Assembly (NCBI GenBank): GCA_963797555.1 | Contig: CAWCPV010000002.1 | Coordinates: 192,001 to 256,000 of the forward strand | Length of the DNA stretch: 64,000 nt | Direction: 5' to 3' | Source: an uncultured Gammaproteobacteria bacterium | GTDB lineage: Bacteria > Pseudomonadota > Gammaproteobacteria > CAWCPV01 | In this document: positions 1 to 64,000 of the stretch, one piece after another | Position numbering within the stretch: position 1 is the first letter of the stretch | Layout: the number at the start of each line of letters is the position of its first letter | Program-made: the position numbers and the translations under genes | Notes under the pieces: generated by a model | Databases searched by the model: none | What the model saw: only the letters and a program-made list of their open reading frames with translations | Told to the model about the DNA's origin: nothing

Positions 1-1
1 G

Positions 2-178
2 GCGAAGTTCGGTTACGAGATCGACCACCAGACGGGCAGCCACCTGATTCTGCGTAACAGAATGCCGCCTCATCGCAGGCTGACCGTGCCGAACCACAAA
101 GAGATCTCCAAGGGGACGCTGAGGGCGATCCTTCGGCAGGCAGGTTTGTCCGTGGAGGAGCTCCTGGAGGAACTGTGA
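2..178 (+). CDS. hicA: HicA-family mRNA interferase toxin, 5' end outside the window
   Basis: Frame 2 reads AKFGYEIDHQTGSHLILRNRMPPHRRLTVPNHKEISKGTLRAILRQAGLSVEELLEEL*, with the GSH and VPxH..GTLxxIL HicA motifs. Not in the ORF track. Confidence 0.85.
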   Translation, partial: AKFGYEIDHQTGSHLILRNRMPPHRRLTVPNHKEISKGTLRAILRQAGLSVEELLEEL

Positions 179-236
179 GCGGGCCCCCCATACGAAGGGG
201 CGGGGCGGAGGAAGGAGTGGATTGACGCAGGAGCGG

Positions 237-1806
237 ATGCCGGAATCGGTCGAGACTGGCGGCGGGGCGTACGTCGGCGAGGGCGTGAGCATGGGTGGTG
301 GGACCTTCGTCGGCCGCGATCGAGATCGTCCTCATCGCCGGGTACAGCGCCGAGCAGTTGCAGACAGTGCTGCCGCGGTTGCGCGAGGCGCTGGCGGACC
401 CGCAAGCGGGGCTGCGGGCGGACCCGAGCGGCGAGCGCATCACCGTCACAGCACCGCAGTCGCCGACCATCACATTGTCCCAGCAGGCGGCGGCTGACCT
501 GCTGCCCGCCGCCGCACGCGAGGGGGACGAGCCAACCTATCTTGCGGCCCTCGCGGTGAGCCCCCGCTATGGCCGGTGGGCGACGCAGTTCGTGCCGCTG
601 GCGGGCATGCTCGCGGAGCAGGAGCGTCCACCGGGCTGGGCCGAGATCCCGCCCGAGTTCACCGAGCTCGAGGTGATCGGTGAGGGAGCCCAGCGGCAAC
701 TGCGCCGGGTGCGCCTCGAAGACATCACCGATGCGGTGCGGCGCCACCCGGCCCTGGCGCTCTTGGGCGAGCCGGGATCGGGCAAGACGACGACGCTGCA
801 CCGGCTGCTGTTGGACGCCGCGCGGCAGCGGCTGACGGGGCAAGGCGGACCCCTGCCCGTGCTGTTGCCGCTGGCCGAGTACCGCGACTACCCCTCGCCG
901 CACGCCTTTCTCCTGGCCCGCTGGGCACAGTCTCTGGGCGCGCTCGACCTGGCAGCGCACCTGCGTCGGGGCGATCTGCTCCTGCTCTGCGACGCGCTCA
1001 ACGAGATGCCGTTCCGTGACAGCCGGGACTACCGGGACCGCGTCGGCGCGTGGCGCCAGTTCGTCAAGGACTGGCCCGGCAACCGCCTGGTATTCACCTG
1101 CCGCAGCCGCGACTACAGTGAGCCGCTCGGGCTGCCGCAGGTCGAGATCGAGCGCCTCGACGACCCACGCATTGAGGATTTCCTCACCCGCTACCTCGCA
1201 CCGGCGCAAGCACAGGAGAGCTGGGCAAGGCTTCGGGGCTCGCCGCTCCTGGATCTGGTACGCAATCCTTACTACCTCACGATGCTCGCGTATCTGGTGG
1301 CTCGGGGTGGCGCATGGCCCGCGAGTCGGTCGGGCCTGTTCCAGGGGTTCACCGACACGCTGTTGAAGCGGGAAGAGACCCGCGGCCACTCCGACTGGCC
1401 GGGCAAGCAGCCGCCCTTCGCGCAGGGCCGCGAGATAGCGCCGGCGGGCTTCGCCGGCATCGGCCAGGTTCGCGCTGCCCCAGGTGAAACGTGGGCGGCC
1501 CGACGGAGGTGTTCCCCGCTCGTTGGGCGGCGAACGGGTTGCAGACTTTACTGCAGGAGAGGGCGCATGCAGCTATGCGGTGGAACGCACCGCAAGGGGT
1601 TTCCGCCTACCCGAGCTGAACCTTCACGCCCGCGCCCGCGCCGCCAGCACGAGCCGGTGGGTCGCCTTGTAGACGCTTGCCGAGAGCCGGCGCGACATCT
1701 GCTCGAGTGGCAGCCGGAGTGCGCGCGCCAGGCGAGCAGAAATCCACAACAGCTTTTCGACCGTTTCTGCGAAGCGGCGATCAGCTTCCCCCCCGGCGAG
1801 GCTTAG
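237..1806 (+). pseudogene. NACHT/STAND NTPase (NLR-like) with N-terminal Gly-rich motif; frameshift near 322 and C-terminally truncated near 1405
   Basis: AGGAG then ATG at 237 gives MPESVETGGGAYVGEGVSMGGGTFVGRD. Removing the G at 322 restores GRDQIVLIAG in the 295-1806 frame. Walker A GEPGSGKTT, Walker B LLLLCDALNE, FTCRSRDY and NPYYLTML are present. The sequence after HSDWPG is not NACHT-like. Confidence 0.8.
1414..1500 (-). pseudogene. C-terminal fragment resembling Fic-domain 'mobile mystery protein B'
   Basis: Minus strand reads GRPRFTWGSANLADAGEARRRYLAALREG, resembling that family's C-terminus as recalled. It sits at the NACHT truncation point. Confidence 0.35.
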
Positions 1807-4155
1807 CAGCTCACGCGCGGAGGCGGCCACCCCTTGGTAATCGCCTTGGTGCGCCTGTGCATCCAGTAAGGCAAACAGACTGCTCCAGCTCCGCTCCTTC
1901 GCATGGTGTTCACGGGCAAACTCAATCGCCTCGTTGAGCAGGCCCAGCCGACGCAGGCACGCGACGCGCAGCCTTTGCAGGTCTTCCGGCAGGGTATGTC
2001 CGGGGAAGACCCCCGCGTAATCATCCAACAGCTGTAGGCACTGGCGAGAGTCCGGTCCGTGCCAGGCCGCCCAGGCCGATAGATAGACCGTCGCAGCGGT
2101 AGCTGCCCGCGCCAGCAGTACATCCCGGTGCTGCCGGATGTACTCCCACTCGCCGGCCCGCGCCTTGAGCCGACATGCCTCAATGAGGTAGGAGAAAACG
2201 CCTGACTCACGGTAGGCGTGGTCCAGGAAATCGAACCAAGGGCGCCACTCGCCGCTGTCCTCGAAGCGTTGGTACGCACACACCGACAGCAACCTACGCC
2301 GATGTGCGGCATCAGTCTCGTTGCGCCCCTCTTCCTCGGCCACATCCACCTGTCCGGTCGCGAGGAGCGCGTGCACCCGCCAATGTCTCCAGCCGGGCTG
2401 TGCGTCGGCTTGGACGAAGCGCGCTCGGGCCTCGTCCAGGATCGCCAACGCCTCGTTAGCCTTGCCAGCCTCGATCAAGAGCGCACAGAGCAGCCCTGCC
2501 TGGTCAAGGTAACGCTTATTCTCGGGGGTCACTGCTCGTAACGCCTGTTCCGCCCGCTCCCGGTCGAACAAGACTTGCTTTGCAAGTCCCCACAACAGCG
2601 CCAAGGGGTGACCCCAATCCAAGTCGAGCAATTCCCGGAATGATTCTTTAGCCTGGTCACCCGCCTCCAGGGTGTGGACCACACACAGAAAACACCAGAA
2701 CCGACAGCGCCACCGGGCTTGTGGGTCACCCTCCAGCTCAGCGGCTAACTGCGCCAGCTCCTCGGCGGCTCGGCTCAGCCGCGCGCGGGCCTCGTCGTCT
2801 TGTCGCAGCAACTCCAGTTGGAACGGGTGCGGCACAAGCGGATTGTTGCCATCGAGAGCAGCCGGGGCGCAGGCTCCCCAGAAGTCGGCAATCGCTCTGA
2901 ACTCCCGCACGGTGTGCCAGTGTGGTTGCGCGGTGTAAGCCTCCTCCAACAGCGCCCGGGCCCCGGCGGCATCGCCTTGCAGCAGGGCAGCCATCCCTTG
3001 CAGCCGCAAAGTTTCGGCATCCGGCTCTATCCCCGGCGGCAGGGTCTGGAGCCGAGTCACGGCCTGCTCCAGACAGCCAAGTTCCAAGAGCAACGCGCAA
3101 TGGAAGTTGAAGGCCGGCAGAGTGCGCGTCTGCTCGGTCAGCCGCAGCGCCTCGTCCATGTGGCCAGCCCGGTAGGCGAAAACCCCGCGGGCGGCGCTGT
3201 CGTCACCTTTCGGGTCCAGTTCATGCGCTTCCTCCAGCAGGGCCTTACACTGCGCTTCTACTGTCTCTGCTTGCAGCTCGTAGATGGCCAGGGTGCGCAG
3301 AATCCTAGCGCGCACGATATGGTCTAGTGCATCCCACGTCGGATAGCTGCGCAGCGCGCGCAGTTCTTCCAGGGCCGTTGTGTGCCGACCAGAGCGGTAT
3401 CGTTCGCGGATGTCATCGAGATTCTCGGCGAGATGTTGCGAGAGAGCGTCGGCAAGCTTCAGGTTCTGGTCACCGAATGCTGCCAGCATTAAATCTCGCG
3501 TCCGTTGCTCGACGCGCAGGGGTGGCTGGAAACCGGGCTCCCCGGAAGCGATACTGAGTTCCCAGTCGGGGTTGGTCGGCTGAGGCGTGGACTCAGGAGC
3601 GGAGCCGCTCCGCTCATCGCCCGGCGGCGGCAAGGACCATCGCTCACGGACATAATTCGTGATATGGCGCCGCAGCAATTCCTCGAACTGAGGCCGGCCT
3701 TTGTACGACCACCACAGCCCTTCTTTGGGAAACTCTTCACGGAACCGGAGAACACGTCCCCACTGCTCGGTCTCTGCCGGAGATTGTGGGGAGTAAGGCT
3801 TCTGATTGAAGTACACCATGATCTGTGGCCGCCCGCTCCGCTGCCATGCCTCATAGCCGCGCTGAAGCTCGTGCTTGGTACCGGATTGGGCGTGTGCGGT
3901 CGGTGTACCAAAGCGCTTCCAGAAGATTCCGATGAGGAGATCGCATTCTTCGATGCGAAGGATGGGGTCGATGAGCCCCTGTGGGCCATCTGCGTGCAAA
4001 CCGGGATAAATGTCGGTCTCCCAGCGATAGAGCTGCAAGTGCAGGCCGCGGTCGGCGGCGACGCCGCGGTTGAGATCTTCAACCACCTTCGCGACGGCGT
4101 CTCGTTCCCGCTGGACGTCGCCGGGAGATGCGACGACCACCCGCAATGCCTTCAT
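1624..4155 (-). CDS. DUF4062 (TIR/deoxyribosyltransferase-like) domain plus TPR-like helical repeats; probably C-terminally truncated defence protein
   Basis: N-terminal VVVASPGDVQRER...CDLLIGIFWKRFGTPT..SGTKHE..IMVYF is DUF4062-like, followed by a long Ala/Leu-rich helical repeat region. Confidence 0.7.
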   Translation of the reverse strand: MKALRVVVASPGDVQRERDAVAKVVEDLNRGVAADRGLHLQLYRWETDIYPGLHADGPQGLIDPILRIEECDLLIGIFWKRFGTPTAHAQSGTKHELQRGYEAWQRSGRPQIMVYFNQKPYSPQSPAETEQWGRVLRFREEFPKEGLWWSYKGRPQFEELLRRHITNYVRERWSLPPPGDERSGSAPESTPQPTNPDWELSIASGEPGFQPPLRVEQRTRDLMLAAFGDQNLKLADALSQHLAENLDDIRERYRSGRHTTALEELRALRSYPTWDALDHIVRARILRTLAIYELQAETVEAQCKALLEEAHELDPKGDDSAARGVFAYRAGHMDEALRLTEQTRTLPAFNFHCALLLELGCLEQAVTRLQTLPPGIEPDAETLRLQGMAALLQGDAAGARALLEEAYTAQPHWHTVREFRAIADFWGACAPAALDGNNPLVPHPFQLELLRQDDEARARLSRAAEELAQLAAELEGDPQARWRCRFWCFLCVVHTLEAGDQAKESFRELLDLDWGHPLALLWGLAKQVLFDRERAEQALRAVTPENKRYLDQAGLLCALLIEAGKANEALAILDEARARFVQADAQPGWRHWRVHALLATGQVDVAEEEGRNETDAAHRRRLLSVCAYQRFEDSGEWRPWFDFLDHAYRESGVFSYLIEACRLKARAGEWEYIRQHRDVLLARAATAATVYLSAWAAWHGPDSRQCLQLLDDYAGVFPGHTLPEDLQRLRVACLRRLGLLNEAIEFAREHHAKERSWSSLFALLDAQAHQGDYQGVAASARELLSLAGGEADRRFAETVEKLLWISARLARALRLPLEQMSRRLSASVYKATHRLVLAARARA

Positions 4156-4308
4156 GCTCCGCCCGCCCTATCGTGTTCTTGCAACGCGCAGTCGTTGGGC
4201 GTCCGTTCCGCCAACCGCTGCGCACTCATGATACGGCAGGACAGACCACAGTGTTTCAGCCATGACCCGGACGACACAGGGCTTCCTGGTTCAGCCCATT
4301 TGCCCTCT

Positions 4309-4522
4309 CTACCCTTCCGTGAAGTGGTCCGAGTCCATCCTCTTGACTGCATAGGACGCGACTGGGCTCACGCCCACGCTGTGCTCCACCATAAGCTGGG
4401 CGAGGGCCTCTCCGTCGATGAGGATGGTCCGGGTGTCGATGCCCGGATGCGCGAGGCGCAGTTTTGGGCGTCCTTGGTGAAGGTCGAGGTCAATGATAAA
4501 GACCCCCTTCTTCGCTCGATTC
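4309..4522 (-). pseudogene. mrr: Mrr type IV restriction endonuclease, C-terminal remnant with frameshifts
   Basis: Joined frames read RAKKGVFI..TSTFTKDAQ..IDTRTILIDGEALAQLMVEHSVGVSPVASYAVKRMDSDHFTEG*, a typical Mrr C-terminus. Confidence 0.7.
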
Positions 4523-4718
4523 CTAGGCGTCTCGTTGGGACAACGTCGCAGCCGCGTGGGTTACTCGTTCCCCCTTACCTTCGACCGCGAGAAGGATATC
4601 CAACTCCCTCTCCGTCACCCCGGCTTCCTGGGCCAGCTCGGTCCATTGGCGCGCGGCTTCCTCCCGCTGGCAAGCGCGGAAACGCCCGCGGCAGGGCAGG
4701 GTAACCAACAGGAGCTTC

Positions 4719-5234
4719 ATGGCAATGGCAACTAAGCGTTCCGATGAAGCGAGCCGCACGGACCAGCGGAGTGTGTCGGTGACCGGACAGGTGAGCGTGC
4801 GCGGAGGTGGGGAATCGAGTTCTCCGCGCACTCGTAGCGTGGTGGATACCGGTGGCGGCGCTTACATCGGTGGCAATGTTACAACCGGCGGCGGGGACTT
4901 CATCGGCCGTGACCAGATCAAGACCGTCACGTCCAACCTGATGGGCCGCCAGCAGGGGATCACCGTCGAGGAGTTTCTGCGGCTGCTCGAGGAGGTGCGC
5001 GCGCTCTTGGCGCGCTCCGAAATCGAGCAGGACACCGTCGAGGTGGTCGAGGGCGACATCAAAGTCGTGGAGCAGCAGGCTGCGAAGGAAAAGCCCAATG
5101 GCACCATCATCAAGAGCAAGCTGAAGAGCGCGGAAGAGATGGTTGAGAGCGCCGGAAAAGCCACCGAGGGCATCGAGAAGCTCGTCTCGGTGCTGGTCAG
5201 GCTGGTGCAGATGGCAACCGCGCTGTTCGCGTAA
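4719..5234 (+). CDS. Small protein with a Gly-rich RHIM/BASS-like motif followed by a helical domain
   Basis: SD AGGAG upstream. Contains VDTGGGAYIGGNVTTGGGDFIGRDQI, then amphipathic helices ending LVSVLVRLVQMATALFA. Confidence 0.75.
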   Translation: MAMATKRSDEASRTDQRSVSVTGQVSVRGGGESSSPRTRSVVDTGGGAYIGGNVTTGGGDFIGRDQIKTVTSNLMGRQQGITVEEFLRLLEEVRALLARSEIEQDTVEVVEGDIKVVEQQAAKEKPNGTIIKSKLKSAEEMVESAGKATEGIEKLVSVLVRLVQMATALFA

Positions 5235-5369
5235 TCGCTGGCATTACCGAAAGTCCCCAAAGGGTTTTCGGCACCTCGGCGCATGTCGAGACGCATACGC
5301 CTGCGGCTCGATAGCAGTAACGCAGACGCGCGGGAGGCCTGCAGGATCGAGTCGGGCGGGGCGCGTGGG

Positions 5370-5513
5370 CCTCTCGGAGGCAGGCCGGGTCGCTTGGAGG
5401 CGACCTGCATCGTGGCGCGGAAAGTGGGCGCGCCCCAAGGAGGGAAACCCATCGCACGGCGTCTACTGACCAGCCGCGAGGCCGGCGCCTTCGAAGCGGC
5501 AGCCGAGAGCATC
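5370..5513 (+). pseudogene. IS4-family (IS50-like) transposase fragment
   Basis: LEATCIVARKVGAPQGGKPIARRLLTSREAGAFEAAAESI resembles the E..P.....P+EW.LLT segment of IS4/Tn5-type transposases. Confidence 0.45.
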
Positions 5514-5691
5514 GTCCCGGATCATGCCGCTCACGCGTGTTCCGTCATGACCCCGCAGTACGTCTAGCTTCCGCTGCGCCTGCACTCGCTGCGCGCGGTG
5601 GCCTGCGCGGGATTGCCCACCGGCGGTTTCGGGAATACCATTGAGCCCTACTCATCCCCCCGAGGGCCCAGCGCCAGGCTCACCATCCTCG

Positions 5692-6222
5692 ATGGCCAGT
5701 CACCTCGTCATCTCCGCGCTAGGACGTGACCATCCCGGCATTGTAGACGCGCTCAGCCAGGTAATCCTGGAGGCGGGAGCGAATATCGAGGATAGCCGCA
5801 TGACCGTGCTGGGCGGCGAATTCGCCGTGCTGATGCTGGTCTCCGGGAACTGGAATGCTGTTGCCAAGCTGGAGTCGGCCCTGCCGGGGCTCCAGGACAA
5901 GCTGGATCTCGTCATTACCAGCAAGCGTACCCAGCCGCGGGCACCGCAGCCCAGGCTGCTGCCGTATGCCGTGGAGGTCGTGACCATGGACCACCCCGGC
6001 ATCGTTCACGAGGTCGCCAGGTTCTTCTCGAGCCGCAACATCAACATCGAGGACCTGGCTACTGACAGCCACATGGCCCCGCACACGGGTACGCCCATGT
6101 TCAACCTCACGATGAAGATAAGCGTTCCCGGCGACCTCTCCATCGCTGCTCTGCGCGAAGAGTTCATGGATTTCTGCGACGATCTCAACCTGGACGCGGT
6201 GATCGAGCCAGTCAAGGGTTAG
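5692..6222 (+). CDS. gcvR: Glycine cleavage system regulator GcvR (tandem ACT domains)
   Basis: HLVISALGRDHPGIV...NIEDSRMTVLGGEFA and a second ACT domain MDHPGIVHEVARFF. Confidence 0.85.
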   Translation: MASHLVISALGRDHPGIVDALSQVILEAGANIEDSRMTVLGGEFAVLMLVSGNWNAVAKLESALPGLQDKLDLVITSKRTQPRAPQPRLLPYAVEVVTMDHPGIVHEVARFFSSRNINIEDLATDSHMAPHTGTPMFNLTMKISVPGDLSIAALREEFMDFCDDLNLDAVIEPVKG

Positions 6223-6382
6223 ACGTGCGGATCTTCGCGGGGGGACCCCGCCACTTGGCGCGGCACGCCGATGTCGCCGCGCGGTGCACGTGGCCGCGCG
6301 CCGCGCGGACCTGTCTCCCTGCGCAGACTCCCCCCGTGGACCACGGCTCCCCGGCGGCGTGCCTGGCCGCAAGACCCTGCCC

Positions 6383-7789
6383 ATGAGTGAAGACACCTCC
6401 GCAAAAAAGCTGTTCGTGCTCGATACCAACGTGCTGATGCACGACCCGGGCGCCGTGTTCCGCTTCCAGGAGCACGACATCTACCTGCCCATGGTGGTCC
6501 TGGAGGAGCTGGACGGCGCCAAGAAGGGGCTGTCCGAGATCGCCCGAAATGCCCGCCAGGCCAGCCGCATGTTGGACGAGCTGGTCCGTGGGGCCGATGG
6601 TGCCGGCATCGAGAGCGGCATACTGCTGCCGGCGCCGAGCCACGGTGCGGCCGCACAGTTCCGGGGCGCCGGCCGCCTCTACTTCCAGACCCAGAACCTC
6701 CCCTTCTCGCTCCCCGAGGGGCTGCCGGGCCACCGGCCGGATAATCACATGCTGGGCGTCACCCTGGCGCTCGCCAAGGCTCACCCGGAAATCACGGTGG
6801 TGCTGGTGTCCAAGGACATCAACCTGCGCATCAAGGCGGCCGCGCTGGGCATCCATGCGGAGGACTACTACAACGATCGGGTCCTGGACGACGTCAGCCT
6901 GCTGTACACCGGCATCCAGGAACTGCCCGAGGACTTCTGGGCCGCCCACAGCAAACAGATGACCTCTTGGAAGGAGGAGGGACGCACCTTTTACCGTATC
7001 GCAGGCCCGCTGGTACCCCAGTGGTACCCGGGCCAGTGTGTGTACACCGCCGACGGCCAGTTCGAAGCCGTCGTCCGCGAGCTGGAAGGCGACACCGCGC
7101 GCATCGAGCACGTCGTGGACTACCGCAGCCCCCGGCATGCCGTCTGGGGCATCCAGGCGCGCAACCGGGAGCAGAACTTCGCTCTCAACCTGCTGCTCGA
7201 CCCGGAGGTCGACTTCGTGACCCTGCTCGGGGCGGCGGGCACCGGGAAGACTCTGCTGACGCTTGCGGCCGGTCTGGTTCAGACCCTGGAACAGAACCGC
7301 TACCGGGAGATCATCATGACGCGGGTCACGGTGCCGGTGGGCGAAGACATCGGCTTCCTGCCGGGGACCGAGGAGGAGAAGATGACGCCCTGGATGGGGG
7401 CGCTCATGGACAACTTGGAGGTTCTGACGCGTTCCGAGGGCGGCGACTGGGGGCGGGCGGTGACCAACGAGCTGCTGCGCGCCCGCATCAAGGTGCGCTC
7501 GCTGAACTTCATGCGCGGCCGGACCTTCCTCAACAAATATCTCATCTTGGACGAGGCCCAGAACCTCACGTCCAAGCAAATGAAGACACTGATCACGCGC
7601 GCCGGCCCCGGGACCAAGATCATCGCCGTGGGCAACGTCGCCCAGATCGACACCCCCTATCTGACCGAGACTACCTCCGGGCTCACCTACGTGGTGGACC
7701 GCTTCAAGAGCTGGCCGCACAGCGGTCACATCACCCTCACGCGGGGCGAGCGCTCGCGGCTCGCCGACCACGCCACCGACGTGCTCTAA
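6383..7789 (+). CDS. PIN-domain PhoH-family ATPase (PhoH2-like)
   Basis: PIN motif FVLDTNVLMHDP, VSKDINLRIKA, Walker A GAAGTGKT, MRGRTF and DEAQN. Confidence 0.9.
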   Translation: MSEDTSAKKLFVLDTNVLMHDPGAVFRFQEHDIYLPMVVLEELDGAKKGLSEIARNARQASRMLDELVRGADGAGIESGILLPAPSHGAAAQFRGAGRLYFQTQNLPFSLPEGLPGHRPDNHMLGVTLALAKAHPEITVVLVSKDINLRIKAAALGIHAEDYYNDRVLDDVSLLYTGIQELPEDFWAAHSKQMTSWKEEGRTFYRIAGPLVPQWYPGQCVYTADGQFEAVVRELEGDTARIEHVVDYRSPRHAVWGIQARNREQNFALNLLLDPEVDFVTLLGAAGTGKTLLTLAAGLVQTLEQNRYREIIMTRVTVPVGEDIGFLPGTEEEKMTPWMGALMDNLEVLTRSEGGDWGRAVTNELLRARIKVRSLNFMRGRTFLNKYLILDEAQNLTSKQMKTLITRAGPGTKIIAVGNVAQIDTPYLTETTSGLTYVVDRFKSWPHSGHITLTRGERSRLADHATDVL

Positions 7790-7954
7790 GGCTGCGCGCC
7801 TGGTGCTGCGCCGGAGGGTGTCGGGGCGGCGTGCGGGTTCGCTCCCCGGGCTCACGGTTTACGCGCCTTGCAATACGGTGGCCCAATTGGCTACCCTTCG
7901 GCGACCGGGGCGGCACACCTGCAGCACGCTTCGCCGCGCGAGATATCGAGAACA

Positions 7955-8683
7955 ATGAACGACGAAATTCCCAGCCAGGAGCTCGACATGCAGGGACGCG
8001 CCGAGACCTCGGCCAACGAGCCCTTCGCGGTCAAAGACTGCGCCTTACTGGTGGTGGCCACGGCGCGGCGTGCGGAGAACCTCAAGGAGCTGCGCGACAA
8101 CCTGCTCACGATCAGCGCTGACAGCATCTACAACCATTTCTGGGGCGGGCTGCTGCAGCCCAGGTTCGAGGAGCGCGAGTTCAACAACGACTTCGCCGCG
8201 TGGGTATGTCGCAGCCTGCACGATCCCACGCTTGCGGAGCGTCTCGCGGTGATCGACCCGACGGACTTCAGCGATCTGGAGGCGCTGCGCCAGGAGCTGA
8301 TCGAGGTCATCGAGGAGCGTCTGGACGAGAGCGAGCTGCTGCGCTTGAAACGGGCGGAGGAGCGTTTCGAGTTCTTGCGCTCGCAGATCGTCGTGTTCGA
8401 TACCCACCAGCGCATGGAGCGCCCGGAGGACCTTGCGCAGGTGCTGCCGCAGATCTCGCCGAGCAGCGTTTTCTACCACTTCATCGACGCGCGGCGCCGC
8501 TCCGCAGAGCACCTGGACGATTTCCGGGCCTGGCTCGCCGGCTTCGGGGAACGCTACGAGAGCTTGTCGGGCAAGCTCGCCTCCGTCGATTTCTATTTTG
8601 CCAGTCTATCGGAGCTGCGGCAGCAGGTCGCCGAGCTGCTTCGCACCCACTTCGACGGAGCCGGGGATGCCGAGCCTGCTTGA
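7955..8683 (+). CDS. DUF5752-like hypothetical protein upstream of trehalose synthase
   Basis: Internal duplication (SIYNHF..NDFAAW / SVFYHF..DDFRAW); overlaps the glycosyltransferase start. Confidence 0.7.
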   Translation: MNDEIPSQELDMQGRAETSANEPFAVKDCALLVVATARRAENLKELRDNLLTISADSIYNHFWGGLLQPRFEEREFNNDFAAWVCRSLHDPTLAERLAVIDPTDFSDLEALRQELIEVIEERLDESELLRLKRAEERFEFLRSQIVVFDTHQRMERPEDLAQVLPQISPSSVFYHFIDARRRSAEHLDDFRAWLAGFGERYESLSGKLASVDFYFASLSELRQQVAELLRTHFDGAGDAEPA

Positions 8684-9590
8684 TGCATATGCCGAGGTGG
8701 CCGGCGCAGACGCCATCAGTCACTTGCGTCAGCTCTCCGAGCGGCTGCGGGGGCTGAAGGTGGTGCACGTCAACTCCACCCGCGTGGGGGGAGGAGTGGC
8801 GGAGATCCTCGAGAAGCTGGTGCCGCTGATGGGCGAGCTGGGGATGGACGTGGTCTGGGAGGTTATCACCGGAGAGCAGGAGTTCTATCAGTGCACGAAG
8901 AACTTTCACAACGCGCTGCAGGGGCGCGCCGTGCAGATTCCGGAACGCCAGTACAAGGTCTACGAGGAGACCGGCGCCGCCAATGCAGAGCGCCTGCGCC
9001 CGCTGTTGCAGGAGGCGGATGTCGTGTTCGTGCACGATCCGCAGCCGGCGCCTCTGCTGAGCCTGTGCCCGCAGCGCAGGGGCAAATGGATCTGGCGTTG
9101 CCACATCGACGTGAGCCATCCCTACCGGCCGGTCTGGAAGTACCTGCGCAGGTATCTCGCCCACTTCGATGCCAGCGTGTTCTCCCTCGCCGCTTTCGCC
9201 CAAGCCCTCCCGCATCCGCCGGATTCCCACCGCACCATCAACGCCATCCAGCGGGCGGCGGACATGGTGCTGCAGAAATCCACCCGCGAGGGGTTTGGGC
9301 TCACGGTCACCGAGGCTCTGTGGAAGGGGAAGCCGGTCATCGGTGGAGACACAGGCGGCATCCGCCTGCAGGTCGTCGACCACCACACCGGTTTCCTGGT
9401 GAATACGCCGGAGGGTGCCGCTCTACGTATCCGCTACCTGTTGCACCATCACGAGAAGATGCGCGAGATGGGTGCGAAGGCTGTACAGTTCGTGCGTGAG
9501 AACTTCCTGCTCACCCGGCAGCTTCGAGAGTACCTCACGCTCATCGTCGCCCTGGTGCACGGGATGCGAGACCGCATCGTGCTGGAATGA
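8667..9590 (+). CDS. treT: TreT-like GT4 trehalose synthase with an apparent in-frame internal deletion
   Basis: HVNSTRVGGGVAEIL, HDPQP, WIWRCHID and QKSTREGFGLTVTEALWKG are present. Only 307 aa; the SIDP and SRFDxxKDP segment expected between ALPHP and PDSHRTIN is absent. Confidence 0.75.
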   Translation: MPSLLDAYAEVAGADAISHLRQLSERLRGLKVVHVNSTRVGGGVAEILEKLVPLMGELGMDVVWEVITGEQEFYQCTKNFHNALQGRAVQIPERQYKVYEETGAANAERLRPLLQEADVVFVHDPQPAPLLSLCPQRRGKWIWRCHIDVSHPYRPVWKYLRRYLAHFDASVFSLAAFAQALPHPPDSHRTINAIQRAADMVLQKSTREGFGLTVTEALWKGKPVIGGDTGGIRLQVVDHHTGFLVNTPEGAALRIRYLLHHHEKMREMGAKAVQFVRENFLLTRQLREYLTLIVALVHGMRDRIVLE

Positions 9591-9662
9591 GCCGCCGGCG
9601 CCTCCGCCCCCTCTCTATAGTCTGAGGAGGACGACTTGCCAACCAAGCTACAGGAGCCAACG

Positions 9663-11585
9663 ATGAATTCCGATGTCCGTCATGGCGTCAGTCTGCTCAC
9701 CGAACACGACGTTTACCTGTTCAAGGAAGGCACCCACAGCCATCTGTTCGACAAGCTCGGTGCGCACGTCATCGAGGTCGAGGGGGTGCGAGGCACCGTG
9801 TTCGCCGTCTGGGCCCCGAACGCCCAGAGTGTATCGGTGAAAGGCGATTTCAACGGCTGGAGCAACGAGTCCCACCCGCTGAAGCCACGCGGGGACAGCT
9901 CCGGTATCTGGGAGGGCTTCGTGCCGGGGGTGGGCCGCGGGGCCCAGTATAAGTATCACCTGGAGTCGCGTTTCCACGGCTACCGAGTGGACAAAGGGGA
10001 TCCCTTCGCCGCGCGCTGGCAGGTGCCTCCGGACACCGCCTCCATGGTGTGGGAGCTGGACTACCCGTGGGGCGACGGCGGCTGGATGGGGGGCAGGCGC
10101 GGTGCCACCGCCCTGGATGCCCCCCAGGCGATGTACGAGATCCACCTGGGTTCCTGGCGCCGCGTCCCGGAAGAGGGACACCGGTCCCTCAGCTACCGCG
10201 AGCTGGCGGGGCAACTTGTCGAGTACCTGAGGCACATGAACTTCACGCACGTGGAGCTGATGCCCGTGATGGAGCACCCGTTCTTCGGCTCTTGGGGCTA
10301 CCAGGTCGTGGGTTACTTCGCGCCGACCGCGCGTTACGGCACGCCGCAGGACTTCATGTACCTGGTGGACCAGCTCCACCAGGCCGGAATCGCCGTGATC
10401 CTGGACTGGGTGCCGTCCCACTTCCCCAGCGACGAGCACGGGTTGGCCTATTTCGACGGCACCTACCTGTTCGAGCACGCCGACCCCAAGAAGGGCTTCC
10501 ATCCGGAATGGAACAGCTACATCTTCAATCACGGCCGCAATGAGGTGCGCGCGTTCCTGTTGAGCAGCGCGGTGTTCTGGCTGGAGAAATACCACGCAGA
10601 TGGTCTGCGTGTCGACGCGGTGGCCTCGATGCTCTACCTGGACTATGCGCGCGAGGCGGGGGAGTGGATCCCCAATCAGTACGGGGGCCGCGAGAACATC
10701 GATGCCGTGTCCTTCATCCGTCATCTCAACGAGGCGGTTTACCGGCACCAGCCGGACGTGCAGACCATCGCGGAGGAGTCCACGGCGTGGCCCATGGTGT
10801 CGCGGCCCCCGTACCTCGGTGGGCTGGGGTTCGGGCTGAAGTGGAACATGGGCTGGATGCACGACACGCTGGATTACTTCTCCAAAGACCCGGTGCACCG
10901 CAAATACCGCCACAACCAGCTCACCTTCAGCATCTGGTATGCGTTCTACGAGAATTTTGTGCTTCCCTTGTCTCACGACGAAGTGGTGCACGGCAAAAGC
11001 TCGTTATTGGGGAAGATGCCGGGGGACGACTGGCAGAAGTTCGCGAACCTTCGCGCCCTGTTCGGGTACATGTATGGTCACCCCGGGAAGAAGCTTCTGT
11101 TCATGGGGGGAGAATTCGGTCAGTGGGCGGAGTGGAACCACGACGCCAGCCTCGACTGGCACCTGGTGCAATACGACCTTCACCGCGGAGTGCAGCGCTG
11201 GGTGGAGGATTTGAACCGGTTCTACCGCAGCGCGCCGGCCCTGTACCAACAGGATTTCCAACTGGAGGGCTTCGAGTGGGTCGATTTCCATGACTGGGAG
11301 CAGAGCATCATCAGCTTCCTGCGTCGGGGAAGGGCCCCCGCTGACGTGGTGCTGGTGGTCTGCAACCTCACGCCGGTACCGCGCATGAACTACCGCGTGG
11401 GCGTGCCTTACGGCGGTTATTGGAAGGAGGCCCTCAACAGTGACGCCTCCCTTTACGGCGGAAGCGGGATCGGCAACTTCGGAGGGGTGGATGCCTCGCC
11501 GCTCCCGGCCCAGGGGCGCTATCACTCTGTAGCGCTGAACCTTCCGCCGTTGGGCGTGCTGTTCCTGCATCCCGAAGGCCGCTGA
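9663..11585 (+). CDS. glgB: 1,4-alpha-glucan branching enzyme
   Basis: GH13 motifs [38 protein letters not shown] and [10 protein letters not shown]. Confidence 0.95.
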
Positions 11586-11678
11586 TGCGCCCTAGACGAC
11601 GGCGCATCCTCGAAGGCCCGGGAGCCGGCTGGCCAGGATGAAAAATCTGCGGCAGATTTCTCGAGAGGAGGTCGGACG

Positions 11679-13709
11679 ATGAGCGAAGCCTCTGTCCCGG
11701 CAGAGCTGTCCAAGGCGTTAATCCACTCCGAGCTTGACGGCAGGAGGCGGGTCGTCATCGAGGGCGTGAAGCCTGAGGTAGACGGCGGGCGGTTTCCGAT
11801 CAAGAGGGTGATGGGCGAGTCCGTAGTGGTGCAGGCCGATGTGTTCGCCGACGGCCACGACACGCTGGCGTGCCGCGTGCTGTACCGGCCCGAATCGGCT
11901 GCAGAGTGGCGTGCCGTCGCCATGAAGCCGATGGCCAACGACCGCTGGGAGGCGGTCTTTCCGGTGACGGACGGCGGACGCTATCGGTACACGGTGGAAG
12001 GATGGGTGGACGCTTTCCAGACTTGGCGCCGCGACCTGGTGAAACGACGGCAAGCGGGTCAGGACCTCACAGTGCCCTTGCTGGTGGGCGCCGACCTCAT
12101 CGAGCAGACGGCAACACGCGCACCGTCCCCCGACGGGGAGCGGCTGAACGCTTGGGCAGGGGACCTGCGGAGTGAGCGCAGCCAGGACCTGCGGTACCAC
12201 CTAGCCATGGACGAAGAGCTGGCCGTGGCCGTGGGGCGTTACCCGGATATGGATCTCATCACGCGCTACGAGCGGGAGCTGTCGGCGGTGGTGGACCGGG
12301 AGCGTGCCCGATACGGCGCCTGGTACGAGCTGTTTCCACGCTCCGGCGACCAAGGTGTCCACGCTACCTTCGAGGATTGCGAGGCGCGGCTGCGCTATGT
12401 GGCGGAGATGGGGTTCGACGTACTGTACCTGCCGCCGGTGCATCCCATCGGGCTGTCGCACCGCAAGGGCCGCAACAACAGTCCCGTTGCGGCGCCGGGA
12501 GACGTGGGCAGCCCTTGGGCCATCGGCGCCCCAGAGGGCGGCCACAAGGCGGTGCATCCGCAGCTAGGCACCCTGGAGGACTTCCGGAGCCTCGTCGAGC
12601 GCGCCCGCGAGCTGAACATCGAGATGGCCATCGACATCGCCTTCCAATGCTCCCCGGACCACCCCTACGTCAAGGAGCATCCAGAGTGGTTCCGCCTCAG
12701 GCCGGACGGCACTGTCCAGTACGCGGAGAACCCGCCGAAGAAGTACCAGGACATCTACCCCTTCGACTTCGAGACCCGGGAATGGCGTGCCCTCTGGGAC
12801 GAGCTGCGGGACGTGGTGCTGTTCTGGATCGGCCACGGGGTAAGGATCTTCCGGGTGGACAACCCCCACACCAAGCCCTTCGCGTTCTGGGAATGGCTTA
12901 TCGCAGAGGTCAAGGCGCGTCATCCGGAGGCTCTGTTTCTGGCCGAGGCATTCACCCGGCCCAAGATCATGCATCGCCTGGCCAAGCTCGGCTTCACCCA
13001 GTCCTACACATACTTCACTTGGCGCAACACCAAGTGGGACCTCACGCAGTACTTCACAGAGCTGGCGCAGGGCGAAGGGCGGGAGTACCTGCGGCCCAGT
13101 CTGTGGCCGAACACGCCGGATATCCTCAACGAGTACCTGCAGTTCGGCGGACGCCCCGCGTTCGTCGTGCGGCTCGTGCTGGCGGCCACCCTGGGTGCGA
13201 GCTACGGCATTTACGGCCCCGCTTTCGAGCTGATGGAGGCGCAGCCACGGGAGGCCGGCAGCGAGGAGTATCTCGACTCGGAGAAGTACCAGCTCGGGCA
13301 GTGGGACATCGACCGCGAGGACAGCCTGCGCGACCTGATCACGCGCGTCAACCGCATCCGCCATGACAACCCCGCGCTGCACGGAGACTGGAGCCTGCGT
13401 TTCCACGCGGTGGACAACGATCAGCTCATCGCCTACAGCAAGCGGGCGGAGGAGGAGAACGACGCGGTGCTGGTGGTGGTGAATCTGGACCCTTACCACA
13501 CCCAGGCGGGATGGCTGGAACTGCCGCTCCAGGAGTTCGGGCTCGATCCCCGCCAGCCGTACCAGATGCACGACCTGCTGAGCGGCGCGCGCTATATCTG
13601 GCACGGGGCGCGGAATTACGTGGAGCTGGATCCCCAGAGCTATCCCGCGCACATCTTCCGTCTGCGCCGCCGGGTGCGCACCGAGCGCGATTTCGAGTAC
13701 TACCTCTGA
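11679..13709 (+). CDS. glgE: Alpha-1,4-glucan:maltose-1-phosphate maltosyltransferase
   Basis: WYELFPRS, YAENPPKKYQDIYP, FRVDNPHTKP and NTPDIL. Confidence 0.95.
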   Translation: MSEASVPAELSKALIHSELDGRRRVVIEGVKPEVDGGRFPIKRVMGESVVVQADVFADGHDTLACRVLYRPESAAEWRAVAMKPMANDRWEAVFPVTDGGRYRYTVEGWVDAFQTWRRDLVKRRQAGQDLTVPLLVGADLIEQTATRAPSPDGERLNAWAGDLRSERSQDLRYHLAMDEELAVAVGRYPDMDLITRYERELSAVVDRERARYGAWYELFPRSGDQGVHATFEDCEARLRYVAEMGFDVLYLPPVHPIGLSHRKGRNNSPVAAPGDVGSPWAIGAPEGGHKAVHPQLGTLEDFRSLVERARELNIEMAIDIAFQCSPDHPYVKEHPEWFRLRPDGTVQYAENPPKKYQDIYPFDFETREWRALWDELRDVVLFWIGHGVRIFRVDNPHTKPFAFWEWLIAEVKARHPEALFLAEAFTRPKIMHRLAKLGFTQSYTYFTWRNTKWDLTQYFTELAQGEGREYLRPSLWPNTPDILNEYLQFGGRPAFVVRLVLAATLGASYGIYGPAFELMEAQPREAGSEEYLDSEKYQLGQWDIDREDSLRDLITRVNRIRHDNPALHGDWSLRFHAVDNDQLIAYSKRAEEENDAVLVVVNLDPYHTQAGWLELPLQEFGLDPRQPYQMHDLLSGARYIWHGARNYVELDPQSYPAHIFRLRRRVRTERDFEYYL

Positions 13710-13722
13710 GGAGCTTGCCGAT

Positions 13723-16700
13723 ATGGGCCACCACACGACGGGCACCGCACTCGCGGACGACCCGCTCTGGTACAAGGACGCCATCATCTACGAGGTCCAC
13801 GTCAAGGCGTTTTACGACAGCAACAACGACGGTATCGGCGACTTCCCGGGGCTGATCGAGAGACTGGACTACCTCCAGGATCTCGGGGTCAATACCATCT
13901 GGCTGCTTCCCTTCTACCCGTCGCCGATGAAGGACGACGGCTACGATATCTCCGACTACCGCAACATCCACCCCGACTACGGCACCCGCAAGGATTTCCG
14001 AACTTTCGTGCGGGAGGCGCACCGCAGGGGCCTGCGGGTGATCACCGAGCTGGTGGTGAACCACACCTCCGATCAGCACCCCTGGTTCCAGGCGGCGCGG
14101 CGGGCGCCCGCCGGCTCGGCGAAGCGCGACTACTATGTCTGGAGCGACACCGACAAGAGGTTCCCCGAGACGCGTGTCATCTTCACCGACAGCGAGACCT
14201 CGAACTGGGCCTGGGACCCGATCGCGCGGGCTTACTACTGGCACCGTTTCTTCTCGCACCAGCCGGACCTGAATTACGACAACCCGCAGGTGGTGAAGGC
14301 GGTGATCAGGCTCATGCGCTTTTGGCTGGACATTGGGGTGGACGGGGTGCGCCTGGACGCCATCCCTTACTTGTGTGTGCAGGAGGGTACCACCAACGAG
14401 AACCTGCCCGCGACCCACGCAGTGATCAGGCAGATGCGCGCCGTCGTGGATGCCCACTACAAGAACCGCATGTTCCTCGCGGAGGCCAACCAGTGGCCCG
14501 AGGACGTGGCGGAGTATTTCGGCGACGGGGATGAGTGTCACATGGCCTACCACTTCCCGCTGATGCCGCGCATGTACATGGCGGTGGCCCAGGAGGACCG
14601 GCACCCCATGACCGAGATCATGCGCCAGACGCCGGATATTCCCAGCACCTGCCAGTGGGCCATCTTCCTGCGCAACCACGACGAGCTGACCCTGGAGATG
14701 GTGACCTCCCGGGAGCGGGACTACATGTACCAGCACTTCGCCAGCGACCCGCGGATGCGCCTGAACCTGGGGATAAGGCGGCGTCTGGCCCCCCTCATGG
14801 ACAACGAACCAGACAAGATCAAGCTGGTGAACAGCCTGCTCATGTCCATGCCGGGATCACCCATCATCTACTACGGCGACGAAGTTGGCATGGGGGACAA
14901 CTTTTACCTGGGCGACCGCAACGGCGTGCGTACCCCGATGCAGTGGAGCCCGGACCGCAATGCCGGCTTCTCCAAGACCGATCCGCAGCGCCTCTACCTG
15001 CCCCCTATCATGGATCCCGTCTACGGCTACCAGGCCGTCAATGTCGAGGCTCAGAGCCGGGACCGCGCCTCGCTGCTCAACTGGACCAAGAGGCTGGTGG
15101 CGGTGCGCAAGGCTCACAAGGCCTTCGGCCGAGGCACCCTGGAGTTCCTGCGCCCCGGCAACCGTAGGGTGCTCGCCTATGTGCGGGAGTACGAAAACGA
15201 ATCCATTCTGTGCGTCGCCAACCTGTCCCGCTCGGCTCAGCCGGTGGAGCTGGGGCTGTCGAAGTTCAGGGGACGGGTGCCGGTGGAGCTGATGGGGCGC
15301 ACGACCTTCCCGCCGGTCGGTGACCTGCCCTATCTGCTGACACTTCCCGGCTACAGCTTCTACTGGTTCCACCTAGCCACCGACGCCGACGTGCCCTCCT
15401 GGCACGAGGAGCGCCTCGCTCCACTGGAGCTGCCGGTACTGGTACTGTTCAGCGGCTGGCGCAGCTTCTTCCCGGCGGACTTCGAGCACGCGCGGCGCGC
15501 GATGGCGGAGCGCCTGCGCGCCCAACTGGAGCTGGAAGTTCTGCCGGCCTTTCTCAAGGCGCAGCGCTGGTTCGCCGCCAAGGGCCAGACCATTGAAGAG
15601 ATCGGTCTTGGCGCCCAGGCCGAGCTGGACGGCAAACGCGCAAACTGGCTGCTCGCTGAGATACGGGTCCAGGCCACAGGGATCGCTCCGCAAACCTATT
15701 TCGTGCCCATGTCGCTGACCTGGGAGGGCGACGAGGATCGTATCCGTTCCCTGCTCTACTGCACTCTGGCCCGGGTACGCCAGCGGGCAGGTGTCGGTGT
15801 GCTGTGCGACGCATTCAGCGATGCGTCGTTCTGCCACGTGCTTGTCAAGGCCATGGGAGAGAGCCGGGAGATCCCCTTTGGGGATGGGCGGCTGAGGTTC
15901 TCCTCCACCGCCGCCTTCGCCGAGCTGGCCGGCGATCTGTCGGCGGAGCTGAGCGTGCGCCGGCCGGATGCCGAGGGCAGCAATACCACGCTGATCCTGG
16001 GCGAGCGGCTGTTCCTCAAGGGCTACCGGCGGCTGCAGGAAGGCGTCAACCCGGAGCTGGAGCTGGGACGCTTCCTGACCGAGGCCTCTCCATACCACCA
16101 CATCGTCCCCGTCGCCGGCGCCCTGGAGCATCAAGGTGCCGACGGCAAGTCCGTCACGCTGGCATTGCTGCAGGGTTACTTGGAAAGCCAGGGCGACGGC
16201 TGGTCCTACACGCTCCACTATCTGGAGCGGTTCCTGGAGGCCAGCCTGGTGCGCCATCCGGAGCAAAGCAGCGAGGAGACGCAGTCCGAGCACGCGCCCT
16301 ACCTGGTCATGATGCGCACCCTGGGCGTGCGCACCGGCGAGCTGCATCGCGCGCTCGCGGCCGCCACAGGCGACCCGGCCTTCGATCCGGAGCCGGTGCG
16401 CCCGGAAGACCTGGCCGCATGGACGGAGCGGGTGCGCAGTGATACTGTCCTCTCCCTGGGTGGCCTGGAGCGCCGGCTGCCCGACTTGCCGGCGCGCGTG
16501 CACTCGGTTGCCCACCGTCTGCTCGCGCTGCGCGATGACATCTTGCAGCGCATCGACGGTCTGCTGCCGGATGAGGTCGACGCCGTGAAGACGCGCCACC
16601 ATGGCGACTATCACCTCGGGCAGGTGCTGGTGGTCCAGAACGACTTCGTGATCATCGACTTCGAAGGCGAGCCGGCACGGCCGCTGGAGGAGCGCCGCCG

Positions 16701-17109
16701 CAAGCACTCGCCGTTGCGCGATGTGGCCGGTATGCTGCGGTCCTTCGACTACGCAGCGTTTGCCGCCCTGCAGCGCCTGACTGCGGAACGGGAGGATTAT
16801 CTGCCGGTGCTGGAGCCTCTGGCGCGCGGGTGGCGGCGCGCGGTCACCGGTGCCTTCCTGGCCGGCTACGTGGAGGGCGTGCAAGACTGTCTGTGCCGCC
16901 CGGCCGACGAGGCGCATACGCGTGCCCTCATCGACCTGTTCGTGCTGGAGAAGGCTCTGTACGAGCTGCGCTACGAGCTGGATAACCGGCCCGATTGGAT
17001 AGGTATCCCGGTCCACGGCGTCATGGGTGTGCTGGAGGAGCCGACGCCTCTGTTGGATGGGGCCACCCCGCTCTCGGCAACGCCCGCGCCCGAGTCTGGC
17101 GCGGCCTGA
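13723..17109 (+). CDS. treS: Trehalose synthase-maltokinase fusion (TreS-Mak/Pep2)
   Basis: WYKDAIIYE, RLDAIPYL and FLRNHDELTLEMV, then a kinase-like domain with HGDYHLGQVL and IIDFEGEP. Confidence 0.95.
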   Translation: MGHHTTGTALADDPLWYKDAIIYEVHVKAFYDSNNDGIGDFPGLIERLDYLQDLGVNTIWLLPFYPSPMKDDGYDISDYRNIHPDYGTRKDFRTFVREAHRRGLRVITELVVNHTSDQHPWFQAARRAPAGSAKRDYYVWSDTDKRFPETRVIFTDSETSNWAWDPIARAYYWHRFFSHQPDLNYDNPQVVKAVIRLMRFWLDIGVDGVRLDAIPYLCVQEGTTNENLPATHAVIRQMRAVVDAHYKNRMFLAEANQWPEDVAEYFGDGDECHMAYHFPLMPRMYMAVAQEDRHPMTEIMRQTPDIPSTCQWAIFLRNHDELTLEMVTSRERDYMYQHFASDPRMRLNLGIRRRLAPLMDNEPDKIKLVNSLLMSMPGSPIIYYGDEVGMGDNFYLGDRNGVRTPMQWSPDRNAGFSKTDPQRLYLPPIMDPVYGYQAVNVEAQSRDRASLLNWTKRLVAVRKAHKAFGRGTLEFLRPGNRRVLAYVREYENESILCVANLSRSAQPVELGLSKFRGRVPVELMGRTTFPPVGDLPYLLTLPGYSFYWFHLATDADVPSWHEERLAPLELPVLVLFSGWRSFFPADFEHARRAMAERLRAQLELEVLPAFLKAQRWFAAKGQTIEEIGLGAQAELDGKRANWLLAEIRVQATGIAPQTYFVPMSLTWEGDEDRIRSLLYCTLARVRQRAGVGVLCDAFSDASFCHVLVKAMGESREIPFGDGRLRFSSTAAFAELAGDLSAELSVRRPDAEGSNTTLILGERLFLKGYRRLQEGVNPELELGRFLTEASPYHHIVPVAGALEHQGADGKSVTLALLQGYLESQGDGWSYTLHYLERFLEASLVRHPEQSSEETQSEHAPYLVMMRTLGVRTGELHRALAAATGDPAFDPEPVRPEDLAAWTERVRSDTVLSLGGLERRLPDLPARVHSVAHRLLALRDDILQRIDGLLPDEVDAVKTRHHGDYHLGQVLVVQNDFVIIDFEGEPARPLEERRRKHSPLRDVAGMLRSFDYAAFAALQRLTAEREDYLPVLEPLARGWRRAVTGAFLAGYVEGVQDCLCRPADEAHTRALIDLFVLEKALYELRYELDNRPDWIGIPVHGVMGVLEEPTPLLDGATPLSATPAPESGAA

Positions 17110-17234
17110 TGTCCCATGCACCAGCACCACGCATGCCGCCGGCCGCTCCTGCAGCGAGCCGCTGACCTGGACCAGCGGGCGTCAGCCTACCTCGCCACGG
17201 TGCGCGGCATCGACTTCGAGGTCATCCCGCGGCC

Positions 17235-19397
17235 ATGAGCCGACAGTGCGTACCGGTCTGGCCCGGTCACCCCTACCCCTTGGGTGCAACGTGGGACGGC
17301 GAAGGCGTGAACTTCGCCCTGTTCTCGGAGCATGCCGAGAAAGTCGAGTTGTGCCTGCTCGACCCCAAGAGCCGCCGCGAGGTGGAGCGCATCCCGGTGA
17401 CGGAACGGACCGACCAGGTCTGGCACTGCTATCTGCCGGAGGCCCGGCCAGGTCTCCTCTATGGATACCGCGTCTACGGACCTTACAAGCCCGAGGAGGG
17501 TCACCGCTACAACCCCCACAAGCTATTGCTCGATCCCTATGCCAAGGCCATCCATGGGACTCTGCGCTGGAGTGATGCCCACTTCGGTTACCGGGTGGGG
17601 GGCCGGCGGGAGGACCTCTCCTTCGACCCTCGCGACAATGCCGCCGGAATGCCGAAATGCATGGTGATCGACCCGGCCTTCACCTGGGGAGACGATCGTC
17701 CGCCGCGCCACTCCTGGCACGACACCATCATCTACGAGCTGCACGTCAAGGGCTTTACGACGCTGCACCCGCAGGTCCCCCCGCACCTGCGCGGCACCTT
17801 TGCCGGCATCGCCTCGGCACCGGTCATCGAGCACCTGCAGCGGCTCGGGGTGACGGCGGTGGAGCTGATGCCGGTCCACGCCTTCATCGACGACCGCCAC
17901 TTGGTGGCCCGCGGGCTGCGCAACTACTGGGGATACAATTCCATCGGCTACTTCGCGCCGGAGAACCGCTATTCGGCCACGGGGTTGGTGAGCGAGTTCA
18001 AGACCATGGTCAAGCGCCTCCACTCGGCAGGGGTGGAGGTCATCTTGGACGTGGTGTACAACCACACGGCCGAGGGCAACCACCTGGGACCTACGCTGTC
18101 GTTTCGCGGCATCGACAACAGCGCTTACTATCGACCGAACGCCGATAGCCCCCGTTACTACCAGGATTACACCGGCTGCGGCAACACCTTGAACATGATG
18201 CACCCGCGGGTGCTGCAGCTCATCATGGACAGCCTGCGCTACTGGGTGTTGGAGATGCACGTGGACGGCTTTCGTTTCGACCTGGCCTCCGCGCTGGCGC
18301 GGGAGCTGCATGCGGTCGACCGCCTCGGCGCGTTTTTCGACATCATTCACCAGGACCCGGTCATCTCTCAGGTGAAGCTCATTGCCGAGCCCTGGGACTT
18401 GGGAGAGGGCGGCTATCAGGTCGGGAACTTCCCGGTAGGTTGGACGGAGTGGAACGCCAAGTATCGGGATACCGTGCGCGCCTACTGGCGCGGCGACGAA
18501 GGGCAGCTCGGGGAGCTGGCGTCTCGCTTGACCGGGTCGAGCGACCTTTACGGGAGCAACGGGCGCAGTCCACATGCCAGCATCAACTTCGTCACCTCCC
18601 ATGACGGATTTACGCTCCAGGACTTGGTGAGCTACAACGACAAGCACAACGAGGCGAACGCAGAGGACAACCGGGACGGCGAGCGCCACAACCTGAGCTG
18701 GAATTGCGGTGTGGAGGGGCCTTCGCCTGACGCCGCTATCCGTGCGCTGCGCGCCCGGCAGAAGCGCAATTTCATCGCTACGCTGCTGCTGTCCCAGGGC
18801 GTCCCGATGCTGGTCGGCGGCGACGAGTTTGGCAGAACCCAACATGGCAACAACAATGCGTACTGCCAGGATAACGAGATGAGTTGGGTCCGCTGGGACC
18901 TGAGTCCGGAGGACCAGGATTTCTTGGCCTTTGTCCAGTATCTGGCGGGTGTGCGTAAGGCCCACCCGATGTTCCGCCGGCGACGCTTCTTTCAGGGGCG
19001 GCCGATGGAAGGCACGGGGTACAAGGACGTCACCTGGTTCAGCCCCGAGGGCCGGGAGATGACCGAGCAAGACTGGCATCAACCGTTCGCGCGCTGCCTG
19101 GGCCTGGCTCTGGCCGGCAAGGCGGCGGACGAGGTTGACGCGCACGGCCGGCCCATGGTGGACGACAACTTCCTGGTCCTGCTCAACGCCCACCATGAAG
19201 CCATGGCGTTCGTGCTGCCGCCGTGCTCCGTGGACGCGCGCTGGGAGGTGCTGGTGGACACCAGCCGCAGCGCGGACCTCGACGTCCACGGCCACTTCGG
19301 CGCCAAGGAATCATACTCGTTGAAGCCGCGCAGCATGGCGCTGCTCATCGAGCGGCATACTGCGCAGGCGGCGGGGCCACCGCCGGAGGAGCCGTGA
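17235..19397 (+). CDS. glgX: Glycogen debranching enzyme
   Basis: GVNFALFSEHA, NYWGY, DVVYNHTAEG, DGFRFDLA and NNAYCQDNE. Confidence 0.95.
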   Translation: MSRQCVPVWPGHPYPLGATWDGEGVNFALFSEHAEKVELCLLDPKSRREVERIPVTERTDQVWHCYLPEARPGLLYGYRVYGPYKPEEGHRYNPHKLLLDPYAKAIHGTLRWSDAHFGYRVGGRREDLSFDPRDNAAGMPKCMVIDPAFTWGDDRPPRHSWHDTIIYELHVKGFTTLHPQVPPHLRGTFAGIASAPVIEHLQRLGVTAVELMPVHAFIDDRHLVARGLRNYWGYNSIGYFAPENRYSATGLVSEFKTMVKRLHSAGVEVILDVVYNHTAEGNHLGPTLSFRGIDNSAYYRPNADSPRYYQDYTGCGNTLNMMHPRVLQLIMDSLRYWVLEMHVDGFRFDLASALARELHAVDRLGAFFDIIHQDPVISQVKLIAEPWDLGEGGYQVGNFPVGWTEWNAKYRDTVRAYWRGDEGQLGELASRLTGSSDLYGSNGRSPHASINFVTSHDGFTLQDLVSYNDKHNEANAEDNRDGERHNLSWNCGVEGPSPDAAIRALRARQKRNFIATLLLSQGVPMLVGGDEFGRTQHGNNNAYCQDNEMSWVRWDLSPEDQDFLAFVQYLAGVRKAHPMFRRRRFFQGRPMEGTGYKDVTWFSPEGREMTEQDWHQPFARCLGLALAGKAADEVDAHGRPMVDDNFLVLLNAHHEAMAFVLPPCSVDARWEVLVDTSRSADLDVHGHFGAKESYSLKPRSMALLIERHTAQAAGPPPEEP

Positions 19398-21277
19398 AGC
19401 GCAGCCACGCCATGCCCTTCGGGGCGGCCCCGTTAGCCGGAGGGGGTGTGCGCTTCCGGCTGTGGGCACCCGCCCAGAGAGCAGTACAGCTCTGCCTGGA
19501 GGGACCGGGGGGCGACGTCATCCTTCCCATGCAGACGGGGCCCGGTGGCTGGTTCGAGCTCGTCAGCGACAGCGCGCATGCGGGCAGCCGCTATCGTTTC
19601 CTGCTGGACGGTGGCATGCGCGTCCCCGACCCCGCCTCGCGCTTCCAGCCCGAGGACGTGCACGGTCCCAGCGAGGTGATCGACCCGCGAGCCTGGGAAT
19701 GGAGCGACGGCGGTTGGCACGGACGCCCTTGGGAGGAGTCGGTCATCTATGAGCTGCACGTAGGCGCCTTCACGCCGCTAGGCACCTTCGCCGCTGTCGA
19801 GGGTCACTTGGACTATCTGAAGGATCTCGGCATCACCGCGGTCGAGCTGATGCCGGTGGCGGACTTCCCTGGGCGGCGGAACTGGGGGTACGACGGCGTC
19901 CTGCCGTTCGCCCCGGACAGTTGTTACGGGCGTCCCGAGAGCCTCAAGGCCCTGGTCCAGGCGGCCCACGCCCGGGGGCTCATGGTCCTTCTGGACGTCG
20001 TCTACAATCACTTCGGGCCCGAGGGCAATTACCTGCACCTTTACGCCCCCCCGTTCTTCACCGAGCGCCACCACACCCCGTGGGGGGCAGCCGTCAACTT
20101 CGATGGCGAGGGCAGCCGCCAAGTCCGCGACTTCTTCATACACAATGCCTTGTACTGGCTGGAAGAGTACCACTTCGATGGCCTGCGCCTCGACGCAGTC
20201 CACGCCATCGTCGATGACTCCGTGCCAGACATCCTGGAGGAGTTGGCGGACGCGGTTCACACCGGACCGGGGGCGCAGCGGCACGTGCACCTCGTGCTGG
20301 AAAACGATCACAATGCCGCCCATTACCTACGGCGGGAGAGCGACGGCCGGCCGCGCTGGTACTCCGCCCAGTGGAACGACGACATCCACCATGCCGCCCA
20401 CGTGCTCGCGACCGGCGAGACCGGCGGGTACTACCGGGATTATGGCGACGATCCAGTCCGGCACCTCGGTCGTTGCCTGACCGAGGGCTTCGCGTATCAG
20501 GGCGAGCCGTCTTCCTATCGGCGCGGCGCGCCCCGCGGGGAGCCCAGCCGCTATCTGCCGCCGACGGCATTCGTGGCATTTCTGCAGAATCACGACCAGG
20601 TCGGCAACCGGGCATTTGGGGAGCGCATCACCCGGCTAACGTCCCCGGAGGCCCTGCGGGCACTGTCCGCCATCATGCTCCTCGCCCCCTCGCCCCCGTT
20701 GCTGTTCATGGGCCAGGAGTTCGGTGCGGTTCAACCGTTTCCGTTCTTCTGCAATCTCGGTCCGGATCTGGCAACTGCGGTGAGCGAAGGGCGGCGCAAT
20801 GAGTTTGCCCGATTTCCTGAGTTCAGCGACCCCGAGGTCCGCGCACGCATCCCGGATGCGGGCGCCGAGAGTACATTCGCCGCGGCCGTCCTGGACTGGA
20901 GCAGTCTGCATCGCCCACCCCACAGCGACTGGGTTGCCCTGCACCGCGAACTGCTGGCGCTTCGGCGCGCCCAAATCGTGCCCCGGGTAGCCCGGACCGG
21001 ACGAGCACCCGAGACCGGCTACCGTACGTTCGGCGGGCGCGGCTTGGTGGCGCACTGGGTGCTGTCCGAGGGAGAGCGCCTGGTGCTCGTCGCCAACCTC
21101 GGAGACTCAGCCATCACTGCCACCGGCGCGTCGGTGGGGGTGCTTCTATACGGTACCCACCCCGATCTCTTTGATTGGCTGGGGCAAGGCCGGCTGCCCG
21201 CCTGGTGCGCGGCTTGGCACCTCGAGAGGAGCGGCTCCGCGCCTGAGGGGACCCTCCCGGCAGCCAAATTCCGGTGA
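19394..21277 (+). CDS. treZ: Malto-oligosyltrehalose trehalohydrolase
   Basis: The GTG start overlaps the glgX stop. RNWGYDG, YNHFGPEGNYL, LRLDAVHAI and QNHDQVGNRA. Confidence 0.93.
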   Translation: MKRSHAMPFGAAPLAGGGVRFRLWAPAQRAVQLCLEGPGGDVILPMQTGPGGWFELVSDSAHAGSRYRFLLDGGMRVPDPASRFQPEDVHGPSEVIDPRAWEWSDGGWHGRPWEESVIYELHVGAFTPLGTFAAVEGHLDYLKDLGITAVELMPVADFPGRRNWGYDGVLPFAPDSCYGRPESLKALVQAAHARGLMVLLDVVYNHFGPEGNYLHLYAPPFFTERHHTPWGAAVNFDGEGSRQVRDFFIHNALYWLEEYHFDGLRLDAVHAIVDDSVPDILEELADAVHTGPGAQRHVHLVLENDHNAAHYLRRESDGRPRWYSAQWNDDIHHAAHVLATGETGGYYRDYGDDPVRHLGRCLTEGFAYQGEPSSYRRGAPRGEPSRYLPPTAFVAFLQNHDQVGNRAFGERITRLTSPEALRALSAIMLLAPSPPLLFMGQEFGAVQPFPFFCNLGPDLATAVSEGRRNEFARFPEFSDPEVRARIPDAGAESTFAAAVLDWSSLHRPPHSDWVALHRELLALRRAQIVPRVARTGRAPETGYRTFGGRGLVAHWVLSEGERLVLVANLGDSAITATGASVGVLLYGTHPDLFDWLGQGRLPAWCAAWHLERSGSAPEGTLPAAKFR

Positions 21278-24200
21278 GCGCCCACGAGCGGCTGCTCCGG
21301 CTCGCTGGGCTCTGCGGCATCGAGGCGGAGTATCAGGATGTCTGGGGTGAAACACGGCGCGTCCCCAAAGCCACCCTGCGCGCCTTGCTCAAGGCGATGG
21401 GCATCGCTGTCGCCACCGATGCCGCGGTCGGAGCCGCGCTGGCCGAGAGGGAGGGCCGGGCACGCTGCCGCCTCACGCCCGCGGTCGTCGTGGCTCGGGA
21501 GCGGCAGCCCGAGCTGTGGGTGCCGGTGTGCCTGCCCAAGGCCGCTGCCGGCCAGGCGTTCCGGTGCACGCTGCGGGAGGAGGGGGGACGGGAGCATGCG
21601 TTCAGCTTCTGCGGCGCCGGCCTCCCCGCGGAAGAGGAGTACGAGGTGGGCGGCAATCCCTATGTACGCTACCGCCTGTCGCTTCCCATACGCCCCCCGC
21701 TCGGGTATCACCGCCTGGAGGTGCGCGCCGAAGGCGGCGACCGCAGCGCCATCACGCAGTTCGTCTTGACTCCTGAGACATGCTACTTGCCCGAAGCGGT
21801 GCGGGCGGACAAGCGGGTCTGGGGCCCTGCTATCCAGCTCTATGCCCTGCGCTCTCGCCGCAACTGGGGCGTGGGGGATTTCGGAGACGTTCATAGCCTG
21901 GTGGACTGCTGTGTCGGGATGGGGGCGGATATCGTGGGCTTGAGCCCGCTGCACGCGCTATTTCCACACAACCCGTCCCATGCCAGCCCTTACGGCCCCT
22001 CCAGCCGCCTGTTTTTGAACGTCCTGTACCTGGATGTGGAAGCCGTCCCCGAATTCGCCGAATGCGATGCCGCTGCCCAGCTAGTGCGCTCGCGGGAGTT
22101 CCAACAGCACCTGCAAGTCTTGCGCAACCAAGAGCTGGTGGATTGGCCCGGCGTCGCGGCGGCCAAGCTGCGCGTCCTGGAGATCCTGTACCGCTGTTTC
22201 CGGGACCGGCAACTGTCGGCAGATTTGCCCCGCGGACGCACCTTCCGCGCCTACCAGGCTGAGGGTGGCACGCCCCTCCACCAGCACGCTGTTTTCGATG
22301 CGCTGCAGGAGCATCTGCACCGGGACGACCCCCGCATCTGGGGCTGGCCGGCATGGCCCGAGGAATTTCGGGACCCGGGAGCCCCAGCCGTGAGCCAGTT
22401 CGCCGCCATCCATTGCGAGCGGGTCGAATTCTACCAGTATCTGCAATGGCTCGTGGACGGCCAATTGGCGGCCGTGGGCGGCCGCTCGATGGAGCACGGC
22501 CTGGGCGTCGGCCTTTACTTCGATCTCGCTCTCAGCGTGGACCCCGGCGGGTCCGAAGCCTGGTCGCACCAGGGGCTGTATGCGCCGGACGTGACCATCG
22601 GGGCGCCCCCCGACGGGTTCAACCTCAACGGTCAGAATTGGGGCTTGCTGGCACCGACCCCCGAACGCCTCGTCGAGTCGGCCTATCAGCCGTTCATCCG
22701 CATCCTACGGCGCAACATGCGACAAGCGGGGGCGATACGGCTCGACCACGTCATGAGCCTGATGCGGCTCTTTTGGATTCCGGCAGGCGCGAGTCCGGCC
22801 GATGGTGCCTACGTGCGCTATCCGTTGCGGGACCTGCTCGGGATCCTGGCCTTGGAGAGCCAGCGTAGTCGCTGTCTGGTGGTAGGCGAAGACCTGGGCA
22901 CGGTGCCCGACACGCTCCGCGAGACCCTCGCCGCGGCAGGAGTGCTCTCTTGCCGCGTTCTTTACTTCGAGAAAAACCCTTCAGGCCGGTACAAGCCGCC
23001 CGGAGACTATCCTCCCGAGGCGCTGGTCGCCGTCACGACCCACGACCTTCCCACGTTGGCGGGGTTCTGGCAGGGACGTGACTTGGCGATACGGCGCGAG
23101 CTGGGTCTATTCCCCACCGAGGAGGTGCGTGAGCAGCAGATCCTGTCCAGGGCGACGGATCGTGCGGCGTTGTTGCTGGCCCTGGAGCGGGAGGGGCTGC
23201 TGCCGGATGGGATGAGTGCCGACCCGGCGTCGCTGCCGGAGATGACGCCGGCCCTTGTGCGCGCGGTACATCTCTTCATCGCGCGCAGCCCCGCGAAAAT
23301 CCTCACGGTCCAGTTGGAAAACGTCCTCGGACAGGCGCGTCAGGCGAACCTGCCGGGCACCAGCGATGAGTACCCAAACTGGCGCGGCAAGCTCGACATC
23401 TATCTCGAGGACCTGTTGACCGACCTCCGGGTGCGTAAGCTCAGCGACGACCTCAGGAGTGTCCGTGGAACAGTTCGTGCGGCTGCGGTGGCTCCCGCTG
23501 GACCGACGGCGCCGCTCCCCGCCCGCATCCCGCGCGCCACCTACCGGCTACAGTTCAATTGGGCGTTCACCTTCGGGCACGCGGCGGACCTCGTGCCGTA
23601 CCTGGAGGCGCTCGGAATCAGTCACTGCTATGCGTCCCCTTATCTGCGTGCCCGCCCGGGCAGCCCCCACGGTTACGATATCATCGACCACACCTCTCTG
23701 AACCCCGAGATCGGCAGCACCGAGGACTACACGCTTTTCGTGAGCACCCTGCACCGGTGTGGCATGGGGCAGATTCTGGATGTGGTGCCGAACCATATGG
23801 GCGTCGGAGGCAGTGACAACGCCTGGTGGCTGGGAGTCCTGGAGAACGGTCCCGCGTCCGTTTACGCACAGTTCTTCGACATCGACTGGGAGGCAGCCAA
23901 GCCGGAGTTGCGGGGCAAGGTCCTGCTGCCGACGCTCGGTGATCACTACGGAGCAGTTATCGAAAAGGGCGAACTGCAGCTACGCTTCGACGCCACGCGC
24001 GGCGAGCTCAGCGTGTTCTACTACGAGCATCGTTTTCCCATCGACCCCGTGACCTATCCCCAGGTCCTGGGTCACCGCATCGAGCGATTGGTTCTGGCCC
24101 TCGGGCCAGAAAGCCCCCCGCTATTGGAGTTCCAGAGCCTGGTGACGGCCTTCGAGCAGTTGCCGCCACGACGCGACACCCGTCCGCAGAGGGTCATGGA

Positions 24201-26448
24201 GCGGGACCGCGATAAAGAGATCCGTAAACAACATCTGGTCAGACTTTGCGACGCCAGTTCCGATATTCGGCGTTTCATTGAAGGCAGCGTCAGGGAGTTC
24301 AACGGTCAGGCCGGCGAACCGGCTAGCTTCGACCTGCTGCACCATCTGCTGGAAGCGCAGGCCTATCGGCTGGCCTACTGGCGTGTCGCTTCGGACGAGA
24401 TCAACTACCGACGCTTTTTCAACGTCAACGACCTAGCCGGACTCAGGATCGAGAACGAGCAGGTGTTCGAGGCCACCCACAGCCTGCTGCGGGATCTCGT
24501 CGCGCATGGTGACCTCGACGGCCTGCGCATCGACCACCCGGACGGGCTGCAAAACCCCTTGCAATACTACCAGCGCCTGGCGCGCTATGCGGTTCAGCCG
24601 CTGGTCACGCCCCTCGGGGCGGACGCTGGAGGTGATTCGAAGGGCTCCAGGCCCGGCGCCCTCTACGTGGTGGTCGAGAAGATCCTGGCCAGTTACGAGC
24701 ACCTTCCGGAGGAGTGGCCGGTCCACGGAACTACCGGGTACGAATTCGCCAATCAGGTCAACGGGGTGCTGATCTACGCCGGATCGGAGCAGCAGATGGA
24801 CCAAACGTACGCCCAGTTCACTGGGCAACGGTTGGACTTCGACGATCTGCTGTACGAACGCAAAAAGCTGATCATGAAGGTGGCACTTGCGAGCGAGCTG
24901 AACGTGCTGGCGAACCAGTTGGAGCGTATCTCGGAGGAGGATCGCCACACCCGCGACTATACCCTCATCGGGTTGCGCGATGCGTTAATAGAAGTCGTCG
25001 CTTGCTTTCCCGTTTACCGAACCTATGTGAGTGCAGACCAGATCAGCGCAGACGACCGGCGTTATGTGGAGTGGGCGGTGGCCCGAGCCAAGAACCGCAA
25101 TCCTGCGGTGGACGTCACGATTTTCGACTTCATCCGCAGCGCCTTGCTCCCTGAGCCGGCGACGGTGCAAAGCGAGGCCGCACGAGGGGAACTGGCAGCG
25201 TTCGCCATGAAATTCCAACAGTACACGTCGCCGGTAATGGCCAAAGGGCTCGAGGACACGTCCTTCTACATTTACAACCGCCTCGTGTCCCTGAACGAGG
25301 TCGGGGGCGATCCGCGGCGTTACGGGATATCGACGGCGGCATTTCACCGGGGCAACCAGGACCGGCTGCGCCGCTGGCCTCACACCATGCTGGGGACCTC
25401 GACTCATGACAGCAAGCGCAGCGAGGACGTGCGTGCCCGCATAGATGTGCTGAGCGAGATTCCCGCCGAGTGGCGGAGACAGCTCTCCCGATGGGCGCGC
25501 CTCAATCGTCGCAGGAAACGCATCGCCGAGGGCCGGCCCGCGCCGTCGCGCAATGACGAGTATCTGCTTTACCAGACGCTGGTCGGTGCTTGGCCGGTCG
25601 AGCCACTCGATACGCCCGCGCTGGAAGACTTTCGCGAACGCATCGCCGCTTATATGCTGAAGGCGGTGCGCGAGGCCAAAATCCATACCAGTTGGGTGAA
25701 TCCTCATCAGGAATACGAGGAGGCGCTGTTGCATTTCGTGCGCAGCCTCCTGTCCGGTCCGGACAAGAATCCGTTTCTTGCGGCATTCGAACCGTTCCAG
25801 CGACGCGTATCGCGTTTCGGCATGTTCAACAGCCTCAGCCAGGTGCTGCTCAAGTTGACCTCCCCCGGCGTGCCGGATATCTACCAGGGCAACGAGCTGT
25901 GGGACTTCAGTCTGGTGGACCCGGACAACCGCCGTCCCGTGGACTACGTGCGCCGCAGGGAGATGCTGGAAGGGCTGCGCCAGCTCGCCTCCGGCCCTCG
26001 AGAAGAGCGAACGGCTGCCGCGCGTGATCTCTCTCAGACCCTGGAGGACGGTCGTTCCAAGCTATACCTGACGTGGCAGGTTCTCAGCCTGCGCAGGGAA
26101 TGGGCAGAGCTGTTCGAGCAGGGTGATTATGTGCCCCTGTCCAGCGATGGTGTCCACGCCGACCACTTGTGTGCGTTCGCGCGCACGCACGGGGGTCGGG
26201 GCGTAGTCACCGTGGTCCCACGCTGGTGCGCCAGGCTGAGCGAACAATCCAAGAGCGCGATGCCCTTGGGGTCCATATGGGGCGATACGTACATCGAGGC
26301 CCCCGCGTTCGCGGGCGCTGCACACTACGAGAACGTGTTTACGGGCGAGACCGTTGCAGTGCAGACCCACAACGAGCGCTCGCTGTTATCGGCAGGAGAC
26401 GTCCTCGCAAACTTCCCCGTGGCGCTGCTGCGCATTAGCGCAGGCTAA
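21274..26448 (+). CDS. treY: 4-alpha-glucanotransferase (MalQ) fused to malto-oligosyltrehalose synthase (TreY)
   Basis: N-half has GH77 motifs (SPYGPSSR, IRLDHVM, GEDLG, TTHDLPT). C-half has TreY motifs (PRATYRLQF, INYRRFF, GLRIDHPDGL, THDSKRSED). Confidence 0.93.
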   Translation: MSAHERLLRLAGLCGIEAEYQDVWGETRRVPKATLRALLKAMGIAVATDAAVGAALAEREGRARCRLTPAVVVARERQPELWVPVCLPKAAAGQAFRCTLREEGGREHAFSFCGAGLPAEEEYEVGGNPYVRYRLSLPIRPPLGYHRLEVRAEGGDRSAITQFVLTPETCYLPEAVRADKRVWGPAIQLYALRSRRNWGVGDFGDVHSLVDCCVGMGADIVGLSPLHALFPHNPSHASPYGPSSRLFLNVLYLDVEAVPEFAECDAAAQLVRSREFQQHLQVLRNQELVDWPGVAAAKLRVLEILYRCFRDRQLSADLPRGRTFRAYQAEGGTPLHQHAVFDALQEHLHRDDPRIWGWPAWPEEFRDPGAPAVSQFAAIHCERVEFYQYLQWLVDGQLAAVGGRSMEHGLGVGLYFDLALSVDPGGSEAWSHQGLYAPDVTIGAPPDGFNLNGQNWGLLAPTPERLVESAYQPFIRILRRNMRQAGAIRLDHVMSLMRLFWIPAGASPADGAYVRYPLRDLLGILALESQRSRCLVVGEDLGTVPDTLRETLAAAGVLSCRVLYFEKNPSGRYKPPGDYPPEALVAVTTHDLPTLAGFWQGRDLAIRRELGLFPTEEVREQQILSRATDRAALLLALEREGLLPDGMSADPASLPEMTPALVRAVHLFIARSPAKILTVQLENVLGQARQANLPGTSDEYPNWRGKLDIYLEDLLTDLRVRKLSDDLRSVRGTVRAAAVAPAGPTAPLPARIPRATYRLQFNWAFTFGHAADLVPYLEALGISHCYASPYLRARPGSPHGYDIIDHTSLNPEIGSTEDYTLFVSTLHRCGMGQILDVVPNHMGVGGSDNAWWLGVLENGPASVYAQFFDIDWEAAKPELRGKVLLPTLGDHYGAVIEKGELQLRFDATRGELSVFYYEHRFPIDPVTYPQVLGHRIERLVLALGPESPPLLEFQSLVTAFEQLPPRRDTRPQRVMERDRDKEIRKQHLVRLCDASSDIRRFIEGSVREFNGQAGEPASFDLLHHLLEAQAYRLAYWRVASDEINYRRFFNVNDLAGLRIENEQVFEATHSLLRDLVAHGDLDGLRIDHPDGLQNPLQYYQRLARYAVQPLVTPLGADAGGDSKGSRPGALYVVVEKILASYEHLPEEWPVHGTTGYEFANQVNGVLIYAGSEQQMDQTYAQFTGQRLDFDDLLYERKKLIMKVALASELNVLANQLERISEEDRHTRDYTLIGLRDALIEVVACFPVYRTYVSADQISADDRRYVEWAVARAKNRNPAVDVTIFDFIRSALLPEPATVQSEAARGELAAFAMKFQQYTSPVMAKGLEDTSFYIYNRLVSLNEVGGDPRRYGISTAAFHRGNQDRLRRWPHTMLGTSTHDSKRSEDVRARIDVLSEIPAEWRRQLSRWARLNRRRKRIAEGRPAPSRNDEYLLYQTLVGAWPVEPLDTPALEDFRERIAAYMLKAVREAKIHTSWVNPHQEYEEALLHFVRSLLSGPDKNPFLAAFEPFQRRVSRFGMFNSLSQVLLKLTSPGVPDIYQGNELWDFSLVDPDNRRPVDYVRRREMLEGLRQLASGPREERTAAARDLSQTLEDGRSKLYLTWQVLSLRREWAELFEQGDYVPLSSDGVHADHLCAFARTHGGRGVVTVVPRWCARLSEQSKSAMPLGSIWGDTYIEAPAFAGAAHYENVFTGETVAVQTHNERSLLSAGDVLANFPVALLRISAG

Positions 26449-26474
26449 GGAAATTGCACCGAGGGCAGGAGAGA

Positions 26475-26500
26475 GGCGCACCCCTAGCGCGAGGTGCGCC
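26475..26500 (+). terminator. Hairpin after the glucan operon
   Basis: Perfect 8-bp stem GGCGCACC-N10-GGTGCGCC, 26 bp after the stop; no U-tract. Confidence 0.45.
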
Positions 26501-26509
26501 GTGCGCTTC

Positions 26510-27338
26510 GCGTCAACTTGATTGGCAGCATCTCGAACAAGACCGGGCGCGTCTGTTCTCGCTCATCAGTCACAATTCCTCTCGTCAGCCACGAGATCAT
26601 CGAAGCTCGATCTTGTTCCACTTGCTAGTTCCCGGGGGAAAGTGGCAGACCGAAATGGCAAGCTGCATCTCGTTGGCCAGACGCTGCAGCTCGCGCTTCC
26701 AAAGCCGCAGCCGATAACCGTTGCTGCCGCCCCCGTCAGCGGTGATCAATAATTGAGCGTGGGGATACCTCGCGTAGCCCATCGAGTGCCACCAAGACCG
26801 GCAGTATCATGATCGACGCCCAGGCTCATTGCTCGCGAGTCAAAGCGCCTGGTAGGTTTTCACCCGCTGACTGAGGTGCTCAAACTGGGCGTCGCGATCC
26901 GCCTGGCTCGCGCCTTCCAACATCTTCTAATTGATTTGCAAGGCTGTGACCCAACTCGTGCAGCAATTCGGCCACCAGCGTCGGATTACTTCGGTGCCCC
27001 ATGCGCCTGAGCTCATCGGAGAGCTTGCGAACGCTCTTGCTGGTCCAACGCAAGGGCGATTCGAAATGCCGGTCCCGCCAAGCCTCTGAGGGTTGGGTGC
27101 TTGTCCACGGCTCGCTTGCGCCCGCCGCCCGGCTTGCGGATGCGTCTTGGCGGCCTCCTGGCTGTTTTAGCCCTTCACATCTTGGCGCAACGGCACTGCG
27201 CGAAATACCTGTCTGTCGAGCAACGAGCGATATCCCGCCGTAACCGCTCACCTCTGCCGCGGCAACGAGTCGCCGCAAGCGTTCGTACAGAAAAGGCGCC
27301 AACGCCAAGAAGTGTCTCCCCACCAGCGCAGCATCCAT
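26510..27338 (-). pseudogene. ISAzo13-family transposase remnant in several pieces
   Basis: LLITADGGGSNGYRLRLWKRELQ..CHFPPGTSKWNKIE and ESPLRWTSKSVRKL. Confidence 0.85.
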
Positions 27339-27362
27339 GCCCCGCAGCGCAGCATCCAGGCG

Positions 27363-28448
27363 CTAGTGTAGTGCTTCATTCTGTTTAGAACTTAAACGTG
27401 CGTTGGCGCGGATGACCTTCTGCAGGATGTCCTTAGCCTTGGCGGTCCAGATGAAGGGTTTGGGATTGGCGTTGTGGGCATCGACATAGCGGTTGATGGC
27501 ATGGATCAACTCGGGGACGCTTCGAAACACGCCACGGCGCAACCGATCCACAGTCAGGTCGCGGAAGAATCGCTCGACCATGTTCGACCAGGATGCTGAG
27601 GTGGGCGTGAAATGGATGTGGAAACGCGGGTGTTTTCCCAGCCATTTCTGAACGTTGGGATGTTTGTGGGTGGCGTAGTTGTCGCAGACCAAGTGCAGTT
27701 CCTTGTCCTTGGGCGTCTCGCGGTCGATTTGGCGCAGGAAGGTGAGCCACTCCGTGTGGCGATGGTGCGGCTCGCAGCGGGCAATCACGGAACCCTCCAA
27801 GGTGTTCAGGGCAGCAAACAGTGTCGTGGTGCCATGGCGCTTGTAGTCATGGGTCATGGTCGCAGCCCGCCCCTTCTTCAGCGGCAGGCCAGGTTGGGTA
27901 CGATCCAGCGCCTGAACCTGACTCTTCTCGTCGCAGCACAACACCAAAGCATGCTCCGGGGGGGACAGATACAGCCCGACGATGTCCTCCAACTTCTCGG
28001 TGAATTTCGGGTCGCGCGATACCTTGAAGGATTCGACACGATGCGGCTTCAGCCCATGGGCATGCCACACGCGCAGCACCGTGGTGTCGCTCACTCCCAT
28101 TTCCTTAGCCAGGGTCCGCGTACTCCACTGTGTCGCTGCTAAGGGCTGGGTCTGAGTCGTGCGTCGCACGATCTCGGCGGCATCCACCTTGGGCTGACGA
28201 CCTCCGCGCGGCAGGTCACACTCGATGGCCGCCAGCCCGCCTTGCGCATAGCGCTCCCGCCAACGCCCAACCTGCACACGCCCAATCTTGAGTTCCGCCG
28301 CGATGGCCTTGTTCTCCATGCCCACCGCCGCCAACAGCACAATGCGCGCTCGGCGGGCCAGCCTCACACTCGTGGTGTTCGAACGCGACACACGCCTCAG
28401 GCTCCGCTGTTCTTCCGCGCTCAGTCGGACCATCGGGGCTACTCGCAT
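27363..28448 (-). CDS. IS630-family DDE transposase, apparently intact
   Basis: CDEKSQVQALDR, HDYKRHGTTTLFAAL, DNYATHK and SWSNMVERFF. Confidence 0.95.
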   Translation of the reverse strand: MRVAPMVRLSAEEQRSLRRVSRSNTTSVRLARRARIVLLAAVGMENKAIAAELKIGRVQVGRWRERYAQGGLAAIECDLPRGGRQPKVDAAEIVRRTTQTQPLAATQWSTRTLAKEMGVSDTTVLRVWHAHGLKPHRVESFKVSRDPKFTEKLEDIVGLYLSPPEHALVLCCDEKSQVQALDRTQPGLPLKKGRAATMTHDYKRHGTTTLFAALNTLEGSVIARCEPHHRHTEWLTFLRQIDRETPKDKELHLVCDNYATHKHPNVQKWLGKHPRFHIHFTPTSASWSNMVERFFRDLTVDRLRRGVFRSVPELIHAINRYVDAHNANPKPFIWTAKAKDILQKVIRANARLSSKQNEALH

Positions 28449-28529
28449 CAGTGCTCTCCTGTCTTGGCTTCATAGCCCTGGACAGCGATAGATCATATAT
28501 GTTCCGTTAATTACCAAGCACTACACTAG
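27363..28529 (-). mobile_element. IS630-family insertion sequence
   Basis: Inverted ends CTAGTGTAGTGCTT (27363-27376) and AAGCACTACACTAG (28516-28529), with CTAG at both ends. The transposase stop lies in the terminal CTAG. Confidence 0.9.
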
Positions 28530-28557
28530 GTTGATACAGTTATTTCACGACAGTCTC

Positions 28558-28872
28558 TCAGCTCAGGTCGCTCAGCGATCTCCCGCTGGCCAGCCATTCC
28601 TTCACCCAGTTGGGCTGACGGCCCTGGCCGGCCCAGGTCTTGCTCGCATCGTGGGGATGGCGGTATTTCACGGGCTTTTGGTCAGTCCCCTTTCCCTTCG
28701 ACGACCTGGGTGCGCGGAGTAGCTCGCTCAGGGTAAACCCGCGCTCCTCCGCATACTTCTTGATCTGGTCCAGCGTCTTTTTCTTGTTGGCCTTGCGGCG
28801 CCTCTCGATCTCCGTGTTGGCATCCTTCACCAGTCCACGCAGCTCCTCGATGTTCAGCTTGGACAAATCCAT
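28558..28872 (-). CDS. hns: H-NS family nucleoid protein
   Basis: N-terminal coiled coil and C-terminal KYRHP..TWAGQGRQPNW motif. Confidence 0.9.
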   Translation of the reverse strand: MDLSKLNIEELRGLVKDANTEIERRRKANKKKTLDQIKKYAEERGFTLSELLRAPRSSKGKGTDQKPVKYRHPHDASKTWAGQGRQPNWVKEWLASGRSLSDLS

Positions 28873-29083
28873 GGCAGCTCCTCGTTTGTGGCTTATCGCT
28901 CAAGAAAGAATAGCGCAACAACGGACATCATTGTAAGTGTCGACAAACAATTTTCAAATAGGCGGCAGAGGTTGGGGTCAAGTCGGGAATTGCCCGCCTG
29001 ATCTAGGGGTCCGGCGGCTACGGGACAATGCAGTGTTGTACAGTGAGAGCCTGTGAATTTATCGATCTCGGCGTTTCTGGTGA

Positions 29084-29224
29084 GAGCTTGTGAATAAATC
29101 TGCTGCGCGTCCCGATAGCCGCGTTGCGCGGTGCTCGCTCCTCGCCTATCTACTTGATATGTCTCGTCGCTGCGCTCCGTGCGCCATGCTCTCGGGCCGC
29201 TCGCGACGATTTCTTCACAAGCTC
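29084..29224. mobile_element. MITE-like palindromic element, about 141 bp
   Basis: Ends GAGCTTGTGAATAAATC and GATTTCTTCACAAGCTC, internal imperfect palindrome, TGA on both flanks. A related end GAGCCTGTGAA lies at about 29047. Confidence 0.7.
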
Positions 29225-29329
29225 TGAGGCAAGATCGCCGCCCATAGCCGAGGTGGGCTGGGGGCACGTGGCTTGAGGTAACACCGAGCACCGCCTGGAT
29301 TGTCAGCCGAACAGGTCCCCTGACGACAG

Positions 29330-29970
29330 CGTCTCATCGCGGGGCTTGGGTGGCCGGCCAGCCTTGCCGCGGCTCGCCTTGCGTCCGAGTGCCGCTTCTA
29401 CTTGCAGCCGGAAGCGCTCGCCGCCGAGCGCGAGTTTTCGTTGGTGGCCAACCGGATCTCATCGACTGTCTCCGGATCGAGCTCGCTGCGGACTAGCAGC
29501 CGATACGCTTCACGGCGTGCGGTCTCCGAACGGCCAAGCGCGAGGTACTGGGCGTGCGGTACCACACACTCGGACGTTTTGCCTTCGGCGTTCGCTCGGT
29601 AGCTCGACAGCGGTAATGGCGCGGATCACTGACCCTCTGCGCCCGCACGGGATTCAGTTCGATGTAGCGGTAACAGGCCAGCACATAGTTCTCTTACTGC
29701 GCTACGCAGGATCGAAAGCGGCCCTCCCACAGCGTCCCGCTGCGCCCTTAGGTGCGATTAACGTACTGCACATAGCGCTGGCCCAGATGCTTCATCAACA
29801 GCGAAGCGCTGTCGGCTTTCTGCGGCGTGAGCAACAAGTGGACATGGTTGGTCATCAGTACGTAAGCGTGGACCGCGCAGGCGAACTTCGTTGCATTCTC
29901 GGCCAAGTGCTCCAAGTAGAGCATGTAGTCCTCGTCGCCGAGGCCGAGAACCTCTGAACGGCAGCGCATG
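29330..29970 (-). pseudogene. REP-associated/Y1 tyrosine transposase, degraded
   Basis: HAYVLMTNHVHLLLTP (HUH motif), GTLWEGRFRS and YRYIELNPVRA across several frames and stops. Confidence 0.85.
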
Positions 29971-30087
29971 CCCCGCCGGTGCGGTCCAAGTGGGTCATTC
30001 AAGGATTGGGGGCCACTTCAAACGTCCTGCCCTGTGGATGCGGAGGCGTTGGACTCGGTAAAGTGCATGACCATGCATGAAAGTCCG

Positions 30088-31080
30088 CTAACGCGTCGGG
30101 CCCCATTCGAGAGTGAAATGGCGGGGGAAGGGGGTTTCCAGTCCGTCGAGGCGCGTGTCGATCTGACCTGCACTGCCGGCCGCACGGCGCAGGCCAGGGA
30201 GCGCTAGCAGCGGCATCAGCATGGCGGGCAGCAGCGCGTGGTTGATGCGGTCGCCAAAACAAAGATGCACGCCGCGTCCCCAAAGCAGATATTGGCCCCA
30301 CGGCCGGTCGGTGCGCCATTTGTGCGGGTGCTGCACCGCTGCCTCGTCGTGCATCGATGACAGATTGGCGGCCAGCACCATGGTGTTCTTGGCGATGGCC
30401 GTGCCGCCCAGCGTACAATCGGCGACTGCGCGGCGGTAGATCACCGGGTTGACAGGGTTGAAGCGCAGCGCCTCCCAGATATGTCCGGCGACGAGTGTTT
30501 CGTTGCCCGCTTGCGCCGCAGCGGTGGCGCTGGCGAGGGCTCTCGGGCGGCGGAACAGTTCGTCGAGCGCGAAGCACGCGGCCTTTGACAGGGTGGGAAT
30601 GGCGCCGATCACGATACCGATCATGTTGCTGCGGATGCCGTCGCCCTGAAAGGCGACTTCGCCCGCGTCGCGCGCCGCGACCGCGCGAGCGATCAGCGTG
30701 TCTGGGGTAGGGGCGAGAACGGCCGCGTCGAGCGCTTCGCGGGTTTCGGCTGCGGCGGTCAATGCGGCGGCCTCGGCGGCGGCCTCCGCTGTCAGGTCGC
30801 TGAACAGATAGTGGAACATCGCCGTGGCCCAGGGGATCAGGTCGTCGACGGACGCCGTGTGCAGCCCGAAGTAGCGCTGCACCATCAGCGCGGGGATGCG
30901 GGCGGTCAGTCGCGACGGCAGGTCGATGCGGGCGCCGGCAACGGTGCCGGCATCAATGCCGGTTGGCGCGCCGGTGATCGCACTGACAGCTTCGGCCCGG
31001 ACCATCGGCAACACGATGCGCGCCAGGGCGACCGTGGTTGGCCGAGCCTGCCAGAAATCTCGGAACGGTCCCTCGGCGTC
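30088..31080 (-). pseudogene. Cytochrome P450, N-terminally truncated
   Basis: EALR (ExxR) and heme loop WGRGVHLCFG. No plausible start; the 5' side abuts the cas6 upstream region. Confidence 0.8.
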
Positions 31081-31083
31081 GGC

Positions 31084-31095
31084 CGCAAGCTTGCG
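31084..31095. promoter_or_regulatory. Palindrome CGCAAGCTTGCG upstream of cas6 (candidate operator)
   Basis: About 70 bp before the cas6 ATG; the same core recurs across the cas locus. Confidence 0.55.
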
Positions 31096-31163
31096 AGATT
31101 CGCTTGTGCTTCCGGGGCGTGGTCCTATAGGTTCTCTTGAAGACAAAAGGCAGAGGCGGCGTG

Positions 31164-32222
31164 ATGACCGTGGACCTGGCTGTGGGGCAAGGGATCAAGG
31201 ATCGCCGGGACACCCCCGAGCGGGTGCTCCCCGAGCTTGGGGTCGGGCGGTATCGCCTGGCATTTCGAGCCGCCGAAGAGGTGATGCTGCCGGCCTATGC
31301 CGGCTCCGCCTGGCGCGGGGCCTTCGGGCACGCCCTGAAGCGCACAGTGTGTGTGACGCGCGAGCGGCGGTGCGAGGACTGCCTGCTCTACGGCTCCTGC
31401 ATTTACCCCTATGTGTTCGAGACCCCGCCTTCGCCGGGCGTCGCGAAGATGCGCCGATACACTGCGGCCCCTCATCCTTTTGTGCTGGCGCCCATGGATG
31501 GCGATGCGACGGGGCGGACCCTCGGTGTCGGCACTCCGCTCGCGCTCGGGCTCACCCTGTTCGGCCGGGCCAACGCCTACCTTCCGTACTTCGTGCACGC
31601 TTTACAGCGCGCGGGCGAAGAGGGGTTGGGCAAGGGGCGAGGCCGTCTCGCCCTGGCCGCGGTGGAGCAGGAGGCGGCGTGCGGCTCGGCAGACTGGCGC
31701 ACGGTCTATGAACCGGAGGAGCGCCTGCGGCCGTTCGGCGCACAGACACCCCCCGTCCCTCTGCCCCCTCGGGGCGTGTTGACCCTTACCTTCGCCACGC
31801 CTTTGCGCCTCAGGCGAGAGGGGCACAACGTCCCTTCCCAAGACTTGCGATTTTCTGACCTCTTCGGCAGCCTGCTGCGCCGCATCTCGATGCTGACCTA
31901 CTTTCACACCGATACACCGCTGGAGACGGACTTCGCGGGGTTGGTTCGGGAAGCGACGCGGGTGCCGCTGACGGAGGCCGATGTGCGGTGGCGCGAGTGG
32001 AGCCGCTACTCGTCTCGGCAGCAGACGAGGATACAGATGGGGGGCATCACCGGGACGGTCCAGGTAGACCTCACGGGCCACGACGACCTCTGGCCCTACC
32101 TGTGGCTCGGCCAATGGACCCACGTGGGCAAGGGCACCAGCATGGGTCTCGGGCGATACGCCATCGATATGCCCGCAAGCTTGCCGGCTCGGACGCCGGA
32201 GGCAGCGGCGTGCGAGACTTGA
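31164..32222 (+). CDS. cas6: Cas6 crRNA-processing endoribonuclease
   Basis: GSAWRGAFGHAL, CxxCxxxxxCxY, FATPLRL and G-rich loop HVGKGTSMGLG. Confidence 0.88.
   Translation: MTVDLAVGQGIKDRRDTPERVLPELGVGRYRLAFRAAEEVMLPAYAGSAWRGAFGHALKRTVCVTRERRCEDCLLYGSCIYPYVFETPPSPGVAKMRRYTAAPHPFVLAPMDGDATGRTLGVGTPLALGLTLFGRANAYLPYFVHALQRAGEEGLGKGRGRLALAAVEQEAACGSADWRTVYEPEERLRPFGAQTPPVPLPPRGVLTLTFATPLRLRREGHNVPSQDLRFSDLFGSLLRRISMLTYFHTDTPLETDFAGLVREATRVPLTEADVRWREWSRYSSRQQTRIQMGGITGTVQVDLTGHDDLWPYLWLGQWTHVGKGTSMGLGRYAIDMPASLPARTPEAAACET
32171..32187 (+). promoter_or_regulatory. GCCCGCAAGCTTGCCGG upstream of the CARF gene (candidate operator)
   Basis: The identical 17-mer occurs in reverse orientation at 45077-45093, upstream of minus-strand cas2. 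Confidence 0.55.
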
Positions 32223-32277
32223 CGCAAATGGAACCAAGCCAGCGCCGGCCCCCGGCCAAACGAGGCCGTCTCTGACC

Positions 32278-33495
32278 GTGAGCGGAGTGATGCAAAGCGG
32301 GCCGAGCCTCTTTCCCCGCCGCGTCCTGCTGGCCGTGACCGGGCTCACGCCCCAGGTGGTGACCGAGACCCTCTACGCGCTGGCCGTCCGGTCGGAACCG
32401 AAGTTCATACCGACCGAGGTCCACCTCGTCACCACGCTGGAAGGGGCAGAGCGCGCCCGCTTAGGGCTACTGCACGAGCGCACGGGGTGGTTCCACCGGC
32501 TGCGCGGGGATTACGGGCTGCCGGAGATCCGCTTCGACATGCAGACCATTCACGTGCTGAGCGATGCCGCCGGGACGCCGCTCGCCGACATCCGTGTGCC
32601 TGCGGACAACGAGCGTGCCGCGGACCTGATCACGGAGCTGGTCCGCCGGATCACCGACGACCCGGCGAGCGCCCTGCACGTCTCCATCGCGGGAGGCCGC
32701 AAGACGATGGGCTTCTACGCGGGCTATGCGCTTTCGCTGTTCGGGCGTCCGCAGGACCGGCTGTCCCATGTGCTGGTCAGCCCGCCGTACGAGTCACACC
32801 CGGCTTTCTTTTATCCCACCCCGGACAGCAACGTGATCCACACGTTTCCTCCGGACAGCCGCCCCTACGACACTCGCGATGCGACGGTGACCCTCGCCGA
32901 GATCCCCTTCGTGCGGCTGCGCCACGGCCTGGACGAGCGGCTGAAGAGCGGACAGGCCTCGTTCAGCGAGGTGGTGATGGCTGCCCAGCGGGCGCTGGGA
33001 ACGCCGGAGCTGGTGGTGGACCTCGGTGCCCGGAGATTGGTCTGCGGCGGGCAGGCCGTCGAGATGACACCCGTCAATCTCGCGCTGTATGCCGCGCTGG
33101 CGCGCCGGCGGCAGGCGGGCGAGGAACCGGTTCAGCGCAGCATCGCCGGGATCTCGGCGGAGCTCCTGGCGGCGCTCGCCGCGATCGTCCCGCCGATGTC
33201 CCTCGAGTACCAGCGCACGGAGGAGGCATTGCACGGGATCGCCCAGGCCGAGCGCACGGAACCCGCCCTCTGGAGCAGCATGGACCAGGGCGACTTCGAC
33301 CAGCGCAAGACGAGGGTGAACAAGGCACTGCGCCGCGCCTTGGGAGTGGGTGCGGAGCCCTATGTCATCAAGGCGATGGGCGGTCGTCCCCGCACCCAGT
33401 TTGGCCTGACGCTGCCCCCGGAGGCCATACGGCTGGTCGCCACTCCGCAGCGTGACGTTCGAGAGGCAGGGTCACGAGGGGAGATCCAAGGCTGA
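32278..33495 (+). CDS. NE0113-type CARF protein (Csm6/Csx14 ring-nuclease family) with a C-terminal winged-helix-like domain
   Basis: LAVTGLTPQVVTETL, HVSIAGGRKTMGFY and QDRLSHVLV. C-terminal LVVDLGARRLVCGGQAVEMTPVNLALYAAL resembles the start of an OmpR/PhoB wHTH. No HEPN RxxxxH seen. Confidence 0.85.
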   Translation: MSGVMQSGPSLFPRRVLLAVTGLTPQVVTETLYALAVRSEPKFIPTEVHLVTTLEGAERARLGLLHERTGWFHRLRGDYGLPEIRFDMQTIHVLSDAAGTPLADIRVPADNERAADLITELVRRITDDPASALHVSIAGGRKTMGFYAGYALSLFGRPQDRLSHVLVSPPYESHPAFFYPTPDSNVIHTFPPDSRPYDTRDATVTLAEIPFVRLRHGLDERLKSGQASFSEVVMAAQRALGTPELVVDLGARRLVCGGQAVEMTPVNLALYAALARRRQAGEEPVQRSIAGISAELLAALAAIVPPMSLEYQRTEEALHGIAQAERTEPALWSSMDQGDFDQRKTRVNKALRRALGVGAEPYVIKAMGGRPRTQFGLTLPPEAIRLVATPQRDVREAGSRGEIQG

Positions 33496-33573
33496 CGGAC
33501 TGCCCCATGACCATCGACCTCAGGGCTGCGCGTTTATATACGTGCCTCGGCAGGCCTGTCAGCCGACACGCAA

Positions 33574-33591
33574 GGCCGCAAGCTTGTGGCC
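33574..33591. promoter_or_regulatory. Near-perfect 18-bp palindrome GGCCGCAAGCTTGTGGCC upstream of cmr1
   Basis: About 55 bp before the cmr1 GTG; one mismatch from a perfect dyad. Confidence 0.55.
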
Positions 33592-33645
33592 CGAGCGTGG
33601 GATGGACTGTCGAGGCAACATAAGCCGGTACCAGGGAGAACGACT

Positions 33646-34825
33646 GTGAAGAAGCTGGAATACACCGTGGAGTTCACCACCCCCGCCTTCCTCGGCAACG
33701 CCGAGCAGGCGGGACAGTGGCGCACGCCGCCGTTCAAGGCGCTGTTGAGGCAGTGGTGGCGGGTGGCCTACGCCGCCGACCATGGCTTCCAGGTCGACGT
33801 GCCGAAGATGCGCCGGGAGGAGGGACTGCTGTTCGGCCATGCCTGGCTGGATGACGACCGCGACGAGCAAGGACGGCGGGTTGCCGCTCGCAAGAGCCTG
33901 GTGCGGATACGGTTGGACAAATGGGATGAAGGCAAGATGCACGGATGGCAACCCCTGGCGACGGTGTCCCATCCGGAAGTCAAGTCTCCCGACGTGTACA
34001 GCGATCTCTACCTTGGCTACGGCCCGGTCACACTTCCAAGAGGGGGTAAGCCCCCGCAACTCAAGGCCAACGCTGCTATCCGGGCAGACGAATCGGCCAC
34101 GTTGTCAACTGCTGTTCCAACCACGCATCAAGACGCAGAACTCGACCGGCTGCTCGAGGCCAATGTCCCTCGCATCGCGCAGGCGCTGTGGCTCATGGAC
34201 CGCTATGGCACTCTGGGCGGCAGAAGCCGCAATGGGTGGGGCTCCTTCTCGCTCACGCCCATGAACAGCACGCCGCCGCTGGCTGGCACGCCAGCGCTGC
34301 GGCCGTGGCGCGATGCGCTCGGTTTCGACTGGCCGCATGCCCTCGGTCAAGACGACGAAGGCGCCTTGATCTGGCAGACCCAGCCAGACGACTGGAAGTC
34401 GCTCATGCGCAAGCTGGCCATCGTAAAGATTGGGCTGAGGACACAATTCAAGTTTCCAAACGTATCGCTGCCCCACGCCCAGCCGCTGGATCGCCATTGG
34501 CTTTCATACCCCATCACAAGCCACAACCAAGGCATGGAAGGGGACATTCCGCCTGCCCAACAGCCTGCGCTTCAAGGTGCGCAAGCTCCCGGACGGTAAG
34601 TTGGTGGGCGTGATCTTTCACGTGCCCTGCCTGCCGCCACCGGAGTTCCATCCCCACCAAAACGCAAACGCCATTCGGGAGGTCTGGCAGCGCGTCCACG
34701 TCTTGCTGGATGAATGCAGGAAGCCATTGAATCAACGAGAGTACGCAAGCATCGCCGATACGGTCCGCCGCAGCCAACTCAAGCCGCAACTCGATCAGAT
34801 CACGCTGCATAGGATTCCGGAGTAA
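33646..34825 (+). CDS. cmr1: Type III-B RAMP Cmr1, with a frameshift near 34523
   Basis: EFTTPAFLG, FKALLRQWWR and GTLGGRSRNGWGS. The C-terminus continues in another frame as TKAWKGTFRLPNSLRFKVRK. Confidence 0.8.
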
Positions 34826-34828
34826 GTT

Positions 34829-37800
34829 ATGAACGACGATTTCACCTGGCAAACCAAGCTCGCCGCCCGCATCCACGACCCGGCGGAAAAGGCTTTGGTG
34901 CTGCTGCGCGACCCGGCGGGGCACGAGGGAGGCACCTCCCGCGCGTTGACCCGGCTGCTGGGCCTGTCGGATATCACTGGCGACGCCCTCGCCCCGGACA
35001 ATGCCGATGCGCTTTCCACTGTGGTCTTCAAGAGAGGCATCCCACTTGCGATGTACCGCCACGTCCAGCGCGCCGACTGGTGGGCGGCCGCCGCCGACCG
35101 GCCCCAATGGCCGATGGAGACCATCACCACGCCAGCCGGAAAGACCCTTAGTGTGGCCCCCTGGGCGCAAGTGCGATGGACGAGGTCGCCGGTGCTGATC
35201 CATCCCCTTACCGGTGACACCTTCGATCTGGCCAAGCACGGCGGGCTTTCCGATACCGATCTCGCCGACCTCAAGCAGCGCAGCTTTGGTCATTTCTCGC
35301 GACTACTCAGCGCGCTGCGCGACTCTGGCCCCGCCGAGGACCCGAGAAAGACCCTGCTCGCCTACTGGCGCTTCGGCCCGGAACTGGTCGAGGAAGAGGA
35401 CAATGGCAAGCTCGGGGCGCTATGGCGCTTGCTCCCCGCCGATACGCGCATCCCCGACCATTCCATCTGGGACCACCTGGATTTGACCTCCGCCTTCGCC
35501 GGGGCCTTCGCCGCCGACCCGGATGGCGAGGCCTCGCTGCTGGCGCTTGCTATCGGCCCGGTGCAAGGCTTCATCGCCGCCGCCCGCACCACCTCCGACC
35601 TTTGGGCGGGTTCCCACCTCCTCGCCCGTCTCGCCTGGGAGGCGATGAAGCCGGTATGCGAGGCCCTGGGGCCGGACGCTATTCTCTTCCCTCGCCTGCG
35701 CGGCATCCCCCAGGTAGACATCTGGCTGCGCGAAGAGATGAACCTGCCCGCCGAACTGTTCGGGGATTGCGACTGGATGCGGGGCGGCACGGATGCCAAC
35801 CCGCTGTTCTCCGCCGCACTGCCCAACCGCTTCGTGGCCATAGTGCCGGCGAGGCGGGCCAAGGAACTGGCCGAGGAGGTCACCCGCCGGGTGCGTGCCT
35901 GGTTGCAGGAGAAAGGCCAAACCGCCGTGGACCGCCTGCTTGACGTGACCGGGCTGAAGACCGAAGGCGAACAGCACTGCCACCGCCAAGTGCGGGAACA
36001 GTTGGAAGGCTTCCCGGAAGTCCACTGGTCGGCGGTGCCGTTCTCGCTGATTCGCCCGCGCAACGCGGCTAAACAGACCGATCTGGATGTCGCGGCCTTG
36101 TCCGACGCAATGGCGCCGTTCTTCGGCGTGGGGGCGGGCCAGGATTGCGGTTTTCTGCACACGCCTGCCTGGCAGGCTCTGCAACAAGAGGCCACGTTGC
36201 GCGATGACGAAGGTAAGGAATCGGTGTTCTTCGCGCCCAATCCCGGCGTTCTCTACCCGGCGGTGTATGACCTGGCCGAGCGGGTGCTGGCGGCGGCCAA
36301 GTCCGTGCGCGCCTTCGAACAGACCGAGCAACGGGGCTGGCGCTGTTCGCTCACCGGAGAGACCGAGTGGCTGACGGACAACTCCGATCACCTAGCCGTA
36401 CCCGCGGGCAAGCGCAAGAGCCGCAAGGATGAAAGGTTCCGTGAAGCCGAGCACGTGGAAACCCTGTGGACCCGCGTGGCCGACAAAAACCCCGCCTGGG
36501 CGAAAAAGGGCGAGCACCTGGGTGCGCTGCCCGCCCTCAAGCGGTTGTGGCCCACCCTGTTCGCCGAGGAGGTCGGCAGGGCCTTGGGCGGCAAGGACAT
36601 TGGCCGCTTCGTGGTGTCCACCCATACCATGGCGCTCGCCCACCAGCTCGACCAATGGCTGGAACGCGGCGGCTTGACTGCGGAAGGGCTCGCCATCGCT
36701 CTCAAGAAATACCGCAGTGAGTCGGCGGCGCTGCCCCGCCGATTGATGCGCAAACATGCCGCCAACAGGAAGGGGATTGACGATGCGAAGCTCATTCCCG
36801 GCCTGCTCGACGTGGCGAGCGAGGAGGAGATCAGTGACAGTGAGAGCGCCGAGATCAGAAGGCTAGTGTCCCAGACGCTGGCAACTGGCCGGGACAAGAA
36901 GGAGAAGGTCCGTCTTGAAACCTACTACGCGTTATTGATGATGGACGGCGACCACATGGGTCGCATTCTGTCCGGCGACGAGAAAACCGCCATCCCCTAC
37001 CGCGGGAGCTTTCATCCCCATGTGAGGAATGGCTTTGAAGAATGTGCCGCCCGGCAGGAGATCATCCGCCGTTACGGCGAACAGAGACGCCCGATTTCTC
37101 CCAACCGTCACCTGGCGATCTCCGGAGCGCTGAACGATTTTTCGCAGACCGTGGTGCGCCATGTGGTGGAAGAGGAGCACCTGGGCCGGGTGATCTATGC
37201 CGGTGGGGACGACGTGCTGGCCATGCTGCCGGTGGTCGACCTGCTCCCGGCCATGCAGCGGCTGCGCCTTGCGTGGTCCGGCCATGACCCGGCGCACGAG
37301 GGCGGCACGCATGCCGGGCTCACTTTGCAGGGCGGCTTCGCCGCTTTGAAGACCCGGCGAGACGGCAAGGAATGCTTGCAGCTCATGCGCATGATGGGCG
37401 GCAATGCCTCGGCGTCCTGCGGTGCGGTCATTGCCCACCATCAGGCCCCCTTGGGCGGCGTTCTGCGCGAGCTGCGGGCGGCGGAACAGCGGGCCAAGCA
37501 GGAAGGCGGACGCGATGCCTTCTCCCTCACCGTCATCAAGCGCTCGGGCGGTGCGCTGCGCCTCACGGCGCAATGGGGCGAGCCGGTGGACGTGCTCGCC
37601 GATCTCAGGGTCTACCTCGCTGATGAAGGGGTCTCGCGCCGGGCGGTGTACCACAGCCTGGAGTGGCTCGCCGATCTGCCCGAGCCCGAAGGGGACGGCG
37701 CGATGATCGAGGCGTTGCTGACCTATCAGCTCGAGCGGCAGGCGGAGAAGACGGCCCGCGACCGCCACGATATACCGGGGCTGGCGAAGCGCCTGACCGT

Positions 37801-37903
37801 GCTCGCCCTGGCCCAGGCAGGAGACCGGCTCGCGTGGCTCGGCAATTTCCTGACCGTGGCCGAATTCCTCGCCCGCGAGACCCGCGCCGGAGAACCCGCA
37901 TGA
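34829..37903 (+). CDS. cas10: Cas10/Cmr2 with HD motifs and an intact Palm cyclase motif
   Basis: IHDP and PADTRIPDHSIWDH, IGPVQGFIAAARTTSDLWAGS, MDGDHMG and YAGGDD. Confidence 0.95.
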   Translation: MNDDFTWQTKLAARIHDPAEKALVLLRDPAGHEGGTSRALTRLLGLSDITGDALAPDNADALSTVVFKRGIPLAMYRHVQRADWWAAAADRPQWPMETITTPAGKTLSVAPWAQVRWTRSPVLIHPLTGDTFDLAKHGGLSDTDLADLKQRSFGHFSRLLSALRDSGPAEDPRKTLLAYWRFGPELVEEEDNGKLGALWRLLPADTRIPDHSIWDHLDLTSAFAGAFAADPDGEASLLALAIGPVQGFIAAARTTSDLWAGSHLLARLAWEAMKPVCEALGPDAILFPRLRGIPQVDIWLREEMNLPAELFGDCDWMRGGTDANPLFSAALPNRFVAIVPARRAKELAEEVTRRVRAWLQEKGQTAVDRLLDVTGLKTEGEQHCHRQVREQLEGFPEVHWSAVPFSLIRPRNAAKQTDLDVAALSDAMAPFFGVGAGQDCGFLHTPAWQALQQEATLRDDEGKESVFFAPNPGVLYPAVYDLAERVLAAAKSVRAFEQTEQRGWRCSLTGETEWLTDNSDHLAVPAGKRKSRKDERFREAEHVETLWTRVADKNPAWAKKGEHLGALPALKRLWPTLFAEEVGRALGGKDIGRFVVSTHTMALAHQLDQWLERGGLTAEGLAIALKKYRSESAALPRRLMRKHAANRKGIDDAKLIPGLLDVASEEEISDSESAEIRRLVSQTLATGRDKKEKVRLETYYALLMMDGDHMGRILSGDEKTAIPYRGSFHPHVRNGFEECAARQEIIRRYGEQRRPISPNRHLAISGALNDFSQTVVRHVVEEEHLGRVIYAGGDDVLAMLPVVDLLPAMQRLRLAWSGHDPAHEGGTHAGLTLQGGFAALKTRRDGKECLQLMRMMGGNASASCGAVIAHHQAPLGGVLRELRAAEQRAKQEGGRDAFSLTVIKRSGGALRLTAQWGEPVDVLADLRVYLADEGVSRRAVYHSLEWLADLPEPEGDGAMIEALLTYQLERQAEKTARDRHDIPGLAKRLTVLALAQAGDRLAWLGNFLTVAEFLARETRAGEPA

Positions 37904-39093
37904 GCGCCGTCGAGTTCCGATTCCTGGAACCCCTGGACGTGCTGTTTCTGCGCGGCAACAAGCTGTTCGGCGACCCCGGCAGCTTCGGCGAATCGCTGGT
38001 GCCGCCGTGGCCCTCGGTGGCGGCGGGGGCGCTGCGCTCCCGGATGCTCGCCGACCAAGGCGTGGACCTCGCCGCCTTCGCGGCTGGCGAGGTGGAGCAC
38101 GAGACCCTTGGCACGCCCGACAAGCCCGGTTCCTTCGCCATCACCGGCTTCACGCTTGCGCGCCGACTCCCGGACCGCACGGTCGAGCCGCTCATCGCGC
38201 CGCCTGCCGACCTGGTCGTAGTACGGAAGGATACCTGCGAACCCGAAGCCCGCTCCCTCACCCCAACCCCTTTCCCGGGGAGCGAGGGACTGCCGGGGCG
38301 AGCCGTTATCCGGTCTTCCGCGCCCCTGCCATTGCTGCCTGTGCTCGCCGAAACCGAGCGCAGTAAGCCCGCCTCCGGTTACTGGCTCACCGGCGCCGGC
38401 TGGCGCAAGTACCTGGCGGGCGAAACCCTGGAACCCGGTGACCTCATTCACACCAACAAGCTCTGGGCGATCGACCCCCGTGTGGGCGTGGGCCTGGACG
38501 CCGCGACCCGCCGCGCCGCCGACGGCCGCTTGTTCTCGGTGCAGGCGGTTGCGATGAAGAAACGCGAGCACGATCCCAAGGCCGGTTTTGATGTCGGCTT
38601 TCTGGTCGGCGTCAGCGGGGCCGTGCCACCGGCCGGCGGCACAGTGCGGCTGGGAGGTGACGGCCGGGCCGCCGCCGTGCATGCGGTGGTTCCGGATCTG
38701 CCGCAACCGAGCTACGAGACTATCGCCGGCGCCCGAGGCTGCCGGCTGGTCCTGACCACCCCGGGACTCTTCCGCGATGGCTGGCTGCCCACCGGCTGCG
38801 CCCGGTCGTCCGACGGCACGGTGCGTTTCGATCTGCACGGGGTGCGCGGGCGGCTCGTGTGCGCTGCCGTGCCGCGCCCCGAGGTGGTCTCGGGCTGGGA
38901 CCTCGCCCGCTGGCTGCCCAAGCCCGCCCGGCGCGCCGCGACCACCGGCAGCGTCTATTGGCTGGACGAGATCGATGCGACCCCGGAGGCGCTGCGCAAG
39001 CTTGCCGACACAGGACTATGGGACGAAGCGTGGCACGATCCGCAGCGCAGGGCCGAAGGCTTCAACCGGACCGCAGTGGCGAGCTGGTCATGA
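37900..39093 (+). CDS. cmr3: Type III-B Cmr3
   Basis: EPLDVLFLRG, PWPSVAAGALR, RLGGDGR, VSGWDLA..PKP and GSVYW; ATGA overlap with cas10. Confidence 0.9.
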   Translation: MSAVEFRFLEPLDVLFLRGNKLFGDPGSFGESLVPPWPSVAAGALRSRMLADQGVDLAAFAAGEVEHETLGTPDKPGSFAITGFTLARRLPDRTVEPLIAPPADLVVVRKDTCEPEARSLTPTPFPGSEGLPGRAVIRSSAPLPLLPVLAETERSKPASGYWLTGAGWRKYLAGETLEPGDLIHTNKLWAIDPRVGVGLDAATRRAADGRLFSVQAVAMKKREHDPKAGFDVGFLVGVSGAVPPAGGTVRLGGDGRAAAVHAVVPDLPQPSYETIAGARGCRLVLTTPGLFRDGWLPTGCARSSDGTVRFDLHGVRGRLVCAAVPRPEVVSGWDLARWLPKPARRAATTGSVYWLDEIDATPEALRKLADTGLWDEAWHDPQRRAEGFNRTAVASWS

Positions 39094-39101
39094 AGGCAGC
39101 G

Positions 39102-40941
<1,840 letters not shown>

Positions 40942-41197
40942 CGCGCCAACGCCACGGACGTCCCTTCTTCGCCGCGTGATACGGCGCGGGGTGCGAGCCG
41001 CGCGAGGGGGGAGCAAGGGAGCTGCGATCGGGTAAGGCGCGGGTATCTTTTCCTCACCGACGATGCGCTGGAGATCCCCAAGCGGGATCCGCTAGCTCGC
41101 GGATGCGGTGGGCTGATCACCGGGGATCGCCAGTGACGCGCCACCACAAGGTCTTGGACGGCATCCTGCGTAGCTTGCGCCCTGCCGCCACTGCCTT

Positions 41198-42571
41198 ACT
41201 GTAATCCCTTCTTCATCAGGTCTCCGTTCGAACGATGTGTTCACGCACGATGGGCGGGCGGTATCGTCTTAATCCCTTCTTCATCAGGTCTCCGTTCGAA
41301 CCCGGTTTTGTCATGGCAAGTCGATGCGGCCAACGTGTCTTAATCCCTTCTTCATCAGGTCTCCGTTCGAACCAGTGAAGGCGAAGGGTGCACAGAGTGT
41401 GCACCTGTCTTAATCCCTTCTTCATCAGGTCTCCGTTCGAACACGAAGGTAGCGATCCGACGTTGGAGCAATATGCGTCTTAATCCCTTCTTCATCAGGT
41501 CTCCGTTCGAACGGGTTTATCCCCGGCTCGCTGTTGACCGGCCCACGCGTCTTAATCCCTTCTTCATCAGGTCTCCGTTCGAACAGCGAGTCTGGCATCG
41601 GCATCCACCGATTGTACTCGTCTTAATCCCTTCTTCATCAGGTCTCCGTTCGAACACAGAACTGAGTGGAGATGAAGCGCATCCTGCCGTCTTAATCCCT
41701 TCTTCATCAGGTCTCCGTTCGAACAATCGACGATGCACGACGTACAGATCTGGTAGCGTGTGTCTTAATCCCTTCTTCATCAGGTCTCCGTTCGAACTTC
41801 AACGATCAGCGTCCGATCTGTGATACACGTCTGCTGTCTTAATCCCTTCTTCATCAGGTCTCCGTTCGAACCTACTGCATGAGCGGTACGTCAGGTGGCG
41901 TGGCAGTGTCTTAATCCCTTCTTCATCAGGTCTCCGTTCGAACTTGCACAGCGCTAACGGCGAGTCACGACTCTACATGAGGTCTTAATCCCTTCTTCAT
42001 CAGGTCTCCGTTCGAACCTGTAATCCGCGTGGGATTGACCATCAGTCTCGTCTTAATCCCTTCTTCATCAGGTCTCCGTTCGAACGCTCATGACGCTGCG
42101 GCATGAGACTGCACGCCTATGTCTTAATCCCTTCTTCATCAGGTCTCCGTTCGAACGTAATTGTCAATTGCAACGGAGGATAACCGAAGGTCTTAATCCC
42201 TTCTTCATCAGGTCTCCGTTCGAACTCCTATGGCGTGCGGCACAGAGGCAAATGGCCGAGTCTTAATCCCTTCTTCATCAGGTCTCCGTTCGAACAAATA
42301 CATGGAATGGGTCAATGACGAAGTACTGGTCTTAATCCCTTCTTCATCAGGTCTCCGTTCGAACTACAATAGGCGACATTGCAAGGAAGGTAAGGGTCTT
42401 AATCCCTTCTTCATCAGGTCTCCGTTCGAACATAGCGTATGTGGTACAATCCTGTCCGCATCCTAGTCTTAATCCCTTCTTCATCAGGTCTCCGTTCGAA
42501 CCGCGTTCTGCGAGTGTCTATACGATACCGTTCCAGTCTTAATCCCTTCTTCATCAGGTCTCCGTTCGAAC
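41198..42571 (-). CRISPR. CRISPR array: 20 repeats of 36 bp and 19 spacers of 31-38 bp
   Basis: Plus-strand repeat GTCTTAATCCCTTCTTCATCAGGTCTCCGTTCGAAC; its reverse complement ends ATTAAGAC. The degenerate repeat is at the left end (41198), so the leader is on the right, next to cas2. Confidence 0.98.
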
Positions 42572-42644
42572 TGCTCGGCCCAAAAACGCCCGCTGGAGCG
42601 AGGGCTTATCAGCACCCTTGACACAAAACCGCCGACTCGCAAAG
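42572..42644 (-). promoter_or_regulatory. CRISPR leader (short; may extend into the cas2 3' tail)
   Basis: Lies between the first perfect repeat and the cas2 stop, and contains A/T runs. Confidence 0.6.
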
Positions 42645-43001
42645 TCAACCTCGTCCATCGGGCTTCGCCTCCTTCCGCTCGACAACCTTAACCCTCTCAC
42701 CCGCCCGGATCAAGGCGTCGCGAGAGGGTCCGCCCAGCAGGTAAACGTCCTCGGGCAGGGTGGCCTCGCCGAGCTGCGTCCATTCCGGGTCTTCGGGCAA
42801 GGGGTAGATGCGGACATCGTCCTCCCGTTGGTCGATCAGGTCTCGCAGGTCGTCCACCAGGCGCTCGACGCCGGCGCGCGTCAGATGGGCCACGAATACC
42901 GAGTACTGAACGTGCACGGCGCGCCGCCTGAGGTGGGCATGCACCCAGCGCAAGCGCCGGTCGTCCCGGATGTCGTAAGCGACGATGTAGGCGCGCCTCA
43001 A
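42645..43001 (-). CDS. cas2: Cas2 (array-proximal copy)
   Basis: YIVAYDIRDDRRL..VQYSVF..DDVRIYPL; the TTG start overlaps the upstream stop. Confidence 0.9.
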   Translation of the reverse strand: MRRAYIVAYDIRDDRRLRWVHAHLRRRAVHVQYSVFVAHLTRAGVERLVDDLRDLIDQREDDVRIYPLPEDPEWTQLGEATLPEDVYLLGGPSRDALIRAGERVKVVERKEAKPDGRG

Positions 43002-43753
43002 GGGTCGAGCCTCCAGAGCCCCTGCAGCAGGCGGCGCAGGGTACGGTCCAGAGGCTCCTCCAGCCTGCGCTGGTAGTGGCCCGCCAGGGACTCCAGGTCA
43101 TCGCCGCCCGGAGGGGAACGCAGCACGCGGCCGCGGAGCGGCCACGACATCAGCCGAGTCAGCTCGCGGGCAAGGTTGATCCCGTTGCGCTGACCGAGCG
43201 CAAGCTGCGGTACGATACCGGCGCGCTCCAGCACCTCCAGGATCTGGGCGGCAAGCAGTGAGCGCAAACGCCCCAGGCATTTCCGGCTGGCCTCGCGCCC
43301 CACCCGGATGGCGACCGCGCGGTCGAGCCGGGGACCGACTTCCCCCGGCCTGAGGTCGCTCAAGGGCCAGCGCAGCGCCAGGTGGAGGTTCAGGATCATC
43401 CGCCGTTCCTGGGCGCGGAACCAGTCGTTCCAGCGCTCGCGCCAGTTCGGGCCGGACAGGAAGGCGTCGAGGTGCGCCTGAAGCCCGGCCACGTCGTCCG
43501 CCCGGCCGACGCACACCCCGCAGACGGCCCCTTCGGGGTCCAGGAAGATCACCGGGACTCGGGCGTCCAGGCAGGCGAGCAGGGCGTCGCCGTCCCAGGA
43601 CACCGAGCGCCGGCTGATGATCCGGGCGAGCCATCCCAGCGGATACCAGCGGGCGGCCCGCTCCGGCCGGGCGACTCGGAGCGCCGGTCCGTCCCGCGAC
43701 ACCCTCAGCTCGCCATCGGGATCAAGATAGAGGACTTTCCGAATCGGAGTCAT
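42998..43753 (-). CDS. Short Cas1-like protein (251 aa) lacking catalytic motifs
   Basis: The N-terminus parallels the Cas1 beta domain (VLYL..LRV..YPL..LARI..ALLACLDARVPVIFLD..G). C-terminal AGIVPQLALGQRNGINLARELTRLM aligns by eye to AGMDPYIGFFH..SMASDLLEPL without the catalytic His and acidic pattern. Confidence 0.7.
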   Translation of the reverse strand: MTPIRKVLYLDPDGELRVSRDGPALRVARPERAARWYPLGWLARIISRRSVSWDGDALLACLDARVPVIFLDPEGAVCGVCVGRADDVAGLQAHLDAFLSGPNWRERWNDWFRAQERRMILNLHLALRWPLSDLRPGEVGPRLDRAVAIRVGREASRKCLGRLRSLLAAQILEVLERAGIVPQLALGQRNGINLARELTRLMSWPLRGRVLRSPPGGDDLESLAGHYQRRLEEPLDRTLRRLLQGLWRLDP

Positions 43754-44704
43754 CCAGCACCTCCACTGGAGCGGCGGCCCGCAGCGCCTTGGCGAGCCGC
43801 AGCGACGCGCGGCGCAACGCCCGCCGCCAGGGCCCGGAGAACCGCTCGTAGGCGGGGTAGAAGCGTCCGCGCCCCTCCTTGTTCAACAGGCACGCGCCCT
43901 TGTCGTCGACGAAGTGGTGCTCGCGCAGTGCCCGGTCGCGAAACAGCGTCCACACCCAGCGATCGGCGTGCGGGCGCAGAGGTTCGAGCAAGTCGGAGGC
44001 CATCGACTCGCGCCCGAAGGCCGGGCGGTGGAAAAAGCCGATGTACGGGTCCATGCCGGCCCCATAGGCCGCCCTACCGCCTCGAAGTGCAGCAGCGTGT
44101 AGGTGAGGGACAGGCACGCGTTGACCGGATCGCGGGGCGGACGGCGGTTGCGCCCCCTGAACGCGAGGCTGGGTGGAAACACCGACGCCAAGGCCTCGAA
44201 GTAGGCAGCGGCCCCAGCCCCTTCCAGGCCGCGCAAGGTGTCCGGGTCGCGTGTCTCCCGCACCGCTTGCCCCAGGCGCTCCAGCCGCTCGGCGCCGTTC
44301 AGCAGCGCGCGCCGCTGGTCGGGTCGGCGCTCCAGCGCGGCGAGCAGCACCCGGCGCTGGCCGCCCAGCTTGTGCGCAACCAGACGAGCGCTCCAGGCCC
44401 CGCACCAGTCCCGGTCGGTGACCCGCTGGAACTGCGCCAGGCGAACCCGCAGATCGTTGTGGGGCCGGCCCAGCACGATCGCCACGCGCCGGCCTTGGCG
44501 CGGACTGAGGACGAGCACGGCGGTGCCGTTCTCGGCGAGCGCCCCCAGCACGCCCGTGTCCAGGGTCGTCCGGGCATGGATGACGACGCGATCGAGCAGG
44601 GCGAGGGGCACGTCCCGCACCGCGACGCCGTCGAGCCTGAGGCGCAGGCGCCCACCCGCCAGCCCCAGGGTCAGGTCCTTGCGGTCGATGTAGAGCGTGC
44701 TCAC
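43722..44704 (-). CDS. cas1: Cas1 integrase, with a one-base frameshift near 44073
   Basis: LRGLEGAGAAAYF, RNRRPPRDPVNACLSLTY, then DPYIGFFH and ASDLLEPLR in the second frame. Confidence 0.9.
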
Positions 44705-44715
44705 GAGAGCGTCCC

Positions 44716-45000
44716 TCAGCCCTCGTAGAAGAACGGCGGATCGACGGGCGCGACCGCTACTCCCAGCGTACGGACCGGCATCCTGGGATCGAGGCGCACC
44801 ACGAAGAAGCGGTCCACGCGCTCGTCCATGATCTGAGCCACGCAGACGAGCAGCTCGGCGCGTTCCGCCGGGGTCAGAAAGCACTCGTACACCGACTTCT
44901 GTCCGCCCGCGGCGTGGGCGCGCACCACCTCCATCACCGCCGTCAGGCGTTGCGGCGAGCGGATGTCGTAGGCAGCCAGATACAGATTGCGCTCGGTCAC
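44716..45000 (-). CDS. cas2: Cas2 (first copy)
   Basis: AGGA then GTG; YLAAYDIRSPQRL..GQKSVYEC. Confidence 0.88.
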   Translation of the reverse strand: MTERNLYLAAYDIRSPQRLTAVMEVVRAHAAGGQKSVYECFLTPAERAELLVCVAQIMDERVDRFFVVRLDPRMPVRTLGVAVAPVDPPFFYEG

Positions 45001-45017
45001 TCCTGGTCTCCGTGCAT

Positions 45018-45541
45018 TGGCGGATCGGTTCAGTGCCACGGAAGAAATGTAGCCGCAGGGTCGCGAGAACGTGCGTCCGGCAAGCTTGCGGGCAGACCGA
45101 CGGCCAGACGAATGGGCCAAGCGCCGCGCTGAAGCGCGCGGCTAGCGAGCATCGGGCCTGGCGGCGACCCAAGCCTGCAACCGCATGCGCAGCCGAGTCA
45201 GCTCGTCGCCCGACACCAGCCGGATATCGGAGAGCGCCGCCCGCTCGCAGTGCCGCGGGCCCGCCGTAAACCAGCTCACCAGCATGGGTCGCGCAACCAG
45301 GCCGCCGACCTTGCGGATGCTGTCCAGCTTGTAGAGCATTTGGGTCAGCTCGTCGGCATCCTCTTCGTCCCCGCGCGGGCGAGCGGTCTTGCACTCGACG
45401 ATGCACAGGTGGTTGCGCGCCAGGAACGCGACATCCAGCTCATTCTGTACGGGCGGAGATCCCGAGTCCGCGCGCACCTGGAGGTTCGCTGCCACTTCGT
45501 CGATACCCCACGCCGCTGCGTTCAGGGAGAGGGTGGCGGCC
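45018..45541. repeat. Copy A of a ~524 bp direct repeat (3' end of the Card1/Can2-like gene plus downstream intergenic DNA)
   Basis: Near-identical to 51966-52488, about 15 differences by eye. Contains the gene fragment 45142-45541 and the palindrome at 45080. Confidence 0.95.
45077..45093 (-). promoter_or_regulatory. GCCCGCAAGCTTGCCGG upstream of cas2-cas1 (candidate operator)
   Basis: About 77 bp before the cas2 start, in the same relative orientation as the copy at 32171. Confidence 0.55.
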
Positions 45542-45634
45542 TGGATGGATGAGGCGCGAAAAACATCCGCGTCAGCGGAGCCCGCAACGTCGAGACGCTT
45601 TCAAGCCCGGAACGGGGTGATTGGCCATCGGAGT

Positions 45635-47596
45635 TCACGAAACGCCCGGGTACGCGTTTCGCAGATCAAAGGCTTTTCTCCAATAAGCCCGCTCTCGGGC
45701 CTCGTAATACTCCGGGCCGCGTTTGCGTATTACCCGCTCAGGCAATCTTTCGGCAATAGCAAGGCGCTTGCTCGTATCCGACGCCGTGTCAGAATGCGTC
45801 AGATCACCGAGCGCCTCCGCTTCTTCCATGGTGGGATTGTTGACCAGCCTAAAAAACGGGTCAGCCCATCGCTGCGAAACGAATGGATCAATACCGTATT
45901 CGAGGATGAGGGGCAGAACCGTATCGATGAACTGAAACGCTCCTTTCTGCACCCGTTGTGCAAGCTCCCGGACTTTCTCGTCGTCTTTGTTGTCTTCGAG
46001 GATCGGCGCCACGTTACCGTCCTTCTCCTCGTATCCGAGCGTCGTTCCGTGGGGTGCCATGAGCGCAAATTCGAGCAACTCCACGCCTCCGTTGATAAGA
46101 CTTTCCGTGAGCGACCATGGATCGTTTTCATTGACAAGATAACCCCAAAACACATTGCGCGGAAGATAGTTCTGCGGAAGCATGCCGAAGGTTCCGAGGT
46201 AGTAGCCGTGCACGTGAAAATCCGTCCGCACGAGCTGCAGGAGCCGCGAAAACCCCCCCTGCATGTTTCCGGTCCAGCCGATGTCCACGATCCCGACCCG
46301 TCGGACTCCTTGTGCAAGATCGGCGACGTAACGGGTCGGGAGGGGGCGCTTTCTCTTTGCCTCGAGCAGAATGTTGCTCCAGAGCGAATTAAGGAGACGA
46401 AACATTCGTATGTCGCTGTTCGGAACGATTTCGTCGACGAAGGCATATCCTGCCCGCTTGATCTCCTGAAGATAATGGTGGGGATTCATGCCCAGTTTCC
46501 GCAAATGAAACCCGACGGTTCGCGTGGCCCGCCCGCTGAAAAGGTGCCAGACCCGGTCGATGGGAAAATCGACGAAGCTCGGGAGAAGAATCGCTGCCCG
46601 CGAGAAATATGCGTATTTGAGCTCCACGTCCGCACCGAGCAGATCGCCGTACCCTTGGAAGACCTGGTACGGAAGGTAGGCATCCCGCGCAAAAAAAAGC
46701 ATGCGTTCAACCCTGTGCTGTCTTGCAAGCCGCGTTGTCCAGAGAATATTCCCGAGAAAAAGCGGTCCGAAAACCTGCAGGCCAATATCTTCCCAGAATT
46801 CAGGTTCCTCCTCCATAATCCGCTTCCGTATCGAACCCATCATCAGCGACCAGATGTGATTGTCCGCACCCGGTTTTTCCTGCGGCATACGGAGCTGCGG
46901 TTCGGCGTTATGCTTAAGGTAATTGAAGAATTCGGCGTGCAAGCCGGCGGCACGGGGAACAATCACATCTGCATGTTCATTGTCGCCAAAGTGCACAACA
47001 TCGCCCGGTGTCGCCGAAAACCTCCGCAAAACTTCTTCATACATCGAGCCTTGGTGTTTGCTCTTCCGCAGTTCCCATGACACCAGGAGGGTATGCGGTC
47101 CCGCATAGCCGCACACGGATAGAAGCTTTGCGATGAAACGGGAGGGAAGATACATGTCCGAACACAAGACGACCTCGCAGGCGCCCTGTGCCGCAACCCG
47201 ATAGACCTCCAGCATGAGCGGGTTCGGATGGCAAAGCCGCTCTTCAAGCTCGAGTTCCAGGTTCTTCAGGTAACCGCGTTGCTCCTCCGTCAAATGGAGG
47301 ATGTCGGCCAATACTTCATAGATGTCGTCGATTCCCACTTCCGGCGTGCCGGCCGACGCCATCAACCGCACGCGCGCCTCTGCTTCCGCTTCACTCCTCT
47401 TTTGTGCGAAATTGCACGCTATTCCAGGGTTGTAAAGGCCGAATTCCCGGTGCTTCAGCAGCGCCCCGGCCACGTCGAACACATCCGTCGGCCGGTGCAC
47501 GGTACGATGGATAAGTGTATCGAACACGTCGAAGGAGACGACCTTCGCCGCGATTATTCGCGTTGTGTAGTCCTCAAGCAGTTGTTCGCTGTTCAT
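45635..47596 (-). CDS. HAD-superfamily hydrolase-like protein of polysaccharide loci
   Basis: VVSFDVFDTLIHR, SDMYL, HFGDN..AD, FFARDA and VDIGWTGNMQ. Confidence 0.85.
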   Translation of the reverse strand: MNSEQLLEDYTTRIIAAKVVSFDVFDTLIHRTVHRPTDVFDVAGALLKHREFGLYNPGIACNFAQKRSEAEAEARVRLMASAGTPEVGIDDIYEVLADILHLTEEQRGYLKNLELELEERLCHPNPLMLEVYRVAAQGACEVVLCSDMYLPSRFIAKLLSVCGYAGPHTLLVSWELRKSKHQGSMYEEVLRRFSATPGDVVHFGDNEHADVIVPRAAGLHAEFFNYLKHNAEPQLRMPQEKPGADNHIWSLMMGSIRKRIMEEEPEFWEDIGLQVFGPLFLGNILWTTRLARQHRVERMLFFARDAYLPYQVFQGYGDLLGADVELKYAYFSRAAILLPSFVDFPIDRVWHLFSGRATRTVGFHLRKLGMNPHHYLQEIKRAGYAFVDEIVPNSDIRMFRLLNSLWSNILLEAKRKRPLPTRYVADLAQGVRRVGIVDIGWTGNMQGGFSRLLQLVRTDFHVHGYYLGTFGMLPQNYLPRNVFWGYLVNENDPWSLTESLINGGVELLEFALMAPHGTTLGYEEKDGNVAPILEDNKDDEKVRELAQRVQKGAFQFIDTVLPLILEYGIDPFVSQRWADPFFRLVNNPTMEEAEALGDLTHSDTASDTSKRLAIAERLPERVIRKRGPEYYEARERAYWRKAFDLRNAYPGVS

Positions 47597-47627
47597 CGCC
47601 GGAGTTCTGAAGTCAGCGGAGAGGCGT

Positions 47628-48692
47628 TCACCGGCCGTGCCGTGTGACAAACCACGATTTCACCTTGCGGACGGCAGCCCCGGGCCCCCGGGAAAACAGA
47701 ACGCGAAAAAATTGCTTGGCATAATGCCGTTGCTTTCCCGACGCCAGCCACAACCGTGCCAGTTGCACCGAGCGTTTCCAGCGGCGCGAGAACGTGCCCA
47801 ACTCCCTCTCCGTCGTCCGCGTAGAACCGAACGAAGATGGTTGTCCCTCGGATTTCCGGATGGTCTGCTGGAGATCGTGGATGGCCTGCCGCACGGTGAC
47901 GTGAGCGCCGACACCGGTTCCGTGGGCGTGGATATCCCGTCTCAGCCACTCGTTCTTCAACACTGTGGCATAAAGGTCGTGACGGCTGCGATCAGCAATA
48001 ATCGTGTTGCCGTATACGGTCTGGTCGGCAACGCGGTGGTGATAGAAGGCCAGAAACTGAGGGATGATAAAAATATCATAGCGGCACATGAAACGGACAT
48101 TGAAGTCCCAGTCACCCAGGACGGGAAGCTCCGGCCGAAAGAATCCCACCTCCCGAGCTGCGTCGTACCGGAAGAGAAACTGTATGGGTGCGAACTGGTT
48201 TTCGGTGAGAATCCCGTCGAGGGACACAAGGCCCCTCTTATCGGAGGTGCGATACGGCTCGGTCCAGTCGATGTGGACTACATTGCCCTCAATGCGCTCA
48301 AAGACGGCGTTGGCGAGCGTTACCACTCCTGCGACTGTGGGAAGCGCCTTCCGTATCTCCTCAAGCTCCGCCACCGCAACCGTGAGAAATTCCGGCGCCC
48401 AGGTGTCGTCGTCGTCGTGAATCGCCAAATACTGCGTCTGGACGGTATCTACGCCTTTGTTGCTCGCGGCCTCCATCCCGAGAGACTCGGGGTTATGGAT
48501 AACTGAGATCCGGCCCCGTGACAGTGATGCGTAATGCTTAACGAGGCGGTCCACGTCAGCCGGGTCTCCCCCATCGTTGACGATAACCATGCGCCAGTCG
48601 TTATAACTTTGGTTGACGACACTTGCAATGGCCCGCGTGAGGAGAACGGGCCGATCCTTTGTGCGCGTGATAATGCCGACCGATGCCTCCAT
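47628..48692 (-). CDS. Family 2 glycosyltransferase
   Basis: VGIITRTKDRP, IVNDGG, AIHDDDDTW and GDWDF. Confidence 0.9.
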   Translation of the reverse strand: MEASVGIITRTKDRPVLLTRAIASVVNQSYNDWRMVIVNDGGDPADVDRLVKHYASLSRGRISVIHNPESLGMEAASNKGVDTVQTQYLAIHDDDDTWAPEFLTVAVAELEEIRKALPTVAGVVTLANAVFERIEGNVVHIDWTEPYRTSDKRGLVSLDGILTENQFAPIQFLFRYDAAREVGFFRPELPVLGDWDFNVRFMCRYDIFIIPQFLAFYHHRVADQTVYGNTIIADRSRHDLYATVLKNEWLRRDIHAHGTGVGAHVTVRQAIHDLQQTIRKSEGQPSSFGSTRTTERELGTFSRRWKRSVQLARLWLASGKQRHYAKQFFRVLFSRGPGAAVRKVKSWFVTRHGR

Positions 48693-48971
48693 TTCAGATG
48701 AATTGGTCTCCGTGGTTTCGATATACTGTGACCCCGAGAAGCCTGCCTGAAATCCGCAACGACGGTTCCGGGATAGTGCCCCCATCGCGGCGCGAGGCAG
48801 GCTGCTCTTGGGACCGGAAAAGTCTCACGGCGTCGCCGAAGAAACCGCCCACATGGTCAAGGTGCGGGCTGACCGACATGGGCAGGCCCTTCCGCCCCGC
48901 TGCGGGCGAAAAATTGCCACGCGCGAAATATCGTGTCGAGGGAGCGAGAAATCCTTGTTCTCACGCGGGTG

Positions 48972-50184
48972 TCAGGGTATGCGTAAGAGTTTCCTGAGCC
49001 TGCGGAACGGCTGGAGAATGCCGTAGCCCAGTCGATAACTCGACGTTCTGGAATGCTTGGATGAGTTCGGCATCCTTTGCCATGAGGGCTTGTTGAAGTG
49101 CCATGAGGGCTTCTTGAAGCCGTGCCAGAGCGGCGTCCTTTTCCACGTTAAAGCCATGAAGTTGTCGAATCGAATCTTCCCGCTGCCACAGCATGTCGCG
49201 AAAGACGTTTCTTTCCGCGTCCCGTTCGTCGCGCATGCAAGCGATGCGTTCGTCTTTCACGGTGAGCTGGCCGAGGAGTTTCTCGATGGCCATATCCTTT
49301 TCCCACAAAATATCCCGCACGCGGCGGAGTTCTTCCGCCTCTTTCCGGCCAAGGCGCGCGCTCTCTTCAGCCGTGTGCGCTTCCACTTTGCGAAGCTGAC
49401 GCTCCAGAGCCTTGTACCGGGGAAGGTCGGAGGACGCCATAAAGCTGGGATACCACGCCAGAAGCACATCGAACGTTTCCCGGTTCGGTGCCACGCGGTC
49501 TTCACGGATCGTATTGCCACCGTGGAGTCGGTAGCGCAGGAGCCGTTGCTCCCGAAGGAACAGAAGTCCGTGAGGCTGGTCGGCGAGAAACCGAAAAATG
49601 AACTCGTAGTCGAGGACATAGCGGTAGTCGTTGAAGCGTCCGATGCTGTCAAAGACATCCCGCCGCACGAGAAAGTTGGAGGTTGTCAGGAGGATGTTTC
49701 CCGCAAGAAGAGCCTGGACGATATCGCCGGTCTCGACGTAAATCCGCTTCAGATCGTCATACCAGGAAAGCCACCAGTGAGCTTTGTCGCGAATGATGGT
49801 TCCGTCGGCGTCGACGAGTTCCACATCGGAGGCGACGAACGTCGCACCCGTTTCATTGGCCGCATGCATCAGGCGTTCGAGGCGGTTCGGTGCAAAGACA
49901 TCGTCGGAGTTGAGGATCGCTATGAAGGCCCCGCGGCTTTGTCCGATGCCTTCATTCAGTGTTGCGGCTGCGCCCCGGTTCTGTTCGTGATGCATACGCC
50001 GCACCCGACGGTCGTCAAACCCGTCCACGATCTCGCGGGTGGCGTCCGTGGACGCGTCATCGATCACGATGAGCTCAAGGTCCTCGACGGTCTGGGAAAG
50101 CGCGCTCCGGATCGCCGTTTCCACGTACCTTTCGTGGTTATATGCAGGGATAACGATGCTGACGGCCGGGTTGTTCGTCATCAC
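48972..50184 (-). CDS. Family 2 glycosyltransferase with a coiled-coil tail (probable frameshift near 49040)
   Basis: VSIVIPAYNHE, DDASTD and LNSDD; an alternate frame supplies the typical SSYRLG...PFRRL end. Confidence 0.85.
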
Positions 50185-50349
50185 ATGTGGTCACGCATTG
50201 TTTGCGGCATCTCTCACCGCCCGTCAGCGCTTTATACCTGCGCGGGGTACACACAGAGCGTTAGTACTGTCTCGAACTTACCTACACGTTTGGCCAACGC
50301 CGCGATCAATAGGGTTCGATGCACAATCAATGCATTGCGAGCTCGATTA

Positions 50350-50640
50350 AGCGTAAAGCGATTTCTGAGACACTACACTAGCACGGAGACCATTCTGAAC
50401 GATAGGCGGCAGCGGCCCAAAGGGAATATAAGTTCTGCATGAGAAGAATCTGGCGCGAAAACGGCTTTCCGAATCGCTCGCCGGGTATGGCCGGGTCCGG
50501 CTGCCCGTCGGCAGAAAAGAACGGTGTTCCCCGGCCCCGTAGACGACATCGGTGGGGGGTCGCAAGCTTCTTCGATCGAGGGTGTGAGGGCCTTCTTGTG
50601 TATAGACATCGTCGTCGTGGAGGAAGGTGATCCATTCAAA
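50350..50640 (-). pseudogene. 5'-truncated GT2 fragment abutting oriIS
   Basis: EWITFLHDDDVY..DVVYG begins immediately after the oriIS-like sequence. Confidence 0.55.
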
Positions 50641-51035
50641 GTGTAGGAAATTCAAACGCACCTGGCCGCACCTGGCGTAGGGGAAGCTTAGATCCTGTGG
50701 CGGGGAGCGGTCAAGGTTCTGGGGCTCGGCGCAGTGGGGCAGATCCGCAGGTGCATTTGACTTCCGCAGGCTGGTCGAGCCCGCCGCAGGAGGGTAGCTG
50801 GTGGTTGCGTTGGGGGCTTCCCGGCGCGCTGCGCGAACGCTGCCGTTCCCGTTGCGGACAAGTTCCGTTGCTGGGCATGCTAGCTCAGGGTCTGGTCGAA
50901 TTCGGCGGCTGTGAAAGGGTGACGCCCATTCGGGCGGGCCTCGCGCGGGGGGCTGCGCGCGGCGGCTGGGTCGGTTCCCCGAGTTGCCGGAGAATGCGGG
51001 TGACCGAGGCCGTATGGGTCATGAAGGCGATGCTC
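50641..51035 (-). mobile_element. IS91/ISCR rolling-circle element remnant with oriIS
   Basis: GCGTTTGAATTTCCTACAC (minus strand, 50659-50641) resembles the ISCR oriIS. The transposase C-terminus IAFMTHTASVTRILRQLGEPTQPPRA/APARGPPEW..EFDQTLS* lies at 50880-51035. Confidence 0.7.
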
Positions 51036-51681
51036 CGAAGCGACCGGGGTTGATGCGACATGCCCGTTGGTCGTGGTGGGCCGCACTCGACGCTGCTGCG
51101 TACCGGTAGCCAGTACCATTGGCGGTCCCGCATGGCGGCGGCAATGGCGAGCGTGGCCTCAAGCACTGTCGCGGCGCAGACCACCGGCGCTCCAGCATGT
51201 CGTCGGCGTCGAAGATGCTGATGATGAACGTCACCAACCGGAGCTTGCGGGGGAGCTTGCCACGGGCGTTGCGGGCTCGTAGGACTTCGGCGTGCCTGTT
51301 GTAACACGACGGGCAGAGCCTCCCGCTGATAAGCCGCCGTGCTTGGCGTCCACACCGGGAGCAGCAGCGCTCGACCAGGCGTCGAAGCTCGTGCGCTCCA
51401 GGGGTCTGCGGCATCATGACGACGCCGGCATGCCGCACGCCAATGGCACAGCTACGGCAGAAGCGGAGGGGATGGCCCACATCCGCTTTTTCGCGTCTCG
51501 CGCAGCGCCATCGAGCGGCGCAGGCTTCGGGACTGAGTTTGAGGTGCCCGGGTGTCTTGGGGCATGTGAAAAGAGCGGATGGCGAGGCGGACGAGGGTAC
51601 AGCGGAAGACACAGTAGAAGGCACAGCGGCAGGCTGAAGCATCGGCAACCCCCCGTGTTGGTTATCGGGTGCTGTCGTCAT
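51019..51681 (-). CDS. Cys-rich phage-like hypothetical protein (probable frameshift near the C-terminus)
   Basis: SD GGAG; CxxC clusters CRSC, CSRC and CPSCYNR..RNARG. Confidence 0.55.
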   Translation of the reverse strand: MTTAPDNQHGGLPMLQPAAVPSTVSSAVPSSASPSALFTCPKTPGHLKLSPEACAARWRCARREKADVGHPLRFCRSCAIGVRHAGVVMMPQTPGAHELRRLVERCCSRCGRQARRLISGRLCPSCYNRHAEVLRARNARGKLPRKLRLVTFIISIFDADDMLERRWSAPRQCLRPRSPLPPPCGTANGTGYRYAAASSAAHHDQRACRINPGRFGASPS

Positions 51682-51965
51682 ACTCCATCCGAAAGCCAGG
51701 GGGCGCAATGGCAGGGTGAAAACAGCGGTCCTTCACCTCCTGACACCTGTTCAGCGGGTTTTGGCTGCTTGCCTGCTGGTGGAACCGTTATCGCACCCAC
51801 CGCCCACGGGGCTATGCTTCGGGACTTCTCTCGCATCCCCGATCCGGTAGCCCATCGCATCGTAGCACCGAAGCCGACCGCGAGACTTTGCGCCGGGTCT
51901 GAGTATTGGCGGCAGCTTGGTTTTTGGCGAAGGGTTCTGTGTTGGCTCGGGTAAGTCGTGCGAAC

Positions 51966-52488
51966 TGGCGGATCGGTTCAGTGCGCGGAAGAAATGTAGC
52001 CGCAGGGTCTCGAGAACGTGCGTCCGGCAAGCTTGCGGGCAGACCGACGGCCAGAGGAATGGGCCAAGCGCCGCGCTGAAGCGTGCGGCTAGCGAGCATC
52101 GGGCCTGGCGGCGACCCAAGCCTGCAAACGCATGCGCAGCCGAGTCAGCTCCTCGCCCGACACCAGCCGGATATCGGAGAGCGCCGCGCGCTCGCGGTGC
52201 CGTGGACCGGCCGTAAACCAGCTCACCAGCATGGGTCGCGCAACCAGGCCCCCGACCTTGCGGATGCTGTCCAGCTTGTAGAGCATTTGGGTCAGCTCGT
52301 CGGCATCGTCGTCGTCCCCGCGCGGGCGGGCGGTCTTGCACTCGACGATGCACAGGTGGTTGCGCGCCAGGAACGCGACGTCCAGCTCATTCTGTACGGG
52401 CGGAGATCCCGAGTCCGCGCGCACCTGGAGGTTCGCTGCCACTTCGTCGATACCCCACGCCGCTGCGTTCAGGGAGAGGGTGGCGGCC
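51966..52488. repeat. Copy B of the ~524 bp direct repeat
   Basis: Matches 45018-45541 and includes the palindrome at 52027. Confidence 0.95.
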
Positions 52489-53258
52489 ACATGCTGCTCG
52501 AGCCAGCCGCCGTTCGCGAAGCTGCGTCTCTGCTCGTCGGGGAACCGTACGCTGCCGCTGCGAGCGTCGAAGGCCAGGACACCGGCCTGGTCCAGCCGCC
52601 GGAGCAGCGTCAGCACCCGGCGGTCCCGAATCTGTCCGGAGTTGAGGGTCACCGGGCCGCCGGTGTTGCGGGCCTGCGCGGCCGCCCAGTTGAGCGTCCG
52701 CAAGGCCGGGTCCTGAGAGGCCGCGAGCTCGGTGAGCTCCGCCGTCAGCGCCTCGTCCCGATACGCGCTCCCCGTCTCCCGCGACACTTCTTGATAGCCA
52801 TATGCCCTCAGGTAGTCGCGGATGCTCAGGTGGCTCTCCAGCTCGAACCCGGCCCGCTCGTGCGGGTGCAGCCAGGTCAGCGTGTTGTCGGTCTCCACGT
52901 AGAGGGCGGGCAGCCCGCGGCGGCGGAACACCTCGTAGGCGGCGATGGACATGGGCTTCTGCCCGCCCGTGGCGTTCAGCACCGCCCCCTCGGCGCCGAC
53001 CTCGGCCAGACACCGCTGCACGTCCTCGCGCACGCGGGCGAGGTTCAAGCGATCGATGAGCGGCCAGAGCGTCGGCTGCACGCCGTGGCCTTCGAGCACG
53101 GCGCAGAGGCGCTCGGCGCGCTGGGACATCTCGGGGCTGGTGAACAGCACCACCTGGCGGGGCCGCAAGCGGCTGTCCAACACCGCAGCGAGGTTGGGAA
53201 TGGGCTGCCCGGAGACGATACAGAAATGGGTCGTGAAGGGATGCAGCGTCTCAGCCAA
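52089..53258 (-). CDS. CARF plus PD-(D/E)xK nuclease, DUF1887 / Card1-Can2-like cOA effector
   Basis: IVSGQPIPNL, LNATGGQKPMSI, GGWLE and NELDV..IVECKT. Confidence 0.85.
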   Translation of the reverse strand: MAETLHPFTTHFCIVSGQPIPNLAAVLDSRLRPRQVVLFTSPEMSQRAERLCAVLEGHGVQPTLWPLIDRLNLARVREDVQRCLAEVGAEGAVLNATGGQKPMSIAAYEVFRRRGLPALYVETDNTLTWLHPHERAGFELESHLSIRDYLRAYGYQEVSRETGSAYRDEALTAELTELAASQDPALRTLNWAAAQARNTGGPVTLNSGQIRDRRVLTLLRRLDQAGVLAFDARSGSVRFPDEQRRSFANGGWLEQHVAATLSLNAAAWGIDEVAANLQVRADSGSPPVQNELDVAFLARNHLCIVECKTARPRGDDDDADELTQMLYKLDSIRKVGGLVARPMLVSWFTAGPRHRERAALSDIRLVSGEELTRLRMRLQAWVAARPDAR

Positions 53259-54525
53259 TGTAGGCGTCCGGAAGCTGCGGGAAGCCTGTGACGTGAGCCG
53301 CCTTCATCTCTGCGGCCAGTGCGGGCACGAATATCTCCTCCGCCCAGCTCCGCATCCGTTCCCACTGGGCAGGGCCGATGGGGCGGAAACCGTGCGCGAG
53401 GATGGAGGCGTTACGCACGAGCAACTGATCGAGGAGTGCATCGTGGCGTTCGGCGAAGAAGCGCGCCGCGGGTCCGCCCGTATGCTGCTGGACGAGCTGC
53501 CAGGCGGCGAAGAGCCCCGCCTGGAGTTTTCCCTCCCGGTTCACTGTCGCCAGCCCTTCCGGGTCCTTGTCCGCCGGCAGGTCCGCCGTGTCCAGCCCGG
53601 CACGTGCGCGCAGCACCCACTGGGCAGTCCATTCCAGGACCCGGTACAGGCGCGCCACCGCGTCGTCGTAGCGCCCCGCGCGAGCGCGCCGCTCCGCGTT
53701 GAGCCACAGGTCCCAGATGCGCAGCGGCTCGCGCCGGGGCGATTCGTCGCCGGTCAAGACCTCGAGCGCGCCGAAGTAAGCGCCGAGCGGCCCGGCAATG
53801 ACGGGCGCATACGGACGCAAGCGGCGCAGCGCTTCCGTATGGTCGAAGCGGTCCCACGCGGCGAGGGCTGCGCTCAGGTCCCGAGCGCGGCTCAGCTCCG
53901 CGGCGAGCGGTACGTCGCGAGGGGCGGCGACAGCCTCCAGCGCCTCCGCCGCTTCGTCGTAAGCGAAGCGTCGCCAAGGGGCCAGGGCTGCGGCCATGGC
54001 GCGGCGGACGCGGATGCGCTCCACCGAGGCGAGGACCGCGTGCTCGGTGCCGTCCAGCACGCGCACGAGGTCTCCCCGGTTGCCCGTCACGAGCTGCAGA
54101 TCGACGCCGCCCGCTTCCAGCGCCGCGAGCGCCAGCGCCGCGGTCATCGTTTTGGTGCCGCCCGTGTAGTCCGCGGCCAACCGGGCCCCCGGAAAGCGTT
54201 CGCGGACACGCTCGATGTCTCGTTGGAGGAGGTGGAACGCGTCGTCCAAACCGTCCGCCGGCACTTCCAGCACCTCGTACGCCCCTTCGGCCAGACCGGC
54301 CTGCGCGGGAATGTTGGGCAGGCTGGGCGCGGGGTCGTCGCGGCTCGCCTTGATGACGTTGCCCTTGCCGAGCACCTGCGTGGCCGACCCCAATCGGCCC
54401 GTGCCGGGGTCCCGTCCGGTGCAGACGAAAATCACGTGCGCCGGCCGCAGCGAGCGAATGGCCGTCACAATGGGCTCGTGGGAGCCGCCGACGGTGCAGA
54501 ACAGGATGACCTGGCTCTCGCTCAT
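53251..54525 (-). CDS. CARF-HEPN protein (TIGR02710-like)
   Basis: CTVGGSHEPI, DYTGGTKTMT, RYDDAVARLYRVLE and HEPN-like RNASILAHG. Confidence 0.85.
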   Translation of the reverse strand: MSESQVILFCTVGGSHEPIVTAIRSLRPAHVIFVCTGRDPGTGRLGSATQVLGKGNVIKASRDDPAPSLPNIPAQAGLAEGAYEVLEVPADGLDDAFHLLQRDIERVRERFPGARLAADYTGGTKTMTAALALAALEAGGVDLQLVTGNRGDLVRVLDGTEHAVLASVERIRVRRAMAAALAPWRRFAYDEAAEALEAVAAPRDVPLAAELSRARDLSAALAAWDRFDHTEALRRLRPYAPVIAGPLGAYFGALEVLTGDESPRREPLRIWDLWLNAERRARAGRYDDAVARLYRVLEWTAQWVLRARAGLDTADLPADKDPEGLATVNREGKLQAGLFAAWQLVQQHTGGPAARFFAERHDALLDQLLVRNASILAHGFRPIGPAQWERMRSWAEEIFVPALAAEMKAAHVTGFPQLPDAYIG

Positions 54526-55136
54526 GGTCGAGACAGCGGGACCCAGCCGAGGGAGCCGAGGTCCACGGCGACCTCCGGGAATGCCTTCGGGCGTGCGGCG
54601 CCTGCGCGGTAGTAATCCACGTGCCGGTACTCGCCGGCCTCGGGGCCGTGGTAGACATCGAGCCGCTTCTCCGGCAGGTCGAACAGCCAGACCTCGGGGA
54701 TACCGCGGCGGGCGTAGAGCGGAACTTTCACCTCGCGGTCGTACCGCCCAGTGGTGTCGGCCACTTCGACGAGCAGCAGGACATCTTCGGGGCCGGGATG
54801 GGCGGAGCGGTAAAAATCGTCCCTGAACTTGAGCACGGCGAGGTCGGGCTGGGGCTCGGAGTGATCGTCGAGCCGAACCGGGTCCTGGACACTCACCACG
54901 GCCCGGTCGCGCACCCCGACCGCGAGCAGGTGGTTCAGCAGCTTGACGATGCCCGTATGCTCGCTGCCTAGCGGCGCCATGTCGACCAGCGCCCCCTCGA
55001 TCAGCTCGACGCGCTCGCCCGGCTTGAAGATACCGGCCTCGCCCATGCGCTGATACACCTCCACCGTAATCATGCGCCGGGCTGGCAACAGCGCCTCCTC
55101 GACCCGGTGCTCGTCAGCCGCAACGCTCATGACCAT
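54522..55136 (-). CDS. Uma2/DUF820 family endonuclease
   Basis: RVELIEG, SEPQPDL, LLVEVADT and YARRGIPEVWL; overlaps the CARF gene start. Confidence 0.9.
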   Translation of the reverse strand: MVMSVAADEHRVEEALLPARRMITVEVYQRMGEAGIFKPGERVELIEGALVDMAPLGSEHTGIVKLLNHLLAVGVRDRAVVSVQDPVRLDDHSEPQPDLAVLKFRDDFYRSAHPGPEDVLLLVEVADTTGRYDREVKVPLYARRGIPEVWLFDLPEKRLDVYHGPEAGEYRHVDYYRAGAARPKAFPEVAVDLGSLGWVPLSRP

Positions 55137-55336
55137 ACCTCACGCCTCATCCCGGCAGCAGAATCCTATCCGAGCCCCCGATCCTTGCCCGGAATCGGCG
55201 CCGAGCGATTGAAACACCCTCAGGGAGCGCTCGTGGCCCTCGTCCTCCGCAGAGCTCCTGGCGGCGCTCTCCTGCCAGACGTTAGCACGCTTCATCGTTC
55301 TGTGCACCGAAGGCCCCCAAGGAACGCCGTCGACAA

Positions 55337-55753
55337 TCAGCGCGGCCTCTGCGCCAGCGCCCAATCGAAGAACCGCCGGTACAGCGCAAGCGCCGGCTCC
55401 ACCGCCGCGATCACGCGATCGAGGTCGATCACGTCGTAGAGGTGCGTGAGAACGTTGCGCATACCGCAGGCGTCGACCAGCGGGTCGGCTAGGTCCCGCG
55501 GCATGGCGTCAAGCTGCGCCAGGGCCAGAAAGACTTCCCGATAGCTCGACGCGAGGCCGAAACCGCGCGCTTTGAGCACCTGCAAGCCGATGTCCGCGGC
55601 CGACTCGCACAAGAGCTGCAGCAACCGCTCGATGGCGTAGTGCTGGCGCCGGCGTTCCTCAGGAGCCAGCCGCCCGTAGGGCTCCAGATCCATCAGAAAC
55701 TGGCGCAGGAAGCCGAGCTTGCGCTCGAACACCTCGCGGCTAGGCGGGCTCAT
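55337..55753 (-). CDS. HepT/DUF86 HEPN ribonuclease toxin
   Basis: AIERLLQ and GMRNVLTHLY (RxxxxHxY). Confidence 0.88.
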   Translation of the reverse strand: MSPPSREVFERKLGFLRQFLMDLEPYGRLAPEERRRQHYAIERLLQLLCESAADIGLQVLKARGFGLASSYREVFLALAQLDAMPRDLADPLVDACGMRNVLTHLYDVIDLDRVIAAVEPALALYRRFFDWALAQRPR

Positions 55754-56132
55754 CGAGCATCTCGCTGCTGGCGCGCCGGAACTTCTCGGTGTCTGCGTAG
55801 AGGAAGAATGCCCGGTCCTGCTCCCGCGAGAAAAGTCCTTCCTCGGCTTCGTGAAGACACACGCCCCGCTGGAAGACCTGGAAGCGCGCGGTGGGCGACA
55901 ATCCTTCAGTCAGTAGCAGGAGGTCCACCCCGCGTTGCGGGAACAGGGGCTCGAGCGCCGCCACCCATTTGCCCTGTTCGAAGAGCGTCGGCACAGCGCT
56001 GGGCATCACCGCCAGGTCAACGTCCCTGCCGACGGCGCCTGCGGCGCTGGAGCCGAAAAGCACCACCAGCCGCCAGCCGAACCGTTGGGCGAGGTCCGCG
56101 AGCTGCCGCTGCGTTTCAGGGACAATATGCAT
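55740..56132 (-). CDS. MntA minimal nucleotidyltransferase antitoxin
   Basis: VLFGSSAAG..DVDLAV and VDL; overlaps the HEPN gene. Confidence 0.85.
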   Translation of the reverse strand: MHIVPETQRQLADLAQRFGWRLVVLFGSSAAGAVGRDVDLAVMPSAVPTLFEQGKWVAALEPLFPQRGVDLLLLTEGLSPTARFQVFQRGVCLHEAEEGLFSREQDRAFFLYADTEKFRRASSEMLDEPA

Positions 56133-56304
56133 CAGCCGACCCTCGCGCGTCCCGACCAAGACTTCCGCCGAGCTCCGTTCCAAGTCTACCCGCCAGACCT
56201 CGGGGGCCCCGTGGCAGCGGCGTCTTTTCAGCATCAGGGTACTATGTCTGCCGCCGATGCCCAATGCGGCCCACGGGACTCATCGTCGCGAGCACCTCCC
56301 CCGG

Positions 56305-57117
56305 TCAGCTCGGAGCGGTGCTTTCAATACCTCGGCCACCAGGGAGCGCCCGCCCCGCCCGACGGTACAAGGCCGCGATCACCTCCCGCATGTCCGCCGG
56401 CAGGCGCCGCCAGCCTTCGGCAGCAATGTCATCGGGGATCCCGAAGCGGGCCTCGGCGATTCCCCCGGCGATGGCGGCCAGGGTATCGCTGTCGCCGCCC
56501 AGGGAAATGGCGTTGCGGATGGCGTCCTCGTAGCCGGCCGCCTCCAGGGCGCAGATCACGGCTTCGGGCACGGTGCCCTGGCAGGTCTCGTCGAACCGGT
56601 AGCCTGGGCGGATGCCGGCCACGGTGCGGTCGAGGTCATAGCGGTAGGCGCCGCTCACGGCCCGGCGGATGGCGGAGGCGGACTCCCCGTGGAGCGCCAT
56701 GAAGATCGCCGTGGCGGTGGCCGCGGCCCCCTTCAGCCCCTCGGGGTGGTCGTGGGTCACCTCCGTGACGCTCCGGGCGAACCCCAGGGTCTCTTCCAGG
56801 GTGTGCCCCAGCAGACCGGCGGGCGAGACGCGCATGGCCGCTCCGTTGCCGTAGCTGCCGTAGGGCGCCGTCTCCGCCGAGAAGAGCCAGCGGGAGAAGC
56901 GGCCGCCCCACCCCGAGTTGGGATAGCGCCGGCCCCATTCTTTGAATGCCTGCCCCGGCGGGCGGTCGTTGATCAGGGCGTCCGCCACCGCCACCGTGAG
57001 CACGCTGTCGTCGGTGAAGAATGCGTCGCGGCGCAGGAAGGGCTCGAAGTCCTTGGCCTTGTACCCACGAAATTCGTAGACCGACCCGGCGATGTCGCCT
57101 ATAACGGCTCCAAGCAT
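56305..57117 (-). CDS. ADP-ribosylglycohydrolase (DraG/ARH family)
   Basis: MLGAVIGDIAGS, FTDDS, SYGNGAAMR and GGDSDT. Confidence 0.92.
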   Translation of the reverse strand: MLGAVIGDIAGSVYEFRGYKAKDFEPFLRRDAFFTDDSVLTVAVADALINDRPPGQAFKEWGRRYPNSGWGGRFSRWLFSAETAPYGSYGNGAAMRVSPAGLLGHTLEETLGFARSVTEVTHDHPEGLKGAAATATAIFMALHGESASAIRRAVSGAYRYDLDRTVAGIRPGYRFDETCQGTVPEAVICALEAAGYEDAIRNAISLGGDSDTLAAIAGGIAEARFGIPDDIAAEGWRRLPADMREVIAALYRRAGRALPGGRGIESTAPS

Positions 57118-57353
57118 AGCGTTCTCCTTCGTGGAATGCCCGACCGGGCGCGGCAGCCGCCCGCCACCGGCCGTCGTCAGTCGTTGCTGCGGTCCTCCAT
57201 CAGGCTTCCTCCCACCGGCTCCAGCGCCGGGACGCTCGACGGCGTCGCGGCGAAGTTACCGCTCACTGCTTGCTCCCGGCTGCTGGCTTCCCCGTCGCCT
57301 TCGTGAGATCGCCTTCGCCGTCCAGCGGATGTGGTGAGTGCGCCATACCGGCA

Positions 57354-58739
57354 TCAACCCTCGCATTCGCTCTGATCCTCCAGCAGTCCGGCCGCATCCA
57401 GCTCCAGCGCCGGGATGCTGGGCAGGCTGCTGCCGACGATGCCGCTCATCTCGCCGTACATGCCCACGGTGTTGGTGATCACGCGCTCGATCTGCTTCTC
57501 GCGCTCCTTCCAGATCTTCTCCATCGCGCGGCGTTCGCGGTTGAGCTGCTCCTGCAGCCCCCGGAAGGCATCGACGATGCCCTGCACGCGGCTGCGGAAC
57601 TGGTCGCCGGCGAGGTAGCGGTAGAGCATCTCCATCTTCTCGTTCTTGCCCTCGGAGGCCGCGTGGGCGAACGCCACCTGGACGAGCTGCTCGCGCAGGG
57701 CCACCGCGAGCGCCGGCCAGGCCCGGAGGCTCGCGATCCACACCCCTTCGACGAGTCCGAATTCCTGGACCGTGTCGGGGAGCACCGCGGAAACCAACAC
57801 CGCCAGGTTGCCGCCGACCGCGCGCTGGTCCTCCTTGAGCTTGTCGATCCAGCCCGGGCTCCAGTTCTTGGTGTTCTTGGTCTCCCATACGATGCTGCCG
57901 CAGGGTTGCATGATGTGGTTGCGCACCTCGTGAATGAGGTCGGCGCCGCGCGCGCCCTTGGGAACCGGGCGGATGGCGTCCTGCGGAAACTGCCGCTCCA
58001 GCGCCGCCTGGATGTCCAGCTCCAGCACCTCCCCCTGCAGCTCCTGAGAGCCCTGCTCGCTCCTGCGCTTGGCGTCGTCCAATGCCTTGCGCAGGTCATC
58101 GATCTGCTTCTCCTTCTCCTTGAGCTTGAGCGCCTGCTCCTCGGTGGCGGCCTTGCGGATGGCCTCCTCCAGCCGCTGCTTCTCCGCGTCGACCTTGCGT
58201 GCCACCTCCAAGTCCAGCTCCCGGCTCCGCTCCTCGAGGACCGCCTTCTCCTTGCGCAGGGCCAGCTCGGCCTGTTGAGCCGCCTGAGCCTTGCGGCTCT
58301 GCTCGGCGAGCTGCTCCTTCAGGAGCTTCATCTCTTCATCGCTGGTCGCACGAGCGCGCGCCTCCGCCTGGGCCGCTGCGGCCTTGACCCGTTCGTCGGC
58401 CTCTTTGCGCAGGGCCTGCTCCACCTCGTCCCGTACCTTCTCGGCGAGCTGCCGGTTCTGCTCCTCCAGCTCCCGCGCCCTCTTGCGCAGCTCCAACTGA
58501 TCCGCCAGAGCTGTCTCGGCCTTCTCGTCCTTTTCAGCCAGCCTGACCTTGAGGTCGGCCAGCTCCAGCGTCAAAGCCTGCTGGGCGCTCGACCGGGCCT
58601 GCTCCACAGCGCGCCTGAGCTGGGCCTCGTGTTGGAGGCGGAGGGTGTTTTCCAGGTCGCGGCGGATCTGGGCCGACAACGCCTCGGAGACGGGGATCTC
58701 GGTCCCGCAATTGGGACAGCGGATGCTCGTTTCTGACAT
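57354..58739 (-). CDS. DUF2130 protein (Zn ribbon, coiled coil, C-terminal nuclease-like domain)
   Basis: IRCPNCG, a long coiled coil, QGEVLE, GAD and IVWETKNTKNW. Confidence 0.85.
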   Translation of the reverse strand: MSETSIRCPNCGTEIPVSEALSAQIRRDLENTLRLQHEAQLRRAVEQARSSAQQALTLELADLKVRLAEKDEKAETALADQLELRKRARELEEQNRQLAEKVRDEVEQALRKEADERVKAAAAQAEARARATSDEEMKLLKEQLAEQSRKAQAAQQAELALRKEKAVLEERSRELDLEVARKVDAEKQRLEEAIRKAATEEQALKLKEKEKQIDDLRKALDDAKRRSEQGSQELQGEVLELDIQAALERQFPQDAIRPVPKGARGADLIHEVRNHIMQPCGSIVWETKNTKNWSPGWIDKLKEDQRAVGGNLAVLVSAVLPDTVQEFGLVEGVWIASLRAWPALAVALREQLVQVAFAHAASEGKNEKMEMLYRYLAGDQFRSRVQGIVDAFRGLQEQLNRERRAMEKIWKEREKQIERVITNTVGMYGEMSGIVGSSLPSIPALELDAAGLLEDQSECEG

Positions 58740-58753
58740 TTGTTCAAGACCTC

Positions 58754-60203
58754 GTAACTATTCAGGTATCTCTTGCAGGACAGTTGATTATGCGTGACAC
58801 TTTAGTGCATGCATGAGAAACAGAGTGCAACCCCATTCGATGCCGCCCTGTTCGGCGAGCTAGAGCGGCTGCGTGCGGAGAACGCCGCATTGCGCGCCCA
58901 GGTGGCGCAACTGCTGCAACGGGTCCAAGACTTGGAGGCCCGACTGGCCAAGGACAGCCACAACTCCAGCAAACCACCGTCATCGGATCCCCCGTTCAAT
59001 CCTGGCGCGACGATGGGGCTGGTGGACGAACCCGACCGCACCGTGTTCCTGCCGCTGACTGGGCACTGCGATTGCGGGTGCTGCCGTGCGGGGATCCTCG
59101 CCTCGGCGCTGCCCGAGCGACGCCAAGTGACCGAACGGGTGATCCGCCGTGAGGTTACCGAGTACCGTATCCTCGAAGGGGTGTGCATCTGCGGCCAGGT
59201 GCACCGTAGCGCGTTTCCGCCGGGGATGGACGCTGCGGTGCAGTATGGACCGGGAGTGTATGCTCTTGCGGTGCACTTGACCCAATACCAGCTCCTGCCC
59301 TACCGGCGCACCGCTGCGTTGCTCGATGAGCTGGCCGGCATCGCCATCTCTCCTGCTACCATCCATGCCGCAGTGAGGTCTGCGGCCATGCGGGTGCAGG
59401 CGCAGGTAGCGACCATCGGCCAAGCGCTCGCGCGTGCCGCGGTGGCCCACGCCGACGAGACCGGTGTGCGCGTCGACGGCAAGCTCAACTGGCTGCATGT
59501 TCTGAGCACCGATACGCTCACCACCTGCTTTGTCCCTGCCAAGCGCGGCCAGGCCGCCCTGGATGCCTTCGGTCTGCTGGCGCACTACACCGGCATTCTG
59601 GTCCATGACCACTGGTGTGCCTACGACTGCTACCCGGGCCTGCACGCCTTCTGCAACGCTCATCCCCTGCGGGAGTTGATCGGCCTCATCGAGGGCTTCC
59701 CCGAGCAGAGCTGGGCGGCACCGATGATCGATCTCCTGTGCCAGGCCAAAGAGGCCGCCGATCAAGCCCGCGCTCAGGGACTCGCGGCCCTGCCCACACC
59801 CGCCCTGGAGCAGTTTCAGGCGCGCTATGACACGATCCTCACCCAAGGCGCGGCACTCAACCCCCGCAACACCCAGCGCACCGGCACCCGCGGGCGAATC
59901 AAGCACTCACCCGCCTACAATCTGCTCGGGCGCCTACGCGAGCGCCGCGACGATACCTTGCGCTTTCTCACGGATCTCCGCGTCCCCTTCGATAACAACC
60001 AAGCTGAGCGCGATGTGCGCATGCCCAAGGTCAAACAGAAGGTCTCCGGAGGCTTTCGCTCCTCCGAGGGCGCTGCAGCATTCGCCACCATCCGCTCTTA
60101 CCTCTCCACCTTGCGCAAACAATCCGCCGACCTCTTCCATGCCTTGGTCATGACCTTCCAGGGGGCGCCGCCTATGCCGCGGTTGGGGTAGGTGAATAGT
60201 TAC
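58754..60203 (+). mobile_element. IS66-family element (single-ORF ISBst12 type)
   Basis: Inverted ends GTAACTATTCA and TGAATAGTTAC; 8-bp target duplication AAGACCTC at 58746-58753 and 60204-60211. Confidence 0.93.
58809..60191 (+). CDS. IS66 transposase TnpC (possible short in-frame deletion after SSDPP)
   Basis: NSSKPPSSD, HADETG, CNAHPLREL and FDNNQAERDVR. Confidence 0.9.
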   Translation: MHEKQSATPFDAALFGELERLRAENAALRAQVAQLLQRVQDLEARLAKDSHNSSKPPSSDPPFNPGATMGLVDEPDRTVFLPLTGHCDCGCCRAGILASALPERRQVTERVIRREVTEYRILEGVCICGQVHRSAFPPGMDAAVQYGPGVYALAVHLTQYQLLPYRRTAALLDELAGIAISPATIHAAVRSAAMRVQAQVATIGQALARAAVAHADETGVRVDGKLNWLHVLSTDTLTTCFVPAKRGQAALDAFGLLAHYTGILVHDHWCAYDCYPGLHAFCNAHPLRELIGLIEGFPEQSWAAPMIDLLCQAKEAADQARAQGLAALPTPALEQFQARYDTILTQGAALNPRNTQRTGTRGRIKHSPAYNLLGRLRERRDDTLRFLTDLRVPFDNNQAERDVRMPKVKQKVSGGFRSSEGAAAFATIRSYLSTLRKQSADLFHALVMTFQGAPPMPRLG

Positions 60204-60396
60204 AAGACCTCCTGAATATCCTCACCTCGGCCTACGCCGCGAGCACGCAAGCCGCCTGTCCGGCCCTTTATTACCACAGTCGCTGCATCAATCCGTGAGG
60301 CAGTGCCGGTGGCCCAGCGTCAGCGATTGTGCTCCGCACGCAGCCGGTGATGCCTGGAAATTCCACCTTAGCGGCATTGTTGCGCTCCGGTCGCTG

Positions 60397-60412
60397 CGCA
60401 AGCTTGCGGGCA
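60397..60412 (-). promoter_or_regulatory. GCCCGCAAGCTTGCG upstream of the minus-strand accessory block (candidate operator)
   Basis: About 200 bp from the DUF2130 start once IS66 is removed. Confidence 0.5.
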
Positions 60413-60434
60413 AGGCCACCACGGCCTCGCTGCT

Positions 60435-60770
60435 AATGACGTTGGCTCTCGGGCGTCGGGTCGTAGAACTCAGGGTTGCCCTCGTGAGGCACCGGGACGA
60501 TGACGTGCGACAGTCGGTCCTGCGGGCGCCCATACCGCAACAGGGATTAGCCCGCGTAGAATCCCATGGATTGACCTCGCAGGCGATGGAAAGCGGGAGC
60601 GCGCTGGTTCGGTCCGCCGGGAGGCGCCGAACCCAGTCCACGATGAGGTCAGCGGCGAGCGTGTCGTCATCCGGCGCCCGGACATCCGAGAGCGCCTCTT
60701 CGGGCGCCTTGACTGCCTGCGGCTTAGAGGAGAGGATCTTGCGCCGGGGCGGAAGGCCAACGGGGAATTC
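60435..60770 (-). pseudogene. Degenerate second NE0113-type CARF gene fragment
   Basis: LSDVRAPDDDTLAADLIVDWVRRL..SALPLSIA / MGFYAG*SLLRYGRPQDRLSHVIV..EFYDPTPES aligns with the protein at 32278. Confidence 0.8.
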
Positions 60771-60819
60771 CTTCGCCCGGCCAGCACGACCTGCGCACCG
60801 AAGGTAGGAGAGGGTAGGA

Positions 60820-61401
60820 ATGAGCACGCCCGAACAACATCTGCCAGCCCCGGCGGGTAAACAGCAGAGCCTGGCAACCGACCAGTTCTTCTACTTCTTC
60901 CTGCGCCTTCGCAAGCAGGAGATTCGCCGCACGGTGCAGGCGCTGAAGGCCCGTTACCCGGACGATAGCCCCGAGCGGCTCGCGCGGCGCATCATCGCGT
61001 CCCACATGCCCATCTCGTTCCTCGGGGGAGCCCTGACGCATCTGCCGCTGCTCCTCCCCGGCGTCGGGCAGGCGCTCAAGCTGCTCGGCTTCGTCGGGGG
61101 CGCGTCGGCGCTCACGCGGATGCACCTCTACCTGATCCTCGAGATCGCCCTGGTCTACGGCAAAGACATCGACGAACAGGCCCGCGTCCCGGAGATGGCT
61201 GCCGTGGTCGCAGCCACGGGCCTGGCAGCGAGCACCCCAATCGTCCTGCAGATTCTGGAACTCAACCCCATCTATGCCATTCCCGCGTCCGGTCTCAGCG
61301 CGGTCACGGTGGCCCAGCTCATCGGCAACGCCGCGATCCAGTATTACGGCGGCCCCGCCACCGAAGCCGCTGCGGCATTCTCTCCCGCCCCCGCTTCGTG
61401 A
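60820..61401 (+). CDS. Hypothetical hydrophobic protein (EcsC-like layout)
   Basis: Purine-rich SD, host-like codon usage and Gly/Ala-rich hydrophobic helices. Confidence 0.6.
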   Translation: MSTPEQHLPAPAGKQQSLATDQFFYFFLRLRKQEIRRTVQALKARYPDDSPERLARRIIASHMPISFLGGALTHLPLLLPGVGQALKLLGFVGGASALTRMHLYLILEIALVYGKDIDEQARVPEMAAVVAATGLAASTPIVLQILELNPIYAIPASGLSAVTVAQLIGNAAIQYYGGPATEAAAAFSPAPAS

Positions 61402-61515
61402 TACGCCGGATGGCGGCTCGAAATCGCCTCCCGCCGGAGGCCTTGGGCGCGTCTGGCCCGAGTCCCTGTCATGTGGCATTATGATTTTGTCACGTGACAT
61501 GGACCGGAGGCTCCC

Positions 61516-61935
61516 ATGACCGAAGAGGCTCGCATCCTCAAGTTTCTCGGGGCGGGGAAGCGGCGCCGCAGCGACTTGGTGGAGATGACGCGCCAGGGCA
61601 TCGCCTCCACGACCGCCAAGCAGGTACTGTCGGACCTCGGTCTGAACCCGGAGCAGACCACCGTTATCCTCGGAACCTCGCCCCGGACGCTCGCGCGGCG
61701 CGTCCAGAAGAACCAGTCCCTCGACCCGGTCGAGTCCGACCGCTTGGTGCGGTTCCTGCGGGTCGCCGCCCACGCGGAAGAGGTGTTCGAGGACCGGGAC
61801 CGGGCGCTCCAGTGGCTGAAGGCACCGAACCGCGCCCTCGCGGGTGCGGTGCCGCTCGATCTGCTGGACACGGACGCGGGGACCGAGCTGGTAGATGAGG
61901 TCCTGCACCGCCTGGACTATGGCGTCTATAGTTGA
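61516..61935 (+). CDS. Xre/MbcA/ParS antitoxin (DUF2384)
   Basis: ESDRLVR..AEEVF..WLKAPNRAL..PLDLLDT..G..GVYS. Confidence 0.9.
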   Translation: MTEEARILKFLGAGKRRRSDLVEMTRQGIASTTAKQVLSDLGLNPEQTTVILGTSPRTLARRVQKNQSLDPVESDRLVRFLRVAAHAEEVFEDRDRALQWLKAPNRALAGAVPLDLLDTDAGTELVDEVLHRLDYGVYS

Positions 61936-62426
61936 TGCGGGTGTGGCGGCTCACCAGCCGGCGAAGGGCTGCGACCGCCTTCTCGGGCGAAGGTACCCGC
62001 ATCGCCGGTAGCCGCTGGATGGAGCGCGGCCTCCCGGCCGTCTATACCTCGCAATCCATCGCCCTCGCGGCGCTGGAGACCCTGGTCCACGCCGATGTGG
62101 AGATGCTCGCCCCGCAGCTCGTGATTCCGGCGGACCTGCCGGAAGACCTGCCGATCGAGCAGGTCGAAGTGTCGGGGCTTCCGAAGACCTGGTTCCATAC
62201 GCCCGCACCGACCGCCCTGCAGGCGATCGGAGCAAGGTGGATCGAGTCCAAACGGACGTCAGTGCTGCAGGTCCCATCGGCCATCGTGAACGACGAGTGC
62301 AACTACATCCTGAATCCGTTCCACCCGGACTTCGGCCGGATCGCCGTCGGCGATCCCCGACCCTTCGCCTTCGACGGGCGCCTGTGGCGTCACCCGGGGA
62401 GCCACTCGCCGACGCCGCTGCTGTGA
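61935..62426 (+). CDS. RES-domain toxin
   Basis: VWRL, FSGEG..RW, YTSQSIALAALE and VPSAIV..NYILNPFHPDF. Confidence 0.9.
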   Translation: MRVWRLTSRRRAATAFSGEGTRIAGSRWMERGLPAVYTSQSIALAALETLVHADVEMLAPQLVIPADLPEDLPIEQVEVSGLPKTWFHTPAPTALQAIGARWIESKRTSVLQVPSAIVNDECNYILNPFHPDFGRIAVGDPRPFAFDGRLWRHPGSHSPTPLL

Positions 62427-62543
62427 CCACACTGGAGCCTGTGCCATGCAGTCCGGCAGGCATGGCGCTGCGCATTGTCACAAACATGTCGGTGATATCC
62501 GCCAGGCGCTGGAGGGTGGTGGTTCCGGGCCCCAATCCAATCG

Positions 62544-62632
62544 ATAGGATGGGCAAAGCGAAGCGTGCCCATCACCCACCCGTCACTCCCCGTCCATCCG
62601 ATGTCGGGTTACGCTGCGCTAACCCGACCTAC
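62544..62632. repeat. Pair of convergent GTAG-type REP-like palindromes
   Basis: ATAGGATGGGCAAAGCGAAGCGTGCCCATC (plus, 62544-62573) and GTAGGTCGGGTTAGCGCAGCGTAACCCGAC (minus, 62632-62603). Confidence 0.7.
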
Positions 62633-64000
62633 ACCTCTCCCCACAGCCGCTCCGCGAGGCTCGAGGCGCGCTCCACGCGGCGCTGCACCGCTGCGGCCAG
62701 CACCGTCGGCGGGCCCCACACGCTGACGTGCTCCCGGGCCCGGGTGACGCCTGTGTAGATCAGCTCCCGCGTGAGCACCGGTGAAGGCCGGTCGGGAAGG
62801 ACGAGCATCACGCGGTCGAACTCGGATCCCTGGCTCTTGTGTACGGTCATGGCGAAGACCGTCTCGTGCTCTGGCAGCCGGGCCGGCAGCAGACGGCGGA
62901 GCTCCCCGCCCGGCCTCTCGAACCAGGCGCGCAGGGCGCCGCCCGCGGCCGGGTCCGGCCAGAGGACGCCGACGTTGCCGTTGAACAGATCGAGCCGGTA
63001 GTCGTTGCGGATGACCATCACCGGGCGGCCGGCGTACCAGCCCGTCTGCGGCGCCGTGAGCCCCATCCGCCGCAGAGCCGCCTCGATGAGCGCATTGACC
63101 TGGCGCACGCCCCAGGGCCCCTCCCGCAGGGCGCAAAGGACCCGGAAACGTCCCAAAGCGCGCAGCGCCTCGGCCGGGTCGGTCTGCTCCAGGAACGCCC
63201 GGTATCCCGCGCTCGCCTCCTCGGCGAGGGCGTCCCGCGTGTGCTCGCCGGCCGGTTGGTAGGCCACGTCGGGGTGACCGCCCGACTGCAGCATCGCCAG
63301 GGCGCCCGCGGCGTCCCCTGCGTTGACGCGGGCGGCGAGTGCCCCGATGCCGCTCTCGGCGCCGAAGCGGTAGCTCCGCGTGAGCAGTGCGATGCTGTCG
63401 GCGATGGGCGGCGCCCCCTGGTCGCCCTCCGGGTCCGGCGGCCCGGCTCCGGCCACTTCATTGAGCGCTTCGCGCATCGCGGCGGAGGGCCGCACCGGCC
63501 GGCCTCTGCCGCAGAGGTCGCCCAGCACGGCGCCGGCCTCCACCGAGGCGAGCTGGTCCCGGTCGCCCAGCAGGATCAGCCGGGCGTGCTCCGGCAGGGC
63601 GGCCAGCAGGCGGGACAGGGTGGGAAGGTCCACCATCGAGGCCTCGTCCACCACCAGCGCGTCCAGGTGCAGGGGGTTGTCCGGGCCATGGCGGAAGCCG
63701 ACCCGTCCGGGTACCGCCCCGAGCAGGCGATGCAGGGTGGCGGCCTCCTCGGGTATGGCGCTACAGAGGTCCGGCCCCAAGGGCAACTCCTGTTTGACCG
63801 CCCGGATGGACTCCCCGAGCCGGGCTGCGGCCTTGCCGGTCGGCGCGGCGAGCCCGACGCGCGCCGCCGGCACCCCCTGGTCCGCCAGCAGGGCCAGGAT
63901 GGCGGTGACGGTGCGCGTCTTGCCGGTGCCGGGGCCGCCCGAGATCACCGCGAGGTTCCGCAGGAGCACGGTGGCGGCGGCGAGCCGCTGACCGTCCGGA
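62629..64000 (-). CDS. recD: RecD (exonuclease V alpha subunit), 5' end outside the window
   Basis: GGPGTGKT, APTGKAA, VVDEASMVD, GDRDQL, MTVHKSQGSEF and YTGVTRA. Confidence 0.95.
   Translation of the reverse strand, partial: PDGQRLAAATVLLRNLAVISGGPGTGKTRTVTAILALLADQGVPAARVGLAAPTGKAAARLGESIRAVKQELPLGPDLCSAIPEEAATLHRLLGAVPGRVGFRHGPDNPLHLDALVVDEASMVDLPTLSRLLAALPEHARLILLGDRDQLASVEAGAVLGDLCGRGRPVRPSAAMREALNEVAGAGPPDPEGDQGAPPIADSIALLTRSYRFGAESGIGALAARVNAGDAAGALAMLQSGGHPDVAYQPAGEHTRDALAEEASAGYRAFLEQTDPAEALRALGRFRVLCALREGPWGVRQVNALIEAALRRMGLTAPQTGWYAGRPVMVIRNDYRLDLFNGNVGVLWPDPAAGGALRAWFERPGGELRRLLPARLPEHETVFAMTVHKSQGSEFDRVMLVLPDRPSPVLTRELIYTGVTRAREHVSVWGPPTVLAAAVQRRVERASSLAERLWGEV

Follow-up and report, generated by a model that had tools for sequence, protein, structure and literature searches.

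At the leader end of a CRISPR array in the window (the whole 64,000-nucleotide stretch of DNA that was analysed) lie four genes, two of them for proteins of the Cas2 family and two for relatives of Cas1, one of which is short. The question raised by this locus is what a second Cas1 and a second Cas2 contribute there: whether they are subunits of one integrase together with the other two proteins, form a complex of their own, or are what is left of a duplication.

Layout of the module and its conservation in relatives

Read along the minus strand, the order is cas2b, cas1, cas1s (the short paralogue) and cas2a, followed by the leader and then the array (Table 1), and the positions that a sequence-only reading had assigned to the four genes, all on this strand, are borne out. 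A gap of 11 nt separates the stop of cas2b from the start of cas1, the cas1 stop (43724..43722) and the cas1s start overlap by 32 nt, and the cas1s stop overlaps the TTG start of cas2a (TTGA); a scan of 42400-45700 gave no sigma-70-like promoter site. The array shares its direction of transcription with the four genes and has a repeat that reads GTTCGAAC...GGGATTAAGAC on the transcribed (minus) strand; its leader-distal copy (41198) is degenerate at its end, and all other copies are identical. In an alignment read by eye, the leader has a motif resembling CAA(G/C)4-5...AA, which recurs in the leaders of relatives. The module is tied to one repeat family: arrays with repeats ending in GGGATTAAGAC adjoin it, and in 11 distinct loci of relatives they do so directly after cas2a.

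Table 1. Features of the locus, with positions in the window.
Feature	Position	Strand	Description
Type III-B genes, converging on array	31137..40941	+	order cas6, NE0113-family gene, cmr1, cas10/cmr2, cmr3, cmr4, cmr5
vapBC-like pair	between cmr3 and cmr4, in 31137..40941	-	
CRISPR array	41198..42571	-	20 copies of 36-nt repeat, spacers 31-38 nt
Leader	42572..42644	-	73 nt, cas2a stop to first repeat
cas2a	42645..43001	-	118 aa, TTG start overlapping cas1s stop
cas1s (Cas1 paralogue)	42998..43753	-	251 aa; full Cas1 fold, no catalytic Glu/His/Asp-Glu
cas1, C-terminal part, frame B	43722..44075	-	117 codons; has GFFH and DLLEP
cas1, N-terminal part, frame A	44078..44704 (frame read to 44075)	-	GTG start 44704, 209 codons before break; has LEG
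cas2b	44716..45000	-	94 aa from GTG 45000; open frame extends back to TTG 45120
Card1-type nuclease gene fragment	45142..45495	-	nuclease domain only (profile 32-135 of 136), no CARF domain

Conservation of the four-gene order had been named as a check on the module, and the order cas2b-cas1-cas1s-cas2a was found to be fixed in 35/35 related loci from several classes, usually with overlapping stops and starts; two of the 35 are cut by contig ends, with one end gene absent from each. A 4-nt overlap of the cas1 stop with the cas1s start is seen in 9 of the 21 loci among L011-L034 in which cas1s was placed. In a sample of 400 genomes of the class, a strong match to Cas1s was accompanied by a strong match to the Cas2b family in 25 of 25 genomes (four of them assembled in one or two contigs), the Cas2b family itself being strongly matched in 26. 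The evolutionary distances of the four proteins are correlated, most highly for Cas1s with Cas1 and for Cas1 with Cas2b (0.72 each), in an exploratory comparison where correlation is expected for linked genes.

Cas1s keeps the Cas1 fold and has lost the active site

A fold search had been called for in the case of the short protein, and a full Cas1 fold was found, with an N-terminal beta-sandwich and a C-terminal helical domain. The AF2 model of Cas1s has a pLDDT of 92; the matches that Foldseek lists are chains of Cas1 or of casposase, aligned across some 275 columns, and all 50 entries listed by VIA-align are Cas1 or casposase, with T. maritima Cas1 (4xtk_B) aligned to 243 of the 251 residues at Z 19.9 and an rmsd of 3.0 A. 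Against the Pfam Cas1 family (PF01867), Cas1s scores 17.6 bits over residues 17-84 only, below the cut-off of 22.3, and with TIGR00287 there is no match, the sole hit being a Cas4g/Cas1g model at 12.1 bits. When the Cas1s family was compared with the neighbouring Cas1 family by hhalign, the two were aligned over their full length (probability 98.6, E 1.3e-15). In this alignment Cas1s has a deletion where Cas1 has the Glu of LEG, Gln in place of the His and Arg in place of the Glu of DLLEP, an acidic residue being kept only at the Asp position of DLLEP. Across the 98-sequence Cas1s alignment, conservation of 90% or more is reached by no acidic residue and by no His. The metal-binding active site of catalytic Glu, His and Asp/Glu is absent from Cas1s, in agreement with the sequence-only reading, which had placed the LEG, GFxH and DLxE motifs in the neighbouring Cas1 only; they are present there as LEG, GFFH and DLLEP and have no counterpart in cas1s.

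Cas1s belongs to a large family: at E<=1e-3 it counts 938 cluster representatives, of which 293 remain at E<=1e-30, and nearly all of the 150 homologues listed are 245-285 aa long. In the window cas1s is an uninterrupted frame of 251 codons, a length (251 aa) shared by its close homologues, of which three were compared at identities of 86%, 81% and 66%. In two within-genus pairs the dN/dS of cas1s is 0.16 and 0.40, which indicates purifying selection; these pairs are more distant than the closest Cas1s homologues, for which scans of metagenome contigs with the window's Cas1s and its 81% identical relative gave no locus. The proposal of a functional short protein was to be abandoned if that protein had no Cas1 fold or was not conserved, and neither is the case. 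With a mean pairwise identity of 23%, the lowest of the four proteins (46%, 39% and 50% for the other three), Cas1s is the fastest-evolving among them, at two to three times the rate of its neighbours. Its N-terminal domain has a mean identity of 31% against 19% in the rest, a pattern opposite to that of Cas1, where the N-terminal domain has 39% against 49% in the remainder.

The cas1s gene is already catalogued, since a PADLOC-DB profile exists for it, PDLC01185 ('Cas1, diverged variant, second in the loci'), which is the best PADLOC family for 98/98 members of the Cas1s alignment. The description suits the place of cas1s after a regular cas1, and the profile length of 246 suits the family. 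By best match and by place behind cas1, the window's Cas1s is a member, with partial coverage (E 1.5e-16, profile positions 8-110 of 246 aligned); because of this partial alignment and a best E among Cas1s members of only 2.5e-27, it is probably a related subset that underlies the profile. The entry, whose wording we take to stem from the CRISPR-Cas classification profile set, gives no function and does not mention the second Cas2. In the portions of the literature searched, there was no account of a cas2-cas1-cas1-cas2 module, of its function or of an inactive second Cas1, and the supplementary profile tables of the classification papers may cover the family; matches for 'inactivated Cas1' in the same portions in fact read 'inactivated Cas10'.

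Both small proteins carry the N-terminal Asp of the YDI motif (D13 of cas2a, invariant in 25 sequences, and D12 of cas2b, in 24) and exceed the curated cut-off of the Pfam Cas2 family (PF09827; 23.8 bits), cas2a with 65.7 bits and cas2b with 35.3; with TIGR01573, cas2a scores 35.7 bits, above the cut-off of 24.5, and cas2b 21.1, below it. The two are 35% identical over 86 residues in the window, and their families have a mean identity of 27% to each other. Cas2a and Cas2b are two distinct families, each conserved, and each has its own signature, QYSVF...DDVRIYPLP in cas2a and GGQKSV.EC.L...DRF...FY.G in cas2b.

The window's own copy and its type III-B partner

In the window, cas1 (44704..43722) is split between two frames, being one base short at 44075/44076, between LEG and GFFH; frame A ends in '...LLHFEAV' and frame B goes on with 'RAAYGAGMDPYIGFFH...'. 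Related marsh-metagenome contigs from three runs have one extra base at this place, which gives GTA, GTG or GTC (Val) and restores the frame; these contigs belong to relatives of the source strain and therefore cannot decide between a real mutation and an assembly error. The two parts of cas1, though not one uninterrupted frame, match the whole Cas1 model with its catalytic residues (PF01867 profile positions 1-202 and 205-282; with TIGR00287, the N-terminal part scores 106.5 bits and the C-terminal part 61.9). An unbroken cas1 frame is found in 22 of 24 loci of the class, the exceptions being one cut by a contig end (L026) and one that is also split (L028), and in 11/11 loci of other classes. 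Across the neighbouring Cas1 family E161, H226 and D238 are invariant in 22/22 sequences, and conservation of E241 is 90% or higher. The Cas1 models against which the window's Cas1 scores best are those of types I-G and I-C, and the dN/dS of cas1 in two within-genus pairs is 0.07 and 0.14.

Because its cas1 reads as frameshifted, the window's copy of the module may be inactive. Intact frames and translational coupling had been put forward against decay, and for the copy as assembled the coupling argument fails, since the neighbouring cas1 is frameshifted; the part that concerns cas1s stands, its simple decay being very unlikely because of its fold, its conservation, purifying selection and the fixed gene order.

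Among the type III-B genes, cas10 and cmr3 are whole, while cmr1 and cmr4 both switch between two frames, cmr1 near 34523, beside a G4 run, and cmr4 at the G6 run 40354-40359. Only the first half of cmr5 is present: it covers profile positions 1-53 of 119 and breaks off after about residue 60, where unrelated sequence takes over. A cmr6 was not found in the window; an ORF of a relative, presumed to be cmr6 by its place after cmr5, matches contig C20 only. The Cmr set cmr1-cmr6 is incomplete and partly broken, and the local III-B locus looks damaged, part of which may be assembly error. A full card1 often lies directly upstream of cas2b in relatives; the card1 fragment of the window stands beside a lower-GC glycosyltransferase block. 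At intergenic position 45036, the window has one extra base relative to all four runs compared.

It is possible, if somewhat doubtful, that this organism is losing the module together with its III-B partner, with frame breaks that are real and not assembly errors. Loss would be supported by the breaks in the cas1, cmr1 and cmr4 frames, by the cut cmr5 with unrelated sequence behind it and no cmr6 found, by the reduction of card1 to its nuclease domain next to the lower-GC block, and by a second cas1, on contig C4, that is split over three frames, and also by dnaE and uvrA, each of which matches its full profile in one open frame. However, the G6 run at the cmr4 break and the G4 run beside that of cmr1 are typical places of assembly indels, dnaE2 is split too, the extra base at 45036 counts against real mutations, the array repeats are identical apart from the terminal one, and the genome, in 20 contigs, has a completeness of 84.6%. 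The intended intactness controls rpoB and rpoC were not found in the genome, and a genome-wide frameshift count by GC3 periodicity was rejected as unreliable, having called 297 sites and flagged 0 of the known breaks in the window.

A candidate heteromeric integrase and its relation to known systems

In E. coli Cas1-Cas2, only one protomer of each Cas1 dimer is catalytic, and in solved Cas1 complexes the N-terminal domain makes the dimer and Cas2 contacts. The four genes may form one adaptation (spacer-integration) operon in which Cas1s is the non-catalytic subunit of a heteromeric Cas1-Cas2 integrase serving a lineage of type III-B systems, a reading that we hold to be evenly poised between right and wrong. 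In such a complex, Cas1 would be the catalytic integrase, and Cas1s, its active site lost and its Cas1 fold retained, the N-terminal beta-sandwich domain above all, would most likely stand in for the protomer of each Cas1 dimer that takes no part in catalysis, while Cas2a and Cas2b would be non-redundant paralogues joining one Cas1 dimer to the other, possibly as a heterodimer. That the proteins assemble, in what stoichiometry, and with what influence on the choice of spacers is inference on our part, as are the sequence-only reading's proposals of a role in spacer orientation, in spacer length or in the control of acquisition. A complex prediction with Cas1, Cas1s, Cas2a and Cas2b of one relative (L024), each supplied with an alignment, scored 0.16 and 0.18 where the mark is 0.32; with no controls and with four chains, unlike the calibration, it counts neither in favour of binding nor against it. 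Against a core subunit it can be said that Cas1s is the fastest-evolving of the four, where an obligate core subunit might be more constrained, that the correlated distances prove nothing for linked genes, and that the window's cas1 is out of frame and its effector genes are damaged, so that this copy cannot be assumed to work. A stricter form of the heteromeric integrase, obligate and asymmetric by its very make-up, in which one Cas2a:Cas2b heterodimer would join two Cas1:Cas1s heterodimers and non-equivalent ends would fix the leader-side prespacer end, is distinctly improbable; type III systems have no PAM, and this form, if true, would give PAM-less, RNA-targeting type III systems orientation or strand control without a reverse transcriptase or Cas4.

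Cas1s and Cas2a might instead make up a separate accessory or regulatory complex outside the integrase core, acting as a prespacer-capture or hand-off factor, as a leader-binding factor, or as a brake that titrates Cas1, Cas2b or DNA ends against self-acquisition. The division of the genes into two adjacent pairs, cas2b-cas1 and cas1s-cas2a, favours such a complex, as does the rate of Cas1s, of a kind often seen in regulators and arms-race factors, and the loss of its catalytic residues fits as well. Even so, this explanation appears rather unlikely: one complex accounts at least equally well for the strict co-occurrence, for the unchanging order and for the overlaps of starts and stops that run through all four genes, and in Cas1s conservation is highest in the domain of the dimer and Cas2 contacts. 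The missing catalytic residues could also be taken, together with a Pfam score under the family cut-off and the several lesions in the window's locus, to mean that the extra genes are a decaying cas1-cas2 duplicate without a function of its own, to which we give hardly any credence; it is contradicted by 293 clusters at E<=1e-30 of nearly uniform length, by dN/dS well below 1, by the confident full fold of Cas1s, by an identical order in all 35 loci of several classes, and by an uninterrupted cas1s frame with three close homologues of the same length.

If the heteromeric integrase is taken as the working idea, catalytic and structural Cas1 roles would be split over two genes, alongside two Cas2 paralogues, in a widespread natural module, which would offer a test system for the role of the non-catalytic Cas1 protomer and for spacer choice and orientation in type III. 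With strong matches in 25 of 400 genomes, the module is common enough for intact, culturable sources to be found, and for this reason the idea is directly testable.

The Cas1-Cas2 integrases among the solved structures matched are all homomeric in Cas1 and in Cas2. With the canonical complex of E. coli type I-E (4P6I, 5DS4 and 5VVJ are among the fold matches), the module shares the two-domain Cas1 fold, in both Cas1 and Cas1s, two small proteins of the Cas2 family, and an operon at the leader end of the array; two of the four Cas1 protomers are catalytic in that complex, and a dead paralogue could take the other two places. Unlike the canonical complex, the module has two Cas1 proteins, one without an active site, two Cas2 paralogues and the gene order 2-1-1-2. 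In the Cas4-Cas1-Cas2 systems of types I-C and I-G (7MI4, 7MI5 and 8D3L among the fold matches), judging from the entry titles, an adaptation complex is likewise made asymmetric by an added subunit, and the best models of the neighbouring Cas1 are those of the same two types. There, however, the added subunit is the Cas4 nuclease, which reads the PAM, whereas here it would be a Cas1 paralogue, no cas4 having been seen in the related loci. The RT-Cas1 and Cas6-RT-Cas1-Cas2 systems of type III (7KFT, 7KFU), as far as entry titles and abstracts describe them, similarly join a special adaptation module to type III effectors; in place of their reverse transcriptase domain, which is absent from the module described here, both of its subunits are duplicated.

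Organisation and conservation of the adaptation module

In the window, two Cas2 paralogues (cas2a and cas2b), cas1 and cas1s, a 251-codon Cas1-like gene without catalytic residues, are closely packed between 45000 and 42645 on the minus strand, and the coordinates and layout given to this four-gene module by a sequence-only reading were correct. On the minus strand the repeat of the adjoining CRISPR array ends in ...GGGATTAAGAC, so that array and genes share one reading direction and the leader abuts cas2a. The leaders of the window and of 11 related loci (L016, L022, L030, L031, L033, L034, L036, L038, L039, L040 and L042) are short (~70-110 nt) and have in common, by eye, a CAA-(G/C run)-...-AA motif lying ~40-60 nt before the first repeat.

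Coordinates of features in the window and, where a contig is named, elsewhere in the same genome
Feature	Coordinates	Strand	Details
cas2b	45000..44716	minus	94 aa, GTG start; Pfam Cas2 35.3 bits (cut-off 23.8)
cas1	44704..43722	minus	GTG start; 11 nt downstream of cas2b stop
cas1, N-terminal piece	44704..44075	minus	210 codons in one frame, ending ...LLHFEAV
cas1, C-terminal piece	44075..43722	minus	117 codons in a different frame, RAAYGAGMDPYIGFFH...
cas1s	43753..42998	minus	251 codons; start 32 nt inside cas1 end
cas2a	43001..42645	minus	118 aa; TTG start overlaps cas1s stop; Pfam Cas2 65.7 bits
Leader	42572-42644		
CRISPR array	42571..41198	minus	20 copies of 36-nt repeat; 73 bases beyond cas2a
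card1 fragment	45142-45495		nuclease domain only
Full-length card1	52089-53258		
csm6	53251-54525		
PIN-domain (VapC-like) and Phd/YefM antitoxin genes	39102-39730	minus	between cmr3 and cmr4 (both on the plus strand)
Defence-island-type run	54522-58739	minus	Uma2-family endonuclease, HepT-like RNase, ADP-ribosylglycohydrolase, DUF2130
Further adaptation set, contig C20	48741-50466	plus	Cas2b-like gene, then 468-codon open frame
Further cas1, contig C4	237760-238474	plus	split over three frames

Related loci were picked by their Cas1s match, 24 from a sample of the window's class and 11 from a sample of its phylum. The order cas2b-cas1-cas1s-cas2a on a single strand, whose conservation was checked in these loci, is present in 35 of 35, apart from contig-end cuts in two of them, where the contig begins inside cas1 (L026) or stops inside cas1s (L055). 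Protein sizes vary little (Cas2b 93-97 aa, Cas1 310-329, Cas1s 243-274, Cas2a 90-151), and a 4-nt overlap of the cas1 stop with the cas1s start is seen at 9 of the 21 loci, out of 24 (L011-L034), in which cas1s was placed. An array directly follows cas2a in 11 distinct relatives' loci; the module-adjoining arrays have 36-37-nt repeats, all ending in GGGATTAAGAC, and their 249 spacers average 33.5 nt (sd 1.4). Cmr, Card1 and NE0113 genes lie near the module in larger stretches around ten loci.

Matches to the Cas1s profile were found at E<=1e-5 in 28 genomes of the 400-genome class sample (one further genome was not scorable), 25 of them strong, in 24 genera, and at E<=1e-15 in 13 of 401 genomes of the phylum sample, 12 of these in other classes. 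Full-length matches to the Cas2b profile at E<=1e-30, a level to be set against ~1e-13 for generic Cas2 genes, occur in 26 of the 400 genomes, and the 25 with a strong Cas1s match all fall among them; none of these statements depends on the unpublished genome G039. A separate arrangement is seen in another sampled genome (G268, contig C3, 532840-533909), where a Cas2b-family gene (E 1.2e-27) has a second Cas2 ~530 nt downstream and the Cas1s profile search gave no strong match in the genome; the module may have a further variant here.

By hhalign, Cas2a and Cas2b are homologues (probability 99.2) yet form distinct families, with mean identities of 39% within Cas2a, 51% within Cas2b and 27% between the two (35% for the window's own pair); each has its own motifs, and the YDI aspartate is kept in both. 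The further set on contig C20 of the window's genome again has two Cas2 paralogues, without Cas1s: its 468-codon frame joins a Cas2a-like domain (residues 6-75) to a full Cas1 (residues 129-415) and is perhaps a Cas2-Cas1 fusion.

Fold and active site of Cas1s

The Pfam Cas1 model reaches Cas1s with only 17.6 bits, below its cut-off, and over residues 17-84 in the N-terminal domain. An AlphaFold2 model built from 98 relatives has a mean pLDDT of 92, and the Foldseek matches listed are Cas1 or casposase chains over ~275 columns. In VIA-align, all 50 entries listed are Cas1 or casposase, with Thermotoga maritima Cas1 at Z 19.9 and rmsd 3.0 A for 243 aligned residues of 251, so that a Cas1 fold of the short protein, of which the sequence-only reading had seen the N-terminal domain, is borne out. 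Profile-profile alignment with the neighbouring Cas1 family extends over the full length (probability 98.6, E 1.3e-15) and agrees with the earlier observation that the catalytic motifs are missing: a segment deleted from Cas1s takes in the catalytic Glu of LEG, the His of GFFH aligns with Gln and the Glu of DLLEP with Arg, an acidic residue being kept at the Asp position only. At no position do the 98 family members share an invariant acidic residue or His, or one kept in 90% or more of the sequences; what is conserved consists mainly of hydrophobic or structural residues in the N-terminal domain, plus two tryptophans. In the full-length neighbouring Cas1, E161, H226 and D238 are kept in 22 of 22 sequences. 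Cas1s is a Cas1 that lacks the active site.

State of the locus in the window

The intact cas1 neighbour assumed by the sequence-only reading is not what this assembly holds, since cas1 is split over two frames, each with a product that matches one half of the Cas1 model (Pfam and NCBIfam). A single base is absent at 44075/44076, with LEG on one side of the gap and GFFH and DLLEP on the other. In Logan contigs from four marsh-metagenome runs, which are related but not identical to the window, an extra base (T, C or G on the plus strand) is present in three of three contigs crossing the break, giving GTA, GTG or GTC, all valine, on the coding strand and restoring the frame in each; close relatives thus have an intact cas1, and such synonymous variation is what a working gene would show at this position. 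The window's copy of the module may be non-functional. At 45036, in the intergenic region upstream of cas2b, the window has one base more than all four runs.

A type III-B set (cas6, an NE0113-family gene, cmr1, cas10/cmr2, cmr3, cmr4 and cmr5) converges on the array from the plus strand. In this set cmr4 lies in two frames (positions 2-102 and 104-188 of the RAMP profile) broken at a six-G run (40354-40359), and cmr1 changes frame near 34523, beside a four-G run. The product of cmr5 covers no more than positions 1-53 of its 119-position profile; within 40720-41198 it ends after ~60 matching residues, followed by unrelated sequence up to the array's degenerate last repeat. No cmr6 was found within the window, and a relative's presumed cmr6 ORF, assigned solely by its place after cmr5, matches contig C20 only. 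The effector operon and the far end of the array were apparently brought together by a deletion or rearrangement. Homologues of the toxin-antitoxin pair between cmr3 and cmr4 lie in the same place in relatives (L044, 1356-2062; L036, about 16886-17191), and such a pair is thus apparently a conserved insertion within this Cmr operon. Upstream of cas2b, the card1 fragment abuts a lower-GC block (0.57-0.58), which parts it from full-length card1 and csm6; the block, with genes for a HAD-like hydrolase and for glycosyltransferases, has the look of an insertion in the accessory-gene region.

Two of the three single-base breaks (cmr4 and cmr1) sit at or beside G runs, places where assemblies often err, and all three breaks could be assembly indels or real mutations. 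The source genome is 84.6% complete in 20 contigs; among the long housekeeping genes checked, dnaE and uvrA match their whole profiles in one frame and aminoacyl-tRNA synthetase-like matches each lie within one open frame, while dnaE2 is split. Base-calling error cannot account for the truncated cmr5, the missing cmr6 or the card1 fragment.

Constraint on Cas1s and a proposed division of roles

Fourteen proteins of 251-277 aa came up in a word-index search, among them three (86%, 81% and 66% identity) that are likewise exactly 251 aa long. Among 1.84 billion cluster representatives, the Cas1s profile matched 293 at E<=1e-30 and 938 at the looser E<=1e-3. Of the 150 listed, almost all are 245-285 aa long; members are named 'CRISPR-associated endonuclease Cas1' or 'hypothetical protein' at source, and the neighbouring ESM Atlas clusters, which have this size too, come most often from Pseudomonadota. 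In two within-genus pairs (L030/L033 and L016/L017, respectively), dN/dS is 0.16 and 0.40 for cas1s, 0.07 and 0.14 for cas1, 0.01 and 0.18 for cas2a, and 0.09 and 0.18 for cas2b. Across 24 loci Cas1s is the fastest evolver of the four (mean pairwise identity 23%), its N-terminal domain being better kept than the rest (31% vs 19%), the opposite of the pattern in Cas1 (39% vs 49%). The family is large and constrained, and the 293 clusters and the cas1s dN/dS values uphold, at family level, the earlier argument against decay; that the extra genes are products of pure decay is very unlikely.

The reading favoured here, at roughly even confidence, is that one operon encodes one adaptation machine whose roles were split by duplication, with Cas1s filling the place of the non-catalytic protomer. 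Catalysis would stay with Cas1, Cas1s would retain the fold and the domain for dimer and Cas2 contacts, and both Cas2 paralogues would be needed. In solved Cas1 complexes these contacts are made by the N-terminal domain of Cas1, and in that from E. coli each Cas1 dimer has one catalytic protomer, so a dead paralogue could take the other place without catalytic cost. The main rival, in which Cas1s and Cas2a form a separate accessory or regulatory complex, is possible but rather doubtful. The heteromeric integrase first proposed from sequence is a plausible hypothesis.

Searches of a full-text literature set without most subscription journals yielded no description of the four-gene module, of its second Cas2 or of any function. 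For 98 of 98 Cas1s members the top PADLOC family is a PADLOC-DB profile named 'Cas1, diverged variant, second in the loci', of which only the N-terminal ~100 positions align to the window's Cas1s; such a gene has therefore already been noticed and catalogued, and the wording 'second in the loci' presumably comes from the CRISPR-Cas classification profile set. What is found here around that gene is a Cas1-Cas2 module in which Cas1 and Cas2 are each duplicated and one of the Cas1 copies is inactivated.
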